Part shown: positions 1 through 56,395 of the stretch, piece by piece
How positions within the stretch are numbered: position 1 is the stretch's first letter
How the letters are laid out: every line of letters starts with the position of its first letter
IMG/VR virus record: IMGVR_UViG_3300026037_000015
Span: 1-56,395 of that record
Source of the DNA: a virus
Lineage: Duplodnaviria > Caudoviricetes
Strand: one strand, 5' to 3'
DNA: 56,395 nucleotides
Notes under the pieces: generated by a model
Database searches by the model: none
What the model was told of the DNA's origin: nothing
Seen by the model: only the letters and a program-made list of their open reading frames with translations
Made by a program: the position numbers and the translations under genes

Positions 1-127
1 AGCGCCGTCCCCACAGCCCCTCCCTCACCGCCTGAGGGCAGCCACATCCTGGTCCGGCCCGGCCAGCACGTCTGCGCCCTCCGTGAGGGCTACGACAGCC
101 CTCATCAGGAGGGCGAGCCCGCCTGGA
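1..127. repeat. 127-bp direct repeat identical to 56269-56395 (circular assembly overlap)
   Basis: Sequence agcgccgtcc...gcccgcctgga is present at both ends, and an ORF reads through the junction. Confidence 0.95.
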
Positions 128-432
128 GGGAGTGGCGGACCTTCGCTGCCTCCTCCCACATCTACGCGACGGACGTCACGCCCTACACCCCTCATGCGTC
201 CCATGCCCGCAGGACCCTCGGGACCCTCATCCGGGGGACCCGCGTGAGGGTCTGCTGGACCCCTCACGGGACGGCAGATGAGACCCGCACCGCTGAGGGC
301 ATGGTCGTGGTCAACCCGTACGGGGCAGCCTCCGGCTCAGTGTGGGTTGGCGGGCACATCGTCGGATCCCTCATCTCCCCCGAGGACCAGATCACCGGCC
401 TCCACCTCCTCCCCCGGGAGGGCCAGTCATGA
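1..432 (+). CDS. 3' part of a membrane-anchored hypothetical protein that starts at 56164 and crosses the circular junction
   Basis: Frame +1 is open from 1 to TGA at 430-432 and continues the ORF MNPLVDMIIYLGVLLGAALIAAALIL from 56164; the stop overlaps the next ATG (ATGA). Confidence 0.7.
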   Translation, partial: SAVPTAPPSPPEGSHILVRPGQHVCALREGYDSPHQEGEPAWREWRTFAASSHIYATDVTPYTPHASHARRTLGTLIRGTRVRVCWTPHGTADETRTAEGMVVVNPYGAASGSVWVGGHIVGSLISPEDQITGLHLLPREGQS

Positions 433-638
433 GCAGCCGCTTCGTCGCCGCCGGGCTGACCACCTACGGGGTCGCCCTCGCCGTCTACTGCCTGCTCGCC
501 CAGAGGTGGGTCCCGGCCGCCGGGATGGTCCTCTGCGTCGTCGCCATCCTGCTCCCGGACGACCTGCGCTCCGCGAAGTGGATCATCACCTTGTGCGCTG
601 CCGTCCTTGTCGTCCTCTCCCTGATCGGAGGTAAGTGA
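429..638 (+). CDS. small multi-TM membrane protein (Spd-like candidate)
   Basis: MSSRFVAAGLTTYGVALAVYCLL...; about 3 hydrophobic segments; ATGA coupling. Confidence 0.7.
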   Translation: MSSRFVAAGLTTYGVALAVYCLLAQRWVPAAGMVLCVVAILLPDDLRSAKWIITLCAAVLVVLSLIGGK

Positions 639-640
639 TC

Positions 641-865
641 ATGGGTGACCGGCTCAAGGCTGGCAGCTACACCGTCCGGATCAAGCGCGGCCGGGTCACT
701 GAGGCAACCCTTACCGGGATCTACCTCGGGTCCTGGCACGAGGTCCGCGGCGTGCTCCTCTCCTGGGTCGAGGAGAACAACCGGACCCGCTGGCTCGCCG
801 ACTACCGGGCCGAGGTCCGCGACGGGCGGAAGGGGGTCGGCAGCGTTGGCGCCGCGGGGGAGTAG
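641..865 (+). CDS. hypothetical protein
   Basis: GGAGG RBS upstream; coding-like codon usage. Confidence 0.55.
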   Translation: MGDRLKAGSYTVRIKRGRVTEATLTGIYLGSWHEVRGVLLSWVEENNRTRWLADYRAEVRDGRKGVGSVGAAGE

Positions 866-1052
866 GCCAGCTCGAGGTCCTCGACCGGACCCGACCCCGG
901 CCGAGGCCCGGGCCAGCCGGCTCTGGGACAAGGCACGGGCCCGGGCCAGAGCAATGACCAGGGAGGTCTCACCAGCCGCTGGTGACGCCGTCTGGCAGGA
1001 CGTCGGCACCGCCATCGAGCGGGCCCTCCTCGCCTCGGAGGCTCGTCTCAAC

Positions 1053-1150
1053 GGCACCCGGTAGTCGGCACCCGGTAGTCGGGGGAGACCCTCCCGCCCG
1101 GACGCACCGCGCGCAGACGCGCGCAACGCACGCGCAAGGCGCGCGCGCGC
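1053..1150. repeat. tandem 14-bp repeat (CGGCACCCGGTAGT x2) followed by a run rich in alternating CG
   Basis: Seen directly at 1053-1080 and about 1102-1151. Confidence 0.6.
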
Positions 1151-1178
1151 GAGGATACAAGATCAAGGAGATCGGGGC

Positions 1179-1688
1179 ATGGGATCCATCGTTTTCGCCC
1201 TCGCAGCCGTCGTGTTCGCCGCCGTCATGCAGTGGCGCAACTGGAGCTGGAAGTACAACCTCGGCATCCGCCTGGCGTCCCTGGCGGTGCTCTATGCCGG
1301 GTCCGTCCTCAACACCTACCTCGGTGGCCCCCTGCGGACGGTCATCACCTGGCTCGCAGGGATGGCCGGCCAGCTCATCGGCGCGGCCATCGCCCTGATC
1401 GGGGAGGTCTTTGACGTCTCCGTGCCCAACGCTGGCTTGATCGGGGAGGCCGTCGGATCGGCAGCTCCCTGGATCATCGGCGCGGTCCTCTGCGTCATCT
1501 GGATCGCCGCGATCCTGCCCGACCGGATCGTCCCGGACAAGATCGACTGGCAGGCCATGTGGTGGGGCATCGCGATCCCGATGCTGGTCCTGACGGTCCC
1601 CGGACGGATGGGGGAGATCCTCTCCAGTGCCGTCATCGCAGCCTCCGGCTGGGGCGACAACATCATGAGCACCCTGCTGGGGGCCTGA
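1179..1688 (+). CDS. multi-TM membrane protein (Spd/transfer-associated candidate)
   Basis: AAGGAG RBS; 4-5 hydrophobic helices; upstream of the FtsK/TraB gene. Confidence 0.75.
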   Translation: MGSIVFALAAVVFAAVMQWRNWSWKYNLGIRLASLAVLYAGSVLNTYLGGPLRTVITWLAGMAGQLIGAAIALIGEVFDVSVPNAGLIGEAVGSAAPWIIGAVLCVIWIAAILPDRIVPDKIDWQAMWWGIAIPMLVLTVPGRMGEILSSAVIAASGWGDNIMSTLLGA

Positions 1689-1692
1689 CCCG

Positions 1693-2517
1693 ATGGACCC
1701 CATCACGATCTCCCTGGTCCTCGCCGTCCTCCTCACCTCCGGAGACACCGCCAGCGCCGGTCGAGGCCACGTCTACGCAGGGCACGCCGTCCGCGCCTAC
1801 CGGCGCGGCCGGAAGGCCGAGTCCCTCAAGCAGCGTGAGGCCCGCCGCAAGGACCGGGCCAAGCGGCTACGCAAGACCCGCATCGGCCGCTACCGGCTGT
1901 GGGTCGAGGCAGCCGCCCGGTCCTGGTTGGTGTCCCGCAGGGCAGGCCTCAAAGCCGTCCGTACGGAGTGGCCCTCACGGCACGCCACCTACGCCGCGCG
2001 CCGGGAGGCAGCCGCCCACAGGAGGGCCCGCATCCGGGCCCGAGTCCAGGCCCTCAACACCCCGCGGGCCGACCCCGAGCCACCCACACCGGTTGAGGGC
2101 CCTCAACCCACACCGGATGAGGGCCCTCAACCCACACCGGATGAGGGCAGCACCCCAGACCCCGGAGGGGCCGGCCATGGCCCGGCCGACCCCCCCGGCG
2201 CACCACAAGCACAGACACCCCTACCCCCCAAGGAGACCGGCATGGCACAGCCCACACCCAACACCGAGGCGCATTCTCTCGGCGCCTGGATCAAGCAGTG
2301 GGAATCCCTGCTCGCGGCAGCGAACGCACTCACTGAATCCGGCGCCACGCACCTCAAACTCCACGGGGCAGCAATCGCCCCCGCATCCGACGTCATCGAC
2401 CACATGGAATCCGCGCTCAACACATTCCGCACGAACTTCGCGGGGCTCATCGAGGCCGCAGACCTCGCCCCCGAAGGCACCGGCCACATGACGGTCGCTC
2501 AGGCCAGGACGGAGTAA
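1693..2517 (+). CDS. membrane-anchored hypothetical protein with Arg-rich and Pro-rich linker (transfer module)
   Basis: N-terminal hydrophobic segment, PQPTPDEG repeats; possible internal start at 2242 (AAGGAG RBS). Confidence 0.7.
   Translation: MDPITISLVLAVLLTSGDTASAGRGHVYAGHAVRAYRRGRKAESLKQREARRKDRAKRLRKTRIGRYRLWVEAAARSWLVSRRAGLKAVRTEWPSRHATYAARREAAAHRRARIRARVQALNTPRADPEPPTPVEGPQPTPDEGPQPTPDEGSTPDPGGAGHGPADPPGAPQAQTPLPPKETGMAQPTPNTEAHSLGAWIKQWESLLAAANALTESGATHLKLHGAAIAPASDVIDHMESALNTFRTNFAGLIEAADLAPEGTGHMTVAQARTE
2091..2148. repeat. 24-bp tandem repeat containing the palindrome TGAGGGCCCTCA
   Basis: GGTTGAGGGCCCTCAACC (2091-2108) is a perfect 18-bp palindrome; the unit recurs with a 24-bp period. 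Confidence 0.75.
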
Positions 2518-2521
2518 GGAC

Positions 2522-4624
2522 ATGGCGAGGGCCAAGACGTACCGGCTGCCTACCCAGCCGCCGCGCGGTGCTGGCGGCGGGCCAATCGCCTTGGCCCTCG
2601 CCACCCGCCGGGTCACCCGCAGGGCCCGAGGCAAGGACCAGCCCGTCGTCCCCGTGTGGCAGCCCGACGGCCGCGCGGTAATGGTCCCCATCTCCCAGCC
2701 GGCCAGGACCGAGGAGGAAGGCGACCAGCTCTACCGGCGCCGTCGTGTCGTCGTCGTCCTGCCCGCCGCGATCATCCTTGCCTGCCTGCGGGTCCTCCTC
2801 GACCTGGTCCCGCCGGGGGACACCCTGACCTACCTCTCCCTGGCCACCGGAGTCTCCGGAGCCATCATCTGGAGGCGTACCTCTCGCGCCGCGCTGACCG
2901 TCCTCGACTGGACCGTCGGCGACTGGTCCGGCCGCGCCGTCGGCCGCCTCGCGATCGGGGTCGCCCCGTCGCAGCCCGCACCGCAGGAGACGGCAGCCCA
3001 GCGGACCCGGAGGGTCCTCACCAGCATCAGGTGGCGCATATGCCTAAGACTCCGGGCCTCCCGCGCTGCGAGCTACGTAGCCCTCGGCTACTGCCTGACC
3101 TACGTCACCGGCCTCGCCGGGCCCTACACCATCGTCATCGCGGCTGCCGTCGCCCTCACCGCCCGCGCCTGGCGCTACCGGATCCGGCCGATGCCCCCCG
3201 AGCCCGAGCCAGCCGAGGAGACCCTCGAAGACATCTGGCACGGCGACCTGGCGCCCGCCATCGGCTGCGCCGGAGCCGTGATGCTCGCTGTCGAACCGCT
3301 CCGGACCGTCGACGGCTGGCGAGCCGACATCGAGCTGATCCGGGCCAAGCAGACCGTGTCGATGCTCAGGGCGGGCGCAGAGAAGATCGCCTCCGCCTAC
3401 GACGTCACCCCGTCCCAGGTCGGGATCGAGCAGCTCGGATCCGCGCGCCGTGCGCGCCTGACCATCGTCCAGAACTCGGTGCTGACCTCGGGCAAGGTCA
3501 CCACGGGGCTGGGGCTCGACCTGGAGACCGGGGTCGCCGATCTGTCCACACTTATCGACGGGTCGAGAGCCGGCTGGCAGTGGTACGACCCGGAATACGG
3601 GACGTACATGGGCTGGGTCTTTGGGTCGACCGGCTCAGGCAAGTCCAAGACCCTCGACGCGCTCCTGTCCTCGATCATGGCCTCCGGGATCGCCGTCCTC
3701 GACCTGGTCGACCTCAAGGGCGGGTCCTCCCTGCCCGAGTGGAAGGCCGTCGCTTACCGGTACGGCACCGACCTGCCGAGCGCGCTCGCCGGGATCGAAC
3801 GGGCGATCGCGGTCCACGAGGCCCGGTCCCGGTGGCTCGACGAGCACATGATGCGCCAGCGCACCCCAGCCCCCGACTGGCCGCTGTACCTGCTCGTGAT
3901 CGAAGAATTCGCCCACCTGCGGGAGATCAGGGGAGCGATCGCCCGGGCGGAGAGGATCGTCACCCAGGGCAGGGCAACCGCGGTCGCCCTGGTCGTCGCG
4001 ACCCAGGCCTCCGACCTCGCCGGAGCGTTCAGCGGATCCAACGTGTTCCGGACCCAGCTCCAGGCCGGGAACGTCCTCGCGCTGCGCTCCGACGCGGGGG
4101 CTGCCCGGACCGGCCTCGGAGGCATGGCCGGCCAGATCGACCTCTCCGTCATCCCCGCCCGGCAGGGCGGCACCGGGTACCTCATCACCCCCTCCAGCCA
4201 GCGTCCGATCCTCGGCCGCGTCGACCACGTCCGGGACACTCAGGCCGTCGTCGACCGGTGCATTGCTGCCGTCCCCGGCCCGCTCATCGACCTGGCCGTC
4301 GCCCGCATCGAGGCCTCCTGGGAGGAACAGGCCAAGCAACAGCAGGCCGCTGGCTCCCTCGCAGACCAGGCCCTTGCCGAGGCCTCCGTCCTCCTCGACC
4401 GGGCCAACACGAACAGCCCCAGGTCCCCGGTCCGGGACAAGGTCCTCGCCTGGCTACGGGAGCACCCCGGGCCCCAGTCGGTCCGGGACATGGTCACCGC
4501 GGGACTCGGCAGCGACAAGGGGATCCGAGAGGCCAGGGACTCCCTCTGCAAGGACGGACTCGTCCAGCTCACACCGTCGGCCGGCCAGGGCTCCTGCCAG
4601 GCCGTCACCCAGGAGGCATCGTGA
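2522..4624 (+). CDS. FtsK/SpoIIIE-family DNA translocase, TraB-like
   Basis: N-terminal TM segments; Walker A GSTGSGKS; DLKGG; Walker B LLVIEEF; QGRATAV...VATQ; C-terminal winged-helix-like segment. Confidence 0.85.
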   Translation: MARAKTYRLPTQPPRGAGGGPIALALATRRVTRRARGKDQPVVPVWQPDGRAVMVPISQPARTEEEGDQLYRRRRVVVVLPAAIILACLRVLLDLVPPGDTLTYLSLATGVSGAIIWRRTSRAALTVLDWTVGDWSGRAVGRLAIGVAPSQPAPQETAAQRTRRVLTSIRWRICLRLRASRAASYVALGYCLTYVTGLAGPYTIVIAAAVALTARAWRYRIRPMPPEPEPAEETLEDIWHGDLAPAIGCAGAVMLAVEPLRTVDGWRADIELIRAKQTVSMLRAGAEKIASAYDVTPSQVGIEQLGSARRARLTIVQNSVLTSGKVTTGLGLDLETGVADLSTLIDGSRAGWQWYDPEYGTYMGWVFGSTGSGKSKTLDALLSSIMASGIAVLDLVDLKGGSSLPEWKAVAYRYGTDLPSALAGIERAIAVHEARSRWLDEHMMRQRTPAPDWPLYLLVIEEFAHLREIRGAIARAERIVTQGRATAVALVVATQASDLAGAFSGSNVFRTQLQAGNVLALRSDAGAARTGLGGMAGQIDLSVIPARQGGTGYLITPSSQRPILGRVDHVRDTQAVVDRCIAAVPGPLIDLAVARIEASWEEQAKQQQAAGSLADQALAEASVLLDRANTNSPRSPVRDKVLAWLREHPGPQSVRDMVTAGLGSDKGIREARDSLCKDGLVQLTPSAGQGSCQAVTQEAS

Positions 4625-5724
4625 CCGACCAGACCCCGCCCTCGACGGGCCCTGCCCCCGTGCCGGCCAAGGCGACCCTCAACCCGAGGGTCACCATCGG
4701 CATGAGGATCGCCGCCGCGTGCATCGCTGCCGTCATCGGAGTCATCGGCGCGGTCGGCTCCTACGAAGGCCTCCGGGCAGGAGTTGCCCCGTACAGCACC
4801 CCATGGTTCGCGATGATGTTCCCGCTCCTCGTCGACCTCCTGATCGTCGTTTCCAGCCTGGAGTTCGTCGCGGCCACCCGAGCCCACAGCCCGGGCCGCC
4901 ACGGGTGGCGCATGATCGCCCACACCGCGATCGCAGGGACGATCGCCCTCAACGCGATCGCCGCACTGCGGGACTACGGCCCGGCTGGCGTCACCTGGCA
5001 CGTCATCGCCCCGACCGTCTGGGCCGTCCTCATCGAGCAGTACGCCCGGAAGTTCCAGGGGGAGTGGAAGGCCGAGCACACGCCGGACGTGATGATCCCC
5101 GCGCGGCTGTGGCTGCGTCACCCCGTGGACTCCGCCCGGCTGTGGCTGCGCGCCGCCGAGCTCGGGGGCGCACACTCGACGATCTCGGCTGACCTCGGTG
5201 TGCAGCGAGCAGCGATCGCCGTCCTGCGCGACTCCCTGCCGATCATCGGCTCGGCCCGGATCCGCAGGCTCCTCATCCGCCAGGTCCGCGCCGGGTCGCT
5301 GTCTCCCCGGGCCGTCCTCGACGCTTGCGGTGTGCTCGACCCCAGCGCCAGCAACGTCCCCCAGGACATCCGCCGCCGTGCCCTGGTCTCCATCCTGCGG
5401 ACCCAGGCCATTCCCGCAGCACCAGCCCCCCGGCCAGTGCTGCCCGCTACGCAGCCTCTCGCTCTTGCACCAGGCTCGGTGCCAGCACCAGCCCGGCCGA
5501 GCCCGTCCCGGCCAGCACCGGCCCGCCTCGAGGTCTCGACCCCGGACCGGGACAGCGTCATCACCTCGCTCCGGCGGGAGATGGGGGAGACCGACACCTG
5601 GAGACCCGACTACGCCCGGCTCATGGCCACCACGGGCAAGAGCCACTCCTGGTGTGAAAAGGCCGTATCCGAGGCCCGTCGTCTCGGTCCGATAGCGCGC
5701 CTCCGTGCCGCTGAATCCTCATAG
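4621..5724 (+). CDS. DUF2637-like membrane protein (Spd-type spread protein)
   Basis: Four TM helices with SYEGL, FPLLVD and IALN motifs typical of actinomycete plasmid/AICE DUF2637 proteins; Pro-rich linker; C-terminal HTH-like end; GTGA coupling to the TraB-like gene. Confidence 0.75.
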   Translation: MTDQTPPSTGPAPVPAKATLNPRVTIGMRIAAACIAAVIGVIGAVGSYEGLRAGVAPYSTPWFAMMFPLLVDLLIVVSSLEFVAATRAHSPGRHGWRMIAHTAIAGTIALNAIAALRDYGPAGVTWHVIAPTVWAVLIEQYARKFQGEWKAEHTPDVMIPARLWLRHPVDSARLWLRAAELGGAHSTISADLGVQRAAIAVLRDSLPIIGSARIRRLLIRQVRAGSLSPRAVLDACGVLDPSASNVPQDIRRRALVSILRTQAIPAAPAPRPVLPATQPLALAPGSVPAPARPSPSRPAPARLEVSTPDRDSVITSLRREMGETDTWRPDYARLMATTGKSHSWCEKAVSEARRLGPIARLRAAESS

Positions 5725-5737
5725 GAAGGCACCACCC

Positions 5738-6031
5738 ATGAATCCCACGTTCGCGCTCATCCTGCTGCTCACCGTCGCCGGACTCTGGCTCCTGGTCCGG
5801 CTCATCGAGACCGGCAACCGCCAGCTCCAGGCCCTGGTCAACCTCAAGGCCGACGAGGAGCCGGAGGAGCCGGAGGGCTGGACCTGGGAGCAGCGGTACG
5901 AGGCCCGCAGGCGCCGGTCGGCTCCGGGCCCGGCCCGGTCCTCGTCCTGGCCGGCAGGGCTGCTCGAGGTCGAGGACGTCAACCAGGGCGAGGCCGTCTC
6001 TGGTGCCGACAACACCAGCGCGGGGGAGTGA
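5738..6031 (+). CDS. small membrane-anchored hypothetical protein
   Basis: AGGAAGG RBS; N-terminal TM. Confidence 0.6.
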   Translation: MNPTFALILLLTVAGLWLLVRLIETGNRQLQALVNLKADEEPEEPEGWTWEQRYEARRRRSAPGPARSSSWPAGLLEVEDVNQGEAVSGADNTSAGE

Positions 6032-6297
6032 CCCCGATGAACATCTCCGAGGCGAAGGACGTCGCCCTGCTCCTGGAGTGGGCCGCCGGGCTGGCCGAGC
6101 CCCCGGTCTCCTGGACCGAGACCGCGGCCGCCGCCGGGCGCCTGGCGCTTCGGGTGCACCGGGCTCTGGCTGCTGGCCCGGACCAGCACGAGGTCTACCA
6201 CGGGGTCTCCCGGGCCACGGTCACCCACGGGACCTGCGCTGACCCGTGGTGCAAGCTCTGCTCCGGGCACCTCGCGGGGAAGAGGATGACCCCGTGA
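6028..6297 (+). CDS. hypothetical protein (C-terminal CxxxxCxxC)
   Basis: Coupled ORF, coding-like codon usage. Confidence 0.6.
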   Translation: MTPMNISEAKDVALLLEWAAGLAEPPVSWTETAAAAGRLALRVHRALAAGPDQHEVYHGVSRATVTHGTCADPWCKLCSGHLAGKRMTP

Positions 6298-6557
6298 TCG
6301 GCTGCGGTTGCGGGCCCCAGCCGCCCTACGTCCAGGTCACCAGGAGGCAGGGCCCGGTGACCTGGGTCGGGCTGGAGCCCGGGGGAGAGCTGGGGGAGCA
6401 GTGGGCCTGCCCCGAATGCGGTCGCCGGTACGTCGTGCGCCGCGCGCCGTGGGCCAGGTCCCCAGCGAGGAGCGGCACCGGCAGCTACCCGCTGCGGGTG
6501 TGGGCCCCGCCCGGCCGGTTCCCGCGATTGCGGGACATCTGGGGGTGGAAGCGGTGA
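6294..6557 (+). CDS. small zinc-ribbon hypothetical protein
   Basis: CGC and CPECG motifs; GTGA overlaps at both ends. Confidence 0.55.
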   Translation: MIGCGCGPQPPYVQVTRRQGPVTWVGLEPGGELGEQWACPECGRRYVVRRAPWARSPARSGTGSYPLRVWAPPGRFPRLRDIWGWKR

Positions 6558-6877
6558 GCTACCAGCGGGCCGTGCGCCACAACGTCACGTGCCCGCGGTG
6601 CGGCCGCCGCGGGTACGTGACGACGGGCCCCTGCGGCACGTGGATTTTCTGTGCTGCGCACGAGGGGATCCACGTGACCTCCCGGGCCCTCGTGAGGTCC
6701 TCCGTGCGTCTGATCATCGCGTGCACGAGCACGGTCAGCGCGTGCACGCACGAGGAGCACGTCGACCGGCGGGACTGGATCGCGACGGCCCGGGAGCTGC
6801 ACCTGGCGGCGCTGGTCGAGACCCGTGCCGCGTTCGGTCTGGGCCCTGATCTGACCCCTCTCGCCAGCGACCGATAA
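6554..6877 (+). CDS. Cys/His-rich hypothetical protein
   Basis: CPRCG motif; the TAA stop lies within the dif-like site. Confidence 0.55.
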   Translation: MSYQRAVRHNVTCPRCGRRGYVTTGPCGTWIFCAAHEGIHVTSRALVRSSVRLIIACTSTVSACTHEEHVDRRDWIATARELHLAALVETRAAFGLGPDLTPLASDR

Positions 6878-6894
6878 TGTGCATTATGTCAAGT
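6867..6894 (+). other. dif: XerCD dif-like recombination site (candidate attP or dimer-resolution site)
   Basis: GCGACCGATAA-TGTGCA-TTATGTCAAGT has 11-6-11 architecture with inner ATAA/TTAT inverted repeat; 19/28 identical to E. coli dif (XerD arm 9/11); AT-rich island in a GC-rich genome. Confidence 0.85.
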
Positions 6895-7169
6895 AACGGA
6901 GTTTTGACCGCTATGGACCGTCTCCCCCGGCCCCGCCGACCGCTCCCTCCAGGTGCCCTCCGCCGCCGTCCTCGGCCCCTGCTGCGCGCGGTCGTCTACA
7001 CGACGGCCGAGCAGCCCCCCCGGCTCTCGGTGAACCGCTACCCGCGACACGACCGGCCCGGCCGCGTGGTGATCGGCATCGCGCTCCGGGTCGGCCACTG
7101 CCGACTGCTGTCCCTCGTATGGCGTCGGCCGTGAGCCGTCCCCCGAACCGCGACCCAGGAGGCACCAGC

Positions 7170-7613
7170 ATGACCTTGCTCCCCGACGAAGCCCGCCGGG
7201 TCCTCGCCGCGATCGACCTGACGGAACGAACCGGCGCGCACCAGTTCGCGCTGGGCTACGGCCACACCCGGGTCGCAGGCAAGCCCATCGGCACCTGGAC
7301 CGCGTCGGCCGTCTACCGGGGAGGGACGATCAGCGCCAGCGCCTACTCCCCGCACGACGCTGCCGAGCGGCTCGCGATCCGGCTACTGACTGGCGCGAAG
7401 TGCGCCGATTGCTCCAGTCTGGTGGCGCTAAGTAGTGACGGCGCGGTGGCCTACCCAGATGCGGAGATGGCAGACGGCACTCTCTGGACCCACGAAGAGC
7501 AGCTCCGAGCAGGGTTCTGTCGCTGGTACCTGGCCAACGGCCGGACCTGGACCCGAGGCTGCGAGGAGGAGCACCCAGATGACGCACACCACTCCCCCAC
7601 TCCCCCGGGGTGA
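7170..7613 (+). CDS. hypothetical protein with CxxC
   Basis: AGGAGG RBS. Confidence 0.7.
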   Translation: MTLLPDEARRVLAAIDLTERTGAHQFALGYGHTRVAGKPIGTWTASAVYRGGTISASAYSPHDAAERLAIRLLTGAKCADCSSLVALSSDGAVAYPDAEMADGTLWTHEEQLRAGFCRWYLANGRTWTRGCEEEHPDDAHHSPTPPG

Positions 7614-7746
7614 CACCGACGCCGTCCGGATCCTCGACGACGTCCAGATCCTCCTGGCCGAGGCCCTCGGCCCGGTACTGCCGGCCGAGACCTTCAACGA
7701 CCTCGCGGACGACCTCACCGGTCTCGTTCTCGCCCACCGGACCTGA
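7579..7746 (+). CDS. small hypothetical protein
   Basis: GAGGAGGAG RBS; coding-like codon usage. Confidence 0.55.
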   Translation: MTHTTPPLPRGDTDAVRILDDVQILLAEALGPVLPAETFNDLADDLTGLVLAHRT

Positions 7747-7749
7747 CCG

Positions 7750-8037
7750 GTGAGCGGCCCCAGCACCGTGATCCTCCTGAGCCTCGCCCTGGTCGTCAGC
7801 GTCGCGATCCTCACCGAACGACGCCGCGGCCGGTGGGCTGCCGCCCAATGGCTCTACCTGCGCCTCGGGTGGCTCTACCCAGGCGGGTTCGTGGCCGGGT
7901 CGACCGGGGAGGGCAGCATCCCCCCGGCAGCCTGGCAGGCCCTCGCCGCCGCCTACGCGGTGCCCTGGGTCGCAGCCTGGGCGCGTCTCGCGTGGCTCAC
8001 CTCACAGGCACCACCGGATACGCGGCACCCCGTATAG
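7750..8037 (+). CDS. small membrane protein
   Basis: Hydrophobic, Trp-rich. Confidence 0.55.
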   Translation: MSGPSTVILLSLALVVSVAILTERRRGRWAAAQWLYLRLGWLYPGGFVAGSTGEGSIPPAAWQALAAAYAVPWVAAWARLAWLTSQAPPDTRHPV

Positions 8038-8077
8038 TCGGCACGACGACACCCCATCCCCTACCCAGGGAGACCCG

Positions 8078-8458
8078 ATGACCCAGCCCACCGAGGCCCG
8101 TACCCCGCAGGTCGAGCTACAGACCTGGCTCAACGAGAACATGATCAGGCACTCGGCCGAGTGCGAAACGGCGATCGGCCGAGACATGTCCCGGATCATC
8201 AACAGCGGAAACCTCGACGTCGACCGGCTCCGGTCCCTGACCGACCGCCTCGACGCCGTCCAGGGCGAGGCAGGGGCCTACGAGCTGGCCCGTGACCACG
8301 TGACCGAGGACCCCGGCGTAGCCCTCGCGGCGGTCCGGCAGCGACTCGTCATGACCGCGATGGGCGTGACCGACTCCTCCTGGGCCAGGTCACGGTGCCT
8401 GGGCTTCCAGGCAGGGGCCCGCCGCGTGATGGAGGTCATCGACTCCCTCTCCTCCTGA
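8078..8458 (+). CDS. hypothetical protein
   Basis: GGGAG RBS; preceded by CCCCGTATAGT, the -10 motif shared with other early promoters. Confidence 0.7.
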   Translation: MTQPTEARTPQVELQTWLNENMIRHSAECETAIGRDMSRIINSGNLDVDRLRSLTDRLDAVQGEAGAYELARDHVTEDPGVALAAVRQRLVMTAMGVTDSSWARSRCLGFQAGARRVMEVIDSLSS

Positions 8459-8550
8459 CCTGCTGCCTGCCCCCAGAACCATCGGGCCCCCGCGCCGATC
8501 CCCTCCGGCCGGGGGCCCGATGCCGTCCCCGCCCGGGGCGAGCATGAGCC

Positions 8551-9105
8551 ATGACCTCCATCACCCACCTCGGCTACCGCGAGGTCGCCCCAGGCGACCT
8601 GGCCGACTTCCCCGGGAACGCCACCATCCACGACGAGGAGGCCCTCGACGCCTCCGTCGGACGGTTCGGCCAGTTCCAGGCCCTGCTCGCCCGAGAGCTA
8701 CCCGACGGGACCCTCCAGCTCCTCGCCGGGCACGGCACCCGCGCTGCCCTGGTCCGTAACGAGGTGACCTCCACCAGGGTCGAGGTCATCCAGGTCGACG
8801 ACGAGACGGCCCTGGGCATCAACCTCGCAGCCAACGGCACCACCCGCCGCCGCGACTACGAGCCAGCGGCGCTCCTCGACCTCCTCGCCCAGGCCCGAGC
8901 TGCCGGAGGCCTCGGAGGCACCGGCTGGGACGACGCCGAACACGATCGGCTCCTGGCCCTGGTCGAGGCCCCCGCGCCTGCCCCGGAGCCGCAGCCCCCG
9001 GCCGAGTTCCCGTCCTACGACGACGAGACCATCGAGACGTCCTTCAAATGCCCGTCCTGCGGCTACCAGTGGTCGGGAAACCCAGGCTCCAGCACCGATG
9101 AGTAG
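8551..9105 (+). CDS. ParB/Sulfiredoxin-like protein with C-terminal zinc ribbon, first gene of the DNA modification operon
   Basis: PGNATIH...SVGRFGQ...LLAGHGT..A ParB-N motifs; C-terminal FKCPSCGYQW. Confidence 0.75.
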   Translation: MTSITHLGYREVAPGDLADFPGNATIHDEEALDASVGRFGQFQALLARELPDGTLQLLAGHGTRAALVRNEVTSTRVEVIQVDDETALGINLAANGTTRRRDYEPAALLDLLAQARAAGGLGGTGWDDAEHDRLLALVEAPAPAPEPQPPAEFPSYDDETIETSFKCPSCGYQWSGNPGSSTDE

Positions 9106-10324
9106 ACCTGCCTACCGGGTCCCGACCATGGTCGAGATCAGGGCCCTGCCCCCGAACGGCCTCCGGGTCATCTCCACGTTCGCGGGCGCCGGAGGATCCA
9201 GCACCGGCTACCGCATGGCCGGCTACCAGGTCATCTGGGCCAACGAGTTCGTCCCGGCTGCCGCAGCCACCTACCGGGCGAACGCCTCCCCCGGCACCAT
9301 CGTCGACACCACCGACATCCGCGAGGTCACCCCCGAGTCGATCCTGGCCGCTACCGGCCTGGCCGTCGGCGACCTGGACATCTTCGACGGCTCCCCGCCC
9401 TGCTCGGGGTTCTCCACCGTCGGGATCAGGGAGGCCGGCTGGGGAGTGACGAAGGCCTACTCGTCCACCCGGCAGCGCGTCGATGACCTGTTCTTCGAAT
9501 ACACCCGGCTCCTGCGCGGGCTCCAACCCCGAGTGTTCGTCGCCGAGAACGTCTCCGGCCTGGTCCGCGGGGTGGCCAAGGGCTACTTCAAACGGATCAT
9601 GGCCGAGATGAAGGCCTGCGGGTACCGCGTCGAGGCACGGCTCCTCGACGCCCAATGGCTGGGGGTGCCCCAGGCCCGGAAGCGGATCATCTTCATCGGT
9701 GTCCGCCGCGACCTTGGCCGGCTACCGGTTCACCCCGGTCCCCTGTCGCACCGGTATGCCGTCCGGGACGTCCTGCCCGCCCTTGAGCTCCAAGGCGGCG
9801 GACCGTGCCCGTTCGGTGAGAGCAGCTACCAGCGGACGGACCGGCCGTCCCCGACGATCGGGTCCTCGCTGACGTTCGGCAACGGCAGGTCTCCCTCTAG
9901 CGTGGTCGTCGAGACCCCGCCGACCTACGTCCATGACACCGGAGGCGAGTTCGGTCAAGGCGACGGCTCGGACCGGCCGTCACCGACGATCGTCGCGACA
10001 CCGGCATCCCTGAACCACTACCGGGTCGCAGCAGCCGACGGCGAGCCCGGACCGGTCTGGCGCGAGCACCTCCCCTACTGCCCGGAGACCGGTAAGGCCC
10101 TGATCCTGCGACCGACCGCGTCGATGAGGTACACCCCGCCGCCCGGGAGGATCATGCGTCGCCTCACGATCCCCGAGCTGCGACTCCTCAGTTCGTTCCC
10201 CGCCGACTTCGCCCTCACCGGCAGCTACGAGGAACGGTGGGAGCGCTGCGGGCGGGCCGTCCCCCCGCTGATGATGCGCGCGATCGCGTCGACCATCGCC
10301 CGGGACGTCCTGTGTGCGGGCTGA
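9098..10324 (+). CDS. DNA cytosine-C5 methyltransferase-family enzyme, probable carboxymethyltransferase
   Basis: Motif I FAGAGG, IV GSPPCSGFS, VI AENV, VIII PQARKR, IX RRLTIPEL; motif X is GRAVPP instead of GNAV. Confidence 0.9.
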   Translation: MSRPAYRVPTMVEIRALPPNGLRVISTFAGAGGSSTGYRMAGYQVIWANEFVPAAAATYRANASPGTIVDTTDIREVTPESILAATGLAVGDLDIFDGSPPCSGFSTVGIREAGWGVTKAYSSTRQRVDDLFFEYTRLLRGLQPRVFVAENVSGLVRGVAKGYFKRIMAEMKACGYRVEARLLDAQWLGVPQARKRIIFIGVRRDLGRLPVHPGPLSHRYAVRDVLPALELQGGGPCPFGESSYQRTDRPSPTIGSSLTFGNGRSPSSVVVETPPTYVHDTGGEFGQGDGSDRPSPTIVATPASLNHYRVAAADGEPGPVWREHLPYCPETGKALILRPTASMRYTPPPGRIMRRLTIPELRLLSSFPADFALTGSYEERWERCGRAVPPLMMRAIASTIARDVLCAG

Positions 10325-11754
10325 TCGGAGGAGCGCTGCCCCTGCCCTCCGTCATCCGGGGCCTCGACGCGATCGCCCACCGCGGGCCCGACGACCAGGG
10401 CGCGGCCGAGTCCGGGGCCTTCGCCCTCGGCCATACCCGCCTCGCCGTCCAGGACGTCACGTCCGCCAGCGCCCAGCCGTGGCCGGCCAGCGACGGCAGC
10501 CTGGTCACGTACAACGGGGAGGCCTGGAGACCGGACGCTCTCCGTGCGCTGCTCCCCGAGCGCACCTGGTCGACGACCGGGGACACCGAGGTCGTCGCCG
10601 AGCTGCTCGCCGCGCACGGCACCGAGGCGCTGCCCCTCCTCGACCGGGCGATGTTCGCCCTCGCCTGGGTCGACCGGGAGGGGCTCCTCCACCTCGCCCG
10701 CGATCGCTACGGCGAGGTCCCCCTCCACGTCGGCCGGCTACCTGGCTCACGCATCGCCTATGCCTCCGAGGTCGCTGCGCTCCTCCAGCTCGGGGCCCAC
10801 CCGGCGACCATCCAGTGGCTCCTCCCTGGACACGTCATGACCGTCCAGCAGGACGGCCGTACGGCGACCGTCTCCAGGTGGGCAGCCCCCGAGGTCCTGA
10901 CCCCGTCCCAGGACGGCCCGCGGGCCGCTGCTGCCGTCGTCCGGCACCACCTCATGGAGGGAGTCACCGACCGCCTCACCGGAGACGTCCCGATCGCTGT
11001 CCTCGTCTCCGGAGGCCTTGACTCTTCCCTGGTCCTCGGGATCATCCGCACGATGCGACCCGACCTCGAGGTCGGCGCCTACACGGCCGTCCACAACCCG
11101 AGGTCCCTCGACCTCGCCCACGCCAGGGCCGTCTGCGGGTCCTGGGGCATCCCCCTGCGTGAAGTCCCCGTACCGGCGCCGACGGCTGCTGACCTGGCTC
11201 GGACGGTCCGCGCCGTCGAACAGCCGCATAAGGCCCAGGTCGAGATCGGCTGGGCCTGTCTGCACCTCGCCCGGGCGATCCGGCGGGACGGGTACAAGGT
11301 GGTGCTCTCCGGTGAGGGCAGCGACGAGCTGTGGGCGTCCTACGGGAGCCCCCGGTCGATCATGGTCCATCACGGGATCAAGACGCAGGGCTGGCACCAG
11401 TACCGGGCCTCCACCTTCACCGGCCAGCACAGGAAGAACTTCGCCAGGACGAACAAGGTGTTCATGAGGCACGGGATCGAGGCCAGGCTCCCGTTCCTCG
11501 ACCCCGGCCTCGTCGGCTACGCCCTGACCCTCCCCGAGGTGACCGTCACCAGAGCTGCCGGAGGCCGTACCCACACGAAAGCGGTTCTCGCCGCAGCGGC
11601 CGCGGGCCTCGTCCCGGAGACCAGCGTGTGGCGGGCCAAGGTCGCCTTCCAGGTCGGGGCAGGCCTCGACCTGGCGGTCAAGCGTGCCGTCCCTGATCCG
11701 CGCAGGCTCTACGCGGCCGAGTTCCGGACTGCCTACGGAGGAGTCAAGCCATGA
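10312..11754 (+). CDS. asparagine synthetase B-like glutamine amidotransferase/ATP-dependent amide ligase
   Basis: GTG start then N-terminal nucleophile C-G-L; HRGPD, HTRL, YNGE, DTEV, ARDRYG, PP-loop SGGLDSS, LSGEGSDEL, EARLPFLD. Confidence 0.9.
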   Translation: MCGLIGGALPLPSVIRGLDAIAHRGPDDQGAAESGAFALGHTRLAVQDVTSASAQPWPASDGSLVTYNGEAWRPDALRALLPERTWSTTGDTEVVAELLAAHGTEALPLLDRAMFALAWVDREGLLHLARDRYGEVPLHVGRLPGSRIAYASEVAALLQLGAHPATIQWLLPGHVMTVQQDGRTATVSRWAAPEVLTPSQDGPRAAAAVVRHHLMEGVTDRLTGDVPIAVLVSGGLDSSLVLGIIRTMRPDLEVGAYTAVHNPRSLDLAHARAVCGSWGIPLREVPVPAPTAADLARTVRAVEQPHKAQVEIGWACLHLARAIRRDGYKVVLSGEGSDELWASYGSPRSIMVHHGIKTQGWHQYRASTFTGQHRKNFARTNKVFMRHGIEARLPFLDPGLVGYALTLPEVTVTRAAGGRTHTKAVLAAAAAGLVPETSVWRAKVAFQVGAGLDLAVKRAVPDPRRLYAAEFRTAYGGVKP

Positions 11755-12476
11755 CGGACATCGAGGACCGGGAGCAGCCCGGAGCGTGGACGTTCGCGCA
11801 GTTCGGGGCGCAGTTCGACAGCCACGTCATCGCCCACCTCCCGGTCTATGAGGACGTGCAGGCGATCGTTGCGGGCGTCTCCTCGTACACGCTGCCGGAC
11901 CGGGGAGTCATCGCCGACCTCGGGGCCAGCACCGGCCGGACGATCGCCCAGCTCGCGGAGCAGCACCCCGAACGACGCCTGGTCGCCCACCTCTACGACG
12001 CCGATCCGTCGATGCTCCAGGAGGCCGAGCGGCGCCTGGTCGACCACGGGAACGTGACCGGCTACCTCCATGCCGGAGACCTCACCGAGGGCGACACGTG
12101 GAGCCACCAGCGGGCCGATCTGACCCTCGCCCTGTGGCTCCTCCAGTTCATCCACCCCCGGCACCGCGTCGAGGTCCTCAAGCGGGCACGGGACCGGGCT
12201 GCCGACAACGGAGTGATCCTCCTCGGGGCGAAGGCCCGGCACCTGGACTCCAGGTGGCAGGAGATCGCAGATGGGGCCCTCGCCGACTACAAGGCCGCCG
12301 CGGGGGTGACCCCGCAGGAGATCGTCGCGAAGGCGCGCTCGCTGCGCGGCGTGCTGATCCCCGATACCGGGGAGTCGCTGGCCGGCCACCTGGTGACGGC
12401 CGGGTGGCACGCCCCGACGGTCATCCACCGCTGGCACGTCTGGACGCTGATCGGCGCATGGGCCTCCCCACGGTAG
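11751..12476 (+). CDS. CmoA-like carboxy-S-adenosylmethionine synthase / class I SAM enzyme
   Basis: WTF...FDSHV..HLP.Y, DLGASTG, LQF and YK..AG.T..EI..K..SL.GV match the CmoA family pattern (WTFD..VA.VF.DMI.RSVPGY, DLGCS.G, TLQF, FK..NGYS..EI.QKR..LENV). Confidence 0.8.
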   Translation: MTDIEDREQPGAWTFAQFGAQFDSHVIAHLPVYEDVQAIVAGVSSYTLPDRGVIADLGASTGRTIAQLAEQHPERRLVAHLYDADPSMLQEAERRLVDHGNVTGYLHAGDLTEGDTWSHQRADLTLALWLLQFIHPRHRVEVLKRARDRAADNGVILLGAKARHLDSRWQEIADGALADYKAAAGVTPQEIVAKARSLRGVLIPDTGESLAGHLVTAGWHAPTVIHRWHVWTLIGAWASPR

Positions 12477-12496
12477 GAGGCTCATGCCTGGGGGGC

Positions 12497-12724
12497 TCAC
12501 CGGGTGGCGAGTGGCTCCCGCCACCGGTAGCAGCCGGTGGTCTGGACGAGCCACCGGTGGAAGGTCACGACCCCGGAGCGGGCTGTTGCCAGCTCCTCCC
12601 GGGTGCCGCCGTAGGCGACGTCGAGGGCCAGCTCGGCAGCGAGGCGCGCTGCCCGGTAGTCCTCGACGAGCTGCTGATGTGCTGGCCAGCACCCCCGGTG
12701 TCGGGGGCTACACCCGGTTGGCAC
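12497..12724 (-). CDS. small hypothetical protein
   Basis: Downstream of and co-oriented with 12731-13051. Confidence 0.55.
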   Translation of the reverse strand: MPTGCSPRHRGCWPAHQQLVEDYRAARLAAELALDVAYGGTREELATARSGVVTFHRWLVQTTGCYRWREPLATR

Positions 12725-12730
12725 GGCAGA

Positions 12731-13051
12731 TCACCATCCCTTCATCTCGCGGTAGGTGTCGAGCGCCGTCGCGGCAGCGACGAATCCCGTGTGGGTGACG
12801 GCAGCCGTAGTGCGCTGGTCGTCGTTGTCCCAGCGCAGGACGAGGGCGATCACGCGACCGGAGCGGGCGCCGATGCGGATCCGGCCGAACCCGCTGTCGG
12901 GGCCGACCCCGCTGAGGACGACGTCGACGGATCCCCGGTAGGCCGGGCGGACCTCGGGGCGAAGGCCTGCCCGCTCGGCCCGCTGGATGAGGCTCCGGGC
13001 TGCGGAGGTCATGGGGGCGGGGCTGCTGCTGGGGGAGGTCGTCGTCGCCAT
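12731..13051 (-). CDS. hypothetical protein, probably leaderless
   Basis: ATG lies 6 nt after a TATAGT -10 box. Confidence 0.7.
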   Translation of the reverse strand: MATTTSPSSSPAPMTSAARSLIQRAERAGLRPEVRPAYRGSVDVVLSGVGPDSGFGRIRIGARSGRVIALVLRWDNDDQRTTAAVTHTGFVAAATALDTYREMKGW

Positions 13052-13086
13052 GGCTCCACTATACGGGCTAGCGCGTTATAGTCCAG
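13052..13086 (-). promoter_or_regulatory. sigma-70-type promoter with operator-like spacer, leaderless transcript
   Basis: Minus strand CTGGAC-TATAACGCGCTAGCCCG-TATAGT-GGAGCC-ATG. Confidence 0.7.
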
Positions 13087-13120
13087 TCCGTAGTGCAGCG
13101 AAGGGTAGTCCGGCATCCGC

Positions 13121-13149
13121 TGGACACTAGACGCACTACCCCGTATATT
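13121..13149 (+). promoter_or_regulatory. sigma-70-type promoter for the DUF932 operon
   Basis: TGGACA-17 nt (ends CCCCG)-TATATT. Confidence 0.7.
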
Positions 13150-13196
13150 CATCGGGGTAAGGCACCGCAGGGCACCACGACAACAGGAGGACCCCC

Positions 13197-14246
13197 GTGT
13201 CCAGAGAATCCGACCGCTGGCTCAACCGCATGACCCTCATCGGCAACACCGACAAGCGCGGCACCGCCTGGCACTACCGGGCCGTCCTCCAGGGCCCCGA
13301 GAGCAACCACTACGCCGGGCCCATCCCCATCGAGGACGTCCGCCGCCGCCTCATCGGCTGGCAGCTCCAGCAGGGAACCATCTCCTCCTGCGTCATCACC
13401 GAGGACGGCGCCGACGTCTACGAGGACCCCAACCGTCTCTCCGTCATCCGCCCGCGCGGCGCGTTCGGCCCCGACGACCAGGGCGAGATCCTCGGCACCT
13501 TCCGCCGCGGGTACCGCATCCACCAGTACGACGAGTGGCTCCTCGGAGGCCTCGCCCAGATCCTCGACCAGTCCGCTGGCGAGCTGGTCATCGAGTCGGC
13601 CGGACTCCTCCGGCGCGGCGCCGTCGCCTGGGTCCAGATCGCCATGCCCGAGACCATGAACGTCGAGGGCGTCGAGTTCCGCACCCACATCACTGCCGCC
13701 ACCTCGGCTGACGGCACCCTCGCCACCGGATTCGTCGCAGGCAACCAGGAGGTCGTCTGCGACAACACCCTCCACGCCGCCTGGGTCGAGCGCGACGCCC
13801 GCAGCATCAAGATCCGCCACACCTCCGGCTCCCTCACCCAGATCCACCGGGTGCGCGACGCACTGGAGCTGGTCTACGCCGAGGCCGACGCCTTCTCGGC
13901 CGAGATCCGGGAGCTGGTCGCGACCACCGTCACCGACCGCCAATGGGCAGCTTTCCTCGACGCGCACACCCCCGTGCCGTCCAAGCCGGGCGCCGGGCGC
14001 ACCGTCGCCGAGAAGCACCGCTCCGAACTCTCCGCGCTCTGGGCAACCGACGAGCGGGTCTCCCCGTGGACCGGCACCGCCTGGGGCGTCCTCCAGGCGG
14101 TCAACACCCACCGGCACCACCTCAGCCGGGTCTCCGGCGGCGACGCCAAGCGCGGTGAGCGCAACATGGCCAACGTCGTCAAGGGCATCACCGCCCGCGA
14201 GGACCTGGCCGCGATCCGGCAGCTCCAGGGCGTCCTCTCGGCCTGA
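13197..14246 (+). CDS. DUF932 / phage-plasmid TIGR03299-like protein
   Basis: AGGAGG RBS; AWH, ESAGLLRRG, TSADGT, VVCDNT and GTAWG..QAV motifs. Confidence 0.85.
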   Translation: MSRESDRWLNRMTLIGNTDKRGTAWHYRAVLQGPESNHYAGPIPIEDVRRRLIGWQLQQGTISSCVITEDGADVYEDPNRLSVIRPRGAFGPDDQGEILGTFRRGYRIHQYDEWLLGGLAQILDQSAGELVIESAGLLRRGAVAWVQIAMPETMNVEGVEFRTHITAATSADGTLATGFVAGNQEVVCDNTLHAAWVERDARSIKIRHTSGSLTQIHRVRDALELVYAEADAFSAEIRELVATTVTDRQWAAFLDAHTPVPSKPGAGRTVAEKHRSELSALWATDERVSPWTGTAWGVLQAVNTHRHHLSRVSGGDAKRGERNMANVVKGITAREDLAAIRQLQGVLSA

Positions 14247-14257
14247 GCCGCCCACCT

Positions 14258-14287
14258 GCCCCGCCCCCCGTGGCCCGGGGGCGGGGC
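14258..14287 (+). terminator. GC-rich hairpin after the DUF932 gene
   Basis: GCCCCGCCCCC...GGGGGCGGGGC inverted repeat. Confidence 0.5.
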
Positions 14288-14322
14288 TCCCCCCGCAGCA
14301 ACGACCCCCCAGGAGCCCCCCC

Positions 14323-14568
14323 ATGGGTTTGCACGTCGACTGGCTGGACGCCCCAGCCGTCTCGCTTGAGCTGCTCCGCACCGGAGACCAGTTCGGCGAG
14401 GACACCGTGACCAAGCAGATCGGCCTCGTCCTGCACTACGACGAGGCCGTCGTCATCGAGGGCAACCGCAAGGAGCTGCTCAAGCTCCTCGACCGCGCTC
14501 GCTGCGCCGTCGCCGACCTCGACCTCACCATCCCCCGCACCACTCCCCAGGCAGGAGCACCGACATGA
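14323..14568 (+). CDS. hypothetical protein
   Basis: AGGAG RBS. Confidence 0.65.
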   Translation: MGLHVDWLDAPAVSLELLRTGDQFGEDTVTKQIGLVLHYDEAVVIEGNRKELLKLLDRARCAVADLDLTIPRTTPQAGAPT

Positions 14569-15044
14569 GAGGCCCCCGAACCATCAACGTCTACCGCGGG
14601 CAGGAGGCCCTCAACGACGTCGCCGGGTCCGTGCTGGCCCGGGTCAACGGGGTCAAGCTGCCGGAGGCCGACATCCTCGAGGTCTCCTCCTCGCCGTTCA
14701 GCGACCGGTGGAGCCTCACCACCCGCACCCGCGCCAACGGGGCAGCCATCACCTTCGACCTCGGCCCCGGAGACAAGATCACCGTCCTGCCTCCCGACCT
14801 GATCGACAGCGTGATCGCCCTCCGGGCTGCGGCGTGCGCTGCCGCGGAGACGGTGCCGGCCAGCGTGGACCCGGCCGTGCGCCGGAAGGCCATCGAGTCC
14901 GCTGCTGGGTATCTCCTCGACGCCAGCGCGAGGTTCGCGGCGGGGCGGGGCGCCCTGACCCTCGACGAGTTCCTCTCGGTCGCAGGCCTGCTCGCCTCCG
15001 GGTGGGACGCTGTCGCGCAGGCCGAGTACGCCAAGGGGGCCTGA
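14565..15044 (+). CDS. hypothetical protein
   Basis: AGGAG RBS, ATGA coupling. Confidence 0.7.
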   Translation: MRGPRTINVYRGQEALNDVAGSVLARVNGVKLPEADILEVSSSPFSDRWSLTTRTRANGAAITFDLGPGDKITVLPPDLIDSVIALRAAACAAAETVPASVDPAVRRKAIESAAGYLLDASARFAAGRGALTLDEFLSVAGLLASGWDAVAQAEYAKGA

Positions 15045-15056
15045 CCTGCCCCCACC

Positions 15057-15121
15057 GTATACGGGGTACCCCGCGCAGGGTCCAGCTGGACCATATACGG
15101 GGTACCCCGTATAGTGGAGCC
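15057..15121 (+). promoter_or_regulatory. promoter with two operator-like palindromes, leaderless transcript
   Basis: TGGACC(15087)-17 nt-TATAGT(15110)-6 nt-ATG(15122); perfect palindrome TATACGGGGTACCCCGTATA at 15094-15113; second copy at 15058-15073. Confidence 0.75.
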
Positions 15122-15325
15122 ATGACAACAACGACGCTCCCGGCCAGTGACCTCCGCATCCTCACCGCAGACATCCGCCGGGCCCGGACCGCCGACCGCG
15201 ACCTCACCGCACAGCGGGTCGCCCGCCGTTACTACGGCGCCGCCGCCCAGTACCCGACCTGCGACCGCGACCGCGCCAACCTCCGCGCCGTCCGCGCCCT
15301 GGTCGACCAGGTCCGCGACGCCTGA
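15122..15325 (+). CDS. small hypothetical protein (leaderless)
   Basis: ATG 6 nt after the -10 box; no RBS. Confidence 0.7.
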   Translation: MTTTTLPASDLRILTADIRRARTADRDLTAQRVARRYYGAAAQYPTCDRDRANLRAVRALVDQVRDA

Positions 15326-15374
15326 CCCCGCAGCACCGACGCCCTCCCAGCCTCCACCCGACAGGAGACCCACC

Positions 15375-15608
15375 GTGCAGATCACCCTCGCCGTCCGGCT
15401 CGACATCGACCCCGCCATCTGGAGCCGCACCTACGGCACGCCGCCCGACCCGATCTCGATCACCACCGACGTCACCACCTACGTCGCCACGGCGCTGGCC
15501 GGTCAGCCAGGGTTTACCGACGACGGCACGCTGGGCGACACCTCCCGCGTCGCCTTCGTGACCCCCCAGAACGTCTGGGCCGACGACATCCCCTGCCCCC
15601 AGGGCTGA
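15375..15608 (+). CDS. small hypothetical protein
   Basis: ACAGGAG RBS, GTG start. Confidence 0.65.
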   Translation: MQITLAVRLDIDPAIWSRTYGTPPDPISITTDVTTYVATALAGQPGFTDDGTLGDTSRVAFVTPQNVWADDIPCPQG

Positions 15609-15625
15609 CCGCCCCCTAGACACGT

Positions 15626-15674
15626 ACGGGCTAGTCCGTTGGACAGACAACGGGCTAGCCCGTATATTGGTCAC
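15626..15674 (+). promoter_or_regulatory. promoter with tandem operator-like palindromes, leaderless transcript
   Basis: TGGACA(15640)-17 nt-TATATT(15663)-GGTCAC-ATG; ACGGGCTAG(T/C)CCGT at 15626 and 15650. Confidence 0.75.
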
Positions 15675-15902
15675 ATGACGAAGCGGACAGCACCCGAGGG
15701 GACCACCTTCATTGCCCGATGCTCGGTGTTCCTGCTCTGCGCCGACGACACGATCCGCGACCCCGAGTCCGGCCGCTGGGTCACCGTGGTTGAGCAGGGC
15801 ATGAGCTACGGCCCCTGGCACACGGTGATGGTCCGGCTGCCGGATGGCCGTCAGGTGAGCCGCGCCTACCGCAAGACCTCCCGATTCAACGTCTACGGCT
15901 GA
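15675..15902 (+). CDS. small hypothetical protein (leaderless)
   Basis: ATG 6 nt after the -10 box. Confidence 0.7.
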   Translation: MTKRTAPEGTTFIARCSVFLLCADDTIRDPESGRWVTVVEQGMSYGPWHTVMVRLPDGRQVSRAYRKTSRFNVYG

Positions 15903-15919
15903 CCGGCGCCCGGTGTCCG

Positions 15920-15968
15920 ATGGGCTAGCCCGTTGGACACGCAACGGGCTAGCCCGTATATTGGTCAC
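15920..15968 (+). promoter_or_regulatory. promoter with tandem operator-like palindromes, leaderless transcript
   Basis: TGGACA(15934)-17 nt-TATATT(15957)-GGTCAC-ATG; A(T/C)GGGCTAGCCCGT at 15920 and 15944. Confidence 0.75.
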
Positions 15969-16262
15969 ATGGAAACGACAACCGCGATCCCGACGCCCCG
16001 AATCTTCGTCCCGACCTGCCGGATCGCCTACCTCCCCCCCGGCACCACCGTCTACGACGGCACCGCCCCGATCGGCACCTACCTGCGCGGCACCGTCGTA
16101 CCCACCCCGGAGCACGAGGACTCCAGCGCCGGGCAGACCTGGGTCCTCTGGGACCTCGCCAGTACCCCGACCTCCGAGGGGACCGACACCCTCCTCCTGC
16201 CCGAGCCCCTCGACGACGACGCCCACTGCTGCTGCGACGACCAGGACTGCGACGCCTGCTGA
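15969..16262 (+). CDS. small acidic hypothetical protein with Cys-rich C-terminus (leaderless)
   Basis: ATG 6 nt after the -10 box; ends HCCCDDQDCDAC. Confidence 0.7.
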   Translation: METTTAIPTPRIFVPTCRIAYLPPGTTVYDGTAPIGTYLRGTVVPTPEHEDSSAGQTWVLWDLASTPTSEGTDTLLLPEPLDDDAHCCCDDQDCDAC

Positions 16263-16337
16263 CCGCCTGCGGCTGGGCCCCAGAAGGGCCCAGCCCCACC
16301 ACCCTCCCCCGGCACCACCCCTAGACAGGAGCCCCCC

Positions 16338-16655
16338 GTGCCCACCGACCTCACCCCCCGCGAGATCGTCCAGGACGCCATCGACAGCATCGACTCGATC
16401 CTCAACGCCGCGATCCTGGACCACTACTCGGGTCGCGGGATGGGAGGCGAGTCCTGCCTCGCCGTCCAGCTCGACTCCCTCAACGACCTGCTGATCCTGG
16501 GCATGGCCATCACCGCGTCGGTCCTCGACCGGGCCGACTCCAGCGGTGAGGCCTCCGCCGAGATCGACGAGATGATCATCAAGTTCGCGCGGTCGAACCG
16601 GGACCAGCTCGGGCACAACGTCGTCGTCTACTGGCCGTACCTGCCCGCCAACTGA
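16338..16655 (+). CDS. phage hypothetical protein (YSGRGM..E.C...D.LG...VYWP type)
   Basis: ACAGGAG RBS; motif pattern recalled from phage hypothetical proteins. Confidence 0.7.
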   Translation: MPTDLTPREIVQDAIDSIDSILNAAILDHYSGRGMGGESCLAVQLDSLNDLLILGMAITASVLDRADSSGEASAEIDEMIIKFARSNRDQLGHNVVVYWPYLPAN

Positions 16656-16698
16656 CCGGCCCACCTCGGCCTCACCCGCAGACAGGAGACCCCCCACG

Positions 16699-17034
16699 AT
16701 GAGCACCACCCGCGCCCTCACCGCTCAGCAGGCCGCCGCCGCCGGAGGCCGCACCTGGACCCACCCCCAGACCGGCGCCACCCGCGTCTACCTCCCCGAC
16801 ACCGTGATCGCCGAGGCCATCGGCCTGGAGTACGAGAGGTACCGGTCCGGGAACATCTGGTGGGCCACCCTCCGGGGAGCGAAGCTCTCCAACGCCCGCG
16901 CGACGAACCTGCTCGGAGCCTCCTGCTGGGTCGAGGACGACACCCTCCACGTCCAGCTCCGCGACTCCCGGGACGTCACCCCCGACCAGCTCGCCGACGC
17001 CATCGTCGGCTGGTGCGAGACCCACAGCAACTGA
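16699..17034 (+). CDS. hypothetical protein
   Basis: ACAGGAG RBS. Confidence 0.7.
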   Translation: MSTTRALTAQQAAAAGGRTWTHPQTGATRVYLPDTVIAEAIGLEYERYRSGNIWWATLRGAKLSNARATNLLGASCWVEDDTLHVQLRDSRDVTPDQLADAIVGWCETHSN

Positions 17035-17040
17035 CCAACC

Positions 17041-17077
17041 GGCCGGGCCCCCCCGCAGTCCGCAGGGGGGCCCGGCC
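17041..17077 (+). terminator. GC-rich hairpin
   Basis: GGCCGGGCCCCCC...GGGGGGCCCGGCC. Confidence 0.5.
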
Positions 17078-17097
17078 CGACCTGGAAGGACCCCCCG

Positions 17098-17421
17098 ATG
17101 CCCCGCCTCGGCCAGCCCCGGCGCAAGCCACCCGGTGACCTCTCCCCCCAGTCCTGGCGGGCCCTGATCACCCTCGCCCTGAACGACGACGTCCGGCAGA
17201 CACCAGCCCCCCGAGCCCAGCGCGTTACCGGGGTCTCCCACGGCATCAACCCCAGGCACCTCGCCCCGCTCCTCGTCCACGGCTGGGCCCGAGCCACCGG
17301 CGAACGCCCCCGGCTGCGCTACCGGATCACGGCAGCCGGCCAGAACCTGATCGACGACTACCCCGACATGGTCGAGGCCTACGCCCCGGCCGACGCTCTC
17401 ACGACAGGACCGACACCATGA
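17098..17421 (+). CDS. hypothetical protein, possible winged-helix
   Basis: GGAAGGA RBS; L..L..HGW...YRITAAG resembles the end of a wHTH. Confidence 0.6.
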   Translation: MPRLGQPRRKPPGDLSPQSWRALITLALNDDVRQTPAPRAQRVTGVSHGINPRHLAPLLVHGWARATGERPRLRYRITAAGQNLIDDYPDMVEAYAPADALTTGPTP

Positions 17422-17876
17422 GCCACCCACACGACGTCACCGCGTTCCTGAGCTGCCAGGAGGTCGCAGCCGACGCACGCGAAGGCCTCCGCACCGCAGA
17501 CCAGGCGATCCACGCCGCGCTCCAGACCCGCCGCGACACCCTCACCGTCCTCCAGGCCGTCCAGGGCAGGTCGACGATCCTGCGGATGACGGGCTGGGTC
17601 GACCCCACCGACCCCGACCCCGACCAGGAGTCCCGCCGTCCCGTCACCCAGGTCAACCTCTCCCCCCGCGCCGCCGCCGTATTCGTCGAGGCCGAGGCCG
17701 TCCTCCAGGAGCTGCTCGAGGTCCTCGACATCACGATCGCGGCCCAGCACCGTCACCGCGACGCGGCGACCCGCGACCTGCGGATCGCCGTTGTCTCCCC
17801 GCCCTTCGCCCGGGTCTTCGCCCCGGACGACACGGACGACTGCCCCGAGCCGACCACGACCACCGCACCGCAGTGA
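17418..17876 (+). CDS. hypothetical protein
   Basis: ATGA coupling, RBS. Confidence 0.65.
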   Translation: MSHPHDVTAFLSCQEVAADAREGLRTADQAIHAALQTRRDTLTVLQAVQGRSTILRMTGWVDPTDPDPDQESRRPVTQVNLSPRAAAVFVEAEAVLQELLEVLDITIAAQHRHRDAATRDLRIAVVSPPFARVFAPDDTDDCPEPTTTTAPQ

Positions 17877-18118
17877 GCAAGTACCTGATCGTGCGCCGCC
17901 CCCGCCCCGGGTGGGCGATCATCGACGTCGACGGGAAAGAGCAGCCCTGGCGGCACACCGTCGTCCACCAGGGGTGGACCTGCGTCGTCTCCGGTGCCGC
18001 GATTCCCCCCCGGGCCCTCGCCTACATGCCGGTCCGGCCGTCGAGCTACTCACCCCAGCCCCGCATCGCGGCCTCCGTCATCGACGACCTCACCTACGGC
18101 CCGGACGGATCCCGATGA
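17873..18118 (+). CDS. hypothetical protein
   Basis: GTGA coupling. Confidence 0.55.
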   Translation: MSKYLIVRRPRPGWAIIDVDGKEQPWRHTVVHQGWTCVVSGAAIPPRALAYMPVRPSSYSPQPRIAASVIDDLTYGPDGSR

Positions 18119-18303
18119 CCGACCCCCACCTCGACAACACCGCGCCGCCCTCGGTCGCGCACCTGCCTGCCCCCCTGAGCGAGGAGACAGCGACCGCGAT
18201 GTTCGGCCCACAGTGCCCCGACTGCGGCTGGCGACGCGGCAGACACCGCCCAGCCGGCGCCTGGACAGCCCCCTGCCCGACCACCCGACAGGACGACCGA
18301 TGA
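18115..18303 (+). CDS. small hypothetical protein (CPDCG)
   Basis: ATGA coupling at both ends. Confidence 0.5.
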   Translation: MTDPHLDNTAPPSVAHLPAPLSEETATAMFGPQCPDCGWRRGRHRPAGAWTAPCPTTRQDDR

Positions 18304-18641
18304 CCAAGCCCACCGGGCCCGAACTCCTCTACCAGACAGCCACCTACGACGTCCGAGACCTCGGCCTCACCATGACCGCCGTCCTCTCGGGCCGACGCCG
18401 GACGATCGCCCCCCGCACCGTCGAGATCAACACCTATCCCAGCGGCCGGATCACCGTCCTGGCCCGAGGGCAGGTCATCCGCGCCGACGGCACCAGGAGC
18501 AGCACCAGCCGCGCCATCGACTACCACGTGGCCGGTCCCCGACACACGTGGTGCGACGAGCTGCAGATCGGCGACGCCCCAGCCTGGCTCAAGACCCTGG
18601 TCGACCAGGCCCACCCCAACACAGACGGAGCCCCCTCATGA
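18300..18641 (+). CDS. hypothetical protein
   Basis: ACAGGA RBS, ATGA coupling. Confidence 0.65.
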   Translation: MTKPTGPELLYQTATYDVRDLGLTMTAVLSGRRRTIAPRTVEINTYPSGRITVLARGQVIRADGTRSSTSRAIDYHVAGPRHTWCDELQIGDAPAWLKTLVDQAHPNTDGAPS

Positions 18642-19015
18642 CCGCCCCCACACGCTGGCCGGACACCACCGGGCAGGCCACCCCACGCGACCCCGACCCG
18701 GAGACCGCCGTCGCCTGGATCATCGGCCGCCACCCCCGGGTCGCAGCGCTCATCGACCGGATCCCCGGAGCCGTCGAGACCATCACCGACCAGGGCACCA
18801 CCGAGGCCTACCTCGACCTCCACGCGCTCGCGTCAGCCATCAACCTGCACATCCCCGCGTACCAGGTGATGTCCAGCGGCGAGAAGGCCCTCCTCTCCTC
18901 GGTCGCAGCTCTCGGATGGACCCCCGTCCTCTTCAGCGCTGCGTCCTGGGACCGCCTCGACGACGACGGCCAGCGGTTCGTCCGCGACTGGCTGACCGCG
19001 GCCCGCTTCCGGTGA
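18638..19015 (+). CDS. hypothetical protein
   Basis: GGAG RBS, ATGA coupling. Confidence 0.65.
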   Translation: MTAPTRWPDTTGQATPRDPDPETAVAWIIGRHPRVAALIDRIPGAVETITDQGTTEAYLDLHALASAINLHIPAYQVMSSGEKALLSSVAALGWTPVLFSAASWDRLDDDGQRFVRDWLTAARFR

Positions 19016-19182
19016 CCGGCCGCTACGGGACCCGCTACCAGGAGTCAGAGGCCCTACTCGCCGTCCAGTCCGGGGACGAGGACGCTGCCCGGGAGATCCT
19101 CACCGGGATGCTCCCCCGGGAACGGTGGGAGCTGGCACGAGCAGCGGACCGTCTCTCCGAGCTGGCCACCGAGCCCACGTAG
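19012..19182 (+). CDS. small hypothetical protein
   Basis: GTGA coupling. Confidence 0.5.
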   Translation: MTGRYGTRYQESEALLAVQSGDEDAAREILTGMLPRERWELARAADRLSELATEPT

Positions 19183-19308
19183 CCGGCCACCACCTCCTGA
19201 CCGCCCGGCCCCTGCCCCCACCATCCGGGGACAGGGGCCGAGGCATGTCCCCGGACGGCCCCACGATGACCACGACCCGATGAATCCTCCGACCAGGGCG
19301 GTGACCCG

Positions 19309-19944
19309 ATGAGTCCCCAGGACCCAGGCTGGTACTGCTCAGCGACGTCCAAGCGCACCGGGAAACCCTGCCGGGCCCGGGCGGGGAGAGGCACCGAGCA
19401 CGTCGGGGCAGGCCTGTGCTCCCACCACGGAGGCAACTCCCCGGGCGGCCGGATCCAAGCCGGGCGGGTCATCGCCGGGCGGTTCGCCGCGAAGCACGCC
19501 GTCCCCCTGCGCGGTGCCGACGCTGTCGAGCAGCTCCAGGACGCGCTGGAGCGATCGGCCGGGCGGGTCGTCTGGCTCCGGATCCAGGTCGAGGACCTGG
19601 AGCCCGCTGACCTCGTCCGAGGCACCACCCTGGTCCGGCGAACCGAGGAAACCCCCGCAGGGCCCAGGCCCGGGCCTGGATCCGTCGTCACCCTCACCGA
19701 GGCCAAGCCGGGCAAGCACATGTGGTGGCGGCTCCTGATGGAGGAGGAGGACCGGCTCCGGTCGATCGCTCGGGACCTCGCCCACGTCAAGGCCGTCATG
19801 ACCCGCCTGGAGGGCCCCGGCGCGGCCGACGTCGAGCGGGAGGCCGAGGAGATCGTCGCCCAGGTCCTCGACCTCGCGCCGGTCCTCCGGCGGCAGGCTG
19901 ACCTCGCCGTGCGGCCGGCCACGGGCAGGGCGAGGCAGGCGTAG
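19309..19944 (+). CDS. probable terminase small subunit (HGGxS zinc-binding N-terminus)
   Basis: CSATSKRTGKPC...CSHHGGNSP; two genes upstream of the large terminase. Confidence 0.7.
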   Translation: MSPQDPGWYCSATSKRTGKPCRARAGRGTEHVGAGLCSHHGGNSPGGRIQAGRVIAGRFAAKHAVPLRGADAVEQLQDALERSAGRVVWLRIQVEDLEPADLVRGTTLVRRTEETPAGPRPGPGSVVTLTEAKPGKHMWWRLLMEEEDRLRSIARDLAHVKAVMTRLEGPGAADVEREAEEIVAQVLDLAPVLRRQADLAVRPATGRARQA

Positions 19945-19975
19945 GGGTGTCCCCTCGACCGGTGACCATGCCCAC

Positions 19976-20485
19976 GTGACAGCATCCCGATCGGCAAGCA
20001 GCCTGCCGGTCGTGATCGAGCAGCTCGGGGACGGCCGGGTGCGGGTGACCTCTCCCGCCCTGGTCGGGTGGGTCATCATCGGGCGAGGAGCAGACACGGT
20101 GGTCCGGGCCGTCAGCGAGGGGTTCCGGGAGCTGGCCGTCGCCCGGTACGCGGCCTCTCGCGGCGTGGCCTATGACCTCTCCCCCCTCGGTGTCGACGAG
20201 GCCGGAGACAGGCACCCGCGGACTCGCAGGGCAGGGCGGGTCTACCGGCGGGCCCACGACCCCGCCGACTGGACGCCCCTACCTGACGGGTCCTGGCGGG
20301 CCCCAGGTGGCGCGAGCTACCCGCCGATGGCCGCGGTCGTCGCCCGGGTCATCGCAGCCCGGGCAGCCCGGGGGCTTTCGACGTGCCACCCCGATGCCCC
20401 GGAGGACGTCGAGTCTCAGTGGGAGAGGTGGACGTCTCCCGTCACCGGTAAGGCCATGTGGCGACGCCGGAGGCCCCCCTCGTGA
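19976..20485 (+). CDS. hypothetical protein
   Basis: ORF coupled to the large terminase. Confidence 0.55.
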   Translation: MTASRSASSLPVVIEQLGDGRVRVTSPALVGWVIIGRGADTVVRAVSEGFRELAVARYAASRGVAYDLSPLGVDEAGDRHPRTRRAGRVYRRAHDPADWTPLPDGSWRAPGGASYPPMAAVVARVIAARAARGLSTCHPDAPEDVESQWERWTSPVTGKAMWRRRRPPS

Positions 20486-22266
20486 GTGAGCCGGCTGGCG
20501 ACCGGGTGCCCCTCGCGGATCAGGTGGCCGACCTGCACTGGTCCCTGGAAGCACTCCAGCGAGGGACGGCAGGGCTACCCGCCCGGCACCGGGCTGCCGC
20601 CTACTCCAGGTGGCGGGCCCGGGCCGTCAAGGTCTCTCCGGGGGTGTTGGCCCGGGCCGTCGACCCGCTGACCGTCCAGACCCCCGCGCTGGACCTGATC
20701 GACGAGATCCTCCTCGACGTAGCCGAGGGTCGCAGCGACCGGGTCATCATCACGATGCCCCCCCAGGAGGGCAAGAGCACCCGCTGCGCGCGGGTCGGTC
20801 CCCTGTGGTTCTTGGCCCGGGACCCCGAGCTGCGCGTGGCGATCGGCTCCTACGCCGACACCCTGGCGATGGGGCACGGCCGGTGGATCCGCGACACCGT
20901 CCTTCAGCACGGCTCGGATGCCTCGACCCGCCGCGGCTCCCGCGACATCCTCGGCATTCGCGTCGACCCGGCCAGCTCCGCGAAGGGCGAGTGGGACCTC
21001 TACGAGCACCGGGGAGGAGTCAAGGCCGTCGGTGTCGGGGCAGGCCTGACGGGTTTTCCTGTCGACATCATGATCGTCGACGACCCGGTGAAGGACCGGA
21101 AACAGGCCGACTCCCTGACCTACCGCAACGCGGTCTGGGACTGGTGGACGGAGGTCGTGATCCCCCGTCTCGCCCCCGGCGGCGCCGTCATCCTCGTCAT
21201 GACCCGCTGGCACGAGGACGACCTGGCCGGCCGACTCATCGCCCAGGACGAGGCCCTGCCGCAGGGCGAGCAGGAGTGGCGGGTCATCCACATCCCAGCC
21301 GAGTGCGAGGACCCAGCGACGGACCCCCTCGGCCGCGGGCTCGGAGAGTTCCTCGCCTCGGCCCGGCGCCGCACCAGCGACCAGTGGCGGCGGATCAAGA
21401 TCTCCGTCGGGGCCCGGGCCTGGGCAGCTCTCTACCAGGGCCACCCCTCCCCGGTCGAGGGCGGGATCTTCCAGTGGGACTGGATCCGGCCGTTCCGGAC
21501 CCGTGCCGCGCCTGCGCTCTCCCGGGTCGTCGTCGCCGTCGACCCGACCGGAGGCGGCCACGACGCGGCGGGCATCGTCACCGCGGGCATCGGCGCCGAT
21601 CGCAGGACCTACGTCCTCGGGGACCGGTCCTCCCGGCACACGGCCGGAGGGCAGTGGCGTGCCGCGTGGTGCGCCGTCCTCGACCACCAGGCCGACGTGC
21701 TGGTCTACGAGAAGAACCTCGTCGACCCGGTGATGCGCAAGGCGGTCCCCGCGTCCTGGGCCCGGATGCGCCAGCAGGCAACCGCGCTCGCCGCTACTGG
21801 CGTAATCGCGGCACCGGAAGGCACCGAGCTGCGACCCCTCATCCTCGCGGCGGCCGAGACCCTCGCCGTCGGAGGAGGAGATGACGACGTCGCCTCGGCC
21901 ACCGACCCGGCCGAGGTCCTCGCCGGCCAACTGGAGGAGCTGCTGCCCTACGCCGCCCGCGTCCTCGACTCCCCAGCACTAGGCCCCGCCCGCGTCGAGG
22001 GAGTCTCCGCGACCCGCGGGAAACGCACCCGCGCGGAGCCCTGCGCCCAGGCCTACGAGACCGGCCAGGTCAGTCACGTCGGGGTGTTCCCCGCGCTGGA
22101 GGCCGAGCTGGTCACCTGGCAGGAAGGCATGGACTCCCCGAACCGCCTGGACGCCCTCGTCTGGGCCTGGACGTACCTCAACCGGCACACCCCCGGCGCG
22201 GTGACCTCCCCAGCCAGGGGAGGCCAGCGGGTCCCCCGAGGCCCCGCGGCCGCGCGCCGCCGGTAG
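20482..22266 (+). CDS. terL: terminase large subunit
   Basis: Walker A MPPQEGKS, Walker B IVDDPVKD, MTRWHEDDL, YQGHP, nuclease VAVDP...AGIV, K..RA and SPNRLDALVWA. Confidence 0.95.
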   Translation: MSEPAGDRVPLADQVADLHWSLEALQRGTAGLPARHRAAAYSRWRARAVKVSPGVLARAVDPLTVQTPALDLIDEILLDVAEGRSDRVIITMPPQEGKSTRCARVGPLWFLARDPELRVAIGSYADTLAMGHGRWIRDTVLQHGSDASTRRGSRDILGIRVDPASSAKGEWDLYEHRGGVKAVGVGAGLTGFPVDIMIVDDPVKDRKQADSLTYRNAVWDWWTEVVIPRLAPGGAVILVMTRWHEDDLAGRLIAQDEALPQGEQEWRVIHIPAECEDPATDPLGRGLGEFLASARRRTSDQWRRIKISVGARAWAALYQGHPSPVEGGIFQWDWIRPFRTRAAPALSRVVVAVDPTGGGHDAAGIVTAGIGADRRTYVLGDRSSRHTAGGQWRAAWCAVLDHQADVLVYEKNLVDPVMRKAVPASWARMRQQATALAATGVIAAPEGTELRPLILAAAETLAVGGGDDDVASATDPAEVLAGQLEELLPYAARVLDSPALGPARVEGVSATRGKRTRAEPCAQAYETGQVSHVGVFPALEAELVTWQEGMDSPNRLDALVWAWTYLNRHTPGAVTSPARGGQRVPRGPAAARRR

Positions 22267-22328
22267 GTGTCCTACCTCCGGTCGACGATGGGCAGGTAAC
22301 CCCATCGGCAACCCCTGGAGCGAGCCCC

Positions 22329-23108
22329 GTGACCTCGTCCGTCTCCGCAGGGCCCCTGATCGCCTCGATCACCGTCGAGCTGCTCGACCTCAGGCAGGGG
22401 CTCGCCTCGACCCTCCCCCACCTGGACCGGGCGAAGGACGCCCCGAGCCAGCACTCCCACCTGCACGTCACAGTCGACCCGAGCACCAGGCTGGCCAGCA
22501 TCACCGCGTCCAACGGGCACTACAGCCTCGGCCTGGCCCTGGTCTCCGTCACCGACTCCACCCCGCTGACTGCCCCCCTCCGGCTCGACCTCGACCGAGG
22601 CACCGCCGACGACATCCTGAGGATCTTCCCGAGCCGCGACCTCAGCCCCGACAACCAGCTCCAGATCGACATCCACGAGCAGTACGTCGTCGCGACCGAC
22701 GTCGGCGGGCTGATCGCAGGCAAACAGGGCCGGTGGCCCAGGGCCCCCCTCGACGACATGCCGGTCGACTTCGTCTCCGTCATCCGGGACGCGCTCCAGC
22801 GGGTAGAGGACCGGGTCGTCGTGCCGAGGTCGGAGCCGGCCACCTACGACTACCGGTGCGGCGCGAAGGCCGTCGCCATGTTCCGGGCTGCCGGTGAGGC
22901 CTACGGGACGCCGCTGCGGATCCAGTCGACGGGCAGCACCAGCCCGGTCCTCGTCTCGGCTGGCGACAGCTTCCTGGGGCTGCTCATCCAGCCGACGCTC
23001 TCCGACCGGGAACAGGCAGACGAGGCGACGGCCCGGCGCGGGTGGCTCCAGCGGCTCCAGGTCGTCACGCCAACCACGGAGGCAACCCGAGAGCTGGTCT
23101 CGTCGTGA
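22329..23108 (+). CDS. hypothetical protein, possible sliding-clamp (beta)-like fold
   Basis: L..GL.S.LPH, ASNGHYSLG, PVLV..G..FLGLL resemble clamp-like actinophage proteins; weak call. Confidence 0.45.
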   Translation: MTSSVSAGPLIASITVELLDLRQGLASTLPHLDRAKDAPSQHSHLHVTVDPSTRLASITASNGHYSLGLALVSVTDSTPLTAPLRLDLDRGTADDILRIFPSRDLSPDNQLQIDIHEQYVVATDVGGLIAGKQGRWPRAPLDDMPVDFVSVIRDALQRVEDRVVVPRSEPATYDYRCGAKAVAMFRAAGEAYGTPLRIQSTGSTSPVLVSAGDSFLGLLIQPTLSDREQADEATARRGWLQRLQVVTPTTEATRELVSS

Positions 23109-23494
23109 CCGCCGTCGAGCCCCGCCCGGAGGCAGCTACGGTCCCGGAGGATTCGCCGGTCACGGTCCTGCGGTGCTACCCGACCGCCGTGGTCCTCCCG
23201 ACCGGACCGGTCTACGGGAGGGCCCTCGTCCACGTCACGAGGTCCCGCATTTACGTCTGGACGTCTGTGTCGCCGTCCGGTGACCCCCTCGACCCCCGGG
23301 CCCTGGCCTACGTCGCTGACCTCGTCGACGGCCAGGACATCCCCTCACGGCTGCCGGCCAGCGTCCGGGACACCGTCAACGTCCTCGTCGGCCCCGGAGA
23401 GGCCGTCGTTATCTCCCGGGCCCGAGGGTGCACCTGCAACGCGCTCGCCCGGTGGAAGCCGTTCTCGCCAGACCTCACCGGAGGCATCCGATGA
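23105..23494 (+). CDS. hypothetical protein
   Basis: GTGA coupling; C-terminal GCTC. Confidence 0.6.
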   Translation: MTAVEPRPEAATVPEDSPVTVLRCYPTAVVLPTGPVYGRALVHVTRSRIYVWTSVSPSGDPLDPRALAYVADLVDGQDIPSRLPASVRDTVNVLVGPGEAVVISRARGCTCNALARWKPFSPDLTGGIR

Positions 23495-24069
23495 GGGAGG
23501 ACACCTGCCACACCTACTGGGCTCGGTGCCTGACCTGCGACCCGCAGCACGTCGAGCCCTTCACCGGCCCCGGAGCCGTCGACCGGTCCGCGAACTGGGC
23601 CAGCAACCACATCCGCCAGGGACACACAGCAGAGCAGGGATGCTCCGTCAGCCACGACCCGGCGACGTGCTTCGACTGCACAGCAGGCATCCAGCACCAG
23701 GGAGGCCCCGCTCCGGAGCAGCTCCTCACCGTCCTGGACGTCCCCGACACCGGGCACGTGATCTTCGTGTTGCACCTCGCCCCGAGCGATTCCGCGGAGT
23801 CCACCGAGTCTGTCGTCGAGGCAGTAGCCCACGTGGCCGGCCAGGCCGCCCCCGGCAGGTCCACCGCCGTCGTACTCGCCGCCGGAGCATCCTTCGAGAT
23901 CTTGACCGAGGAGGAACTCGCTGCCGCCGGTCTGCGCAGGGTGCTGCCCCCGCTGTCCCGGCTGGCCACAGGTGACGAGCCCGGCGAGCTGGTCGACTGC
24001 CCGAACTGCTCGGGCGACGGAGTGCTCCTCATCCCCCGCCCGGGCCCAGACCAGGATGCGCCCCGGTGA
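23491..24069 (+). CDS. Cys-rich hypothetical protein
   Basis: GGAGG RBS; CLTC, CFDC, CPNCSGDG. Confidence 0.6.
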   Translation: MREDTCHTYWARCLTCDPQHVEPFTGPGAVDRSANWASNHIRQGHTAEQGCSVSHDPATCFDCTAGIQHQGGPAPEQLLTVLDVPDTGHVIFVLHLAPSDSAESTESVVEAVAHVAGQAAPGRSTAVVLAAGASFEILTEEELAAAGLRRVLPPLSRLATGDEPGELVDCPNCSGDGVLLIPRPGPDQDAPR

Positions 24070-24181
24070 CCCCCGACCGGTGCCCCCACCCCCGATGCGG
24101 CGCCATCGAGATCGACGACGACGGGACCTGCCGCGCCTGCGGGCACCCGCGGCGGCCCGCCGGTGAGCCGGCCACCCGCCG

Positions 24182-24649
24182 GTGAACGCCAGCGCGGCAC
24201 GAGACATCGTCCTGGCCCGGGCCGGAGGAGCCTGCGAGCTGTGCGGGTGCACCGGAGAGACCCTCGACTGGGCGCACCGGATCGCCCGGACCCGCGGCGG
24301 CACCTGGACCCCGGCGAACGGCCTGCGACTGTGCCGTAGCTGCCACAACGTCTGCCACGCCAACCCGATCGAGGCCCACCGCGCGGGGCTCATGATCCCG
24401 TCCGGGGTCATCGACCCCTGTGACTGGCCCGTCTACCTCGGGCCACGAGACCTCACCCCCGGCTGGTGGCTCCTCGACGACCAGGAGCCGCTGCTCATAC
24501 CGCTCGACCGGAGACCGGTCCCCGACCTGATCTGGCTCGCCCTGACCGTGCACGGACTGGAGGCCCCATGGACCGGGACGCACTGGATGAGCCCCCGACG
24601 ACCGTCCTCCGTCGGCCGCCTCGCGCCGCGCGTTGGCTGCCCCCGGTAG
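24182..24649 (+). CDS. HNH endonuclease
   Basis: CELCG...HRIARTRGG...NGLRLCRSCH. Confidence 0.85.
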   Translation: MNASAARDIVLARAGGACELCGCTGETLDWAHRIARTRGGTWTPANGLRLCRSCHNVCHANPIEAHRAGLMIPSGVIDPCDWPVYLGPRDLTPGWWLLDDQEPLLIPLDRRPVPDLIWLALTVHGLEAPWTGTHWMSPRRPSSVGRLAPRVGCPR

Positions 24650-25170
24650 ACCTCCAGGTCGCGACGGACAAGGCCAGGCCGCGGGTCTACCGGCTGCCGC
24701 CGCTGCGACGGCCCCGCCGCCCCCCGACGTCGACGCTGACGCGGCTACGCCGGTCCGAGCCTCTCTGGTGGCACCTCGGGGCCCTGGTCCTCGTCCTGGT
24801 CCTCGCCCCCGTCATCTGGCACGTCACCGGCCAGCAGGACCAGGAGCAGGCCTCGACGGGGGTCGTCATCGCCCGGCACACCGACGTCTGCGATGACCGG
24901 GCCTGCTGGGGGTTCCCCTGGCTGGACGTCCAGGTCGGCGGGTCGGTCGTCCTCTACGACATCCCCCCCGGTGACTGGCGGCTGATGGAGCCCGGATACG
25001 ACCACCAGGCCAAGTGCCGACGCGGGGCGATCGCCTACCTGCATCCGACCGAGCACCGGATCACGTCATGCGAGCCGTACACGGACTACGTGACCCGCAT
25101 GGGCTGCGGCTGGACCGGACCCGACCCGGCGAACCTGACCTGGGTCTGCACCCGGATGGCCGGCCAGTGA
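24568..25170 (+). CDS. single-TM membrane protein
   Basis: GGAGG RBS; WWHLGALVLVLVLAPVIW TM; start uncertain. Confidence 0.55.
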   Translation: MDRDALDEPPTTVLRRPPRAARWLPPVDLQVATDKARPRVYRLPPLRRPRRPPTSTLTRLRRSEPLWWHLGALVLVLVLAPVIWHVTGQQDQEQASTGVVIARHTDVCDDRACWGFPWLDVQVGGSVVLYDIPPGDWRLMEPGYDHQAKCRRGAIAYLHPTEHRITSCEPYTDYVTRMGCGWTGPDPANLTWVCTRMAGQ

Positions 25171-25472
25171 CCGGCCTCCTCACGGCCGTCCCGGTCGCCG
25201 TCTGGCTCCTCATCGACGCGCTCGCCTGCTACCGGGCGACGCGCCTGGTGACTCGCGACTCCGTGCCGATCTTCCGGGTGCCCCGTGATGCTGTCCTCGA
25301 CCGGTGGGGTGACTCTGCGATTGGCGAGTGGGTGACGTGCCCGTGGTGCATGAGCATCTGGCTGGCGGCCCCGATCGTCGCCGCCCGGATCCTCGCCCCC
25401 CAGTGGTGGACCCCACTGGCGCTGGTTCTGACCTACTCGGCCATCACGGGGTGGCTGTCCGGACGAGAGTGA
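25167..25472 (+). CDS. DUF1360-like membrane protein
   Basis: YRATRLVTRD...CPWCMSIW. Confidence 0.75.
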   Translation: MTGLLTAVPVAVWLLIDALACYRATRLVTRDSVPIFRVPRDAVLDRWGDSAIGEWVTCPWCMSIWLAAPIVAARILAPQWWTPLALVLTYSAITGWLSGRE

Positions 25473-25485
25473 TCGGAGGCGGGGC

Positions 25486-28137
25486 GTGAGTCTGCTCCAG
25501 CGGCGCCCGGCCAGCAGGCCCTCGGGCAAGGTCCTTACCGCGGCAGGACGCCAGATCAAGCTGGACCCGGCCCGGCCGCTGGGGCTCAAGCGCGCGGCGT
25601 GGCAGGAGGACGCCTGGGCCTACCGCGACCAGATCGGGGAGATCCGCTACGCGATGCAGTACCTCGCGTCGGCTGCCTCCCGGATCCGGGTGCTCCCCGC
25701 CCTCGCAGCCCCGGACGGCTCGCCGCCGACCCCGCTTGCCGAGGTCACCTCCGAGCCGGTCCCGGCCCAGGTCCTCGCCGCAGCCAACGACGCGTTGGCC
25801 CGGCTCACCGGAGATACGTGCTCCTGGGGTGAGCTGCTCGCGCCCCTCGCGGAGTGCCTCGAGGTGCCCGGTGAGGCCCTCCTCGTCGGGTACACCGAGG
25901 TCGAGTCCGGGGAGGAGCGGTGGGAGGTCCGGTCGATCGAGGGCCTGGTCTCCCGGGACCAGGGCTGGTACCTGCGAGACACCCCGGATCAGCGGCACGA
26001 GCCGAAGGACAGGCTGTCCCCTGAGAGCACCTACGTGGCCCGGCTGTGGGTCCCCCACCCCCGGTGGCGTGGCCAGGCTGACTCCCCGATGCGTGCCCTC
26101 GCCGCGTTGGGTGGCCCGTGTGAGGAGCTTCAGCTCGTTTCCCGCGCGATCCGGGCCGTCGCCCGGTCCCGGTTCGCCGGAGCAGGGATCCTCGGGATGC
26201 CCAGCGAGATCGACTTCCAGTCGACGCTCGGGGTGGAGGACGACCCGGACGACCCTGGCGCGGACACGTTCATGAGCAGCTTGACCCGTGCGCTGACGAC
26301 GTCCATCGCCGACGAGGGCGACGCATCGAGTGTCGTCCCGATCGTCGTCAGGGCCCCCGGGGAGATCATCGACAAGATCAAGCTGCTGCGGCTCGACGCG
26401 CCGATCGACGACAAGCTGATGGCACGGGGGGAGGCAGCGCTGCGCCGGATCGGGGCAGGTCTCGACGTCCCCCCCGAGATCGTCACTGGCCTCGCCGACG
26501 TCAACCACTGGACGGCCTGGCAGATCGACAGTTCGACGATCAAGAACCATGTCGAGCCCCTCCTTGTACGGATGTGCGACGCGCTGACCGCTGGGTACCT
26601 GCGGCCAGCCCTGCGCGCGGTGCCAGGCATGGGCGACTGGGCCCGGCGGATCACCCTCTGGTACGACGTCTCCCCGATCACCGTGCGACCCAACCGGACC
26701 GAGGACGCGAGAGCCGGCCACGCCGCCCTGGTCCTCTCTGACGAGGCCCTCGTGACCGCGCTGGGGTTCGACCCCGAGACGGACATGCCCCAGGAGGAGG
26801 AGCTGGCACGGCGCACGGCGCTCGCCCGCGGGCAGGTCGACGCGCCCCTGACCGAGGCCCTCATGCGGATGCTGGTCCTGCCCCAGCTCGCCGCGATCAA
26901 TCGAGGCGCCACCGTCCCCGGCGAGACCGTCGAGCCCCCCGGCGTCGACCCGCCCGGGGAGTCCGAGGACGAGGAGGACGAGGCCTCGACTCCGGGGCCG
27001 GAGACCGGTCTCCAGGCAGCCGGCCAGCCGCCTGTGGTCCTGCGCTGCTACTCCCGGGAATCGCGGCGGCTGGCTGGTATCGACCGGGCCGTCAGGGACC
27101 AGCTCGCTGCGACCGCGACCGCGGCCGTCGACCGAGCCATCGAGCGCGCCGCGAACCGCGTCCGGGGCATGGCGCAACGGGACCCAGACGCGCGGTCGAT
27201 CGTCGCCGCTGTCCCGGCCGGAGACTCGGCCCGGGCCCTCGGCCGCGAGCAGGTCACGGCTGGCCTCGGCATCGACCTCGTCGAGCTGTTCGCGGGTGCC
27301 TGGGATGCCGTCGGCCTCGCGTGGGCTGCCCTAACCGGAGCCGCGGTCCTCGCTGCCGTCGAACTGGTCGAGTCGATGACCGGCCGGACCGTGTCCGAGC
27401 AGGACCTCTCCCGGCTGGAGGAGTCCTCGGGGACGGCCTGGGAGTGGTACGCGGCTGGCCTCGCGCGTACCGCCGAACGCGGCCTGTTCGACGTCGACAC
27501 CGAGACCGGGCTGGCCGAGGACCTCGGGGAGGACCCTGGCCGGCCCGGTGTCGTCACGTCCCTGACCAGAGGAGCGCTGGCCCTCGCCGGGGGGCTCCCC
27601 GTGTCCTCTCCGGGGCTGAATGAGGACGGAGTGCCGACTCAGGCAGGGGCTCGCGTCACGGGGCTCGCGTCCGGGGACATCCTGGAGTCGCACCTGCGCG
27701 CCGCTGGCGTCGAGGTCCTCGGCTACGAATGGGTCTACGGGATCTCCCGGAACTATTTCGAGCCGCACCGGGTCCTCGACGGGACGATCTTCGAGACGTT
27801 CGACTCGGCTGCGCTGCACCACACCGGGTGGCCCGGGCCGCGCCTGGCACCGGGGGACCACAAGGGCTGCCACTGCGACGCGCAGCCCGTGTACGCCGAC
27901 GGCCCGGCGTCCCTGAGCATGGAGGCGATCGGCCAGGCGACCCTCGACCCTGCCTACCGGGCGTTCGTCGCGCAGATGGCCGCCGACGACATCTCGGCTG
28001 GTTTCCTCGACCGCTACCCCGACTTGACCTCCCCGATCCGGGAGGTCATGGAAACCGAACGGATCACCAACGTCCGTCCCTCGCGGCCGGAGTCCCCCAC
28101 CCCGATCACCGATGCCGTCCGGCAGCACAGGAGTTGA
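25486..28137 (+). CDS. portal protein, probably fused to a MuF-like head morphogenesis domain
   Basis: WQEDAW...IGEIRY, PHPR....ADSP, GLDVPPEI.TG...VNHWTAWQI resemble cluster-B-type portals; C-terminal extension with PGDHKGCHC. Confidence 0.8.
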   Translation: MSLLQRRPASRPSGKVLTAAGRQIKLDPARPLGLKRAAWQEDAWAYRDQIGEIRYAMQYLASAASRIRVLPALAAPDGSPPTPLAEVTSEPVPAQVLAAANDALARLTGDTCSWGELLAPLAECLEVPGEALLVGYTEVESGEERWEVRSIEGLVSRDQGWYLRDTPDQRHEPKDRLSPESTYVARLWVPHPRWRGQADSPMRALAALGGPCEELQLVSRAIRAVARSRFAGAGILGMPSEIDFQSTLGVEDDPDDPGADTFMSSLTRALTTSIADEGDASSVVPIVVRAPGEIIDKIKLLRLDAPIDDKLMARGEAALRRIGAGLDVPPEIVTGLADVNHWTAWQIDSSTIKNHVEPLLVRMCDALTAGYLRPALRAVPGMGDWARRITLWYDVSPITVRPNRTEDARAGHAALVLSDEALVTALGFDPETDMPQEEELARRTALARGQVDAPLTEALMRMLVLPQLAAINRGATVPGETVEPPGVDPPGESEDEEDEASTPGPETGLQAAGQPPVVLRCYSRESRRLAGIDRAVRDQLAATATAAVDRAIERAANRVRGMAQRDPDARSIVAAVPAGDSARALGREQVTAGLGIDLVELFAGAWDAVGLAWAALTGAAVLAAVELVESMTGRTVSEQDLSRLEESSGTAWEWYAAGLARTAERGLFDVDTETGLAEDLGEDPGRPGVVTSLTRGALALAGGLPVSSPGLNEDGVPTQAGARVTGLASGDILESHLRAAGVEVLGYEWVYGISRNYFEPHRVLDGTIFETFDSAALHHTGWPGPRLAPGDHKGCHCDAQPVYADGPASLSMEAIGQATLDPAYRAFVAQMAADDISAGFLDRYPDLTSPIREVMETERITNVRPSRPESPTPITDAVRQHRS

Positions 28138-28139
28138 CC

Positions 28140-29519
28140 ATGGGAGCCAGGTTCCGCGCCATCACGATCTTCGAGGGAGTCGATACCGGCGACAAGCGGA
28201 CCATCGCGCCGGGCGCCCTCACCCACCGGGCGCTGCCGATGTCGCTGATGAGCCTCTTCGAGACCCCCGAGTTCGGTGGCCACGGCGGAGCGACCGTCGT
28301 CGGGTCGATCACGGAGATGTCCCGGGAGGACGCCACATCCTGGATCGATGAGGCGACCGGCCAGACCTGGGGTGAGGTCGCAGGCGGGCAGGTCTGGGCC
28401 TGGATCGGAACCGGCGAGTTCGCCGACACCGACGACGCGATCAAGGCCGAGGACCTCGTGAGGGGCCAGCACCTGCGCGGCGTGTCCGCCGACCTCGCAG
28501 CGATGGAGGCCGAGGTCGAGATCTTGGAGGAGGACGACGAGGGATGGCCGACGGACTGGCTGGAGACCATGACCAGCGCCGAGATCGCGGCCGCGACGGT
28601 CTGCAACGTCCCGGCGTTCCGGGGCTGCACGATCGAGCTGATCGAGGACACCGACCAGGACGGCGAGCCTGGCGAGCCCGAGGAGGAGCCCGCAGGCGCC
28701 GGTGTCACGGCCGCCGCTGAGCCGTGGCTGCCAGCGTTCAGGGTCTTGCCTGCCCCCAGGTGCGCGCCGTGCGAGGTCGGGGCAGTCACGGCCTCCGGGG
28801 GGCCACTCGACCCGCCCGGAGCCTGGTTCGCGGACCCTGGTCTCGGCCGGCCGACTCCGTTGACCGTGACCGCAGACGGCCGTGTGTTCGGCCACCTCGC
28901 GGCCTGGGGGACGTGCCACACGGGTTTCGCCGGGCAGTGTGTGACCCCGCCCCGGTCGTCCTCCGGGTACGCGCTGTTCCGTACCGGGGCCGTCCTCACG
29001 GCCGAGGGCCAGGAGGTGCCCGTCGGGCACATCACCCTCGGCACCGGCCACGCCGACCTGCACAGCGACTACCGGGCGGCCGCCGCGCACTACGACAACA
29101 CCGGGACGGTCGTAGCGGACGTCGCGGCCGGAGAGGACGAGCACGGCGTGTGGGTCGCTGGGGCGATCCGTCCTGACGTCACCGAGCAGCAGGTCAGGGC
29201 CCTCCGTGCCGCCCCGCTGTCCGGGGACTGGCGCCGGTACGGCTCCGGCCTGGAGATGGTCGCCGCGCTCGCCGTAAATACGCCGGGATTCCCTGTGCCG
29301 CGGGTCTCCAGCCTCGCGGCCTCCGGGCGTCCGTCGGCTCTCGTCGCGGCCGGAGCCCGGCCGCTGGCCATCGCTCGGCAGGCCCCGGACACCGAGAGGA
29401 TCGCCGGTCAGGTCCGGACCCTCGTCGCTGCCGCCGTCGCGCCGCTCCTGCCCGCGGCCAAGGCCGCTCACCTCGCCCGTATCCGGTCTGCCCGAGCCAA
29501 CAGAGGAGCCACCCAGTGA
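28140..29519 (+). CDS. capsid maturation protease (cluster-B-like)
   Basis: TGDKR, GVSADL, PAF, GRVFGHLAAWGTCH, SGDWR, VNTPGFP; located between portal and capsid. Confidence 0.75.
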   Translation: MGARFRAITIFEGVDTGDKRTIAPGALTHRALPMSLMSLFETPEFGGHGGATVVGSITEMSREDATSWIDEATGQTWGEVAGGQVWAWIGTGEFADTDDAIKAEDLVRGQHLRGVSADLAAMEAEVEILEEDDEGWPTDWLETMTSAEIAAATVCNVPAFRGCTIELIEDTDQDGEPGEPEEEPAGAGVTAAAEPWLPAFRVLPAPRCAPCEVGAVTASGGPLDPPGAWFADPGLGRPTPLTVTADGRVFGHLAAWGTCHTGFAGQCVTPPRSSSGYALFRTGAVLTAEGQEVPVGHITLGTGHADLHSDYRAAAAHYDNTGTVVADVAAGEDEHGVWVAGAIRPDVTEQQVRALRAAPLSGDWRRYGSGLEMVAALAVNTPGFPVPRVSSLAASGRPSALVAAGARPLAIARQAPDTERIAGQVRTLVAAAVAPLLPAAKAAHLARIRSARANRGATQ

Positions 29520-30121
29520 GGTACACCGTCGGTCTCGCCCCGTCCGCCATCGAGTCCGGGGCCAACGCCCGCATCACCGTCTCCAACTCGGGGACCGTCG
29601 CGGCCATCCTGAGCGCGGGAGGGCTCAAGCCGCTGCCTCCGGGGTACTCCCGGACGGTCAACACCGGAGGCGTCGCCGTCACGGCGATGACCGGAGTCGC
29701 CTCGACGACGACCCTGGAGGTCGACTCGGCAGGTGCCCTCCCGGAGGACCCGCAGTCGATCAGTTACGGGGACCTCGACGACAGCCTCAAGACCGCGATC
29801 GGGAACCTGGAGACCCTCCCGGTCTCCGTCGACGCGGCCGTCGGGGCGGCCAAGACGCTCGACGTCGGATACCCGATGCACCGGCTGACCCTCGGTGCGG
29901 CCTCCACGTTCACGATCCCGCCGGTCGCAGGCAAGAGGCTGTCGCTGCTCATCGTCCAGGGCATCGGCGGGCCCTACACCGTGACGTGGCCGGCCAGCGT
30001 CCGGTGGCCGGCAGGGACCGCGCCGTCCCTGGTCGCGACGACCAACCTGATCGAGCTGGTCTGCATCAACGGCACGAACTGGGAAGGAAGATCGTCCCTG
30101 GCTCTGGCCGTCCCTGCCTGA
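29516..30121 (+). CDS. probable virion structural or decoration protein
   Basis: Beta-rich sequence; VTWPASVRWPAGTAP motif common in phage structural proteins. Confidence 0.5.
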   Translation: MRYTVGLAPSAIESGANARITVSNSGTVAAILSAGGLKPLPPGYSRTVNTGGVAVTAMTGVASTTTLEVDSAGALPEDPQSISYGDLDDSLKTAIGNLETLPVSVDAAVGAAKTLDVGYPMHRLTLGAASTFTIPPVAGKRLSLLIVQGIGGPYTVTWPASVRWPAGTAPSLVATTNLIELVCINGTNWEGRSSLALAVPA

Positions 30122-30188
30122 GCGCTACCCTGACGGCCCCGGGTCTCCCGGGACTCCAGGGAGGGGGCTCCCTGGGGGTGTCGTCAAC

Positions 30189-30220
30189 GGTGAGGGGCCC
30201 GCTACGGCGGGCCCCTCACC
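30189..30220 (+). terminator. hairpin upstream of the major capsid gene
   Basis: GGTGAGGGGCCCGC-TACG-GCGGGCCCCTCACC. Confidence 0.65.
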
Positions 30221-30388
30221 CATGTCAGGACTCGCGACTCTCCTGTCTGTCCGGCCCGGGAGATCCAAGGTGGTGCCAGCAGCCCGCGGCCTGCCTAGCG
30301 GACCAGGGGCTCGGCAGGGCACCTGCGCGGCGCGGACCTCGTCGGCCGACGGGCCCTCTCCCTCACCCCGTCGACCAGGAGCAAGATC

Positions 30389-32053
30389 ATGGATCGCATC
30401 ACCGAGCTGCTCGCCGCGGGCCTCGCGAACCTCACGATCGAGGAGCTGGCCGAACTCGACCGGCTCATCACCGAGGAGACCGAGCGGCTGGAGGCCGAAG
30501 CCGCCTCGTTGGAGAACGTCGCCGCACTGGAGGCCGTCGCTGACGCTGCCGACCAGCTCGGTGCCGAGCGCGACCGCCGCGATGCCGAGCAGCAGGAGCT
30601 GGAGGCCCGCCGTCAGGCGACCCTCGACCGGCTCCGTCCTGCCGAGGACCAGGGCGAGGGCGACGGCGAGGACCAGGGCGAGGGCGACGGCGAGGACCAG
30701 GGCGAGACGCCCGCGCAGCTCGCTGCCTCCGGACGTGCCACCGGGCGACGCCCGGCCCGGGCCCCGATGTCGTCCCTGCGGCGCCCCGCGACGGCCGACC
30801 CGCGGCGACCCGCCGGTGAGCCGGCCACGTCCCTGATGCACGCCACGGTCACGGCCTCGGGCAGCGAGGTCACGACCAGGGCGCAGGTCGTCGAGGCCTT
30901 CTCGCGGGAGATCCAGCGGTCCCGGAGCGTCCGGACCGGGCGTATCTCCGTGGTCACCGCGTCGATCGACTGGCCGGAGGACCGGTCCCTGACCCACGGC
31001 GACGGCGCGACGAACGAGACCAGGCTCCAGCGGTCCCTCACCCCCGAGGCCCTGGTCGCGGCCGGGGGGCTGTGCGCCCCGATCGAGAACGTCTACGACG
31101 TCGCGGTCGCCGGTTCCGCGGCCCGTCCCCTGCGGGATGCCCTGCCCGTGTTCGGTGCCGACCGCGGCGGTGTCAGCCTGCGGCCCGGCCCGAACTTCGA
31201 GGACTGGGCTGCCGGAGTCGGCTCCTGGACGCTGGCCGACGACATCAACGCCGCGACCCCCGGCGGCGCGGACCCGACGAAGGCGATCATCGAGGCGCAG
31301 TGTGCTGGCTTCGAGGACTTCTACGTCGAGGCGACCACCGCGCGGGTGAGGTTCAGGAACGTGACCACGCGGTTCGACCCGGAGATGACCGCCGCGAACC
31401 TCGCCGCGCTGGACATCGCCTACGCGCGGATCGCCGAGAACAAGATCCTCGGGTGGCTGGGTGCTGCCTCCCTCACGGTCACGTCGGCGGTCGAGTACTC
31501 CGCTACCCGCGACCTGCTCCGGGCCCTCGACCGGCTCATCGCGGCGTACAAGAGCCGTCACCGTCTCGACGACGCGCTGACCCTGAACATGGCCGTCCCG
31601 CGCTGGCTCAAGGACCTCATCCGCGCCGACCTCGCCGCCGGTGAGTCGACGCCCGCGACGCTCGCGGCGGCCGACGCCGCGATCCAGTCGTGGTTCGCCG
31701 ACCGGAACGTGCGGCCGATCTGGCACCTCGACGGCCGGGCCGCGCAGGTCGGTCCCCCGATCGTCGCCGCCCAGCTCTACGCGGCGATGGTCGACGGCGC
31801 CGCGGTCCCCGCGTTCCCGACGACCCTGGAGGCGTTCCTCTGGGTGCCCGGTGACTTCCTGTACCTCGACGGCGGCACGATCGACCTGGGGCTCGTCCGC
31901 GACTCCGACCTGAACGCGGTCAACGCCTACGAGACCTTCCGCGAGGAGTTCCACGGCCTGGCGTTCCGGGGGACGGAGGCGCTGCGTCTGGTCGCCGAGC
32001 TGAGCCCGACCGGGTGCTCGGCCGGGCGCATCGACTGCGCCGCCGTCGCGTAG
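30389..32053 (+). CDS. major capsid protein with N-terminal scaffold-like domain
   Basis: Acidic coiled-coil N-terminus; LVAAGGLCAP.E..YD, RGGV, IDLGLVRDS.LN..N.Y..F.E.F. Confidence 0.85.
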   Translation: MDRITELLAAGLANLTIEELAELDRLITEETERLEAEAASLENVAALEAVADAADQLGAERDRRDAEQQELEARRQATLDRLRPAEDQGEGDGEDQGEGDGEDQGETPAQLAASGRATGRRPARAPMSSLRRPATADPRRPAGEPATSLMHATVTASGSEVTTRAQVVEAFSREIQRSRSVRTGRISVVTASIDWPEDRSLTHGDGATNETRLQRSLTPEALVAAGGLCAPIENVYDVAVAGSAARPLRDALPVFGADRGGVSLRPGPNFEDWAAGVGSWTLADDINAATPGGADPTKAIIEAQCAGFEDFYVEATTARVRFRNVTTRFDPEMTAANLAALDIAYARIAENKILGWLGAASLTVTSAVEYSATRDLLRALDRLIAAYKSRHRLDDALTLNMAVPRWLKDLIRADLAAGESTPATLAAADAAIQSWFADRNVRPIWHLDGRAAQVGPPIVAAQLYAAMVDGAAVPAFPTTLEAFLWVPGDFLYLDGGTIDLGLVRDSDLNAVNAYETFREEFHGLAFRGTEALRLVAELSPTGCSAGRIDCAAVA

Positions 32054-32133
32054 GAGGAGCAGCGGCCGGGTGGTCCTCTCGGGGGCCACCCGGCCGGTAG
32101 CCGGCCACCACCCGCAGACGTCCAGGAGACCCA

Positions 32134-32988
32134 ATGAGAACCGTGCCCCCGCCCCCGGTCACCCTCGTGACGCCCGGGACTCTGCTCGCCGCGGCAGACA
32201 CCCCCGGAGACCTGCTCGCCCGGGACGAGGAGACCGGCTACCTGGGGCCCATCGTCTCCGGGTGGGACCTCTACGACCCCTGTGGTGACCCGGAGGACGA
32301 CCGCGGCCTAGGGCATGACCTCAACGACGGCGAGGTGTCCTCTGCGATGCCGTGGGTCCTCCAGGGCCCGTCGTCGACGTGCACCGTGATGAGCATGAGC
32401 GTCGAGGACCTCGAGGCCCGGGCCCGGGCTGGCCTCGCCGCGATCGAGGACGCAGCGATCGCCCACGAGTTCTGGACCGGTGCGCTCGCGGTCCAGGCGG
32501 CTGGCGTCGACCCGAACAGCCCGTGGCTGCTCAACCCCCGGCTGGAGGCAGGTGCCGCGGTCACCGACGTCAACGCTGGCGGTGCCGTGTCGGTCCGGAC
32601 CGGGCTCGGGCTCCTGGAGCAGGCGCTCTCCGGGCTCCTCGGGGTCGGTGTCCTGACCCTCCATGCCGCGGTGCATGTCCTGCCGCAGCTCGCCGACTAC
32701 GTGCGCCGCGACGGGGCGCTCCTGCTCACCCAGCGGGACACTCGGGTCGTCCTCTCTCCCGGGTACCCGGGGACGTCGCCCCTCGGTGCGGCGGCCGCGG
32801 CCGGGCAGGCATGGGTCTACGGCACGGCCCGCCCGACGGTGCGCCGTGGCCCGGTGACCGTCGACCCTGTGACAGTCGGGCAGGTCATCGACCCGGAGAC
32901 GAACCGGGCGACGGTCTACGCCCACCGCCTGGTCCACATCACGCTCCCGGCGCCGGACATCTACGCCGTCCGCGTCACCCTCACCTGA
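32134..32988 (+). CDS. second capsid-associated protein (candidate pentamer/minor capsid protein)
   Basis: Directly after the MCP; E.AI..EFWTG, V..PGY, WVYGT pattern as in cluster-B-like phages. Confidence 0.6.
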   Translation: MRTVPPPPVTLVTPGTLLAAADTPGDLLARDEETGYLGPIVSGWDLYDPCGDPEDDRGLGHDLNDGEVSSAMPWVLQGPSSTCTVMSMSVEDLEARARAGLAAIEDAAIAHEFWTGALAVQAAGVDPNSPWLLNPRLEAGAAVTDVNAGGAVSVRTGLGLLEQALSGLLGVGVLTLHAAVHVLPQLADYVRRDGALLLTQRDTRVVLSPGYPGTSPLGAAAAAGQAWVYGTARPTVRRGPVTVDPVTVGQVIDPETNRATVYAHRLVHITLPAPDIYAVRVTLT

Positions 32989-33004
32989 TCCGAAGGAGAC
33001 CGAC

Positions 33005-33652
33005 ATGGCTGGCTGGGACGGCGCGGGCAGCATCCACGCGCTGCGGACGCGCATCACCCGACTCGCTGCGACCGGGGCTCCTGCTGTCTCGGCCAGTGCC
33101 TACGTCGTCACCGACGCGCTGGTCAAGGCGTCCTGGACGCCGCAGTACGTCGAGGGCGAGGAGATCGAGCAGCTCAACGGCGGCGGGGAGCTGTGTGTCC
33201 ATTGGAAGGCTCCTCGGGTCCTCAAGGCTGCCGAGGTCAGCATCGAGTTCTGCACCCCCGACCCCCTCGTCGAGGAGCTGCTCTCCGGTGGCGCCGTCAT
33301 CCTCGACGTCGCCACGCCGATCGGGTACAAGGCCCCCGACATCGGGGTCGACCCGATGCCCAACGGCGTGAGCATCGAGTTCTGGTCCCGTGCCGTCATC
33401 GACGGCGCACCTGCGGCCTCGACGCCCTACATCCAGTGGATCCTGCCCCGGGTCAAGGACCTCGGGCAGGACGAGCAGACGCTGGAGAACGCCGCGCACA
33501 ACCCGGTGTTCAGCGGCAGCGCGGGGAAGAACACCGGGTGGGCGCCGCCTGCTGACACCTGGACCTACGGGTCGGACCGTATCTGGCAGTGGGCCCGGGT
33601 CGCCTCGCTCCCGGCCGTCACCGACGGGTACGCGGCCGTCGCGGCTCCGTAA
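33005..33652 (+). CDS. major tail protein
   Basis: RITRL...G.P, EGEEIEQLNGGGELC, FCTPDP, SIEFWS; AAGGAG RBS. Confidence 0.75.
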   Translation: MAGWDGAGSIHALRTRITRLAATGAPAVSASAYVVTDALVKASWTPQYVEGEEIEQLNGGGELCVHWKAPRVLKAAEVSIEFCTPDPLVEELLSGGAVILDVATPIGYKAPDIGVDPMPNGVSIEFWSRAVIDGAPAASTPYIQWILPRVKDLGQDEQTLENAAHNPVFSGSAGKNTGWAPPADTWTYGSDRIWQWARVASLPAVTDGYAAVAAP

Positions 33653-34392
33653 TGGCCGAGCCGACGCCCGCGGGTAGCGGCCTGTGCGCGGCATGGGTCG
33701 CTGCCGCTGACCTGTCTCCGGCCTCGACGGCGAGGCTCACGGGCGTCCCGGCGGCCATGGTCGACCGGGGGCTCCTCGCGGCCTCCGAGATCCTCTATCG
33801 GCTCTCGGGCGGCCGGTGGCGCGGCACCGGCTGTACCCGGACCCTCGTCGTCGAGGCCGGGCCTCGCGGTGAGCTGCCGCTGCCGCTGCCTGGGACCGGT
33901 CAGCGACCCGCGAGCAGGCACCCGGGGTCGCGGCTGACCCTGCCCGACTACCCGGTGACCTCGGTGACCTCGGTCCACGTCAACACGATCCTCCTGCCTG
34001 CGGTCAGCTACCGGCTGGAGAACGGCCGGTGGCTCCGCAGGCTCGACGGAGCAGGAGACCCGATCGCCTGGACAGGGTCGGAGGTCCAGGTCATCTACGC
34101 ATTCGGGGCTGCTCCCCCCTACGGCGGGGCACGGGCAGCGGAGGTCCTCGGGGTCGAGATCGCGCTCGCGCTGGCCGGCTCCGAGTCCTGTGCGCTCCCG
34201 CAGCGCGTCCAGACGATCACCAGGCAGGGCATGACCGTCGCGATGCTCGACCCGCAGGACTACCTCCGGGAGGGCCTGAGTGGTCTCCCGGAGGTCGACC
34301 TGTGGTTGGCCGCGGTCAACCCCGGGAAGCTCCGGCGGCCCTCGACTGTCTGGTCTCCCGACGTCGACCGGACCACAACCCGCTACCTCTAG
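33652..34392 (+). CDS. head-to-tail adaptor
   Basis: ASEILYRLSG, C.LPQRV..ITRQG, GLPEVDLWL.AVNP, VWSPD. Confidence 0.75.
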   Translation: MAEPTPAGSGLCAAWVAAADLSPASTARLTGVPAAMVDRGLLAASEILYRLSGGRWRGTGCTRTLVVEAGPRGELPLPLPGTGQRPASRHPGSRLTLPDYPVTSVTSVHVNTILLPAVSYRLENGRWLRRLDGAGDPIAWTGSEVQVIYAFGAAPPYGGARAAEVLGVEIALALAGSESCALPQRVQTITRQGMTVAMLDPQDYLREGLSGLPEVDLWLAAVNPGKLRRPSTVWSPDVDRTTTRYL

Positions 34393-34400
34393 GAGCCCTC

Positions 34401-34874
34401 ATGGACATCCGGCAGCTCTCGGCCATCCTGCGGCGCGCTGGCGCGTCCCGCCCGGAGGTCTACCGCGCGCAGCGACTCTGGACGCTCGTCTGGGATGACG
34501 CCGTCCGGGCCGAGTTCTCCGCGGCGGTGACCGGAGCCACCCACCGGGACGTCGTCGTCACGGCGATGGCCTTCGTCGCCGGCCACGGCCCGCGGGAGGC
34601 CGCTGCTGCCCCGGAGCCGGCCGAGGAACAGGCACCCGAGCCGGAGACCCCCGTCGCCCCCGGGGAGGGCAGCACCGCCCCGGAGGAGGACGCTCCGGGG
34701 CCTGACGGGCTGACCCCGGAGCAGATCGGGGAGATCCTCGCGACCGGGGCGACGGCCGCCGCCTACATCGAGGTCTACCCCCAGGACGCCTCGCAGCTCC
34801 TCGCCGCAGAGCAGGCCGGGCGGGCACGCAAGACTGTCCTCGCGCTCCTCGCCCGGTCGGCCGAGGACCGGTAG
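34401..34874 (+). CDS. hypothetical protein
   Basis: AGGAG RBS; C-terminal LAAEQAGRARKTVL motif. Confidence 0.6.
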   Translation: MDIRQLSAILRRAGASRPEVYRAQRLWTLVWDDAVRAEFSAAVTGATHRDVVVTAMAFVAGHGPREAAAAPEPAEEQAPEPETPVAPGEGSTAPEEDAPGPDGLTPEQIGEILATGATAAAYIEVYPQDASQLLAAEQAGRARKTVLALLARSAEDR

Positions 34875-34879
34875 TCCCG

Positions 34880-35410
34880 GTGACGCTCCTGGACGTCTAC
34901 GGGACCGGTACGGCACTGCTCAACCTCATCGAGGTCTGCGCTGCCGCTGAGGGCGTGACCCTGCCCGCCCGGCGCTACGTCTCGGCCGGTCACCCAGCCG
35001 AGGTCGTCTGGGACTGCGACCAGGTCGTCATCGCGCTCGCTGTCCTCGGTGAAGGGATCTCCGCTGCCATGCAGGGCGGCGGGACCGCCAAGGCCCCCGG
35101 GTCGATGGTCTCTCCGGGCGGGGTACCCCACCTGCCAGCGGCCCAGCTCGTAGCGCAGATCGTCAGGTGTGCCCCCGCCCTGACCTCCAGGGGCGAGCCC
35201 CCGACCGTCGCCGCACTGGAGGCCTCCGGGGAGGAGGCACTCACCGACGCCGCGCTGCTGCACCTCGTCCGGGCCCGGTGGGCTGCCTCGGCCCCGGGAG
35301 CCCCCACCGACGTGCTGCTCGGGCAGGTACTCCCGGCCGGGCCCTCCGGCGGGTTCTCCGCGATGTCGCTGACCGTCGCGGTCACCGTGACCCAGGTGAT
35401 GGCACCGTGA
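34880..35410 (+). CDS. tail terminator / neck protein
   Basis: VWDC, QIVRC, GPSGG; position in the neck module. Confidence 0.6.
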   Translation: MTLLDVYGTGTALLNLIEVCAAAEGVTLPARRYVSAGHPAEVVWDCDQVVIALAVLGEGISAAMQGGGTAKAPGSMVSPGGVPHLPAAQLVAQIVRCAPALTSRGEPPTVAALEASGEEALTDAALLHLVRARWAASAPGAPTDVLLGQVLPAGPSGGFSAMSLTVAVTVTQVMAP

Positions 35411-35820
35411 TCGACCTCGTCCTCGGTCACATCGTGGTCAGGCCGGTCCCGATCGCTGCGCTCTCCCGGTCTCCCGGTGGGGCAGGGATCGTCGCTGACC
35501 TGATGCGCCGCGGGACCAACGTGCAGATGGGGGCACGCCGGTACGCGGGGAACCGGACCGGGCTCCTCCAGGCGAGCATCGTCAAGCGCCTGGAATGGCG
35601 AGGCGTCCCCGTCGTCATCATCGGCACGGACGTCGCCTACGCCAGGTGGCACCACGAGGGGTCTGACCCCCACGTCATCAGACCCAGGGCCCGGCAGGCG
35701 TTGCGGTTCCCCGCGTCCGCCCCGAACGGGCTCGCCGTGGTGTTCGCCAAGCGCGTCAACCACCCGGGGACCAAGGGGACGAAGTTCCTGGTCCGTGCGC
35801 TGCCGCTGGCCGCCGGGTAG
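35407..35820 (+). CDS. HK97 gp10-like tail completion protein
   Basis: RTGLLQASI, YA..HHEG..PHVIRP, VNHPGT...FL..AL. Confidence 0.75.
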   Translation: MIDLVLGHIVVRPVPIAALSRSPGGAGIVADLMRRGTNVQMGARRYAGNRTGLLQASIVKRLEWRGVPVVIIGTDVAYARWHHEGSDPHVIRPRARQALRFPASAPNGLAVVFAKRVNHPGTKGTKFLVRALPLAAG

Positions 35821-35890
35821 GTGTCCGAGGCCTGAGCGACCATGAGCCGGCCAACACCTCCAGCTACCCGCTCGACAGGAGACCCCAGGC

Positions 35891-36424
35891 ATGACCGAGC
35901 CATCTGCTGCCGTCCCGACGTTCGGGGCGGACGCCCCGCACGACACGCACCCGTTCAGGGTCGCGATCTACGACCCGGAGGAGGAGGCCAGCCTCACGGA
36001 GGAGTTCCTCGCGTGGAAGGACCCAGGCGGCGGCGCGATCCTCGCGTTCATGCGGTCCGGGGCTGACCCAGGCCGCCAGATCCAGGCGGCTGCCCGGCTC
36101 CTCTACGACGCGCTGGTCGACACCGACGGGCTGCAGATCGAGTACGTCCCCCCGGGTCAGGACGAGGTCGACCCGGAGACCGGGGACCCGCTGCCGGTAG
36201 ACCCGCGGCTCGCCGACATCACGCAGTGGAGTTCCCGCCGCCGGTTCTCCTACTACAGCGACTCCTCGAGGTACCGGGTGCCGAGCGACGTCATCGTCGA
36301 CGTCGCTGACTGGCTGACCAGGGAGGCGTTCCAGGGCCGCCCTACCGCGAGGCCCTCGCGCTCCTCGCGTGGGCCGAAGTCAACCGGTCGTGGATCCGGG
36401 GGTCGCTCCTCCTCCAAGGCGTAG
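35891..36424 (+). CDS. tail assembly chaperone (short form)
   Basis: Upstream of the tape measure gene; ends with GRPT..PS.SS.G low-complexity tail. Confidence 0.7.
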   Translation: MTEPSAAVPTFGADAPHDTHPFRVAIYDPEEEASLTEEFLAWKDPGGGAILAFMRSGADPGRQIQAAARLLYDALVDTDGLQIEYVPPGQDEVDPETGDPLPVDPRLADITQWSSRRRFSYYSDSSRYRVPSDVIVDVADWLTREAFQGRPTARPSRSSRGPKSTGRGSGGRSSSKA

Positions 36425-36654
36425 ACCCCGACGGACTCGCGACTCCCGACCTCCTCGACGTCGCCTGGGTCATGGTGTGCCGAGAGATCGAGGGCGGCGT
36501 GAGCTGGCCGAAGGTCCGGCAGGAGACCGCGAAGTGGCTGGATGACCTGGGGTTCAGGCTCCAGCTCGACAGCGAGGACACGGCGCCGGATCCGTCGACC
36601 TGGGGGCTGACCCCCGCCGCCATCGAGGCTCAGGAACGGGCCATGCGGACATAG
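36340..36654 (+). CDS. tail assembly chaperone frameshifted extension (-1 frame)
   Basis: Frame +1 is open 36310-36654 (PYREALALLAW...STWG) without a good independent start. Confidence 0.6.
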   Translation, partial: PYREALALLAWAEVNRSWIRGSLLLQGVDPDGLATPDLLDVAWVMVCREIEGGVSWPKVRQETAKWLDDLGFRLQLDSEDTAPDPSTWGLTPAAIEAQERAMRT

Positions 36655-36666
36655 GCGGAGGCGCGA

Positions 36667-38904
36667 GTGATCGTCGCGGGGGCTGAGGTCGAGCTTCGCC
36701 CGTCCGCTGACGGGTTCGGTGCCCGGGCCGCGGCCGAGCTGAGGTCCTCCTCCGGGGCGTTCCGCGCGGCGGGGCAGGACATCGGGGAGACCACCGGTCG
36801 AGCTGCTGGCGACGGGTTCGGCGACGAGTTCTGGCGGTCGAGTGATGGCCGGCTACGGGATGGCCGTGGCCGGTTCGTCGCTGAGGGCCAGGACATGGGG
36901 AGGGACGCCGGGCAGGCTGCCGGGCGGGAGTTCGGGGATGCGGCCGGGCGGGACGGCGGCCGCATCAAGAAGGGGTTCGGGGGGCTCGGTGCCCTCGCGG
37001 TCGGGGGTTTCGCTGCTGCGCTGACCGCTGGGTTCGTCGCGGCTCCGGTCCTGGGATTCTTCAAGGACGCCGTCTCGGGGGCCACGGACCTGGCCGAGGC
37101 CCAGAACAAGATCAACGTGGTATTCGGGCAGGAAGGCGCCGACGCCATCCGCACCTTCGCGGATGACGCGGTCCTCGGCCTGGGGCAGACCAGGCTCCAG
37201 GCGATCGATGCAGCGGCCACATTCGGTGTGTTCGGTAAGTCGGCAAAGCTGTCCGGTAAAGAACTCGTCGGGTTCTCCTCGGAGATGTCGACTCTATCTG
37301 CCGACCTCGCCTCTTTCTATAACACATCCCCTGAGGATGCGATTGAGTCGATCGGTGCCGCCCTCCGAGGCGAATCAGAACCGATCAGGAAATACGGTGT
37401 CCTGCTTGATGACGCCACACTTAGAAACCGCGCACTAAAGCTCGGTCTCATTGATTCGACAAAGACTGCGCTTACCCCCGCCAATAAGGTTCTGGCTGCG
37501 CAGGCGGAGATCCTCGCCCAGACGACGGACGCCCAGGGCGACTTCGCCCGGACATCCGGTGGCCTGGCCAACCAGCAGCGAATCCTGAGCGCCCAGTGGT
37601 CCGAGCTGAAGACGACCATCGGCAACGCGCTGCTCCCCGCCGTCCTGGCCGTCGTCCTCGCAATCAACGGGGCCCTCGGCCCGGCCATGACCCGCATCTC
37701 CGAGCTGCTCTCCGGAGGAGGAGGCCTCGGGGAAGGCCTCGGCCGGATCGGTGCTCTCTTCACCACCGTCAGCGCTCTCCTCCTGACGACGTTCGGTCCT
37801 GCGATCGCCGACATCCAGGCCATGGTCACGGGGCAGCTCCTCCCCGGGTTCCTGGCGTTCGCCGCGTTCATGACCGCATCGCTGCTGCCCGTGTTCCTCC
37901 AGGTCTGGGGGATCATCTCCGGGAACATCCTGCCGATCCTCGGGAGCCTCGCGAGCTTCGTCACGGGCCAGCTCATACCGGCGGTCCTCGCCATCGTCGC
38001 CTCGGTCGCGGCGAAGCTCCAGCCCGTGTTCGAGGCCCTGGTCGACCTCGTCCAGTCGAGGGTCCTACCTGCCGTCCAGGACCTCCTCGTCAAGTGGGCC
38101 GAATGGCAGCCGACCCTGGAGCGGGTCGTGATGGTCGTGATCAAGGTGATCGGGTGGATCCTCAATCTCGCTGCCGCGATCCTCGGGAAAGTGCTGCCCC
38201 CAGTGATCAAGTTCATTGGGTGGCTCCTCGGGGGCCTGGTCTCCGCGATCGGTACCGTCATCGGCTGGTTGGTCAAGTTCATCGGGTGGCTCCTCGACGT
38301 CGGCTCCTCGCTAGTGAACGCGGGGAACAAGGCTGGGGAGTTCGCCGCCCGGGTCCGCGCCAAGATCAGCGACGCTATGGGCTACATAAAGTCGATCCCA
38401 GGGAAGGCCAGGAGCGCACTCGGTGACCTCGGCAGGACGCTATGGAACGCGGGAGCACGCCTGATCCAGGGACTCATCGACGGAATCAAGTCCCGCATAT
38501 CCGGGATCACGTCCGCGATGGGCAGCGTCGCCTCGGCCATCGCGGACTTCATGCCCGGATCCCCGGTCAAGCGCGGCCCGCTGACCTCCTGGAACCGGGG
38601 TGGTGCCGGCCAGCGTCTCGTCGGGCTCCTCGCCTCCGGCCTGGAGGACCGGGCGAAGGCCGAGGCCGCGGCCCGGCGCCTGGCCGAGGCCGTCAACGGC
38701 TCCCTCGGTCTGGACCTCTCTCCGGCCCAGGCCCGGGCCGTCGCGGGTGCGATCTCCCCGTCCGGGGCCGTCAGCACCTCCGGGCGCGGCAGCATGAACG
38801 TCAGCCTCTCCACCAGGGTGTCCGCAGAGGAAGTTCTGCCGATCCTGAGGGCCCTCGACGACCTCGATGACGCTCTCTACCCAGACCTCTCAGCGGCGGG
38901 GTGA
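36667..38904 (+). CDS. tape measure protein
   Basis: ADLASFYN, AALRGESEPIRKYGV, AQGDFART.GGLANQQR, amphipathic repeats, SP.K.GP. Confidence 0.9.
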   Translation: MIVAGAEVELRPSADGFGARAAAELRSSSGAFRAAGQDIGETTGRAAGDGFGDEFWRSSDGRLRDGRGRFVAEGQDMGRDAGQAAGREFGDAAGRDGGRIKKGFGGLGALAVGGFAAALTAGFVAAPVLGFFKDAVSGATDLAEAQNKINVVFGQEGADAIRTFADDAVLGLGQTRLQAIDAAATFGVFGKSAKLSGKELVGFSSEMSTLSADLASFYNTSPEDAIESIGAALRGESEPIRKYGVLLDDATLRNRALKLGLIDSTKTALTPANKVLAAQAEILAQTTDAQGDFARTSGGLANQQRILSAQWSELKTTIGNALLPAVLAVVLAINGALGPAMTRISELLSGGGGLGEGLGRIGALFTTVSALLLTTFGPAIADIQAMVTGQLLPGFLAFAAFMTASLLPVFLQVWGIISGNILPILGSLASFVTGQLIPAVLAIVASVAAKLQPVFEALVDLVQSRVLPAVQDLLVKWAEWQPTLERVVMVVIKVIGWILNLAAAILGKVLPPVIKFIGWLLGGLVSAIGTVIGWLVKFIGWLLDVGSSLVNAGNKAGEFAARVRAKISDAMGYIKSIPGKARSALGDLGRTLWNAGARLIQGLIDGIKSRISGITSAMGSVASAIADFMPGSPVKRGPLTSWNRGGAGQRLVGLLASGLEDRAKAEAAARRLAEAVNGSLGLDLSPAQARAVAGAISPSGAVSTSGRGSMNVSLSTRVSAEEVLPILRALDDLDDALYPDLSAAG

Positions 38905-38910
38905 GCCCTC

Positions 38911-39873
38911 ATGCCGATCCTCTACTCCCAGCTCGTCCTCCCCCCGCCGGAGCCACCGGTCCCGGTAGAGGCTCCCGCCTACCGCATCGGGGCTCAGTGG
39001 CTCGCCCCTAGCGGCGCCGTCCTGAACCTGACCGACTGCCCCGGCGGGCTGGACATCGGCCGCAACCGCGCGGGGGAGGACATGCCGACCCCCGCGTTCG
39101 TCGAGGACGACCTGGTCGACGGCGACGGCTCCGTTCCCCGGGGGGTGCGCGCCGTCCCCAGGACCTACGTCCTGCCGCTGCTCGTCCACGCAGAGGACCA
39201 CACCACCTGGCGGGCCCTGCACCAGCACCTCCTGCGCAGCCTGAGCCCGTGGGGGGCCAACGGTGTCCCCCAGCTCGGCCGGTACCGCGTCCACCAGGTG
39301 GACGGCACCTGGCGCGAGCTGCGCTGCGCCTACTCCGGAGGAGCCGAGGGCGAGGGCATCAACGACCGCAGGGGCCTGTGGTACCGCGCCTACGCCGTCC
39401 TCCTGCGCGCGTTCGACCCCTGGTGGTACGGGCCCGGACACATCGTCTCCTGGCAGGAGTCGGAGGTCGGGCCGTTCTTCCCGATCCTCCCGGTGTCCCT
39501 CGGCTCCGGGTCGGTCCTCGGAGCATCCGACCTCGAGGTCGCCGGAGACGTCCCGACCTCCGGGGTATGGCGGATCACGGGGCCAGCCGACGGGACGGCC
39601 ACCCTGCGATCGGAGACCCTCGACCAGGAGCTGGTGCTCGACCTCTCCGGGGCTCACGAGCTGGCTGCCGGCCAGACGCTGACCGTCGACATGCGCAAGG
39701 GCCAGCAATCCATCAAGGGCCCGGGCGGGGCCTCGTGGTGGTCGGCCAGGGTAGGTACCCCGCAGATGTGGCAGCTACGGCCGGGCGTCAACTCGGTGTC
39801 GCTGACCGTGACCGGAGCCGGACCGGGGACCCTGGTCGAGCTGACCTACGAGCCCCGCTACCTCACCGCGTAG
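38911..39873 (+). CDS. distal tail protein (Dit)
   Basis: Follows the TMP; DPWWYG, GDVP....ITGP, L.PGVN. Confidence 0.75.
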   Translation: MPILYSQLVLPPPEPPVPVEAPAYRIGAQWLAPSGAVLNLTDCPGGLDIGRNRAGEDMPTPAFVEDDLVDGDGSVPRGVRAVPRTYVLPLLVHAEDHTTWRALHQHLLRSLSPWGANGVPQLGRYRVHQVDGTWRELRCAYSGGAEGEGINDRRGLWYRAYAVLLRAFDPWWYGPGHIVSWQESEVGPFFPILPVSLGSGSVLGASDLEVAGDVPTSGVWRITGPADGTATLRSETLDQELVLDLSGAHELAAGQTLTVDMRKGQQSIKGPGGASWWSARVGTPQMWQLRPGVNSVSLTVTGAGPGTLVELTYEPRYLTA

Positions 39874-39880
39874 GCCCGCC

Positions 39881-41047
39881 GTGCGTACCGTGTGGGAGGT
39901 GTTCGACCCGGACCGGGTTCCCGTCGGGGCCATCGAGCAGGTCACGGGGGTCCTCCTGCCCCGGTACAACGACATCGGCACGTGGTCCTACACCGTCGCG
40001 GCGAGGTCCATCCCCTCGGAGGTCCGCGCCGTGATCAACGAACCGGGTTCGGGGATCCGCGTCACCAACGCTGACTACCCGGATGGCGAGCCGATCATCG
40101 CGGGCCCCATGACGAAACCCGCCGAGTCCTGGGGCGAGGACGCGCCCTGGGACGGGCAGCTCGTCGTCGCGGGTGTCTCCTGGGAGCAGCACCTCGCCGA
40201 TCGCGTGACCTACGGGTCGCCGTCGTCTGCGTGGACGGCACAGACTCCCGGCACTCTCTACCGTCGGCCGGCTGGGTCGGGGACGGCTGCGGCCGAGACC
40301 GTCGCCCGGGCCTTCATCAACGTCAACGCGGGCCCCGGCGCCCTGGTCGCTCGCCGGGTCGCAGGCCTCGCCCTGGAAGCCGACGGAGCCCGCGGCGCGC
40401 TGCTGGCGAAGGCATCCGCCAACGAGCCGCTGCTGGAGGTCGTCCAGCACATCTGCGCCGTCGGCGGGTTGCGGTTCCAGGTCCTCCACCAGCCGGACGG
40501 GTCCTTGCTCCTGCGGTTCACGGTGCCGGCCACCCGCTCCGACGTCCTGCTCTCCGTCGACTCCGGAGCCGTCCGGTCCGGCACGCACTCCGTCGCTGCG
40601 CCGACCTGCTCCCGGGCCCTCATCTCCTCCGAGGTCTCCCTGGTCGAGATGTCGGATGCGTCGAGGGAGACGCTCTGGCGCCGCAGGATCGAGCGGGTCC
40701 TCGACCAGGGCTCGACCTCCGACCCGGACGAGATCACCGAGGCTGGCGACGAGGTCCTCCTCGACGGCCGGGCAACGGCGATGCTCGCAGCCACCGTGGT
40801 CGACACCGACGACGCGAGCTACGGAGTCGACTACCTCCTCGGGGACGTCGTGCCCTACGAACAGCGGGTCCTCGACCAGGGCGTCATCGCCACCGACACG
40901 ATCCGCGAGGTCAAGATCACCGTGGCTGCTGACGGTGTCCGGATCGAGCCGGTGATCGGGGCCGAGGGAGCTACCGGGTCACCTGGGCCATACCGACGGA
41001 TCCGGTCCGTCGGCAAGCTCGTCCGGCAGGTCTCTCGACCCTGGTGA
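39881..41047 (+). CDS. baseplate hub / Gp37-like minor tail protein
   Basis: RYNDIGTW, NAGPGA, RRIE, YGVDYLLGD.V. Confidence 0.75.
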   Translation: MRTVWEVFDPDRVPVGAIEQVTGVLLPRYNDIGTWSYTVAARSIPSEVRAVINEPGSGIRVTNADYPDGEPIIAGPMTKPAESWGEDAPWDGQLVVAGVSWEQHLADRVTYGSPSSAWTAQTPGTLYRRPAGSGTAAAETVARAFINVNAGPGALVARRVAGLALEADGARGALLAKASANEPLLEVVQHICAVGGLRFQVLHQPDGSLLLRFTVPATRSDVLLSVDSGAVRSGTHSVAAPTCSRALISSEVSLVEMSDASRETLWRRRIERVLDQGSTSDPDEITEAGDEVLLDGRATAMLAATVVDTDDASYGVDYLLGDVVPYEQRVLDQGVIATDTIREVKITVAADGVRIEPVIGAEGATGSPGPYRRIRSVGKLVRQVSRPW

Positions 41048-41126
41048 GGACTCGCGACTCTGCTCCGGGCTACGCCCCGGAGGGTGATCCTGCGTCCAGT
41101 CCTACCTGCTGACTCCGGAGGCCCTC

Positions 41127-42095
41127 ATGGTCATGACCTCGCTCCCCTGGGGCGTCGAGGGTGGTGTCGACCAGCCGGCCATGTACCAGGACCGGTGGCG
41201 AGACCTCTTCCGGGCCACGGTCGGCAACGGGGTCGCCAACGACGCGACGGACGACTACCTCAAGGTCACCGCGGCCGGAGCAGACACGACCGTCCAGGTC
41301 AGCGCCGGAGAGGCCATCATCGAAGGGGTCCACTTCGTCTCGACCGCGACGGAGTCCCTCGACGTCGCCGCGGTCGGGGTAGCTCCGACGGTCGCTCAGA
41401 CCAGGGTCGACCTCATCGTTCTGCAGTACGACCCTGTCGACCAGGAAGTCACGCTGGTGGTCAAGCCAGGGACTCCGGCCGGGTCAGGTGCCGTGCCCCC
41501 CGCGCTGACCCGGTCCCGGACCGGTGTCTGGGAGCACTCCATCGCCCGGATCACACGGACCGGAAATGTTTCCGTCACCCAATCGATGGTCACGGAACAC
41601 CGGACCTACTGCGGGTCGATGACCTATGCGTCGGCGACTACTGACCTCCCCACGGATGCGTATTTCGCTGCCCTCGCGATCAGGCACAACGACATCCTGG
41701 TCAGGCGGTACAACTCTGGTGTTATGGCGTGGAAGAGTCTGATCAATCCTGAGTGGTCGAATCTCTCCCTGGCCTCCGGGTATGTTCAGCAGGGCACGCG
41801 CGTCCCCCAGTACCGTGTATTCGCCGGTTTCCTGGAGTTGCGTGGCGTCATCAAGAGGTCGTCGGGGGCCAGCTTCCCCGCGAGCACATGGCTGAGCATC
41901 GCGTCGGTCTCATCGACGCTGACGGCTGCGATCCCTGACGTCTGGTACCCGAGGATCCCGTGCGCAATGACCAATGTGATATCCCCAGGAATGCTCCAGC
42001 TATTCAAGTCCGGGGTCATTCAGCTCCACGCTGCTAGCGCGGTCAGCACCCAGGACGAGGCGTTCCTCGACGGCTGCCGTTTCCCCCTCTCCTGA
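41127..42095 (+). CDS. minor tail protein
   Basis: V.AG.A.I.G, RVDLIVL.YD, GTP....PP.L; C-terminal W..L.L..G...PQYR...LELRG. Confidence 0.7.
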   Translation: MVMTSLPWGVEGGVDQPAMYQDRWRDLFRATVGNGVANDATDDYLKVTAAGADTTVQVSAGEAIIEGVHFVSTATESLDVAAVGVAPTVAQTRVDLIVLQYDPVDQEVTLVVKPGTPAGSGAVPPALTRSRTGVWEHSIARITRTGNVSVTQSMVTEHRTYCGSMTYASATTDLPTDAYFAALAIRHNDILVRRYNSGVMAWKSLINPEWSNLSLASGYVQQGTRVPQYRVFAGFLELRGVIKRSSGASFPASTWLSIASVSSTLTAAIPDVWYPRIPCAMTNVISPGMLQLFKSGVIQLHAASAVSTQDEAFLDGCRFPLS

Positions 42096-42112
42096 CACCT
42101 CGGAGGCATTGA

Positions 42113-44158
42113 GTGAGTACCTACGGTGGGCGACCCGAGGACTTCATCTGGGACCGCTCCGACCCGACGAACACGATCGAGTCGACCCCCTATGACGTCG
42201 TCGACGCGAGCACGCTCCTCGTGATCCCCACCGAGTACCTGCTCCACCCCGACGGGCGGCCGGCTACCGCGGAGGACCCGCTCCTGACCGACTCCTACGG
42301 CCGGTATGCGTTCCTGACGGTCAACGCGGTGCACGCGGTCAAGGTCCGGGTCACCGACTCGGTCGGGCAGACGGACTGGGGGCCCATCCCCTCCATCGAG
42401 GCCGTCCAGGCTGCTGTGGATGCCGCGGCTGGGGCCTGGATCACCTCGGCCCTCCTCGCGGCCAAGGGCGACCTGCTCACGGGGACCGGCCCGGGGACGC
42501 TGACCGCGTTGACGGTCGGCAGCGACGGCCAGATGCTCTACGCGGACGCCTCGACGCCCTCCGGGCTGCGCTGGGACACCGCTCCGGCCGGGGGCTCGGG
42601 AGGTGTCTCGGAGCCCGGGATCCTCTGGGTGGAGGACATGCCGGGGGCCGACTTCACGGCGAAGTTCCGGGCTGCTGTGACGGCCGCGACGTCAGTCGTC
42701 TGGACCGTCCGGCCCGTCATCCGCTGGAACACGGAGGTCGTCCAGACGCTCGCGGTCGGCGCAACGCCGATCGACCTGGAGGACGGCATCATCATCTCCG
42801 GTGGCCCGATCAATCAGTCGGAATTCGCGTCATCTTCTCACGCGCAACTGACCTGCTCCGCGACCCAGGGGGTTTTCCGGCTCAAGCAGGGGGCATCTGT
42901 TCAGACCAGAGATGTCGTTCTACACAACATCTCTTTCCAGCTTGCCAACTCGTCGACTGACCTATTCCAGCAGGTTACGGATGGCGCGACCGGGCCGATC
43001 CTCTCCTATTCGCATTTCCACGGGATATCAATCAACGGAGGGAAGACTCACTTCGTCGGCCGAATGCTCGGGTGCCATTGGACCGGGCGAGGGTATTCCA
43101 ACAATGCATACGATACGCCGTTCCGGTTCTGGGGATCCGACAACCACCTGTGGACGAACGGATTCTTCTTGGATTCGCCGAACCTCGCGGACACGGAATA
43201 CCTGGCGATATTCGAGAACATGACGAAGTCGACCGTCGGCATTCCCTACATCACTGGGGACGGCGCGACCCCCGTTCGGGTCAACGGCGGGAGAGATCTC
43301 CGGTTCGTCCGGGCGATCCTGGAAGGCCAGAACAGCGACGTCTCGCCACGGCCGACCCCCGGCGCGGACCTCTGGGTCGCAGGTGGCCTCGTCACCCTCG
43401 ACAGCCCGTGGTTCTTCCGGGCGATGCAGGACCCGGCAGCGACCGGGCGAGGGGACCTCGGTGTCATCCACCAGACCGGAGGGGACCTCACCGTCATCTC
43501 TCCGACCTTCGCCGAGAACGCCGGAGAGACGCACAACCACATCTACTCCGCCGGAGGAGTCACCCGGGTCGTCGGCCGGATCAAGGTCCTCGACTATGCC
43601 GGGTCCAGTACCAGTGTCCCGGATATGCGGGCCTTCAAGTGGGCGACAGCCGGCTCCGGTCAGGTCCTCTTCTATGGTGCGGATCCGCAGACCGCTCCGG
43701 TCATGCGGTACCGGGTCGAGAAGGACGGCGACTCGACGAAGGCCAACAACCAGTCGGCCGGAGACGACACCGTCGGCACCGGGACCATCGCGCTGACGCT
43801 GACCGTCCCGGCGGGCAAGTACAAGATCACCGGGATGATGCTCTACGACGCCCCGACAACAGAGGACATCAGGTTCCAGGTCGTCTCCACCGGAGGGTCC
43901 GGGAAGGTCCTCTTCGACGGACTGGCGACCGGAGCAACAGGGTCGGCGACCTCTGTGAACCGGGCTCCTGCCGCGCTCGCCGCCGCAACTCTCGTGGGTG
44001 GGGTCGGAGCCGGTACCGAGGTGGCGTGCCCCCTCAAGGGCACGATCACCGTCACGACGAACCCCGTGCGGATCCAGTGGGCCCAGGGAGCCACCGGAGC
44101 CACCGGAGCGATCCTGCACTCCGGGTCGTGGTTCGAGCTCGAACGGGTACCGGCCTGA
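42113..44158 (+). CDS. tail spike / receptor-binding protein with probable beta-helix
   Basis: AKGDLL.GTG...L.VGSDGQ.L.AD...GL.W linker; beta-rich central region. Confidence 0.65.
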   Translation: MSTYGGRPEDFIWDRSDPTNTIESTPYDVVDASTLLVIPTEYLLHPDGRPATAEDPLLTDSYGRYAFLTVNAVHAVKVRVTDSVGQTDWGPIPSIEAVQAAVDAAAGAWITSALLAAKGDLLTGTGPGTLTALTVGSDGQMLYADASTPSGLRWDTAPAGGSGGVSEPGILWVEDMPGADFTAKFRAAVTAATSVVWTVRPVIRWNTEVVQTLAVGATPIDLEDGIIISGGPINQSEFASSSHAQLTCSATQGVFRLKQGASVQTRDVVLHNISFQLANSSTDLFQQVTDGATGPILSYSHFHGISINGGKTHFVGRMLGCHWTGRGYSNNAYDTPFRFWGSDNHLWTNGFFLDSPNLADTEYLAIFENMTKSTVGIPYITGDGATPVRVNGGRDLRFVRAILEGQNSDVSPRPTPGADLWVAGGLVTLDSPWFFRAMQDPAATGRGDLGVIHQTGGDLTVISPTFAENAGETHNHIYSAGGVTRVVGRIKVLDYAGSSTSVPDMRAFKWATAGSGQVLFYGADPQTAPVMRYRVEKDGDSTKANNQSAGDDTVGTGTIALTLTVPAGKYKITGMMLYDAPTTEDIRFQVVSTGGSGKVLFDGLATGATGSATSVNRAPAALAAATLVGGVGAGTEVACPLKGTITVTTNPVRIQWAQGATGATGAILHSGSWFELERVPA

Positions 44159-45318
44159 TGCCCGCGCTGTCGAGCACCGTGACCCCGGGTGCCGTCGTCA
44201 CCGCGCTCAAGGACTGGGGATGCACCGTGCGGCCGTACCAGCCGGACGGCGCGGCCTGGTACGGCCATACGACTCCGGGGACTTTCGCCCCCGTCGGGAT
44301 CATGCACCACCACACCGCGGGGTCGGCGGCGCTGCTCACCAGCGAGGCGAGTATCGCCGCGATGCTCCGGCTGCTGCGGGTCGGCACCGTGTCGGCAGCC
44401 CGGAGTCTCACGCCCGGGGAGAGGATCGGGACCGCTGTCGCTGGCCGGCAGCTCACCGACACCGAGCTGTCCGAGCTGATCTCCGAGCACCTCGCAGGCG
44501 GGTTCGGGGAGTGCCAGCAGGCCCGGGCCGCGGGGATCCCCGGTCCGCTGTGCCACCTCGCGCCAGCGATGATCCCCGGGACCAGCACCGCGCAGGTACA
44601 CCTCATCGGGTGGGGCAACGTCAACCACGCCGGGATGGGCTCCAGCCGGACCCTCGCCGCCGTCCGGACCGGCACCTACGCGGGGGCTGCCCCCGGCTCG
44701 GACGACGTCGACGGCAACCCGTACTTCTGGGGGCTGGAGTACCTCCACCCTGGCACGTCCCTCGCCTGGCCCGATGCGCTGCTCGAGGTGGGGCACCGCG
44801 CCGCGTGCGCGCTGTGTGAGGTCATGGGCTGGAGCCCCCCGTCCTGGCCCGGGTCATGCATCGAGCACCGCGAATGGACCGCCCGCAAGATCGACCGTTC
44901 GTGGACCGGTGACCTCCGGTCCGCGATCGCAACCCTCCAGGAGGACCCGATGGCAACTGTCGACCTGACCCCGGCCGCGATCGCCGCGGTCGCCGCAGCG
45001 GTGGGCAAGCTGAAGACCAAGAACCTCGACCCGGTGACCGGGGAGCAGATCGGGGAGATCGCCTGGACGACCGTCCTGTCACAACTGGAGCGGTGGGAGG
45101 ACCAGGAGCGAGGCCTCGCCCCGAAGATCCTCACCGAGGTCAAGGCGATCGCGGCTGGCCTGGTCGAGGCCCGGGTCGAGATCACCGAGCTGCGGGGCCT
45201 GCTCGCTGCGATCCTCGCGGCTCCCGGCGGGCTGACCGAGGCCCAGGCCCGGGCCGTCGCCGAGGCAGGCGCGCAGGCAGTCCTCGTCCGGCTCGGCGCG
45301 CTCGCCGGCCAGGCCTGA
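44158..45318 (+). CDS. endolysin, N-acetylmuramoyl-L-alanine amidase (Amidase_2-like)
   Basis: GIMHHHTAG, PGPLCH, NHAG.G, GN..FWGLE, HREWT.RKID. Confidence 0.85.
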   Translation: MPALSSTVTPGAVVTALKDWGCTVRPYQPDGAAWYGHTTPGTFAPVGIMHHHTAGSAALLTSEASIAAMLRLLRVGTVSAARSLTPGERIGTAVAGRQLTDTELSELISEHLAGGFGECQQARAAGIPGPLCHLAPAMIPGTSTAQVHLIGWGNVNHAGMGSSRTLAAVRTGTYAGAAPGSDDVDGNPYFWGLEYLHPGTSLAWPDALLEVGHRAACALCEVMGWSPPSWPGSCIEHREWTARKIDRSWTGDLRSAIATLQEDPMATVDLTPAAIAAVAAAVGKLKTKNLDPVTGEQIGEIAWTTVLSQLERWEDQERGLAPKILTEVKAIAAGLVEARVEITELRGLLAAILAAPGGLTEAQARAVAEAGAQAVLVRLGALAGQA

Positions 45319-45338
45319 GACCCCCAGGAGATCCAGTC

Positions 45339-45719
45339 ATGTCCGGTGAGGGCCCAGGCCTGCACGAGCGCGACATCGCCGTCATGGTCGGCGAGGTCAA
45401 GGGCATCGTCACGCAGGTCCTCTCCCAGGTGACGAGCCTGACCTCGCAGCTCCAGGCCCTGGAGGCCACGACGAACAGCAGGGTCGGGCTCCTGGAGCAG
45501 CACAGCGCTCAGCTCCGGACCTCGCTGGACGCGCTGAGCCGCAAGCACGATGAGGACGTGCGCCGGCTGGAGTCCGCGCGCAAGGACGAGCAGGACGCGG
45601 CGCGGGCTGCCGCGGCTCGCAAGCCGTCGTGGACGGCGATCGCCGCCGTCGTGTTCGGCGCGACCATGGCGCTGATCGCGGTCCTGTCGTTCGGGGACGT
45701 CATCGGTGCTGGCGGGTAG
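45339..45719 (+). CDS. coiled-coil membrane protein of the lysis cassette
   Basis: AGGAG RBS; coiled coil plus C-terminal TM. Confidence 0.65.
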   Translation: MSGEGPGLHERDIAVMVGEVKGIVTQVLSQVTSLTSQLQALEATTNSRVGLLEQHSAQLRTSLDALSRKHDEDVRRLESARKDEQDAARAAAARKPSWTAIAAVVFGATMALIAVLSFGDVIGAGG

Positions 45720-45785
45720 GCGTCCCCTGTCGGGGTGACCATGTGGACCTGCCGGGCGCCGTGCCCGGCCCGGAGGAGGATTCTC

Positions 45786-46199
45786 ATGATCGGCACGTTC
45801 ACCAAGGCGGGGCTCCTGGAGCTGGTCGACCGGCTCCGGCGGCAGGCCGTCGACGTCGTCGGGCCCGTGCTGGCCCTCGTCGCCGCGGGGCAGGTCTCCG
45901 GGCTGGACCTCGCGGGTACCGTCGCGCTCCTGGTCGGTGGGTCCGCCGCGACGGTGGTCGGGTGGCTCATGACTGCTCAGGCCACCACGCTGTGGCAGCG
46001 GGCCCTCGTCACCCTCGCGGGCGCCTTCGTCGCGGTGGCCGGCTCCGACTGGCAGGGGTGGTTGGACCTCGATGCGAAGGCGACGGCGATCGCGGTCGCC
46101 GCGTCGGTGCTGCTGGCGCTGCTGCGGACCATGACCTCGGGCGGGCAGGTCGGCCCGGCCAGCGGCGGCCCTCGCGTGATCCGCGTCGCCAGGCCGTGA
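45786..46199 (+). CDS. holin candidate
   Basis: GGAGGAGG RBS; 4 hydrophobic segments; in the lysis cassette. Confidence 0.6.
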   Translation: MIGTFTKAGLLELVDRLRRQAVDVVGPVLALVAAGQVSGLDLAGTVALLVGGSAATVVGWLMTAQATTLWQRALVTLAGAFVAVAGSDWQGWLDLDAKATAIAVAASVLLALLRTMTSGGQVGPASGGPRVIRVARP

Positions 46200-47065
46200 G
46201 CATCCGCCGGATCAGGCTGGAGGAGTCGCCCAGCCCCGTGCCCGGCGCGGGACGGCTCGGCCGGCACATCCACCATGACTCGCGGTCGCGTCAGTACCGG
46301 GTGCCGCCCCGGGACCCTGGTACGCCGCTGGTCTCGGTCCGGCATCCGCGGTTCATCCCGGTCACGGACCAGGGCGACCTCGGATCGTGTACCGGGCACG
46401 CGATGGTCGGCGACGCTGGGACGGATCCCTGCTACCCAGCGCTGGCTGCCTACCGGCCCGGGGTGGTCCTCGACCGGGTCGCTGCTGAGCAGCTCTACTC
46501 ACGGGCCACCGTCCTGGACGACCTGGAGGGCATCGACGGCCGGTGGCCTCCGGAGGACACCGGCAGCTCGGGGCTCGCGGTCGCGAAGGCAGCCAAGGAG
46601 GCGGGGTGGATCGCGGGATACCGGTGGGCGTTCGGGCTGGCCGACGTGCTGCTGGCCCTCCAGCTCACGCCGGTCCTCCTCGGTACCACCTGGTGGTCCA
46701 GCTTCGACCGGCCCCGCTACGACGGCTTGATCGAGATCGCGGCTGGGGCTCTGGTCCGGGGAGGGCACGAGGTCGTGCTCGACGAGATCGACGTCGAGAA
46801 CGAGCTGGTCTGGTTCGCCAACTCCTGGGGCCCGGGCTGGGGCGTCGACGGCCGGGCGTGCATGTCCTGGGCGACGCTGGGGAGGCTCCTCCGGGACTAC
46901 GGTGACGTCGTCGTACCTGTCCCGCTGGATGAGCCCGCTCCGGAGCCTGGTCCTGTGCCGGAGCCCGCTCCTGTTCCGGAGCCGGCCGACGGTCTGCTCG
47001 CTGCGGTCCTCGCCGCGGTCGGGCGTCTCCTGCGTCGGGTGTGGCGGTGGTTCTCCTCCTCGTAG
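46196..47065 (+). CDS. papain-like (C1) cysteine peptidase
   Basis: DQGDLGSCTGHA, GGHEV, NSWGPGWG catalytic Q/C/H/N motifs. Confidence 0.85.
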   Translation: MSIRRIRLEESPSPVPGAGRLGRHIHHDSRSRQYRVPPRDPGTPLVSVRHPRFIPVTDQGDLGSCTGHAMVGDAGTDPCYPALAAYRPGVVLDRVAAEQLYSRATVLDDLEGIDGRWPPEDTGSSGLAVAKAAKEAGWIAGYRWAFGLADVLLALQLTPVLLGTTWWSSFDRPRYDGLIEIAAGALVRGGHEVVLDEIDVENELVWFANSWGPGWGVDGRACMSWATLGRLLRDYGDVVVPVPLDEPAPEPGPVPEPAPVPEPADGLLAAVLAAVGRLLRRVWRWFSSS

Positions 47066-47080
47066 AGGTGGCGAGGAGGA

Positions 47081-47159
47081 CGCCTGGGGGTCGAGGGCCC
47101 CCCAGGCGTAGCAGGGGCCCCGGTGGTCGCGATCCTGTCCGCGACCGGCGGGGCCCCTG
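47081..47159. terminator. two adjacent hairpins between the convergent late and immunity transcripts
   Basis: CGCCTGGGGG/CCCCCAGGCG (47081-47108) and CAGGGGCCCC/GGGGCCCCTG (47112-47159). Confidence 0.7.
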
Positions 47160-47171
47160 TGGTGTCTCGGG

Positions 47172-47312
47172 TCAGTCATCTCCGGGGGTCGTGCATCGTG
47201 GGGTGGGGAGCAGCAGCCCGATGTCGGGATGGAACGCGGCGACGATGTCGGGGCCCAGGCCGTCCTCCAGAATCACGATGCGGGGTACATCAGGGGGATC
47301 GACCTGGGGCAT
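47172..47312 (-). CDS. 46-aa protein downstream of the repressor (below ORF-track cutoff)
   Basis: GGAGG RBS then MPQVDPPDVPRIVILEDGLGPDIVAAFHPDIGLLLPTPRCTTPGDD. Confidence 0.5.
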   Translation of the reverse strand: MPQVDPPDVPRIVILEDGLGPDIVAAFHPDIGLLLPTPRCTTPGDD

Positions 47313-47400
47313 CGTGGTACCTCCGTGATCTGCGCTGCTCGCCGGGTGGGGTCAATCATGCACTCGGTGTGACCCCTGGCGGAACTGTTTGCCAGATCAC

Positions 47401-47820
47401 TCACGTACGGGGGCTGTCCCGTCTGCGGCGGATCTCGTCCACGATGCGGTAGATCTCCCTCCGACCGCCGGAGACTGCCTCGTCGAGGGCATCATGGTCG
47501 ATCTGGTCGAGGAATCCTGGCCGGAAGTACAGGTAGACGCCCGAGCCGTCGACGGCGAACGGGACGGCGCCCTCGATGCGGGGGGGCTCGGTGGGGTGGG
47601 TGGACCAGTCCCCGGTCTCCGGGTCCTGGTGGAAGGCGACTCGGAGGACTTCACCGAGGCGGGCGATGTCGCTGCTGGAGGGTTGCGTGCTGCCCCGTTC
47701 CCAGTTGCCGATCGTCTTGAGGTAGCGGCCGACTGCGCTGGCGAGGTCCTCCTGCCGGAGGCCGCGCTGCCGTCGCTGCTCGCGGATCAGTTTCCCCAGG
47801 TTGCTGGCCATGGGCGGCAT
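47401..47820 (-). CDS. XRE-family HTH immunity repressor
   Basis: LGKLIREQRRQRGLRQEDLA..VG...TIGNWERG..QP; divergent from the Cro-like gene. Confidence 0.85.
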   Translation of the reverse strand: MPPMASNLGKLIREQRRQRGLRQEDLASAVGRYLKTIGNWERGSTQPSSSDIARLGEVLRVAFHQDPETGDWSTHPTEPPRIEGAVPFAVDGSGVYLYFRPGFLDQIDHDALDEAVSGGRREIYRIVDEIRRRRDSPRT

Positions 47821-47950
47821 CCTGGCCGGTCAATCGGTGGCAACGCAAGTCGTCCCGTCACGGGGAGCGATGACAAGGGGTTGCCGACCACTTACCGTGA
47901 GGTTACCGGTTTCGCTGGTCTTTCCGCCCTTCATTGCCTAGAATTGACGC

Positions 47951-48295
47951 ATGAACAGCCCATCCCTTACCGGCGCGGCGGCAACCGCCGCGCCCGTCAC
48001 CGGGCCCAAGATCAGGGCGCTCCGCGAGGCCATCGGTATGGACCAGGCAACCCTGGCCGCCGCCGTCGGGATCGGAGCCTCCCGGATGTGCCGGATCGAA
48101 CGCGAGGAACGCCCCATCACCCCCGACCTGCGACGGAGGATCCTCACCGCGCTGGGCACCGGCCTCGCCGCCGAATCACAGCGGCTGGAGAGCATCGCCC
48201 AGGACGTCCTCGCCCTGGTCCGCGACACGCAGCAGCTCGGTGCCGCCCTCGCGCACGAGCTGGGCCTACCGGCGGCGAACGGCCGCCCCCACTGA
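47951..48295 (+). CDS. Cro-like XRE HTH regulator
   Basis: IRALREAIGMDQATLAAAVGIGASRMCRIE. Confidence 0.8.
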   Translation: MNSPSLTGAAATAAPVTGPKIRALREAIGMDQATLAAAVGIGASRMCRIEREERPITPDLRRRILTALGTGLAAESQRLESIAQDVLALVRDTQQLGAALAHELGLPAANGRPH

Positions 48296-48401
48296 TTGGG
48301 CGAGGGGGCGGCATGACCTGGACTCTGCCGCCCCCCGCCCCGCCACGTCCCCGGGACCAGCAGCCAGCAACCCCCGGGAACTCAGACAGGAAGGAACCGT
48401 A

Positions 48402-48830
48402 ATGCACCTGCTCCTCCCCTGCGAGGAACGGCCACCTCAGGCCGAACCCGTCGAGGTCCTCCTCGACACGATCGAGGACGCCGACTACCTCGCGCGGCTC
48501 CGGCTCACCGACACCACCGGGGTCATCTCCCGTCTCTTCCACGTCCTCGGGCACGACCCGCTGCTGCGCCGCGCGGCCATGGACCTGCTCACCCACCAGG
48601 CCGAGACGGCCGAGGCCCGGCTCATCCGCGGGCAGGCCCTCGCCATCCTGGCCGCCAGCACGCTGGTCGCCGAAACGTTCGCGGCCGACCTGACCCCCGA
48701 GCAGGTCACCGACCTCACCGGGGAGATGGCGATCCTCCCGCCGGAGCGCTGCGCTGCCCCCGGGTGCGGGGCCAACGCCGTTGCCGACGGCCTGTGCGCC
48801 AGCGACGCTCACGCGGCTGGTGTCCTGTGA
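48402..48830 (+). CDS. hypothetical protein with C-terminal CxxxxC...CxxD/H
   Basis: AGGAAGGA RBS. Confidence 0.65.
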   Translation: MHLLLPCEERPPQAEPVEVLLDTIEDADYLARLRLTDTTGVISRLFHVLGHDPLLRRAAMDLLTHQAETAEARLIRGQALAILAASTLVAETFAADLTPEQVTDLTGEMAILPPERCAAPGCGANAVADGLCASDAHAAGVL

Positions 48831-49915
48831 GCGCCGCGACCGTCACCCAGCTCCCGGCCGTGGCACCGGCCCCGCTGGAGCTGCCCGCGACCGAGCCCGT
48901 CCCCGCCAGCTCCCCCCTGTGGGCCTGGGCCCGGCGCCCGTTCGCCCAGGACGAGATCGAGCTACTCCCCAAGCCGCTGACCAAGGAATACAAGAACGGG
49001 GAGTGCAACCGCCCGGACCGGGACGGCATCCAGTGCGGCGGGTGGCACGCCATGCCGTGCATCCACCTGATGTACGTCGGGCACGCCGGTCTGACGATGC
49101 GGCTCTACGAGGTCGACCCGTTCTGGTCGTGGGAGCCGATGGCCTTCAACATCGACCCGGACCTCCTCAAGCTGGCCATCTCCTCCGGAAGCACGGAGAT
49201 GGTCGACCGGGTCATGCGCAACGGGACGCCCCGGATCGAGCAGGGCTCCATGTGGATCCGGATGACCCTGCTCGGGCAGATGTTCGTCGGGGTCGGTGAC
49301 GCCGGAGGCAAGTCCGGGCCCAACGCCGTCAAGGAGATCATCGGCGATGCGCTGCGCAACGCCGCGATGAGGGCAGGCATCGGCACCTACCTGTGGTCCA
49401 AGTCCGAGCGCGCGATGTCGATGAAGGACCGCGGGGAGGGACTCGACCCGGCCCAGGCCCAAGCCGAGGAAGAGGCCTCCCGCAGGCGCGGGCAGCAGGC
49501 CGAGGCCCGGCAGCAGCGTCGCCAGCAGACACGCTCCTCGGGGCAGCAGCGGCCTCCCGCGACGGCACCGGCACCGGCTCAGGCACCAGCCCCGACACCG
49601 GAGCCCGTGCGCACGGCCACCGCGATCAGCGTCCTCGCGGCGGCCGAGACCGACCCCGAGAAGATCCGCGCTACGTGGCGCGAGGCACGGGCCCGGGACC
49701 TCAACGAGATCGACGTCACCCAGGTCCTCCTCGGCCAGCACCGCGACTGGCTCGACGTCGCCGCGCTCGTCGGCCTGATCGTCCCCGGACGCCCGGTCAC
49801 CCTCGGTGGGTGGCTGGCTGCCTGCGCCAAGCACGTCGATGGCCAGGGCGGACTCACCATCTCGGCCGCGGCACGGGCGGCCGCGACCAGCACCAGACAG
49901 GAGATCCAGTCATGA
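48827..49915 (+). CDS. Rad52/Sak-like single-strand annealing protein
   Basis: YVGHA..T.RL.EVDP.WSWEP, WIRMT..G, KEIIGDALRNAAMR.GIG..LW.K. Confidence 0.75.
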   Translation: MSAATVTQLPAVAPAPLELPATEPVPASSPLWAWARRPFAQDEIELLPKPLTKEYKNGECNRPDRDGIQCGGWHAMPCIHLMYVGHAGLTMRLYEVDPFWSWEPMAFNIDPDLLKLAISSGSTEMVDRVMRNGTPRIEQGSMWIRMTLLGQMFVGVGDAGGKSGPNAVKEIIGDALRNAAMRAGIGTYLWSKSERAMSMKDRGEGLDPAQAQAEEEASRRRGQQAEARQQRRQQTRSSGQQRPPATAPAPAQAPAPTPEPVRTATAISVLAAAETDPEKIRATWREARARDLNEIDVTQVLLGQHRDWLDVAALVGLIVPGRPVTLGGWLAACAKHVDGQGGLTISAAARAAATSTRQEIQS

Positions 49916-50781
49916 CCATCAGGACCGACGAGCTGCTCCAGCGGTACCTCGATGCCGAGTCCCGCAAGAAGGCGGCCGAGACCGAGATCTCCGAGCTGCG
50001 GAAGATTCTCGACGGCCGAGGCCGCAGGTACATCGCAGAGGAGGGCGCTGCCCCGACCTGGAAGGTCCCCGGATCCGGGACGGCCCGGATCGACGGCTAC
50101 GGAGCATCCCCGCGGGTGATCGTCAGCAAGGAACGTGCCCTGGCCGAGTACCTCGCGGGTGTCTCCCCGAGCCTGGTCGAGGTCTCCATCAGGGTGCCGG
50201 CCGACCGCGCGGGTGAGGCCCTCGCCGCCGTCCGGGACTGGGCTGACGTCCAGGAGGCCGAGGTCGTGACCGGACTCTGCGAGGCAGCCTGGAACCGATG
50301 GTCAGTCGACCACGTCAGGGTCACCACGGACGAGACCGGGGAGCTGGTCCCCCAGCACGTCGACGTCCTCGTCGACCAGGAGACCGGGGAGGACATCGGG
50401 TACACCGTGGTCGCTCCGGAGCTGCCCGGTACCCAGGCCGTGCGGCCCGCGATGCGGCTCGTCGTTGCCCTCGACACCAAGGTCAAAGCGGCGACGGTCG
50501 CTGCCGCGAAGCTGCGGATCCTCCAGGTGATCGCTGACGCCGACGACCCTCAGACCGACGACGCCCCGCAGACCGGGGACCCGCAGCAGCCCGAGCCCTC
50601 GGTCAGCCCTCCCGCCACCGAGTCGGCCGGCCAGACCGAGGAGGAGACGCCCGAGCCCGCAGACGGGCTGGGGGTCCTCCCCCTGGTCAGCCTCCGGGCT
50701 GCGTGCAGGGACGCAGGGCTCCCGGTCTCCGGGACCAAGCAGGCGCTCATCCAGCGGCTCCGTGCCCGCACCGGTGCGTGA
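49912..50781 (+). CDS. hypothetical protein with C-terminal SAP DNA-binding motif
   Basis: LVSLRAACRDAGLPVSGTKQALIQRL matches the SAP consensus. Confidence 0.7.
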   Translation: MTIRTDELLQRYLDAESRKKAAETEISELRKILDGRGRRYIAEEGAAPTWKVPGSGTARIDGYGASPRVIVSKERALAEYLAGVSPSLVEVSIRVPADRAGEALAAVRDWADVQEAEVVTGLCEAAWNRWSVDHVRVTTDETGELVPQHVDVLVDQETGEDIGYTVVAPELPGTQAVRPAMRLVVALDTKVKAATVAAAKLRILQVIADADDPQTDDAPQTGDPQQPEPSVSPPATESAGQTEEETPEPADGLGVLPLVSLRAACRDAGLPVSGTKQALIQRLRARTGA

Positions 50782-51431
50782 TGACCCTCGCCACTCTGGC
50801 CCCCAGGGCGGGCTCGCCCGCGATTACCCGCCCTGGGGGCTGGCAGGTCAGAGGAGCCTGCCTCACGTCGAGCCTCGACCTCGCGGAACTGACCCCCGAG
50901 GCCGCCGCCTACGCGGGTGCCGGAGACGGCACCTATCCCGTCGAGACACGCCGCGGGACCACCCTGCGGCGCTGGTCTGAGGACCTGGAGACGGCCCGGG
51001 CGCTGTGCTCGGTCTGTCCGGTCCTGGCCCAGTGCCGCGCTGACGTCCTGACCAGCAGGGAGGCCGCAGGAGCGTCGTCTGGTGTCGTCGCCGGTCTGAC
51101 CGAGCCCGAGCGCGCTGCCTGGCGTCGAGAGCACGGCATCCCGCCCGTCAACGGGTGGGTCCTCCACCTCATCGAGCGCGACGGCCGTCTCCTGGTCGAC
51201 CTGACCACGGTCACCCGGAACACACCCCGGTCCATAGCGGCCGAGGAGCTGGTCGCCGTCGCCCGGCTCGTAGCCGAGGACTGGACCAGCGAGGAGATCG
51301 CCGCCCGGCTCGTCACGGTCTACCCGAGCGCCTCCGGCCCGGTCGAGGTGCCCTGGACCTCCTACCGGGTCAAGCACGCCCGCCGGATCCTCGCCGGGTC
51401 ACGGGGAGCACGAGACCGGGTCCCGGCATGA
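50781..51431 (+). CDS. WhiB-like Fe-S transcription factor with C-terminal extension
   Basis: WQVRGAC...ARALCSVCPVLAQC...GVVAGLTEPER. Confidence 0.8.
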   Translation: MTLATLAPRAGSPAITRPGGWQVRGACLTSSLDLAELTPEAAAYAGAGDGTYPVETRRGTTLRRWSEDLETARALCSVCPVLAQCRADVLTSREAAGASSGVVAGLTEPERAAWRREHGIPPVNGWVLHLIERDGRLLVDLTTVTRNTPRSIAAEELVAVARLVAEDWTSEEIAARLVTVYPSASGPVEVPWTSYRVKHARRILAGSRGARDRVPA

Positions 51432-51781
51432 ACGCCGACCTCGAGGTGCCTGCCCCCGTGCGTCGTAGCCGGCCACGACGCCGGTACGACCCGGATCGGC
51501 CGGCTGCCTACCGGGAGTGGAGGCGCATCCGCCGCCAGCGCCAGGTCCCCCTGCCACCGGTCGCGCTGCCCGAGGGCCCTCGGCTCTGTCGGGACCCGGT
51601 GTCCGGGCGGGTCAAGCGCCGGTACCCGGACGCCTGGACAGCCCTCGTCCAGCTCACCCTCATCCAGTGCAGGAGAGCCCGGGCTGGGCAGCCGCACCAG
51701 GAGCAGCGCTCGTACTACCACACCGTCTGCGACGGCTGGCACCTCACCAGCAGCCGACACCCGCGCAGCCGGACACAATGA
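51428..51781 (+). CDS. basic hypothetical protein (C...KRRY...RSY...C.GWHLTS)
   Basis: ATGA coupling; motif seen in small phage proteins. Confidence 0.6.
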   Translation: MNADLEVPAPVRRSRPRRRYDPDRPAAYREWRRIRRQRQVPLPPVALPEGPRLCRDPVSGRVKRRYPDAWTALVQLTLIQCRRARAGQPHQEQRSYYHTVCDGWHLTSSRHPRSRTQ

Positions 51782-51835
51782 CCGACCCCGGCGTCCCCCC
51801 TCACGCCGGACCAAGAGCAGACAGGAGATCAAGAC

Positions 51836-52279
51836 ATGGCCGAGATCACCGGGGCTCTGACGCCCCCTCCGTGGACTGAGGACGCACGTTGCGCACGATC
51901 CGACCCCGACGCCTGGCACGCCGACATCGGGACAGCAGAGGAGGCCTTCGCCAAGGCCGTCTGCCGGAACTGCCCCGTCCTGGACGAGTGCGCGAGGTGG
52001 GTGATGGCTACGGAGAAGCCGAGGGACCGCTGGGGCATTTTCGGCGGGATGTCGGCTCCCGAGAGGTCCTACCTCGACCGGCACCCCGAGCTGGACTACC
52101 GGGAGGTCTGGGGACGGCCCCAGCTCCCGGCGACGGTAGAGACCGTCGCGGACCTGATCGAGCGGGGCATGGGGTTCGCGGATGTCGTGGCCGAGACGAT
52201 GCTCTGTCGGGCCACGGTCAGCAAGCTGATGGTGCCCGCGCGCTCGCTGCTGGACCGGCGGGCCCGGGCCGCGGCCTGA
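51836..52279 (+). CDS. whiB: WhiB-family transcription factor
   Basis: W...ARCA..DPD.W, AKAVCRNCPVLDEC, WGIFGGMS..ER. Confidence 0.9.
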   Translation: MAEITGALTPPPWTEDARCARSDPDAWHADIGTAEEAFAKAVCRNCPVLDECARWVMATEKPRDRWGIFGGMSAPERSYLDRHPELDYREVWGRPQLPATVETVADLIERGMGFADVVAETMLCRATVSKLMVPARSLLDRRARAAA

Positions 52280-52493
52280 GCCTGGGGCAACTTAGCGCCA
52301 TCGGACAGACACGATCCGCTGGTATTGCTCCTGGGTTGCTGGCACGATGTGCAACCAACGGGAAGGCCCGGGGAGGTAGCACTCCCCGGGCCTGTGGTCC
52401 CGCCCTCCATCCCTGCACAACCAGAGAGGAGGGGCTAAGGCCAATGATGCCTCAGACCCCCGACAGTCGCGACGCCACCCGCCTGGTGACGCC

Positions 52494-53330
52494 GTGAGCA
52501 TCCGTCGATCCGCGATCGCCGGAGACGCGATCACACCGCTCCAGCGCCGGGCCCTCCAGGACCCCCGGCTCTCGTTCCGCGCGCTGGGTGTTCTCTGCGC
52601 CGTCCTGTCCCGGCCCGCCGACTGGCGGACCTCAGCCGAGCAGCTCGCGACAGAGCGCAAGGAAGGACGCGAGGCAATCGCTGCCGCCCTGCGGGAGCTG
52701 GAGGCCGCGGGCTACCTCGCGCGTCACCGGGTCCAGGGCGAGCGTGGGCACTGGGCCTGGGTGTGGGACCTCACCGATGACCCGGCCGCGATGCCGGTCC
52801 TGCCCCAGGTCGCAGCCGCGAACGGTAAAGCCGCAGGTCAGACCGAAGACGGGTTTCCGGGGGTCGGTTCGCCGACGGTCGGTGGACCGACGGTCGGTCA
52901 GCCGACGGTCGGTAAACTGGGGGTCAAACAAGAAGTACAAGAGACAGGTTCTAGAGACATATATGCGGGGCAGCCTCCGGCCGCACCCGCGCTCATCGAT
53001 CCCCCTGTCTCCGAGGCAGGCCCGACCTTCGCCGAGTTCTACGCGGCGTACCCCCGGCACGCCGACCGCAAGCGGGCCGAGACGAAGTGGCGCCAGGTGA
53101 CCCGGGGGCGCCCGGGCCTCGCTCGCCAGATCATCGCTGCGGCAGCCCGGTACGCGGCCGACCCGAACCTGCCCGAGGAGAGCTTGCGTCCCTACGCGGC
53201 GTCCTGGCTGTCCCGGGAGCTGTGGAACGACGGCCCGTGCCCGGGGCCGGCCAAGCCGACCCGGGCCGTCGACCCGACCGACAGCCTGGTCGCCCAGGCC
53301 CGGACCTCCGGGGTGGTGTTCCGCCGGTGA
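52494..53330 (+). CDS. HTH replication initiator
   Basis: LQDPRLSFRALGVL..LS.P.DW, AALRELEAAGYL; C-terminal FAEFYAAYPR...A.SWL; directly upstream of DnaB. Confidence 0.8.
   Translation: MSIRRSAIAGDAITPLQRRALQDPRLSFRALGVLCAVLSRPADWRTSAEQLATERKEGREAIAAALRELEAAGYLARHRVQGERGHWAWVWDLTDDPAAMPVLPQVAAANGKAAGQTEDGFPGVGSPTVGGPTVGQPTVGKLGVKQEVQETGSRDIYAGQPPAAPALIDPPVSEAGPTFAEFYAAYPRHADRKRAETKWRQVTRGRPGLARQIIAAAARYAADPNLPEESLRPYAASWLSRELWNDGPCPGPAKPTRAVDPTDSLVAQARTSGVVFRR
52857..52965. other. putative replication origin (iterons plus A-rich tract) inside the initiator gene
   Basis: CCGACGGTCGGT at 52872, 52887 and 52902 (15-bp period), degenerate copy at 52857, then an A-rich tract. Confidence 0.65.
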
Positions 53331-54685
53331 GCGACCTGACCCCCGTACATGACCTCTCGGCTGAGGCCTCCGTCCTCGGGGCCTGCCTGCTCTCCCCCCG
53401 CGCGCTGGAGGACTGCGTCGACCTCGGCCTCCAGGCCGCCGACTTCTACCGGCCAGCGCACGAGCTGATCTGGCACGCCGTCGCCACGCTGCTCGACCGG
53501 AGGCAGGCAGTCGACGTGATCACCGTGGCCGATCACCTGCGGCAGACCGGTGACCTCGACCGGGCCGGAGGACCTACGGCACTCCACGACCTGGTCGCAG
53601 GCGTGCCGTCCGCGGCCAGTGCGACCCACTACGCGGCGATCCTGCGTCGCCTGGCCAGCCTCCGGCAGCTCGCCGAGGTCGGCACCCGTATCGCCCAGGC
53701 CGGGTATGACCCGGCCACCGACCCGGCCGACCTCTACGCCGTCGCGACCGGGGAGCTGGGCTGGGCCGGTGACCGGCTCCACGGCCCGGACTCCTCCCAC
53801 GACCTGGCACAGGCAGTCGAGGAAGCGATCGACCAGATCGAGGCGGGCATCCCCGCGCACTCGACGGGAATCCCCTACCTCGACGAGATCATCACCGGGT
53901 GGGTCCCCGGGACCCTCACCGCGATGGCCGCCCGCCCATCCGTCGGCAAGTCTGCCGTCGCGCTCCAGTCAGCGATGCACCTCGCTACGCACCTCCGGGA
54001 GCCGGTGGGCTTCACCTCCCTGGAGATGCCCCGACCTGAGCTGCTCCAGCGAGCGTTCGCCCAGCTCGCCCAGGTCGACTACGGGCGCATCCGTAACCAC
54101 CGCAAGGTGGCGCTGACCGAGGCCGAGTGGAGGGCGATCGCCCGGGTGTCCGGGGAGATCACCGAGTCCCCGCTGCACCTGACCGACCGCCCGTATGCAT
54201 CCGTCCAGACGATCCGGCACGACATCCGGACGTTCGGCCGGGAAATCGGATCACCACCGTCGGTCTGGATCATCGACTACCTCCAGCTCATCCAGCCGGC
54301 CGACCGGCGGCTGCCCCGGGAGCAGCAGATCGCGCAGATCACCCGCGACCTCAAGCTCCTGGCCAAGGAGACCGGGGTCGCAGTCATCGTCCTCGCCCAG
54401 CTCAACCGGGAGGGTGCCAAGGAAGGGCGCCGTCCGCGGATCACCGACCTGCGGGAGTCCGGGGCCATCGAGCAGGACTCAGACCGCGTGATCCTGCTGC
54501 ATCGGGACCTCACGGAGGCAGATGACGCCGACCCCGACGAGATGATCATCGACGTCGCCAAGAACAGGCAGGGCCCCAAGGGCCTGGCGACCGTCCGCTG
54601 GGACGGCACCAAGCAGCACGTCCACGCCCCGTGGAGCCCGACGATGTCCCTGGCCTCAGTGAAGAACCGGAAGCAAGGCTCATGA
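53327..54685 (+). CDS. dnaB: replicative DNA helicase DnaB
   Basis: AEASVLG, DFYRPAH, AARPSVGKS, SLEM, IIDYLQL, LAQLNR, DLRESGAIEQDSD, AKNRQGP. Confidence 0.95.
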   Translation: MSDLTPVHDLSAEASVLGACLLSPRALEDCVDLGLQAADFYRPAHELIWHAVATLLDRRQAVDVITVADHLRQTGDLDRAGGPTALHDLVAGVPSAASATHYAAILRRLASLRQLAEVGTRIAQAGYDPATDPADLYAVATGELGWAGDRLHGPDSSHDLAQAVEEAIDQIEAGIPAHSTGIPYLDEIITGWVPGTLTAMAARPSVGKSAVALQSAMHLATHLREPVGFTSLEMPRPELLQRAFAQLAQVDYGRIRNHRKVALTEAEWRAIARVSGEITESPLHLTDRPYASVQTIRHDIRTFGREIGSPPSVWIIDYLQLIQPADRRLPREQQIAQITRDLKLLAKETGVAVIVLAQLNREGAKEGRRPRITDLRESGAIEQDSDRVILLHRDLTEADDADPDEMIIDVAKNRQGPKGLATVRWDGTKQHVHAPWSPTMSLASVKNRKQGS

Positions 54686-55026
54686 CGACGACACCCCCAG
54701 CCCCCGCCCCTGCCCTCGTGCTCCTCTCCGACGACGACCGCACCCTCACCGTGATCTACGCGGGTGGATACTGGCGCTCCTCCAGGCCCCTGACCGGGTG
54801 GACGCGCCAGGCTATCGAACAGGCCGTCTACGACGTCTCCCGGCGGCTGGCCCCGCCGGTCCCCGGGCGCACGTGGTCGATGTCCTGCCCGATGCCCCGC
54901 GGGCGGCTGATCCTGGCCGTCCTCGCCTGTAGCGCCATCCCGATGGCACGTCCGGGCCTCAAGGTCAGCTCACACCGGCTACGGGCCTCCTACGGCCGCT
55001 GGTCGGTAAGGGTCGATCTCCGGTGA
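54682..55026 (+). CDS. hypothetical protein
   Basis: ATGA/GTGA coupling. Confidence 0.55.
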   Translation: MTTTPPAPAPALVLLSDDDRTLTVIYAGGYWRSSRPLTGWTRQAIEQAVYDVSRRLAPPVPGRTWSMSCPMPRGRLILAVLACSAIPMARPGLKVSSHRLRASYGRWSVRVDLR

Positions 55027-55745
55027 GCTGGGACCCGGCCCACGACGACCGAGCCGAGGCCAACCGGACCCGCAAGGCCCTCGCGATCGCCGAATACGCC
55101 TGGCACCGTGGCCTCGACCCCGCTCACCTGGACGGCATGGACCAGGCCCTGCTCCGGCGGCTCGCCCGTGCTGCCGGTGTCTCCCCGCCGAATCGCGACG
55201 CCACCGGCGGGTACCCGACGTGGGAGACCGTCAGGTCCGGTCTGGCCAGGTGGCAACGTGAGCGACCCGACCCCCGCACCGAGACGCACGAGCACCAGGA
55301 CTGGTGCTCGTGCTGCCCCCGAGAGGACACCTCCACATGCGCATCGCCCGTCAGCTCCTCACCCGAGGTCTCATCGCCCGCCGTGGCCGGCGACTTCGTG
55401 CGGCCGCCGGTCAGCCCCGCCCGCCGCGCGGGCGCCACTGCACCTGACCCCGACCAGGTCTGGGTCCCGACCGGATGGGAGACGCTGCGGCAGCTCGCGC
55501 CGATCGACCCGGAGCGACTGAGGTGTTTCCGGTGCGACGGCCCGGCCGTCATCCTGTCGATCTCCCTCGCTGGTGACACCCGTGGGCGGTGCTGCTGGTG
55601 TCCTCCCCAGCCCGGGGAGTGGGGGGCCGACCTCAACTGGGTGCTCTCCCCGTGCCAGCGGCCCCTGCGCTGCTACTGCGGTCGCCATGAGGTCGACGCG
55701 GCCGTCGGCAGCCCCGCCCCGCAGGGGTGCCCGGCGCCGGTGTGA
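55023..55745 (+). CDS. Cys-rich hypothetical protein
   Basis: Multiple CxxC-like pairs. Confidence 0.6.
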   Translation: MSWDPAHDDRAEANRTRKALAIAEYAWHRGLDPAHLDGMDQALLRRLARAAGVSPPNRDATGGYPTWETVRSGLARWQRERPDPRTETHEHQDWCSCCPREDTSTCASPVSSSPEVSSPAVAGDFVRPPVSPARRAGATAPDPDQVWVPTGWETLRQLAPIDPERLRCFRCDGPAVILSISLAGDTRGRCCWCPPQPGEWGADLNWVLSPCQRPLRCYCGRHEVDAAVGSPAPQGCPAPV

Positions 55746-55751
55746 GGGCAG

Positions 55752-55832
55752 GCAGGGCCCCGACCGTAGCGGTCGGGGCCCTGCTGTATGTTCGCTCCCG
55801 CGAGGCCCTGCGACCCCCGAGGCAGGGCCTCG
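55752..55832 (+). terminator. two hairpins ending the replication operon
   Basis: GCAGGGCCCCGACCG/CGGTCGGGGCCCTGC (55752-55784) and CGAGGCCCTGC/GCAGGGCCTCG (55801-55832). Confidence 0.7.
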
Positions 55833-55900
55833 CACCATGCTCCGGCCCCGCCGCCGTTGAGCGACCTCCCGGTTCCCCGAACTTGTCGAAATAGGCAATC

Positions 55901-56167
55901 ATGTGTAATGCTGTCTCGCGTGACACACCAGACACGGGAGGCACGGTGACTGTGGTGACGGCCGACGAATCCCCTCCCCTCCTCACCGTCCGAGAAGCAC
56001 ACGCGATACTCGCCCCCCTCAACGTCTCATTGCGCACGACGTACCGACTCGCGTCATCCGGCCAACTCGGGCCCTACCGGTCCCTCATGGGGCTGCGCGC
56101 GATTCGGCTGCGGAAAGACGCAGTCGAGGCATACCTGAGGGCTCAGCAGCCCGGAGGCCAGCGATGA
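55901..56167 (+). CDS. excisionase-like HTH DNA-binding protein (true start possibly GTG near 55946)
   Basis: LLTVREA..IL....VS.RT.YRL..SGQL...IRL.K.AVEAYL. Confidence 0.8.
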   Translation: MCNAVSRDTPDTGGTVTVVTADESPPLLTVREAHAILAPLNVSLRTTYRLASSGQLGPYRSLMGLRAIRLRKDAVEAYLRAQQPGGQR

Positions 56168-56395
56168 ATCCCCTTGTCGACATGATCATTTATCTGGGCG
56201 TCCTGCTCGGTGCTGCCCTCATTGCGGCCGCCCTCATCCTCCGTCAGGTCCGCGCGGCCGCCGCCGCCAGCGCCGTCCCCACAGCCCCTCCCTCACCGCC
56301 TGAGGGCAGCCACATCCTGGTCCGGCCCGGCCAGCACGTCTGCGCCCTCCGTGAGGGCTACGACAGCCCTCATCAGGAGGGCGAGCCCGCCTGGA
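56164..56395 (+). CDS. 5' part of the membrane-anchored protein continuing to position 432
   Basis: GGAGG RBS, ATGA coupling to the xis-like gene, N-terminal TM. Confidence 0.7.
   Translation, partial: MNPLVDMIIYLGVLLGAALIAAALILRQVRAAAAASAVPTAPPSPPEGSHILVRPGQHVCALREGYDSPHQEGEPAW

Follow-up and report, generated by a model that had tools for sequence, protein, structure and literature searches.

A divergent TraB-like ATPase gene coupled to a DUF2637 gene in the genome of a tailed actinophage

The window, by which we mean the whole analyzed stretch of 56,395 nucleotides, is a metagenome-assembled IMG/VR record that represents the complete genome of an uncultured tailed phage, presumably from a high-GC actinomycete. 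The record belongs to the IMG/VR class of direct terminal repeats, and positions 1-127 are identical to positions 56269-56395, so that these 127 bp repeats give a circle length of 56,268 bp. CheckV estimates the completeness at 78%. PHROG matches were obtained for the virion and lysis ORFs, none of which is interrupted: TerL (E 2.7e-84), portal (6.2e-109), major head (1.5e-61), tape measure (3.9e-26) and endolysin (1.8e-17). The head, tail and lysis genes thus look intact, as the earlier note on this DNA had claimed, and the phage part does not look decayed. The features that concern us are the following.

52494-53330, + strand: Rep, replication gene on the same strand as the module
53327-54685, + strand: DnaB, replication gene on the same strand as the module
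55901-56167, + strand: excisionase-family/HTH_17 DNA-binding protein, 88 aa, first gene of the run (TIGR01764, PF12728)
56164-56395, continuing over the terminal repeat to 432, + strand: 178-aa ORF with one N-terminal hydrophobic helix, split in the window into a 5' part (56164-56395) and a 3' part (1-432) (ORF list, junction translation, hydropathy)
429-638, + strand: 69-aa protein with three hydrophobic segments (ORF list, hydropathy)
635-865, + strand: 76-aa soluble protein, no family match in Pfam, PHROG or NCBIfam
1179-1688, + strand: 169-aa protein with at least three hydrophobic segments (hydropathy), no family match in Pfam, PHROG or NCBIfam
1693-2517, + strand: 274-aa protein, basic and rich in proline, whose gene immediately precedes that of the ATPase and contains a 24-bp repeat
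1970-2150, no strand assigned: candidate protein-binding repeat cluster, possible clt (repeat counts)
2522-4624, + strand: TraB-like ATPase, 700 aa (AlphaFold2, Foldseek, hhalign, tree)
4621-5724, + strand: DUF2637 membrane protein, 367 aa (PF10935), with a GTG start inside the overlap with the ATPase stop
5738-6031, + strand: 97-aa protein with one N-terminal hydrophobic helix (hydropathy)
9098-12476, + strand: DNA-modification genes on the same strand as the module

The co-oriented run described earlier, with an excisionase-family HTH gene, small membrane proteins, an FtsK-fold ATPase and a coupled DUF2637 gene, is indeed present on the + strand and needed small corrections only. Start and stop codons overlap at 56164/56167, 429/432, 635/638, 4621/4624 and 6028/6031. 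Besides the ATPase and the DUF2637 protein, four small membrane proteins are encoded, and the 97-aa protein may be the last one of the module, which lies in an early operon with the replication genes on one side and the DNA-modification genes on the other. The first gene had been called xis-like. The 88-aa protein does match the excisionase family (TIGR01764, E 1.4e-8, 34.9 bits with a cut-off of 28.8; PF12728, E 2.5e-8), but Pfam and PHROG searches found no integrase anywhere in the genome, and because this partner is absent the protein is more likely a small regulator. Pfam gave no match for residues 36-178 of the 178-aa ORF; the 69-aa and 274-aa proteins matched nothing in Pfam, PHROG or NCBIfam, and BLASTP related the latter neither to TraA nor to any plasmid transfer-region ORF. 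Furthermore, 13 accessory and flanking proteins, DUF2637 included, had no BLASTP match at E <= 0.01 across 13 loci (plasmid transfer regions, pZL12 and two phage contigs, G001 and G002, all compared as six-frame ORFs). Of the proposed Spd-type set, the DUF2637 protein stands; for the other "Spd" proteins nothing related was detected in plasmid transfer regions.

For the ATPase, the AlphaFold2 model (mean pLDDT 83.3, built with a 54-row alignment) predicts N-terminal membrane helices at residues 79-218, a pre-motor domain, an FtsK-fold RecA-like motor, a long helix (587-629) and a winged-helix-like C-terminus formed by a helix-helix-helix-strand-strand unit (636-694). Block pLDDT values are mostly 90-98 in a domain at about residues 235-575. 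The Walker A motif GSTGSGKS occupies residues 368-375, and the Walker B region ends in E462, which is invariant across the alignment of 54 family members. The long start at 2522 is backed by the conservation of residues 1-53 in P0002, a protein 57% identical to the ATPase. FtsK motor domains are the top solved-structure matches to the model in Foldseek (6t8o, E 5.7e-14). Since Pfam FtsK_SpoIIIE did not match at E <= 0.01, the FtsK nature of the ATPase rests on the fold together with profile comparison; a match to the FtsK gamma or alpha domain was likewise not found with Pfam.

Comparing the 54-member alignment by hhalign with three plasmid Tra proteins, which include that of pWTY27 and of which two are RefSeq-named TraB, gave a probability of 99.9% (E 3.5e-36) over 562 columns, which cover the membrane region, the motor and the C-terminal domain. 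With pWTY27 TraB alone 382 columns were aligned (E 6.5e-25), and the window ATPase as a single sequence matched the TraB alignment over 244 columns (E 1.6e-9). In contrast, the match to an FtsK with alpha, beta and gamma domains comprises 152 columns of the P-loop motor core only (E 5e-13). The curated NCBIfam model plasmid_TraB (NF041214) failed to match the window ATPase at E <= 0.1; it is the best NCBIfam model for P0002 (E 7.5e-13), at 47.8 bits compared to a cut-off of 800. From these profile comparisons, what is supported of the earlier TraB assignment is a distant, full-architecture relative of plasmid TraB, closer to it than to chromosomal FtsK.

The phylogeny (54 rows, LG+G4, SH-aLRT support) follows the same trend. 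FtsK and the FtsK-like protein of mycobacteriophage MiaZeal are separated from every Tra-type row with support 100, and the window ATPase lies inside a clade of 38 rows (support 99), in which homologues encoded by a Streptomyces linear plasmid and by the Micromonospora plasmid pVMKU are found as well. The expected grouping with Tra/TraB-type proteins and away from FtsK was thus obtained, but the family forms its own deep clade outside the curated TraB clade; the joining support is 82, and we draw this node open. By tblastn, relatives were found in 37 of 72,556 plasmid records and in none of 50,697 GenBank phage records; the 37 all belong to actinomycete genera with mycelial growth. The best plasmid match places the ATPase homologue within a long operon that has a DUF2637 gene, and a GntR-family regulator gene follows about 9 kb past the homologue on the opposite strand. 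The taxa of the ATPase and DUF2637 relatives hint at a mycelial host. Members of the ATPase family also occur on two further IMG/VR phage contigs whose virion modules are full, G001 (E 2.7e-142) and G002 (E 1.1e-74). In G002 the gene runs on the opposite strand, flanked by lysis genes and a serine integrase gene. A survey of phages with terL, TraB and DUF2637 had been suggested earlier; both contigs have the ATPase, but its tested neighbors are not DUF2637-like, so that the pairing is not universal in phages.

The DUF2637 assignment of the 367-aa protein is based on PF10935 (E 8.6e-11, 42.4 bits with a cut-off of 22.8). Five homologues were found, itself counted, one of which is 51% identical and lies on a 4,648-bp contig; the ATPase relative P0002 and P0188 share one 4,648-bp contig, and a relative has probably kept the ATPase and DUF2637 genes as a pair. 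The hhalign match to the DUF2637 protein of pWTY27 is weak (E 4.9e-4, probability 32%), and tblastn in the phage and plasmid collections gave no match. The claimed association of DUF2637 with TraB is borne out by pWTY27, S. albidoflavus p7 and a S. longwoodensis element, in which DUF2637 genes adjoin Tra/TraB genes. On Streptomyces plasmids, genes of the spd/SpdB2 type carry the DUF2637 annotation.

Upstream of the ATPase gene, 6 of the genome's 13 copies of the 8-mer GGCCCTCA, both strands counted, fall within 1970-2150. Inside the 274-aa ORF a 24-bp unit is tandemly repeated 2.8 times at 2082-2148 and contains the palindrome TGAGGGCCCTCA. The cluster is in part a by-product of this coding repeat, and the 10-mer core, with up to one mismatch allowed, shows no enrichment over the genome as a whole (13 occurrences against 10.75 expected). 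From the repeat counts, 1970-2150 is a possible candidate clt.

How does the module compare with known systems? TraB of pWTY27 was found by experiment to be needed for transfer, has two N-terminal membrane helices and binds clt repeats, as described in PMC3583192. The Streptomyces proteins (pWTY27 TraA/TraB, pSVH1 TraB; NF041214) have 672-676 aa compared to 700 aa here. They share with the window ATPase the N-terminal membrane helices, the FtsK-fold motor and the winged-helix-like C-terminus, as well as a DUF2637 gene in the same operon. The identity, however, is only about 18-21% (hhalign); moreover, the window ATPase sits on a virion-encoding genome in which neither a TraA gene nor a GntR repressor was found and clt is only a candidate. 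According to PMC4170104 and PMC3583192, the plasmid-phages pZL12 and pFP4 can conjugate as episomes and can also form infective particles. pZL12, or phage ZL12, is GQ919031 (Zhong 2010); pFP4 is from Chen 2012. Like these, the window is an actinomycete tailed-phage genome with an FtsK-like tra locus. The ATPase-family profile matches pZL12.71c weakly (E 1.6e-7 in the profile search, 1e-6 by hhalign), BLASTP between the window and pZL12 ATPases was not significant, and the virion comparison with pZL12 covered the terminase only, set against that of another contig. While pZL12 has 90.4 kb with ParA, ParB and an integrase/recombinase, none of these was found in the 56.3 kb of the window. SpdB2 homologues also occur on the actinophages phiC31 and VWB and were proposed to aid the spread of phage DNA (Thoma 2015, PMC4447253). 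They share the Pfam DUF2637 membrane domain with the window protein, which is coupled to a TraB-like ATPase; the passage on phiC31 and VWB mentions no such ATPase.

The ATPase could instead serve intracellular phage DNA metabolism, which we consider unlikely. Its task would be to resolve or segregate phage genomes after replication or in concatemers, or to distribute an extrachromosomal prophage when a septum forms, in the way FtsK/SpoIIIE act on chromosomes; the membrane proteins would do no more than anchor it at the septum. The location between Rep/DnaB and the DNA-modification genes on one strand would suit such a role, and a segregation device would be useful as no ParA or integrase was found. 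FtsK-fold P-loop motors are indeed encoded by phages, including MiaZeal, Bacillus SPO1-like phages and the Streptomyces phages Jaresh and Geonosis; FtsK matches at E <= 1e-8 occur in 371 of 50,697 phage records, and a role in replication has been suggested for the FtsK-like genes common in Streptomyces phages (PMC11536984) and also proposed in PMC13587820. The window ATPase, having no tblastn relative among these records, is not this common phage gene. MiaZeal gp206, of only 442 aa, falls on the FtsK side of the tree and not among the Tra-type rows. The nearness of the family to TraB including membrane and C-terminal domains, the split from FtsK at support 100, the missing gamma/alpha match and the coupling to DUF2637, a family of plasmid spread and transfer operons, all speak against this role.

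Quite improbable is an exclusion or defense device, in which the membrane translocase and its partners would expel or block rival phage or plasmid DNA, or alter the host envelope. The P-loop part matches PADLOC mad8 (E 1.7e-8), the module proteins are mostly small membrane proteins of no known family, and the position of the G002 gene is a usual site of prophage-expressed accessory genes. The PADLOC match, however, is limited to residues 366-497, whereas over its full length the ATPase resembles a transfer protein; no other defense model matched among 16 scanned proteins (module and flanks), and the module runs in the direction of the early lytic genes, not in that of the repressor. Finally, the module could be foreign to the phage, either through chimeric assembly or as a recent, possibly inert AICE or plasmid fragment. 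The metagenomic origin and the completeness estimate of the record would allow this, as would the plasmid genes as nearest named ATPase relatives, the accessory genes lacking relatives in the 13 loci and a Logan assembly break within the module (2095-2148). This break, however, falls on the 24-bp tandem repeat, across which the ORF stays open. In run X1, a Logan contig of 27,715 bp (depth 42) extends past position 1 and covers 1-2123, while one of 14,179 bp (depth 40.9) covers 2119-12000. Both module borders are spanned in an independent assembly at equal depth, so the continuity check proposed earlier came out in favor of the record; X1 may be the source sample and counts as a second assembler, not as a second sample. 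Run X2 belongs to a different sample and study; it gave pieces with no differing letters at 1242-1392, 3021-3286, 8147-8297, 8860-9059 and 10916-11066. The GC content over the borders (0.70-0.72) and the GC3 of the module genes (0.86-0.93) resemble the remaining genome, neither flanking direct repeats nor an integrase was found, and the ATPase family also occurs on G001 and G002, two unrelated phage contigs. Chimerism is unlikely, and we regard a foreign module as very improbable.

We favor, with moderate confidence, the view that the module belongs integrally to the genome of a tailed actinophage and is inherited with it. It would share its origin with the TraB/Spd dsDNA-transfer apparatus of actinomycete conjugative plasmids and would move the phage genome independently of virions. 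The fold, domain architecture, TraB homology, gene coupling and assembly integrity are documented here; beyond these, we infer how a ring would form, where it would bind DNA, which substrate it would move and in which direction, and what the biological result would be. The 700-aa ATPase would enter the membrane via its N-terminal helices and form a ring like FtsK and TraB. Its C-terminal winged helix would bind phage dsDNA, possibly at the GGCCCTCA cluster just upstream, and the motor would drive unprocessed phage DNA through a membrane or a septal cross-wall, with DUF2637 and the small membrane proteins as the membrane part of the channel. The phage genome could then reach neighboring hyphal compartments during infection, or pass from hypha to hypha out of a cell with episomal phage, as reported for pZL12 and pFP4. 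Such an episomal donor state is hypothetical, since Pfam searches found neither ParA nor a GntR/Kor-type repressor in the genome and an integrase is likewise missing. Given the module's place in an early operon, infection-time spread between hyphal compartments would fit, and it fits equally well as conjugation from a lysogen. The idea that a phage may spread without virions has precedents in print in the Streptomyces plasmid-phages pZL12 and pFP4, and SpdB2 homologues were noted on actinophages in PMC4447253. The divergent TraB-like protein encoded here makes virion-independent DNA transfer by this phage plausible.

The first 127 bases of the window recur at the end of the 56,395-bp contig, which makes the genome either circular, with 56,268 bp, or circularly permuted. 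The GC content stays between 0.66 and 0.73 throughout, and the plus strand holds nearly all genes with coding-type GC3. Scanning the ORFs with PHROG (55 ORFs) and Pfam (59 and 20 more, 79 in total), we found that the predicted gene set is that of a complete siphovirus-type phage.

Predicted genes and gene groups of the window (PHROG/Pfam matches unless another source is named)
9098-12476, DNA-modification cluster (Pfam)
20458-22266, large terminase
25486-28137, portal
30389-32053, major head protein
36667-38904, tape measure
44128-45318, endolysin
47401-47820 (minus strand) and 47951-48295 (plus strand), divergent pair of CI/Cro-like HTH genes
50703-51431 and 51836-52279, two WhiB-like genes of the early region (Pfam)
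52494-53330, replication initiator
Listed without coordinates: head-tail adaptor and major tail protein; Dit-like and Gp37-like minor tail proteins; single-strand annealing protein; DnaB helicase

The divergent HTH pair at 47401-48295 hints at a temperate switch, and the phage may be an episomal prophage or a virulent derivative. Scanning the ORFs (79 with Pfam, 55 with PHROG) revealed no integrase, no ParA and no GntR-type regulator, and no tRNA genes were found in the window. One "ParB-like" gene has PHROG matches only and carries no Pfam partition domain. Within the replication-initiator gene, a 15-bp unit (GGTCGGTCAGCCGAC) is repeated 3.5 times in tandem at 52862-52913, and we regard this repeat as an iteron-like origin candidate. 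A C5 cytosine methylase, an asparagine-synthase-like amidotransferase, a SAM methyltransferase and a DUF932 protein are grouped at 9098-14246 according to Pfam; the cluster may serve hypermodified-base synthesis or anti-restriction. Furthermore, a 75-nt intergenic element occurs twice (15603-15677 and 15897-15971, 83% identity), each copy ending at a gene start, with GGGGTACCCCGTATA-type repeats nearby and also at about 15058-15100. Such sequences may act as promoters or operators for the array of small genes at 15-17 kb.

The module itself is a run of genes on the plus strand that crosses the contig junction. The earlier note had described such a co-oriented run, and the genes were indeed found from position 55901 on.

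Genes of the module in order (all on the plus strand)
From 55901, first gene of the run: excisionase-family HTH protein, 88 aa
Spanning the junction: 178-aa protein with one N-terminal hydrophobic helix
Next: 69-aa protein with three hydrophobic segments
Next: soluble 76-aa protein
Beyond a 313-bp gap: multi-helix membrane protein, 169 aa
1693-2517: proline-rich 274-aa protein
2522-4624: ATPase, 700 aa
4621-5724: DUF2637 protein, 367 aa (Pfam E 8.6e-11)
After the DUF2637 gene: 97-aa membrane protein

Four-base overlaps are seen at five of the gene junctions, and the excisionase-family HTH gene stands alone, without an integrase partner. Promoter and terminator scans of positions 1-8600 gave nothing exceeding shuffled sequence.

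The ATPase had been called an FtsK protein from the sequence alone. The gene is there, but the call cannot be read from Pfam: the only matches, AAA_22 (18.4 bits) and HerA_C (15.1 bits), stay below their cut-offs, and PF01580 (FtsK_SpoIIIE, gathering threshold 24 bits) does not appear among the matches with E <= 0.01. Relatives further removed from the window protein (P0004, P0008 and others) do carry PF01580, and profile A1 matches FtsK with E 1.1e-18. An AlphaFold2 model built from 54 family sequences (mean pLDDT 83.3, motor blocks 90-98) begins with N-terminal helices (79-218), followed by a pre-motor domain and the motor; a long helix then leads to a C-terminal helix-helix-helix-strand-strand unit (residues 636-694, pLDDT 93-97). 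Foldseek ranks the FtsK motor domains 6t8o, 2iut and 2ius at the top (E 5.7e-14 to 3.7e-13; TM-score normalised to target 0.58-0.66), followed by the pCW3 coupling protein TcpA and then EccC/EssC. G373, K374 and E462 are invariant across the 54 sequences. By this model, the protein has the FtsK/HerA-superfamily translocase fold, with a RecA-like motor, Walker A and B, superposable on FtsK.

We compared the family with Tra proteins annotated in RefSeq, namely TraB of pWTY27, pSSPS4.7a, pCQ3 and S. longwoodensis and the small-plasmid Tra of S. albidoflavus p7. The TraB of pWTY27 has been shown to be needed for transfer, to have two membrane helices and to bind clt repeats (PMC3583192).

Profile comparisons with hhalign (A3, profile of 54 ATPase-family members; A4, alignment of three plasmid Tra proteins, two of them named TraB)
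A3 with A4: E 3.5e-36, 562 columns, from the membrane region to the C-terminal domain
A3 with pWTY27 TraB alone: E 6.5e-25, 382 columns
A3 with a true alpha/beta/gamma FtsK (pVMKU): E 5e-13, 152 columns
A3 with pZL12.71c: E 1e-6, 252 columns
A4 with the window protein alone: E 1.6e-9, 244 columns

Taken with the helices, motor and C-terminal unit of the model, the alignment to TraB, which reaches the C-terminal domain, gives the ATPase the predicted domain architecture of a Streptomyces TraB-type translocase. In a maximum-likelihood tree (54 rows, 632 columns, LG+G4, SH-aLRT), FtsK and the FtsK-like protein of mycobacteriophage MiaZeal split from all Tra-type rows with support 100. The ATPase falls into a 38-row clade (support 99) that also holds homologues from a Streptomyces linear plasmid, from Micromonospora pVMKU and from G001 and G002, two other uncultured phage contigs. 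The branching order among this clade, the curated TraB clade, the PF01580 clade and pZL12.71c is unsettled in the tree. The plasmid_TraB equivalog NF041214, set at 800 bits or more, gave no match to the ATPase at E <= 0.1, and its 57%-identical relative P0002 scored 47.8 bits, compared with 952 and 850 bits for the TraB of pWTY27 and pCQ3. Hence the ATPase is TraB-like by architecture and remote homology and lies outside the curated TraB family. The phylogeny proposed in the earlier note separates the protein from FtsK, yet does not make it a member of that family.

The neighbouring protein matches PF10935 (DUF2637) over residues 30-179 with 42.4 bits, above the gathering threshold of 22.8. 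DUF2637 genes adjoin Tra or TraB genes in pWTY27, p7 and the S. longwoodensis element, and in the best plasmid match the DUF2637 gene lies upstream of the ATPase homologue. The claim that the gene set is a hallmark of actinomycete conjugative plasmids is thus supported for the TraB-like ATPase and DUF2637, a pairing that recurs in plasmid tra regions. A word-seeded search gave just four relatives of the window DUF2637 protein, among them one of 51% identity on a 4,648-bp contig, the length also of the contig carrying P0002, and one of 43% identity from Kineosporia mesophila; neither the 50,697 phage records (tblastn) nor the plasmid collection contained a match. Apart from this pair and the excisionase-family HTH protein, no module protein matched a family in Pfam, PHROG, NCBIfam or PADLOC, and NCBIfam TraA had no match among the module proteins. 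For 13 module and flanking proteins, BLASTP against six-frame ORFs of 13 loci gave nothing at E <= 0.01. The wider Spd set that had been read into the small membrane proteins was consequently not recovered: further Spd or TraA homologues were found neither at this BLASTP level in the 13 loci nor with NCBIfam. We had also considered the 274-aa and 169-aa proteins as TraA-like and rejected both at the BLASTP level, finding no matches in the transfer regions compared.

The genome's strongest local 8-mer cluster, formed by GGCCCTCA, lies at 1970-2150, 370-550 bp upstream of the ATPase gene. It overlaps a coding tandem repeat, which confounds its reading, and shows no genome-wide enrichment; we propose it as a candidate recognition site. 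In Streptomyces systems of the TraB type, which move dsDNA from hypha to hypha at the expense of ATP and form pocks, the corresponding clt is a group of short direct repeats close to the tra gene, to which the winged helix binds.

How widespread is this ATPase? A word-seeded search returned P0002 as the one close relative (57% identical, coverage 99%); a further 27 were distant, mostly PF01580 proteins of about 600 aa. With HMMER, 1.84 billion representatives yielded 600 members at E <= 1e-3, 237 at <= 1e-10 and 20 at <= 1e-30, mostly 600-770 aa long. Ten clusters checked, taken from the 150 top-ranked ones listed, carried no name or the label "hypothetical protein", and nine of them came from metagenome assemblies only. 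Among four further records, the family profile was positive in G001 (75.8 kb), in G002 (67.7 kb, terminase 47% identical to that of the window) and weakly in pZL12; the fourth, a 6.8-kb fragment, had no family member by profile search. G001 and G002 together have 171 ORFs of 70 aa or more, of which we scanned 60, picked by size and position. Both contigs proved to encode a terminase and a portal as well as head, tail and tape-measure proteins. In G002 an endolysin and a serine integrase add to this set, and the sole lysis-type match in the scanned ORFs of G001 falls within the tape-measure protein. The presence of the family in further virion-encoding contigs indicates that it is a recurrent phage gene. 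A shared ATPase-DUF2637 pair in G001 and G002 was rejected after comparison of the ATPase-gene neighbours. In G002 (5424-19000), the family gene is on the opposite strand among genes without known function, with an HTH gene just downstream on that strand and, further upstream in the block, NUDIX and polynucleotide-kinase-like genes; this block lies between the lysis genes and the serine integrase, a site typical of prophage-expressed genes.

Direct searches were largely silent. The window ATPase and its G001 homologue had no tblastn match in 50,697 phage records, and blastn of positions 1-6000 against phages gave none either; pWTY27 TraB matched 47 phage records through the motor core only, none of them an actinophage. 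Single-protein queries of viral contigs with the ATPase found nothing beyond itself, and those with the G001 and G002 proteins behaved likewise. Scans of genome contigs (queries A2 and P0044) and of metagenomes (A2 and P0181) returned no relative.

An AICE comprises integrase and excisionase, a replication gene, Tra and Spd genes and Kor-type (GntR/NUDIX-associated) regulation; the window does not fit, with integrase and GntR regulator missing in the 79 Pfam-scanned ORFs and virion genes present. Plasmid-phages of the pZL12 type combine virion genes, plasmid maintenance (Rep with iterons, ParAB) and a tra locus. The window has virion genes, Rep, DnaB, an iteron-like repeat and a TraB-like gene; ParA is missing from the ORFs scanned. 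In pZL12 (GQ919031), the FtsK/SpoIIIE-like ORF 71c stands alongside ParAB, an integrase and phage genes. Streptomyces plasmid-phages are reported to propagate as episomes, to conjugate and also to form infective particles (PMC4170104, citing Chen 2012, pFP4). The principle of virion-independent transfer is already on record for pZL12 and pFP4. A role in spreading phage DNA was suggested earlier for SpdB2 homologues of phiC31 and VWB (PMC4447253), and FtsK-like genes are routinely reported for Streptomyces phages (PMC13587820, PMC11536984). A full-text literature search gave no further report of a TraB and DUF2637 pair in a phage, and details in the primary plasmid-phage papers could alter how alike these loci appear. 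In pWTY27, a gene annotated as phage major capsid protein (9648-11108) adjoins the tra genes, as its authors remarked (PMC3583192), which is further evidence of plasmid-phage traffic in Streptomyces. Judged by its predicted genes, the window locus is a very divergent addition to the actinomycete phages and plasmid-phages with a TraB-type transfer locus.

Its predicted fold and membrane anchor, a C-terminal domain of DNA-binding type and its relatedness to TraB suggest that the ATPase translocates double-stranded DNA through a membrane or septum. A rival explanation is that the ATPase works inside the cell, in DNA segregation or resolution. Another is that the module serves exclusion or defence, as a partial PADLOC mad8 match (ATPase residues 366-497, E 1.7e-8) and the place of the G002 family gene between lysis genes and serine integrase would suggest; PADLOC, however, run on 16 proteins of the module and its flanks, found no other defence component. 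Least likely of all is a passenger or chimeric module. In X1, a sequencing run with a Logan assembly that is possibly the source sample and hence a second assembler and not a second sample, a 27.7-kb contig (depth 42) covers positions 1-2123 and continues past position 1, and a 14.2-kb contig (depth 40.9) covers 2119-12000. The sole break coincides with a 24-bp tandem repeat (2082-2148) inside the ORF at 1693-2517, which reads through; its position exactly at the repeat and the equal flanking depth mark it as repeat-induced and do not indicate chimerism. Run X2, which comes from a different sample and study, gave short pieces with zero differing letters inside the module and in both flanks. 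X2 and X3 hold small shares only, and a 3.5-kb contig of X3 touches the stretch in 21-24-nt bits, which we treat as noise. The assembly across the module is therefore sound.

Returning to DNA translocation, the early-operon position and the lack of Kor, ParA and integrase favour a role during infection, in compartment-to-compartment spread, no less than conjugation from a stable lysogen. One may speculate, although we consider it rather improbable, that the pump is no conjugation system but a lytic-cycle device. As part of the early operon it would be expressed alongside the replication genes and would drive replicating phage genomes across septal cross-walls into adjoining hyphal compartments, perhaps also into touching hyphae. 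A single adsorption would then be enough to make a whole stretch of mycelium produce virus before it lyses. The separate, deep TraB-like clade would then be a phage-adapted form of the pump. If true, this would be a virion-independent spread strategy particular to multicellular bacteria.

What is new here is evidence that a distinct, very divergent TraB-like clade, with 600 representative clusters at E <= 1e-3, is present on ordinary actinomycete plasmids as well as on at least three unrelated uncultured phage genomes, together with a small example of 56 kb that has none of the genes for plasmid maintenance and integration that pZL12 is annotated with. If functional, the module would give a phage a second route, independent of receptor and capsid. 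This would change the view of host range, plaque formation and defence in mycelial actinomycetes, and the boundary between phage and conjugative element would be blurred.

Follow-up and report, generated by a model that had tools for sequence, protein, structure and literature searches.

What is a bacterial chromosomal dif doing on the genome of a tailed phage in which no recombinase gene can be recognised? The window analysed here is an entire IMG/VR virus record of 56,395 bp (GC ~72%), in which the initial annotation had pointed to a dif-like XerCD site. The first 127 bases of the record equal its last 127, so that it assembles as a circle, although circularly permuted virion DNA would produce an identical overlap. 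Four features define the locus itself:

6867..6894, + strand: canonical 28-bp dif GCGACCGATAATGTGCATTATGTCAAGT, that is, GCGACCGATAA-TGTGCA-TTATGTCAAGT
6554..6877, + strand: upstream ORF of 107 aa, no family (frame GC3 0.88-0.97 up to ~6800)
6913..7134, + strand: downstream ORF of 73 aa, Arg/Pro-rich (frame GC3 0.85-0.97)
6851..6878, + strand: sigma-70-like promoter match (-35 CTGACC, -10 GATAAT; 9/12 positions, consensus match only)

The 28-mer has the 11-6-11 layout first described for it and is unique in the window. An XerC arm at 6867-6877 (GCGACCGATAA) and an XerD arm at 6884-6894 (TTATGTCAAGT) enclose the centre TGTGCA at 6878-6883, and the inner ATAA and TTAT form a dyad around these 6 nt. 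The site itself is the one match in the window at <=3 mismatches, and none of 100 dinucleotide shuffles held any match. A weighted dif consensus scan scored it 34/34, against 22 for the runner-up in the window and 20-26 for the best position in each of 20 shuffles; no second, degenerate Xer site in the phage scored above the shuffles. The 19/28 identity to E. coli dif reported earlier is well below the agreement with the bacterial sites described below.

The site straddles a gene end. It lies in an AT-rich patch within the 72% GC genome, and the overlap with a stop codon noted at the outset is real: the TAA at 6875-6877 ends the upstream ORF inside the XerC arm, which supplies that ORF's last codons as well as its stop. 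The upstream product matched nothing in PHROG or Pfam; the downstream product had no Pfam match, and its Atlas model, of low confidence, gave no usable match. The most likely start of the downstream ORF is ATG 6913, behind GGAG at 6898-6901, so that the gap between the two ORFs, 35 bp long, contains the centre and the XerD arm of the dif. No polarity switch in GC skew occurs at the site, the cumulative skew declining steadily across it; a place at the terminus, or where polarity switches, is a defining feature of chromosomal dif but not of plasmid sites. KOPS-like octamers are skewed in the phage (one octamer 16 versus 0, for example), which is uninformative on polarity because the genes all lie on one strand.

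Judged by its letters, the site is a consensus-grade actinobacterial chromosomal dif, a stronger result than the dif-like character originally claimed. Its 21-nt core (ATAA+TGTGCA+TTATGTCAAGT) is present exactly, and once, in each of 22 species-representative genomes. Sixteen are actinobacterial by record title (three Cryptosporangium, Subtercola, Demequina, Nakamurella, Micromonospora, Mycetocola, Aeromicrobium, a Pseudonocardiaceae MAG, a Propionibacteriales MAG and five further MAGs); the others comprise four betaproteobacterial genomes, one Myxococcota MAG and one genome without a taxon. At 15 of the 22 loci identity extends over 24 nt, CCGATAA-TGTGCA-TTATGTCAAGT (24/28 to the phage site), and the Mycetocola site reaches 26/28. 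The four betaproteobacterial loci carry GCGCATAA left of the core instead of CCGATAA. The arm left of the core thus tracks host taxonomy and behaves as an XerC arm should. The Frankia alni dif, as printed in PMC3025954, agrees with the phage site at 22/28 positions, the whole XerD arm included.

A wider sample of the Cryptosporangium class gave the same picture. Matches at <=3 mismatches were found in 55 of 201 genomes, each single-copy, while a reversed control gave 0/201; two of the 55 matching genomes are flagged as unpublished, and without them the tally is 53/199. Counted from the listing of these sites, 35 of 55 differ from the phage site solely within the central hexamer and all 55 keep CGATAA. 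Searching actinobacterial chromosomes near the GC-skew terminus, as had been suggested, turned up not only matches but also a skew switch at an identical site. In one Cryptosporangium genome (G001), the only one tested for skew, mean GC skew over ten 15-kb pieces on each side was +0.027 to the left and -0.016 to the right (MWU p=0.001), a sign change that is the pattern of a terminus dif. Two Cryptosporangium genomes also hold a second exact copy of the XerD-arm 12-mer; we rejected it as a dif, as it has no XerC arm and sits at an orthologous locus.

Phage and host share the site and nothing around it. DNA similarity between the phage and the 22 host loci ends with the dif core, the longest match being 28 nt (Pseudonocardiaceae MAG), and no flanking gene is common to the phage and any of these loci. 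That similarity stops at the core argues for a selected site and against a host fragment dragged in by chance. Another proposal would make the 28-mer no more than a promoter or operator, AT-rich and serving the genes downstream, whose resemblance to dif is accidental, the GATAAT of its inner XerC arm coinciding with the -10 of the sigma-70-like match. A promoter does not need 24/24 identity to the chromosomal difs of 15 genomes, and the palindrome of the site occurs nowhere else in the phage; this proposal is almost certainly wrong. The 28-mer is very probably a working Xer substrate, and we infer that it is bound by XerC and XerD.

The phage has no recognisable enzyme with which to use such a site. 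Six-frame searches with PF00589, PF00239 and PF07508 gave no match at E<=10, whereas the same profiles found matches in control genomes, and no integrase appeared among the ORFs scanned with PHROGs, Pfam and NCBIfam (nearly all ORFs >=90 aa). ParA-type AAA_31 gave no match in six frames at E<=1. The absence of tyrosine and serine recombinases and of ParA, first noted by inspection, thus holds up under profile searches. No partition gene or plasmid-replication initiator (Rep) was recognised among the unknown ORFs scanned, and with ParA, partition and initiator genes all missing from these searches a stable plasmid state is hypothetical. Lacking an integrase and carrying a host-type dif, the phage probably borrows the host's XerC/XerD, whether for untangling its own circles or for insertion into the chromosome, and we considered both.

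Gene content fits a tailed phage with a lysogeny-type switch. A GC3-based gene call gave ~82 ORFs, almost all on the + strand, and the 56,395-bp window contains no tRNA genes. PHROG and Pfam scans of the ORFs named two WhiB-like genes, a DnaB-type helicase and the following:

20458-22266: large terminase, virion module (PHROG/Pfam)
25486-28137: portal, virion module (PHROG/Pfam)
30389-32053: major capsid, virion module (PHROG/Pfam)
36667-38904: tape measure, virion module (PHROG/Pfam)
44158-45318: endolysin (PHROG/Pfam)
47401..47811, - strand: XRE-type HTH, repressor-like (CI-like), HTH_31 E 1.6e-10, divergent from the Cro-like gene
47951..48295, + strand: Cro-like XRE HTH, first gene of a long rightward set
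48827..49915, + strand: single-strand annealing protein (SSAP), phrog_3290, E 1.1e-36
55901..56167, + strand: HTH_17 (excisionase/MerR-type) small DNA-binding protein, 88 aa, E 2.3e-9 and 2.5e-8, above the Pfam cut-off
8551..9105, + strand: ParB-like protein, 184 aa, adjoining a DNA methyltransferase (PHROG)

The repressor/Cro pair and the excisionase-like gene of the initial annotation were both recovered, the former as divergent XRE HTH genes and the latter as the HTH_17 ORF. With this CI/Cro-like switch and the HTH_17 gene, the phage appears to be a temperate-looking siphovirus of a high-GC actinomycete. We rejected the ParB-like protein as a partition system: at 184 aa it falls short of a partition ParB, and neither Pfam nor NCBIfam gave a match. 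A 24-nt tandem repeat at 2082-2153 was likewise set aside as a candidate set of iterons: its period equals 8 codons inside an open Pro-rich ORF and it is probably coding.

The site closes a block of plasmid-like genes. Two of them lie upstream:

2522..4624, + strand: FtsK/SpoIIIE/TraB-family dsDNA translocase-like protein, 700 aa (PHROG FtsK/SpoIIIE-like, E 1.9e-9), 2.2 kb upstream of dif
4621..5724, + strand: DUF2637 protein, 367 aa (Pfam PF10935, E 8.6e-11)

A profile built from 11 homologues of the translocase matches the FtsK motor 2IUU (E 3e-19) as well as conjugative coupling proteins. FtsK_gamma was found in the phage translocase neither by Pfam in six frames nor by profile against PDB sequences. 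By tblastn the translocase matched 32 actinomycete plasmid records (Streptomyces, Micromonospora and related) and none of 50,697 phage records. One Streptomyces plasmid pairs a homologue of the translocase with a DUF2637 gene 3 kb away, much as the phage does. Canonical sites of this kind occur on actinobacterial plasmids too, namely Gordonia pGOR1 (GAGCCGATAA-TGTACC-TTATGTCAAGT), a Frondihabitans plasmid and Rhodococcus ruber pmega_2.

Such a setting raises the idea of a functionless passenger, acquired together with the plasmid-like block or through an earlier Xer event involving a plasmid or chromosome, and merely tolerated since. The locus has the look of a mosaic joint, with plasmid-like genes upstream and, downstream, a ParB-like/methyltransferase/asparagine-synthase-like block. 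The methyltransferase/amidotransferase part is the phage's sole distant DNA match (68% identical to Streptomyces phage TurkishDelight), no close DNA relative being present among 50,697 phage records. The site is a singleton, absent from 47 structural relatives and from 40 other viral loci with FtsK-like genes, and actinobacterial plasmids such as those above have sites of this kind. Yet the genome is 72% GC, a background in which an AT-rich 28-mer would be expected to erode, and the site has kept all 24 of its informative positions; it brought along no flank of host or plasmid origin; and on a circle that replicates, a site bound by XerCD would hardly be neutral. We regard a mere passenger as decidedly unlikely.

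The reading we favour is that the host's Xer machinery resolves multimers of a circular phage. The 28-mer would be an actinobacterial dif and a substrate of host XerC/XerD, carried on the circular form of an integrase-less siphovirus. Multimers may arise by homologous recombination, for which the SSAP would be a source. Host XerCD, activated by FtsK as at any dif with a 6-bp centre, would then act on phage dimers or multimers, where recombination between two copies of the site would yield monomers and so stabilise an episomal circular replicon (plasmid-like or in a carrier state). A host dif with the same TGTGCA centre would permit reversible co-integration at the chromosomal dif as a by-product. 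The phage, having no recombinase of its own, would in effect have outsourced resolution to its host. We assign this reading, co-integration included as a possibility, a tentative probability of about 0.4.

Evidence from the site and from other replicons bears on multimer resolution in both directions. The canonical 6-bp centre and two full arms speak for it, as do the like sites on actinobacterial plasmids, the plasmid-like block upstream, the circular assembly and the unbroken site in the source run. Bare dif on a plasmid, in E. coli work, recombines without resolution selectivity, which counts against it. In PMC2731167, independence from accessory factors is associated with centres of 6 bp, and co-resident replicons are described as having differing centres, which avoids fusion. 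According to PMC8026635, most circular plasmid prophages encode one or two recombinases related to XerCD, which serve to resolve dimers.

The main rival is lysogeny of the IMEX type, in which host XerCD would integrate the phage circle at a chromosomal dif with a TGTGCA centre, HTH_17 or another phage factor biasing the direction. The phage pairs a CI/Cro switch and an excisionase-type HTH_17 with no integrase, ParA or recognisable Rep, and its centre and both arms equal natural chromosomal difs, with 28 contiguous nucleotides identical to the dif region of the Pseudonocardiaceae MAG. This route is established, in the work reported by PMC6744903, PMC9966536 and PMC12715192, for filamentous and non-tailed phages.

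Our searches for an integrated form came back empty. None of the 22 host dif loci lies beside phage genes, and all 55 dif-bearing class genomes are single-site, so that the prophages flanked by two dif copies that integration predicts were not found. No homologue of the capsid protein is present in the five genomes holding an identical dif. Capsid homologues occur in 6 of 401 class genomes at 26-36% identity; in the one case with both on one contig (G130), the capsid gene lies 1.1 Mb from the dif. The best genome-borne capsid relatives in a 5.8-billion-protein collection are Pseudonocardia proteins at 38-41% identity, and that capsid search revealed no close prophage on record.

Sequencing data likewise show an intact site. 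An exact 32-mer spanning the XerD arm and right flank, searched as a junction probe, had no match in metagenome contigs. An independent assembly of the source run, from a wetland sample, spans the site (record 3, 2119-16297, 0 differences, depth ~41). The second run, X2, yielded scattered identical pieces at a depth <1.5, none over 6004-7337. Neither run's contigs showed a joint or loose end at 6878-6883, contigs being prone to drop rare forms such as a minority integrated one.

The character of the site also weighs against IMEX. Phage IMEX sites, as described in PMC3025954, have degenerate XerD arms and longer, variable centres, unlike the site here. A canonical site would, moreover, place a prophage between two fully active difs. 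Cassettes flanked by dif, and the gonococcal island, are excised by FtsK-XerCD when the flanking difs are active. We consider IMEX-type lysogeny somewhat unlikely. A bolder version, which we think unlikely, would make this the first tailed dsDNA phage to lysogenise as an IMEX, using a chromosomal dif whose centre is TGTGCA in an actinomycete resembling Pseudonocardiaceae or Cryptosporangium. Xer timing would be set by HTH_17 and/or by the FtsK/TraB-like, membrane-anchored translocase that the phage encodes 2 kb away. If this were so, the phage could enter and leave through a canonical site without depending on cell division.

Of the two lifestyles first proposed, insertion at the chromosomal dif and a plasmid prophage that uses Xer, the shared premises stand: a canonical Xer/dif site, no integrase or ParA, and a temperate-looking switch. 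What each would have left behind did not appear, whether an integrated relative, a hybrid junction, a second site, or a partition or plasmid-replication gene. Multimer resolution of a circular phage by host XerCD remains the reading we prefer.

Relatives of the phage share its virion genes and not its early region. A 22-sequence capsid alignment found 272 related viral stretches, from which 80 loci were kept; whole records were searched for 47 of these (those ~17 kb or more), 23 of the 47 being at least 90% complete. No credible dif was found in the 47 relatives, all matches having 3 mismatches, like the reversed control. A tyrosine recombinase was present in two of the 47 (none of the 23 near-complete records) and a serine recombinase in none. 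Seven relatives compared in full have only terminase-to-tail genes in common with the phage (28-64% identity) and no early genes. They consequently say little about its lysogeny module, and the missing dif is weak evidence. The early half of the phage is close to unique, a singleton in viral, phage-record and metagenome searches. Single-protein scans of viral contigs with the translocase, capsid and helicase confirmed no relative, and the translocase found none in metagenome contigs.

Several observations run counter to multimer resolution: no ParA, partition or replication initiator gene was found, the site is not conserved in relatives, it has no skew switch, and the early region of the phage is a singleton.

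Canonical dif sites turn up in a handful of other viruses. The exact 21-mer had no match in viral contigs, the 34-mer gave one weak match against phage records, and the 592 kb that make up 40 other viral loci with FtsK-like genes contained no site at <=2 mismatches. By comparison, nine viral records match a strict dif pattern of actinobacterial type, against ~0.5 expected by chance (a rough estimate), all nine carriers being unrelated to this phage. Three are proviruses with a dif 1.3 kb from the record end (G406-G408), which we rejected as prophages at dif: each encodes a 586-aa serine recombinase as well as a tyrosine recombinase, and with recombinases of their own the dif is probably flank. 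The remaining six, none of them a provirus, have neither PF00589 nor CbiA/ParA. Among these six are a 124-kb terminal-repeat phage of virulent type whose dif lies 1-3 kb from rIIA/rIIB, a jumbo-size element that accounts for two records, and a GC-rich phage fragment of 44.5 kb in which dif occupies a divergent intergenic gap. Canonical dif in unrelated phages without recombinases, the rIIA/rIIB phage included, indicates that dif alone does not imply lysogeny.

The rIIA/rIIB case is also awkward for multimer resolution, since neither lysogeny nor plasmid maintenance is expected of a virulent-type phage.

These carriers suggest a role for dif in lytic growth, in which the site might titrate XerCD, halt FtsK on phage DNA or assist in processing replication intermediates, a function this phage would have in common with other dif-carrying virulent phages. 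The excess of the strict pattern over chance, the six non-proviral carriers and the 124-kb phage all point this way, as does the report in PMC2800217 that FtsK halts at XerCD-dif. We know of no mechanism for such a role, the numbers are tiny, and no relationship links the carriers among themselves or with this phage. On balance we judge a lytic function very improbable here, and hold to resolution of phage multimers by host XerCD.

If the site works, a tailed phage can dispense with its own integrase or resolvase by way of a universally conserved host system, and 28 bp are enough to alter its lifestyle options. The site also offers a clue to the host, an actinomycete with a circular chromosome and XerCD. 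The wider question is why phages keep dif at all, given that its unrelated, recombinase-less carriers include one of virulent type.

Comparison with known systems sets the phage among several relatives in kind. Its site resembles the chromosomal dif/XerCD of Actinomycetota, such as the Frankia alni site shown in PMC3025954, in the 11-6-11 layout, an XerD arm identical at 11/11 positions and the inner XerC arm CCGATAA, its centre being a natural variant. It differs in lying on a 56-kb phage genome instead of at a replication terminus, in showing no GC-skew switch, and in an XerC arm that doubles as a coding end. The dif-like sites of the actinobacterial plasmids (pGOR1, Frondihabitans, pmega_2), together with plasmid Xer sites such as cer, psi and pdif, are alike in being host-type sites on extrachromosomal elements without a matching recombinase. 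The actinobacterial plasmid sites have the same arms, and the phage site likewise sits beside plasmid-type translocase and DUF2637 genes; the phage differs as a tailed carrier with a full virion module, in which no partition or replication genes were found. Relative to cer and psi, as PMC2731167 presents them, it has a 6-bp centre and no evident accessory region.

Elements that exploit host Xer form the closest functional parallel. The sources consulted describe plasmids, genomic islands and both filamentous and non-tailed phages as exploiting Xer, and the literature searched contained no tailed phage or actinophage with a host dif. With the IMEX elements reported there (CTXphi, VGJphi, TLCphi, the gonococcal island and non-tailed vibriophages) the phage shares an integrase-less mobile genome and a dif-like site. 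It departs from them as a tailed dsDNA actinophage whose site is canonical rather than degenerate, and for which neither an integrated form nor a flanking pair of sites was found.

Plasmid prophages complete the comparison. P1 is a circular plasmid prophage with its own resolution system, Cre-lox. If the phage does exist as a circular replicon, it would share with the Bacillus plasmid prophages, reported in PMC8026635 to carry XerC/D-like genes, the need to have multimers turned into monomers by a tyrosine recombinase at a single short site. Here the plasmid state is one we infer, and the recombinase would be the host's, not the phage's. With a functional-looking host Xer site on a recombinase-less tailed phage, this genome may represent a further form of Xer-exploiting mobile DNA.

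A host dif is also carried by a phage whose sequence reads as that of a virulent-type virus. This IMG/VR record (G410, the source of locus L033) is a complete terminal-repeat phage of 123.8 kb and about 47-52% GC, and its canonical dif, CACGCCGATAA-TACACA-TTATGTCAAGT at 36655-36676, matches the strict dif pattern. The rIIA/rIIB genes lie 1-3 kb away (locus L059:12512-15576), and no tyrosine recombinase, serine recombinase or ParA was found in the 123.8 kb. Two further dif carriers are an element common to two records of 297 kb and 150 kb (G458 and G459; loci L032 and L036; 61% GC), which share the same dif and flanks, and a 44.5-kb phage fragment (G409, locus L037; 68% GC) with an SU10-like portal, whose dif at 21586 lies inside a 2.1-kb divergent intergenic gap. 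Searches of all three records found neither PF00589 nor ParA.

The surroundings of the window's own dif place it at a mosaic joint, because the window's sole nucleotide-level link to any isolated phage is to genes directly downstream of the site, which share 68% DNA identity with genes 123-124 of TurkishDelight, a 93.6-kb Streptomyces phage. Three features of the window are considered here.

2082-2153: tandem repeat, 3 x 24 nt (ACCCACACCGGATGAGGGCCCTCA), within ORF 1693-2517
9100-10830: DNA methyltransferase and glutamine-amidotransferase/asparagine-synthase-like genes, matching TurkishDelight
47080-47159: two strong hairpins, with arms of 11 nt and 20 nt

The repeat is probably coding: its period equals 8 codons, and the reading frame is open, Pro-rich and directly upstream of the FtsK/SpoIIIE/TraB-like translocase gene. 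Each copy also contains a palindrome, and the repeat may have an iteron- or clt-like role. The hairpins occupy the stretch that separates a convergent peptidase-like gene from the repressor side; this is the region in which temperate actinophages usually carry int and attP. Six-frame searches of the window with PF00589, PF00239 and PF07508 found no integrase there.

Actinobacterial genomes contain partial sites as well. In Demequina sp. B12 (locus L008), the real dif is preceded, 427 bp upstream, by another site of the same orientation (7474-7496 and 7901-7923). This additional site has a perfect XerD arm (TTATGTCAAGT) but lacks an XerC arm, and may be a trace left by a small element that integrated through Xer. 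Two Cryptosporangium genomes carry the exact XerD-arm 12-mer at an orthologous locus (G001:C8:310353 and G002:C3:395833; L247 and L248), in neither case with an XerC arm beside it. By sequence, this 12-mer is a conserved XerD half-site.

Elsewhere dif lies close to a recombinase gene. In three related proviruses (G406, G407 and G408; loci L031, L034, L035 and L062-L067) and a 450-kb Frondihabitans plasmid (L069:3687-5026), a canonical dif is separated by about 190-200 bp from the start of a tyrosine recombinase gene encoding about 373-406 aa. These pairs may constitute a mobile xer-plus-dif module. By analogy, their arrangement resembles that of single-recombinase systems, in which the gene adjoins its own site.

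Follow-up and report, generated by a model that had tools for sequence, protein, structure and literature searches.

A predicted glutamine-amidotransferase subtype of CmoA/CmoX/CmoY-type DNA hypermodification in a probable actinobacterial siphophage

Results

Four overlapping genes, all on the + strand, occupy positions 8551–12476 of the window, by which we mean the whole 56,395-nucleotide stretch of viral DNA analysed here (IMG/VR record IMGVR_UViG_3300026037_000015); it is a complete genome with terminal repeats, probably that of an actinobacterial siphophage (56.4 kb). In order, they encode a ParB-like protein (8551–9105, 184 aa), a CmoX-type C5-methyltransferase (C5-MTase; 9098–10324, 408 aa), an AsnB-like protein or glutamine-type CmoY (10312–11754, 480 aa, GTG start) and a CmoA-like protein (11751–12476, 241 aa), with overlaps of 8, 13 and 4 nt; the first-pass annotation had described the same four genes at the same place. 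The AsnB-like reading frame opens at 10237, and the GTG at 10312, which yields the N-terminus M-C-G-L-I-G-G, is most likely the true start.

The same gene order recurs in gp122–125 of Streptomyces phage TurkishDelight (NC_073473). The search for neighbourhoods with the MTase-AsnB-CmoA triad that the annotation had proposed was also productive: the AsnB-like protein recovered 21 IMG/VR loci, of which 18 carry a CmoX-like gene and 17 a CmoA-like gene; two of the absences coincide with the end of a contig, and a third reflects a copy with a frameshift. Two of the loci (L014 and L015) are near-identical and therefore count as one independent case. Members of the module co-occur across GC contents of 0.56–0.73. 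Since the order recurs in TurkishDelight, and CmoX and CmoA recur in the IMG/VR loci, the four-gene set is no chance arrangement.

The methyltransferase contains a C5-MTase domain (PF00145, E 2e-48, Pfam). Its closest solved relative is SpCmoX (8YF3, E 3e-62), followed by HaeIII (E 3.3e-22), a gap of forty orders of magnitude in E-value between SpCmoX and any ordinary C5-MTase. It carries Cys102 within SPPC, ENV at residues 150–152, QxRxR at 192–196 and Arg386 in motif X, and all 22 homologues in the alignment share SPPC, ENV, QxRxR and the Arg of motif X. Arg386 aligns with Arg350 of SpCmoX, which according to Yang et al. touches the carboxymethyl group and abolishes SAM use, and which their search demands (PMC12783734). 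Because SpCmoX is the closest solved relative, SPPC is present and Arg386 aligns with Arg350, the window MTase is, as judged from sequence, a CmoX-type DNA cytosine C5-carboxymethyltransferase, in agreement with the earlier suggestion that this enzyme could transfer a carboxymethyl group to cytosine.

The AsnB-like protein has GATase_6/7 and Asn_synthase domains (Pfam) and the PP-loop SGGLDSS. It matches E. coli AS-B (1CT9) with E 4.3e-34 as a single sequence, a value that improves to 1.1e-75 when the family profile is used; 1CT9 is also the best fold match of its model (pLDDT 94.1, TM 0.86), the two-domain fold being common to both. Invariant in an 18-sequence family alignment are C2, R43, N68-G69-E70 and D91, which correspond to Cys1, Arg49, Asn74-Gly75-Glu76 and Asp98 of AS-B (residue roles as given in PMC4659947), together with S233-G-G-x-D-S238, S333-G334, E339, Y344, R379 and K443. 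All five glutamine-site residues checked are thus retained, as are Cys1, the PP-loop and Lys449, and Ser346, Gly347, Glu352, Tyr357 and Arg387 of AS-B are also kept. Among the 120 best database relatives, an MC or VC N-terminus is found in 112 and the PP-loop in every one. The class II amidotransferase is intact, as the annotation had maintained.

The window protein is, however, about 70 residues shorter than AS-B, falls under the TIGR01536 and PRK09431 cut-offs and, unlike E. coli AS-B, is encoded beside CmoX and CmoA in a phage; its score under the asparagine synthase cut-offs (NCBIfam, 230.4 vs 267.1) leaves it without a link to any known substrate. Two of nine beta-aspartyl-AMP contacts are altered (AS-B Lys376 to Thr and Asp384 to an invariant Asn), and an invariant, family-specific KAQVEIGW (K307–W314) stands in place of the AS-B DVTTIRAST segment. 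Its identity to TurkishDelight gp124 (A0A7T0Q3R0) is 45.7% over 99% of its length, well over the approximately 30% at which Yang et al. drew the ligase cluster of which A0A7T0Q3R0 is the exemplar, our placement being made via that exemplar; identity to the synthetase domain of SpCmoY is 26% (E 3e-12). We therefore regard the protein as a predicted 5-carboxymethylcytosine (5cxmC) amidotransferase whose Ntn glutaminase site and PP-loop are both intact, and since it has 480 residues with that glutaminase intact, ammonia is the expected nucleophile.

It is conceivable, but unlikely, that cytosine is carboxymethylated and the final base is something other than the primary amide, either because another amine enters the synthetase site directly and is ligated, as glycine is by SpCmoY, because the glutaminase has a regulatory or other role, or because modification largely stops at 5cxmC. 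SpCmoY, a DNA-5cxmC ligase and the only CmoY assayed, uses glycine, and Yang et al. note other ligase clusters with other predicted amines (PMC12783734); moreover, KAQVEIGW and the changes at Lys376 and Asp384 amount to a remodelled acceptor site whose specificity is unreadable from sequence, and two loci (L114 and L123) carry CmoX and CmoA without the ligase. SpCmoY (271 aa) is, however, entirely devoid of a glutaminase domain, whereas the N-terminal Cys and the other glutaminase-site equivalents do not vary across the 18 family members and the MC/VC start is nearly universal among the best relatives, conservation that would be hard to explain if glutamine hydrolysis went unused.

The CmoA-like protein has TIGR00740 (CmoA) as its best NCBIfam match (E 2.8e-16), under the cut-off (59.9 vs 193.3). 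Its family profile matches E. coli CmoA (4GEK/4IWN) and H. influenzae YecO (1IM8) over their full length (E 2.4e-45, for 4GEK, to 3.3e-42), the first non-CmoA methyltransferase following at E 1.4e-18. Fold matches to these structures have TM 0.84–0.86 (model pLDDT 92.3; best match 4GEK, TM 0.85), with about 19% identity, and CysG/BelI methyltransferases of actinomycetes match the fold nearly as well (TM 0.76–0.80). Identity to the active SpCmoA is 24% (E 2e-21). The SAM-contact residues listed for CmoA by Byrne et al. (PMC3663124), Tyr39, Asp62, Gly64, Ser66, Asp89 and Asp117, are kept as Y33, D56, G58, S60, D83 and D110. A caveat raised earlier was that E. coli Arg199 aligns with Ala; this is correct (Ala195, in AKARSLRGV), and the window protein has an Arg (its own Arg199) four residues further on, where the E. 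coli enzyme has Glu203. By alignment SpCmoA is likewise without Arg at the E. coli Arg199 position and has the same Arg four residues later, and because that enzyme is active, the caveat is resolved.

Further differences from E. coli CmoA are Asn132 to Leu and Glu164 to Ala160. According to Byrne et al. (PMC3663124), CmoA family members all carry Glu or Asp at the Glu164 position; SpCmoA has Glu there. The window protein belongs to a subclade in which all 16 members have Ala, Thr or Val here, always with a Phe-to-Trp change at 129, whereas the remaining 7 sequences of alignment A2 and all 19 relatives of A1 have Glu/Asp with Phe/Leu. The rest of the CmoA signature is kept in this Trp129/Ala160 subclade, and Arg199 of the window protein is among the invariants of alignment A6. 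This CmoA subclade, which has lost Glu164 jointly with the Phe-to-Trp change, is new here, and because SpCmoA, the sole phage enzyme assayed, has Glu, activity of the subclade is an extrapolation.

An enzyme of this subclade might instead make another SAM derivative, or be a plain methyltransferase, in which case the group placed and amidated on cytosine would differ from carboxymethyl. The substitution in every subclade member, the score under the NCBIfam CmoA cut-offs and the similarly good fold matches to CysG/BelI methyltransferases speak for this reading, to which we give little credence: the partner MTase retains the carboxylate-binding Arg386, the enzyme downstream is of a carboxylate-activating type, the subclade retains the remaining CmoA signature, and a second subclade member (L108) also lies in CmoX-AsnB-CmoA order. 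In addition, the published mechanism places a hydrophobic pocket beside the SAM methyl and invokes no enzyme base (PMC10491745). Grouping with CmoA structures and with SpCmoA, which has been shown to form Cx-SAM (PMC12783734), favours a predicted carboxy-SAM synthase, much as the first reading of the locus had it.

The ParB-like protein consists of a ParB/Srx-type N-terminal domain and a conserved C-terminal tail (8989–9105, residues ~147–184, containing PAEFPSYDDETIETSFKCPSCGYQWSG). It matches phrog_723 ("ParB-like partition protein", E 1.8e-29) and phrog_620 (E 1.2e-18) in PHROGs, and no Pfam family at E<=0.01. Of the 18 CmoX-bearing IMG/VR loci, 16 have a homologue immediately 5' of that gene. 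The tail is found in 16 of 19 ParB-like ORFs, the three without it being those that do not adjoin a CmoX, and its residues F153, C167, P168 and C170 are invariant (15 sequences, alignment A4). Complex prediction for CmoX and the ParB-like protein gave a score of 0.73 with the conserved tail as interface, against 0.51 for the best control, thus exceeding the required margin by 0.02 only; 58 of 80 solved complexes attain the mark used, as do 2 of 110 mismatched pairs. Three runs share at least 80% of contacts, with partner pLDDT of at least 74. The 0.51 control kept the ParB-like protein and swapped CmoX for an unrelated protein, so the tail may be generically sticky. This conserved CPxC tail, predicted by the model to dock on CmoX, is new here.

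Discussion

Which genes the locus contains, their catalytic residues, the families they belong to and the conservation of their neighbourhood are direct observations, and the family membership tests favour the reading proposed at the outset: the window module is probably a CmoA/CmoX/CmoY-type DNA hypermodification system of a glutamine-amidotransferase subtype, converting C to 5-carboxymethyl-C and then to 5-carbamoylmethyl-C. From these we infer each chemical step, the action of the amidotransferase on DNA, and the biological role. The CmoA-like enzyme would convert SAM and prephenate to carboxy-SAM; Cys102 of CmoX would attack C6 of cytosine in duplex DNA, and the carboxymethyl group would pass to C5 while Arg386 held the carboxylate of the cofactor. 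The AsnB-type enzyme would then adenylate the 5-carboxymethyl group at its PP-loop site, with ammonia freed from glutamine by the N-terminal Cys travelling through an interdomain tunnel to form the amide, 5-carbamoylmethylcytosine (dC+57). The ParB-like protein may be an accessory DNA-binding subunit, perhaps docked on CmoX by its tail. The likely purpose of the module is to shield the phage's DNA against nucleases of the host. No hint of the target sequence or the extent of modification came from oligonucleotide statistics.

The native role of CmoA is in tRNA modification, the PHROGs label of the family is "tRNA methyltransferase", and AsnB homologues work on many small molecules (beta-lactam synthetase and TsnB9, for example), so the module might target RNA, whether of the host or of the phage, or else free nucleotides or some small molecule, with the ParB and MTase perhaps forming an ordinary 5mC system beside two unrelated auxiliary metabolic genes. 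We think this very unlikely, since no DNA C5-MTase motif is missing from the window MTase, which has the CmoX Arg as well, the four overlapping genes stay together over the range of GC contents given above, no CmoB homologue belongs to the module (unlike the setting of E. coli CmoA), and SpCmoX and SpCmoY act on duplex DNA both in vitro and in E. coli, as reported by Yang et al. (PMC12783734).

Systems of this kind have been described before. Phage CmoA/carboxymethyltransferase pairs, which the annotation had mentioned, were published by Yang et al. (Nat Commun 2025; PMC12783734), along with CmoY as an AsnB-type ligase and the association with ParB. Its idea that glutamine-dependent amidation in an actinophage might be undescribed does not stand: ammonia transfer was already predicted in that paper for the second-largest ligase cluster, whose exemplar A0A7T0Q3R0 is the actinophage protein TurkishDelight gp124. 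The same account states that soluble protein of the glutamine-type enzyme was not obtained, and 5-carbamoylmethylcytosine for that reason is still a prediction there.

Like the CmoA/CmoX/CmoY cluster of Synechococcus phage S-B43 (PMC12783734), the window groups these three enzyme families together and has the SPPC and Arg350-equivalent signature, the four-residue shift of the CmoA Arg and a homologous PP-loop synthetase domain. The gene order differs (CmoA-CmoY-CmoX with no adjacent ParB in S-B43; ParB-CmoX-CmoY-CmoA here), as do the ligases (271 aa, glycine-ligating and without glutaminase, vs 480 aa with an Ntn glutaminase) and the CmoA residues (Glu and Phe in SpCmoA, where the window has Ala160 and Trp129); identity is 24% for CmoA, 26% for the CmoY synthetase domain and, for CmoX, 44% over the N-terminal 41%. 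TurkishDelight, a high-GC actinophage, is closer, with an identical order (ParB-like, MTase, glutamine amidotransferase, methyltransferase), the ParB tail, and identities of 47.4% (CmoX), 45.7% (CmoY) and 44.1% (CmoA). Its enzymes have no reported activity, its 93.6-kb genome carries the module at the right end along with a second ParB paralogue, its CmoA is of the Glu/Phe type, and only 32% of the window operon DNA aligns with it, at 68% identity. An engineered counterpart of the MTase is M.MpeI N374K, a C5-MTase that, like the window MTase, has a basic residue in place of the motif X Asn; in M.MpeI N374K this change permits carboxy-SAM use (PMC12783734). It is a point mutant with CG specificity, whereas the window MTase is a natural relative of SpCmoX.

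Organization of the Operon and the Phage Genome

It is probable that the four plus-strand genes at 8551–12476 form a glutamine-type CmoA/CmoX/CmoY module, predicted to place 5-carboxymethylcytosine (5cxmC) and then 5-carbamoylmethylcytosine in the phage DNA and accompanied by a ParB-like accessory protein: CmoX and CmoA would give the carboxymethylated base, which a glutamine-dependent CmoY would then convert to the carbamoylmethyl form. The carboxymethylcytosine pathway is a recently found way for phages to disguise their DNA, and its carboxylate handle is of interest for DNA labelling. The first-pass annotation had seen four overlapping genes here, and that observation holds throughout: a ParB-like gene with PHROG matches (8551–9105) is followed by a C5-methyltransferase gene (9098–10324; PF00145, E 2e-48), a gene for an AsnB-like amidotransferase and, 1.4 kb downstream of the methyltransferase gene in the same string of overlapping genes, a CmoA-like gene (11751–12476) matching TIGR00740 and 4GEK (the E. 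coli CmoA structure). The AsnB-like frame is open from 10237, but its true start is almost certainly the GTG at 10312, where TGC comes next and gives M-C-G-L-I-G-G; of 21 related IMG/VR loci, 18 share an (M/V)C N-terminus, two are truncated by the contig end, and one, a frameshifted copy, was left out. With this start, successive genes overlap by 8, 13 and 4 bases.

The unit appears to end at 12476, since it is directly followed by a convergent pair of small minus-strand genes (12497–13051; 75 and 106 aa, the first matching phrog_7933) and then by a promoter-like divergent pair (13058–13149) ahead of a DUF932 gene (13197–14246). A scan of 7600–13300 with a sigma-70 consensus, which is ill-suited to and of little use at 71% GC, found no promoter or terminator sites at the operon ends and one promoter-like match inside the operon, at 11018.

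The ends of the window, which spans an entire IMG/VR virus record of 56,395 bases, carry an exact 127-base direct terminal repeat (1–127 and 56269–56395), and it is probable that this record represents the complete genome, assembled as a circle; its given completeness estimate is 78%. GC content lies at 66–73%, a tRNA scan found no tRNA genes in the window, and the genome encodes a large terminase, portal, major head protein, tail proteins, a single-strand annealing protein and a DnaB-like helicase. The host is likely actinobacterial, because the portal protein has distant relatives alone (at most 34% identity), all of them from phages of Actinobacteria; a WhiB-family regulator (51836–52279, plus strand; PF02467, E 8e-15) fits such a host. 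Also encoded are an HTH_31/HTH_3 protein that may be a repressor (47401–47820, minus strand) and a 700-aa protein (2522–4624, plus strand) whose FtsK/SpoIIIE-like PHROG match is weak (E 1.9e-9) and which fits no Pfam family.

A CmoX-Type Methyltransferase and Its ParB-Like Neighbor

Judged by its sequence, the methyltransferase belongs to the CmoX type. No solved structure matches it better than 8YF3 (E 3e-62), which is SpCmoX of Synechococcus phage S-B43 (Yang et al., 2025; PMC12783734, cited here and below from the part of its text available to us), with M.HaeIII as runner-up (E 3.3e-22). The SPPC motif at 99–102, which holds the nucleophilic Cys, aligns to SpCmoX S95–C98, and a basic motif X residue, of the kind that the first-pass annotation linked to carboxymethyl transfer, is present as Arg386 (ERCGRAVPP), which aligns to SpCmoX Arg350 (ERVGRMVPP in 8YF3) at the position of Asn304 in HhaI. 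SpCmoX Arg350 contacts the carboxymethyl group of carboxy-SAM (Cx-SAM), the wild-type enzyme accepts Cx-SAM only, and SPPC plus Arg350 was the criterion used to search for CmoX (PMC12783734). SPPC, ENV, QxRxR and the motif X Arg are present in all 22 aligned homologues (the window protein, those of Streptomyces phage TurkishDelight, S-B43 and Moraxella phage Mcat8, and 18 from IMG/VR), and the window protein combines the SPPC core, an Arg at the Arg350 position, greater nearness to SpCmoX than to ordinary methyltransferases and a CmoA homologue nearby. An ordinary Dcm-type enzyme was considered as its identity and rejected because of Arg386 and the 8YF3 match.

Oligonucleotide statistics gave no pointer to the CmoX target: the GC dinucleotide has an observed/expected ratio of 0.84, and depletion is limited to CTAG and TGCA. 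A substrate other than DNA, or functions that are unrelated, would be a reading that we regard as very improbable beside the match to SpCmoX and the recurrence of the gene set in other genomes.

ParBc proteins are reported on many CmoX contigs, with a role called unknown (PMC12783734). The ParB-like protein of the window has no Pfam match at E ≤ 0.01 (PF02195 was sought), while four ParB-like PHROGs match it, the best at 1.8e-29, and the Mcat8 homologue matches PF02195 at E 1.2e-6. In 16 of the 18 CmoX-bearing IMG/VR loci, the gene immediately before CmoX encodes a homologue. The protein ends in a C-terminal tail with the consensus APEEFxxFDExIETxHxCPxCGYEWSG, in which F153, C167, P168 and C170 are invariant; among the 19 ParB-like ORFs listed, 16 end in this tail, with TurkishDelight and the distant Mcat8 both represented. 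None of the three that lack it (the second paralogues of TurkishDelight and of the related locus L018, and gp1 of Gordonia phage Evaa) is beside CmoX.

A complex prediction for CmoX and the ParB-like protein, made with our own alignments, scored 0.73 vs. 0.51 for the best control; in the benchmark, 58 of 80 solved complexes attain the mark for this score, as do 2 of 110 mismatched pairs. Three runs share at least 80% of contacts, with a partner pLDDT of at least 74, and the predicted interface sets ParB 147–176 against CmoX 156–187, 197 and 212–219. The prediction supports ParB–CmoX binding, exceeding the controls by barely the required margin, and since the control that scored 0.51 retained the ParB-like protein, the tail may be generically adhesive.

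A Predicted Glutamine-Dependent CmoY

The AsnB-like protein consists of GATase_6/7 and Asn_synthase domains. Its closest solved relative is E. coli asparagine synthetase B (AS-B; E 4.3e-34 with the single sequence, 1.1e-75 with the profile of an 18-sequence family alignment), and its model (pLDDT 94.1) superposes on AS-B (1CT9) across both domains with a TM score of 0.86. We used the AS-B active-site residues listed in the available text of PMC4659947 for comparison. The glutaminase residues Cys1, Arg49, Asn74, Gly75, Glu76 and Asp98 correspond to C2, R43, N68, G69, E70 and D91, all invariant in the family alignment, as are the PP-loop S233-GGxDS-238, S333, G334, E339, Y344, R379 and K443; the first-pass annotation was therefore right to describe an intact class II glutaminase site, with its N-terminal Cys at C2, and a PP-loop, S233-GGLDS-238 in the window. 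The AMP/phosphate contacts Ser346, Gly347 and Lys449 are matched by S333, G334 and K443. Of the nine AS-B residues that contact beta-aspartyl-AMP (Leu232, Ser346, Gly347, Glu352, Tyr357, Lys376, Asp384, Arg387 and Lys449), seven are retained or conservatively replaced and two differ, Lys376 becoming Thr (variable in the family) and Asp384 becoming Asn376 (invariant).

Further, the AS-B segment DVTTIRAST is replaced by the family-invariant K307-AQVEIGW-314, AS-B exceeds the window enzyme in length by about 70 residues, and the latter misses both asparagine synthase cut-offs (TIGR01536, 230.4 vs. 267.1; PRK09431, 211.2 vs. 499). In view of the two changed contacts and the scores below both cut-offs, we do not class it with asparagine synthetase B proper. 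The residues kept and changed suggest an enzyme that has everything needed to hydrolyze glutamine and adenylate a carboxylate, with an acceptor pocket unlike that of asparagine synthetase.

The synthetase domain shares 26% identity over 184 residues (E 3e-12) with SpCmoY, which has 271 residues and ligates glycine to 5cxmC in DNA (PMC12783734); unlike the window enzyme, SpCmoY is without a glutaminase domain. The glycine ligation by SpCmoY makes it conceivable that the final amine here is another one, or that the pathway halts at 5cxmC, as it would in two IMG/VR loci of GC 0.72 (L114 and L123) where CmoA directly follows CmoX without an AsnB-like ligase, so that they would be 5cxmC-only modules. 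In the window the ligase gene is present and its glutaminase residues are complete, and we consider such an outcome unlikely, preferring glutamine-dependent conversion to 5-carbamoylmethylcytosine. A further, QueC-like step that would turn the amide into a nitrile was also considered and dismissed, as nothing supports it.

Among 50,697 GenBank phage records, the only full-length relative of the amidotransferase is that of TurkishDelight (45.7% identity over 99% of its length), in which gp122–125 have the same four-gene order as the window; a blastn search of the operon against GenBank phages likewise returned TurkishDelight alone, at 32% coverage and 68% identity, and no close isolate. By exact-sequence look-up, TurkishDelight gp124 is UniRef100_A0A7T0Q3R0, the exemplar of the second-largest ligase cluster of Yang et al., which has a glutamine-hydrolyzing domain and for which glutamine-derived ammonia is the suggested substrate (PMC12783734). 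The first-pass annotation had supposed that glutamine-dependent amidation in an actinophage might be undescribed; because gp124 is this exemplar, the step was already in print as a prediction, with an actinophage protein at its center. The window protein is assigned to the cluster (threshold about 30% identity) by its identity to the exemplar and its adjacency to CmoX and CmoA, and on this basis it is a CmoY of the glutamine type, with a predicted function. The window contig may itself already be listed among the 5,615 CmoX and 2,251 ligase sequences of Yang et al.

Attempts to obtain a soluble enzyme from the glutamine-type cluster failed (PMC12783734), so that the product of this cluster is so far a prediction; our literature search, of limited coverage, found no paper on carbamoylmethylcytosine in DNA. 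The window offers a divergent orthologue (45.7% identity to the exemplar), lying in a compact four-gene cassette of a probably complete phage genome, with which the amide step could be tested, and confirmation of the amide base would add one more natural DNA base. While this type of system is in print, what is new here are the changed substrate contacts of the AsnB-like enzyme, a ParB tail that may bind CmoX and a CmoA subclade without the acidic residue discussed below.

The AsnB-like family comprises 747 proteins with E ≤ 1e-30 among 8000 candidates scored. The best 120 relatives share 44–68% identity and have 387–511 residues; 112 start with MC or VC, the PP-loop is found in all 120, and KAQ[VIA]EIGW in 76. 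In bacterial species genomes (one genome for each of 185,579 species), the best 80 of the 555 stretches confirmed all lie at or below 35% identity and are for that reason taken as ordinary AsnB homologues. Set against the 42–68% identity seen in viral and metagenomic data, this suggests that the family may be mostly restricted to phages.

A Divergent CmoA-Like Protein

Taken alone, the CmoA-like protein resembles CmoA just weakly: TIGR00740 matches at E 2.8e-16 with 59.9 bits, under the NCBIfam equivalog cut-off of 193.3, PRK15451 scores 33.6 against a cut-off of 285, and the single sequence finds 4GEK at E 3.6e-9. Since it falls under these cut-offs, we file it as a phage CmoA-like homologue, not an equivalog of bacterial CmoA. 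The evidence from its family is far stronger. A profile of 23 relatives matches three CmoA/YecO structures over their full length (E 2.4e-45 to 3.3e-42), against 1.4e-18 for the nearest methyltransferase outside this group; the best of these matches, to 4GEK (E 2.4e-45), covers positions 10–239 of 242. The AlphaFold model (pLDDT 92.3) has 4GEK as its top Foldseek match (TM 0.85, rmsd 2.2 Å), with actinomycete CysG/BelI methyltransferases behind it (TM 0.76–0.80), and the full-length match is to a CmoA-type class I methyltransferase fold with lid helices. The six SAM contacts of CmoA described by Byrne et al. (2013; PMC3663124, in the part available), Tyr39, Asp62, Gly64, Ser66, Asp89 and Asp117, are all kept, as Y33, D56, G58, S60, D83 and D110. 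It is most likely that the protein works like CmoA.

Two positions depart from the E. coli enzyme. The first-pass annotation had cautioned that the position of Arg199, the salt-bridge partner of the cofactor carboxylate, appeared to be Ala, and correctly so: it is Ala195, in a register made firm by the flanking invariant Lys194 and Leu198, with an Arg four residues on, at window position 199. SpCmoA, which outpaces the E. coli enzyme tenfold in Cx-SAM formation (PMC12783734), has Glu at the Arg199 position in our alignment and shares with the window protein an Arg four residues further on (ELRDM vs. SLRGV), so Arg199 seems to mark bacterial CmoA rather than activity. As four residues make one helical turn, the later Arg could reach the same carboxylate and take over the contact. 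These two positions divide the phage homologues into three types: the Arg/Glu pair of E. coli; any residue followed by Arg; and a few with neither.

The second departure, absent from the first-pass annotation, is Ala160 at the place of E. coli Glu164, a position occupied by Glu or Asp only throughout the CmoA family, according to the portion of Byrne et al. available (PMC3663124). In the subclade of the window protein within the 23-sequence alignment, position 160 is Ala, Thr or Val in 16 of 16 members, always with Trp129; Glu or Asp at 160 goes with Phe or Leu at 129 in the remaining 7 of 7 and in 19 of 19 sequences of a further alignment of CmoA relatives, SpCmoA included. Such strict coupling suggests a pocket remodelled in one subclade.

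A remodelled pocket raises the prospect that the Trp129/Ala160 subclade makes an altered product. We think, however, that Cx-SAM synthesis is retained, because the change is coupled and subclade-wide, because a second subclade member (locus L108) lies in the same CmoX-AsnB-CmoA order as in the window, and because the mechanism given in the available text of a review has no enzyme base and a hydrophobic pocket (PMC10491745). An altered product accordingly appears quite unlikely, a shade more so than a different final amine or a halt at 5cxmC; retained synthesis is nevertheless the weakest link of the predicted chain.

We would put at slightly under even the chance that all parts hold together: phage DNA with 5-carbamoylmethylcytosine (dC+57), a primary amide undemonstrated in any DNA, made by a glutamine-dependent CmoY; a ParB-like subunit of the carboxymethyltransferase tethered by its FxxFD...CPxCGYxWSG tail; and a Trp129/Ala160 CmoA that is remodelled but active.

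Related Loci

The first-pass annotation had proposed looking for the methyltransferase-AsnB-CmoA triad in other gene neighborhoods, and the triad does recur beyond the identical order in TurkishDelight. The amidotransferase led to 21 IMG/VR loci (42–52% identity, GC 0.56–0.72), of which two, L014 and L015, are near-identical. A CmoX-like gene is present in 18 of them (absent from two truncated at the contig end and from one frameshifted copy), and a CmoA-like gene (E ≤ 1e-5) in 17. A search for related loci with the single CmoA-like protein found no relatives; the subclade alignment as query did find loci.

The CmoA-like gene also occurs by itself, with neither partner gene within 6 kb at locus L110, and in Evaa (OP434461), where gp5, in the stretch 1–3952, shares 41% identity with the window protein and the whole 61-kb genome has no CmoX-like C5-methyltransferase (0 matches at E ≤ 0.01). 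Close by in Evaa are gp1, which is ParB-like but does not carry the CPxC tail, and gp2, a ParB-N fusion of 511 aa. Gp2 bears a methyltransferase annotation, and searches with it gave no Pfam methyltransferase match and no significant match to solved structures. It might represent a different class of protein that uses carboxy-SAM, a kind for which Yang et al. report, in the portion of their text available, having found no candidates (PMC12783734).

Two loci have unusual AsnB-like genes. The copy in IMGVR_UViG_3300012201_000001 (6001–7352) is spread over three frames, with no CmoX or CmoA within 6 kb, and is either a decayed copy or an assembly error. In IMGVR_UViG_3300029267_001426 (4978–7401), CmoX and the AsnB-like gene share a single open frame with no stop between them, which points either to a fusion, in which the catalytic N-terminal Cys would be buried unless processed, or to read-through with an internal ATG start.

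Follow-up and report, generated by a model that had tools for sequence, protein, structure and literature searches.

The question raised by this locus is whether an Arg, found in a phage-encoded DNA cytosine C5-methylase at the motif-X position where ordinary m5C methyltransferases carry an Asn beside the SAM methyl group, marks an enzyme that works with carboxy-SAM (Cx-SAM) and is thus not an ordinary methylase. The gene lies in a window of 56,395 bases (the whole stretch of DNA that was analysed), an IMG/VR virus record with direct terminal repeats, a CheckV estimate of 78% and 71% G+C. Its genome encodes a terminase, a portal, major head and tail proteins, a tape measure, a DnaB-like helicase, a RusA-like resolvase, and a WhiB-like regulator; on the basis of this gene content and of the G+C content, the phage is siphovirus-like and probably infects an actinobacterium.

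The methylase gene is the second in a string of four overlapping genes (ParB-like, CmoX, CmoY, and CmoA). The features on which the analysis bears are the following:

8551..9105, plus strand: ParB-like protein of 184 aa, PHROG 723 'ParB-like partition protein' (E 1.8e-29), overlapping the CmoX start by 8 bases
9098..10324, plus strand: predicted CmoX-type DNA cytosine C5-carboxymethyltransferase (408 aa), PF00145 (E 2e-48), with 8yf3 as best PDB match
9392..9403, plus strand: SPPC motif (S99, P100, P101, C102), in which C102 is the nucleophile and equals SpCmoX C98
10241..10270, plus strand: motif X, translated as ERCGRAVPPL, with the signature E382-R383-x-G385-R386
10253..10255, plus strand: CGG codon of R386, the predicted Cx-SAM carboxylate binder, aligned with R350 of 8yf3
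10312..11754, plus strand: glutamine-amidotransferase-type CmoY (480 aa when started at GTG 10312), with GATase_6/7 and Asn_synthase domains
11751..12476, plus strand: CmoA-like carboxy-SAM synthase of 241 aa, with E. coli CmoA 4gek (3.6e-9) and 4iwn as best PDB matches

An earlier note on this DNA had placed an Arg in motif X at residue 386, and this assignment was found to be exact, both by translation and in phmmer alignments. In the frame of ORF 9098-10324 (+), positions 10241-10270 read GAG CGC TGC GGG CGG GCC GTC CCC CCG CTG, that is E R C G R A V P P L, and codon 386 of the 408-aa product is CGG (10253-10255). phmmer set R386 opposite the Asn of GNAVP in M.HaeIII (1dct, 3ubt) and opposite the Asn of GNAVPP in DNMT1 (3pt9, 3pt6); the residue aligned with the Asn that in ordinary m5C methyltransferases lies beside the SAM methyl group is, in this enzyme, an Arg. 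The product otherwise scored 151 bits with TIGR00675 of NCBIfam (cut-off 100.65). A reading error or a frame artefact at R386 was ruled out, all 408 codons being open with a third-position G+C of 0.89.

We compared the enzyme with proteins of known structure and with its close homologues. By phmmer, the best PDB sequence match was 8yf3 (E 3e-62), with HaeIII next at E 3e-22, and BLASTP aligned the window CmoX with the same protein, SpCmoX, at 34% identity (E 2e-68). R386 coincided with R350 of 8yf3 in three alignments, the C-terminal motif reading ERVGRMVPPLMM in 8yf3 and ERCGRAVPPLMM in the window enzyme. In the BLASTP alignment, residues F25, E47, F48, D69, and C98 of SpCmoX corresponded to F28, E50, F51, D73, and C102, each either invariant or conserved to at least 90% across 114 homologues (those aligned out of 120 listed, the six left out covering at most 78% of the query). 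The SPPC motif, aligned to S95-C98 of SpCmoX, was kept in all 114. An AF2 model built on the same homologues (pLDDT 87.9) had 8yf3 as its top Foldseek match (E 1.7e-25), followed by HaeIII, DNMT1, and HhaI. Between residues ~225 and 350, which form the target-recognition part, SpCmoX could not be aligned with the window CmoX, and for this reason the GC specificity of SpCmoX should not be assumed for the latter. M.MpeI (4dkj) was not among the matches of a 60-residue C-terminal query, and the equivalence of R386 with N374 of that enzyme is taken from a statement in PMC12783734.

The protein in 8YF3 has been characterised biochemically. It comes from Synechococcus phage S-B43, is named SpCmoX (Yang et al., Nat Commun 2025, December 2025; PMC12783734), and is described there as a Cx-SAM-dependent DNA C5-carboxymethyltransferase that makes 5-carboxymethylcytosine (5cxmC) in vitro and that, in E. 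coli, forms 5cxmC only together with cmoA. In a 1.9 Å structure with Cx-SAM, R350 touches the carboxymethyl group and replaces Asn-304 of M.HhaI; the wild-type enzyme takes Cx-SAM only and refuses SAM, and its R350N mutant accepts neither SAM nor Cx-SAM (PMC12783734). The same paper states that R350 'strikingly mirror[s]' the engineered M.MpeI N374K, a substitution which alone confers Cx-SAM use and for which a salt bridge with the carboxylate was proposed (PMC12015181). The premise of the earlier note regarding N374K is therefore correct, and its proposal that a natural motif-X Arg binds the Cx-SAM carboxylate gains support from the R350 contact in this 34%-identical structure, just as the Cx-SAM-only, cmoA-dependent formation of 5cxmC by SpCmoX speaks for a carboxymethyltransferase rather than an ordinary methylase. 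Its prediction for an R386N mutant, judged on SpCmoX R350N, held in one half: carboxymethylation was indeed lost, but the predicted switch to methylation is unsupported because the mutant took neither cofactor. As judged from its sequence, ORF 9098-10324 is a new member of the already published CmoX family; the carboxymethyltransferase interpretation is supported, yet already in print. Residue-level reasoning from the sequence thus matches the crystal structure, which makes it a useful check that adds little knowledge.

The supply of the cofactor would fall to the CmoA-like gene, located 1.4 kb downstream of CmoX in the same overlapping gene string. A profile of cassette-linked CmoA homologues had its strongest matches in 4gek (1.3e-51) and 1im8 (6.4e-49), the family after these reaching 5e-21, and the CmoA-like protein shares 24% identity (E 2e-21) with SpCmoA, which is biochemically proven. 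It scored ~59-60 bits (59.9; 59.2) with TIGR00740, below the equivalog cut-off of 193.3. By these scores the phage CmoA branch is a divergent one, putatively CmoA-like in function and outside the bacterial equivalog TIGR00740.

We give a probability of about 0.88 to the reading that the window encodes a CmoX-family enzyme which would use Cx-SAM to make 5-carboxymethylcytosine in phage DNA, with CmoA and CmoY steps on either side. In this scheme, CmoA (11751-12476) would make Cx-SAM from SAM and prephenate, and C102 would attack C6 of the flipped-out cytosine, as ordinary C5-methylases do. R386, replacing the motif-X Asn, would pair with the Cx-SAM carboxylate, so that Cx-SAM would be chosen over SAM, and CmoX would then move the carboxymethyl group from Cx-SAM to cytosine C5 of the phage's own DNA, yielding 5-carboxymethylcytosine. 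The AsnB-like amidotransferase (10312-11754) would most likely adenylate the new carboxyl and amidate it with glutamine-derived ammonia, giving 5-carbamoylmethylcytosine, and the outcome would presumably be phage DNA shielded from host nucleases. Of this scheme, the sequence, the alignments, the cassette, and the co-occurrence with cmoA are direct results, and the use of Cx-SAM, the Arg contact, and the ligation of glycine are published for homologous proteins; that the window enzyme is itself active, which sequence it would target, and that ammonia would provide the amide are points that we infer.

The last of these steps depends on the nature of CmoY. Its start was placed at GTG 10312 because this gives the class-II glutamine amidotransferase N-terminus M-C-G-L-I-G, and for the gene so defined the overlap is 13 bases at the CmoX stop and 4 at the CmoA start. 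The protein matched E. coli AsnB (1ct9) over residues 21-453 (E 4.3e-34), with the SGGLDS PP-loop kept, and therefore has both hallmarks of a class-II amidotransferase ligase, namely the N-terminal Cys and the PP-loop ATP site. In AsnB-type enzymes, the class-II glutamine amidotransferase domain supplies ammonia. We also surveyed relatives in IMG/VR, where 576 of 597 pattern matches encode a relative, and the best 80 of these were kept. A CmoY-like gene was present in 33 of these best 80 loci, 20 of them with synthetase-only genes and 13 with full-length genes that include the amidotransferase domain, and all 13 full-length homologues begin [M/V]-C-G. The 20 synthetase-only genes resemble the glycine-ligating SpCmoY, in contrast to the window CmoY, which is of the full-length type. 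The published work reports that SpCmoY, which is shorter, ligates glycine as an amide; for glutamine-type CmoY, it predicts ammonia from glutamine as the amine and states that soluble enzyme was unobtainable (PMC12783734).

Whether the window phage's DNA would carry 5-carbamoylmethylcytosine, through the three phage-encoded steps of CmoA, CmoX, and a glutamine-dependent AsnB-like CmoY, is in our estimation an even bet on these sequence features; a literature search did not yield any account of the base in DNA. The alternative that fares best accepts the carboxymethyltransferase and lets the AsnB-like enzyme add another amine, or act elsewhere, the product being 5cxmC or another conjugate. It draws on the use of glycine by SpCmoY and on the existence of CmoY clusters that differ in their active sites and whose amines are unknown (PMC12783734), as well as on the score of CmoY with TIGR01536, 230 bits against an AsnB equivalog cut-off of 267, from which it would be argued that the acceptor site differs from that of AsnB. 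Opposed to it are the complete class-II amidotransferase domain, with its N-terminal Cys (M-C-G) and PP-loop, and the fact that ammonia is likewise predicted for the glutamine-type CmoY cluster (PMC12783734). We regard this alternative as a tentative one, though one to be taken seriously, and prefer amidation with ammonia.

A different kind of doubt concerns the Arg itself, and we examined how constant it is and whether it travels with cmoA, a check that had been proposed in the earlier note. Arg occupied motif X in 113 of the 114 close homologues, with Asn in the remaining one (P0117), and among the best 80 of the 576 IMG/VR relatives 78 had Arg, one Asn (L027), and one Leu (L077). As hmmalign to the CmoX profile lost the C-terminus of several rows, these were read from the printed C-termini. 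In the same best 80 loci, cmoA was detected in 67 by tblastn and in 74 by profile, the latter corresponding to 74/78 Arg-type and 0/2 non-Arg loci. The four Arg-type loci that lacked it (L029, L058, L060, L080) each break off, on one side, within 612-1462 bases of the methylase and, being cut so close to it, were left out of the counts. In the Leu locus, the genes run ParB, methylase, small terminase, large terminase, portal, and the slot of cmoA holds no gene. A quick IQ-TREE analysis of 95 rows placed the Asn enzyme (L027) in a clade with four rows that have both Arg and cmoA (SH-aLRT 96), and the Leu enzyme (L077) as sister to another such row (SH-aLRT 95). Arg has been replaced on two separate occasions, in L027 and in L077, and neither enzyme is accompanied by cmoA.

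Cultured phages, which are hand-picked rows and thus a non-random sample, were added to this set. In each of the five cultured phages examined that have an Arg-type enzyme (TurkishDelight, Dickeya AD1, Pseudomonas PaBG, Moraxella Mcat8, and S-B43), cmoA was present. Record-level tblastn with the window CmoA proved insensitive, missing the cmoA of PaBG, and absence was therefore scored with a whole-record profile that recovered its positive controls (PaBG and AD1, 2/2); by this measure, cmoA was found in none of seven cultured non-Arg relatives, which have N (CL131), L (Melnitz-3), or M (BMBtp14, LoVEphage, phi18:3, MD05, FpV9) at this position. Two Staphylococcus phages carry cmoA directly beside a C5-methylase reading DVVGGVINQ, that is, with Gly at the presumed motif X, a placement read from the printed C-terminus, the HhaI alignment stopping just short of it. 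Going by sequence, Arg is not the sole solution beside cmoA, and these Gly cases appear to cut against a simple rule by which Arg equals Cx-SAM. Three further cmoA-bearing phages, Gordonia Evaa (whose methyltransferase is fused to ParB), MT835562, and Alcaligenes Afa-NA1, gave no CmoX-family match in a whole-record search run without a positive control; they too speak against such a rule, as does the failure of R350N to turn SpCmoX into a methylase (PMC12783734).

With the four cut loci left out, cmoA was present with 80 Arg-type enzymes and absent from none; among non-Arg enzymes (N, L, M, or Gly), it was present with two (the Staphylococcus-phage Gly enzymes) and absent from nine (N, L, or M). 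These counts contained four phylogenetically independent contrasts between Arg and non-Arg, again without the cut loci; cmoA followed Arg in 3-4 of them and the reverse was seen in none, the sign test giving a median p of 0.125, as four contrasts are too few to reach significance. The census points the same way as the published one, in which the family filter was SPPC plus R350, 5,615 sequences had both, 4,257 CmoA genes were counted in CmoX contigs, and cmoA was the usual companion of CmoX (PMC12783734). Arg at this position is not a chance substitution, since it is found in 113/114 homologues and in 78/80 of the best IMG/VR loci, and since all 84 Arg-type rows have it within a fixed E-R-x-[GS]-R.

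That the enzyme is an ordinary C5-methyltransferase dependent on SAM, with the Arg merely tolerated and cmoA serving another purpose such as tRNA modification or SAM depletion, would be in keeping with the presence of every canonical C5-methylase motif and with the persistence of SAM methylation in the engineered N-to-K enzymes, which amounts to >99% for M.MedI-N377K and 28% for M.MpeI-N374K (PMC12015181); SAM depletion by CmoA has also been raised as an open question (PMC12783734). However, wild-type SpCmoX took Cx-SAM alone (PMC12783734), Arg and cmoA occurred together in the 80 Arg-type cases and Arg by itself in none, the in-clade variants that are without Arg are also without cmoA, and the cassette has no cmoB-like tRNA partner. 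We consider an ordinary methylase very improbable, and return to the CmoX reading.

Glu at -4 and Arg at -3 accompany the motif-X Arg in every one of the 84 Arg-type rows (E-R-x-[G/S]-R), and E at -4 was found in 0/11 non-Arg rows, which have A (4), Y (5), or D (2) instead; the Asn-bearing homologue P0117 keeps E at -4. The AF2 model predicts a helix over residues 377-386, on which a single turn separates E382 from R386. The Glu equivalent to E382 is absent from the main text of PMC12783734. As a side reading, the fixed E382-R386 pair, and not Arg alone, might make the pocket refuse SAM, which would explain why R350N is dead, yet natural N and L variants survive with E changed to A and cmoA lost. 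That R386 is mainly structural or DNA-contacting, the cofactor being chosen elsewhere in the pocket, would suit the loss of both cofactors in SpCmoX R350N (PMC12783734), the cmoA-linked Staphylococcus-phage methylases without Arg, and the constant companionship of E382, suggestive of a structural pair, but we hold it to be highly unlikely, given that the crystal structure shows R350 contacting the Cx-SAM carboxymethyl group (PMC12783734) and that N374K by itself gives M.MpeI the use of Cx-SAM (PMC12015181). The nested losses of Arg and cmoA, the E-R-x-G-R signature, and the cmoA-linked non-Arg methylases of Staphylococcus phages may help to define the family beyond 'SPPC plus Arg'.

The ParB-like gene that opens the cassette is also a recurrent neighbour. 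Its product (8551-9105) had no Pfam match at E 0.01, and in 72 of the best 80 of the 576 IMG/VR relatives the gene ahead of the methylase is ParB-like, as it is in TurkishDelight, PaBG, and BMBtp14; 1660 ParBc proteins were reported in CmoX contigs (PMC12783734).

Compared with known systems, the window enzyme shares its fold and catalytic motifs with M.HhaI, M.HaeIII, and DNMT1, which have the motif-X Asn where the window has Arg, and which are without a cmoA partner. The laboratory mutants M.MpeI N374K and M.MedI N377K have in common with it a positive side chain at the position of the motif-X Asn, but in them it is a Lys, introduced into methylases of CG specificity, and the mutants continue to use SAM; the natural CmoX family has Arg, and SpCmoX refuses SAM. 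SpCmoX of Synechococcus phage S-B43 has the same fold, SPPC, E-R-x-G-R motif X, and F/E/F/D adenine and ribose contacts as the window enzyme, and its gene likewise has a phage cmoA and a ligase gene of Asn-synthetase type as partners. The two differ in length, the window CmoX being 36 residues longer; in gene order, ParB-CmoX-CmoY-CmoA in the window against CmoA-CmoY-CmoX in S-B43; in the glutamine amidotransferase domain, present in the window ligase and absent from SpCmoY; and in the phage genome that carries them, that of an actinophage-like siphovirus with 71% G+C as opposed to a cyanomyovirus.

The closest named phage to the window cassette is Streptomyces phage TurkishDelight, on which a literature search found no paper. 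Megablast of window positions 8500-12500 against 50,697 phage records gave no match, and TurkishDelight, which lacks a nucleotide-level match, is a different phage from that of the window. Its genes gp122-gp125 (NC_073473), annotated generically as ParB-like, methyltransferase, glutamine amidotransferase domain, and methyltransferase, are identical to the window cassette in the order and types of the four genes, with protein identities of 47% for CmoX, 46% for CmoY (gp124), and 44% for CmoA, and with Arg also at motif X (QRWERIGRAVPP). The remaining point of interest is the less studied, glutamine-dependent ligase branch of the pathway, for which the window genome and TurkishDelight both offer a compact four-gene cassette.

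Departures from the motif-X Arg of the CmoX cytosine C5-carboxymethyltransferases occur even inside the Arg-type clade, in the following two loci:

L027:1346-2731, IMG/VR contig, motif-X variant ARCGNAVPP
L077:976-2007, IMG/VR contig, motif-X variant ARLGLSVPP

In both, the Glu at position -4 is replaced by Ala and cmoA is absent from the locus; the two enzymes may have reverted to plain methylation, or the genes may be dead. One Arg-type CmoX contig (L029) carries a second, canonical C5-methylase at 4250-5191, 2.5 kb downstream, whose motif X reads LRALGNALVP, with Asn.

A different residue was found at this position in phage C5-methylases of another clade, the Met-type enzymes:

L089, Bacillus phage BMBtp14
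L092, Bacteroides LoVEphage
L093, Cellulophaga phage phi18:3
L094, Rhodobacteraceae phage MD05
L095, Flavobacterium phage FpV9

These form one clade with Met at the motif-X position (Y-x-x-G-M-S-V-P-P), and their records contain no cmoA. Thus, not all methylases presumed to be ordinary have Asn here. In the quick tree, in which some branches are long, this clade grouped with SpCmoX and Melnitz-3 (SH-aLRT 97).

Elsewhere in the window, three other ORFs were recorded:

13197-14246, + strand, DUF932 protein of 349 aa (Pfam E 8.1e-39; PHROG 1221, function unknown, E 5.4e-78)
25486-28137, + strand, long ORF matching portal protein
27729-29519, + strand, long ORF matching portal, head maturation protease and virion structural families

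The first closely follows the modification cassette on its downstream side, with two small minus-strand ORFs intervening. The two long ORFs overlap by ~400 bases; possible reasons are a frameshift, a wrongly assigned start, or a fusion of portal and protease.

CmoA was also found with other possible partners, in three phages:

L083:1-3952, Gordonia phage Evaa, genes 1-5
L087:5992-7691, Staphylococcus phage SPbeta-like, C5-methylase and adjoining cmoA
L086:5980-8498, Staphylococcus phage vB-SscS-F1, C5-methylase and cmoA

Evaa CmoA is 41% identical to that of the window, and a search run without a positive control gave no CmoX-family match across the whole 61-kb Evaa record. A ParB-like gene lies near its cmoA, as does a gene for a "ParB-N-terminal-like domain methyltransferase" of 511 aa. 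This protein gave no PF00145 match and is a candidate Cx-SAM acceptor enzyme of another kind. Yang et al. (PMC12783734) state that they found no candidate N6- or N4-carboxymethyltransferases.

In vB-SscS-F1, a short Asn-synthase-like gene separates cmoA from the C5-methylase. At the C-terminus of both staphylococcal methylases, the expected motif X reads DVVGGVINQ, placing Gly, neither Arg nor Asn, at this position. These enzymes may represent a second lineage of DNA methylases that use Cx-SAM, one lacking the Arg; the published family filter, which combines SPPC with R350 of SpCmoX, would overlook it.
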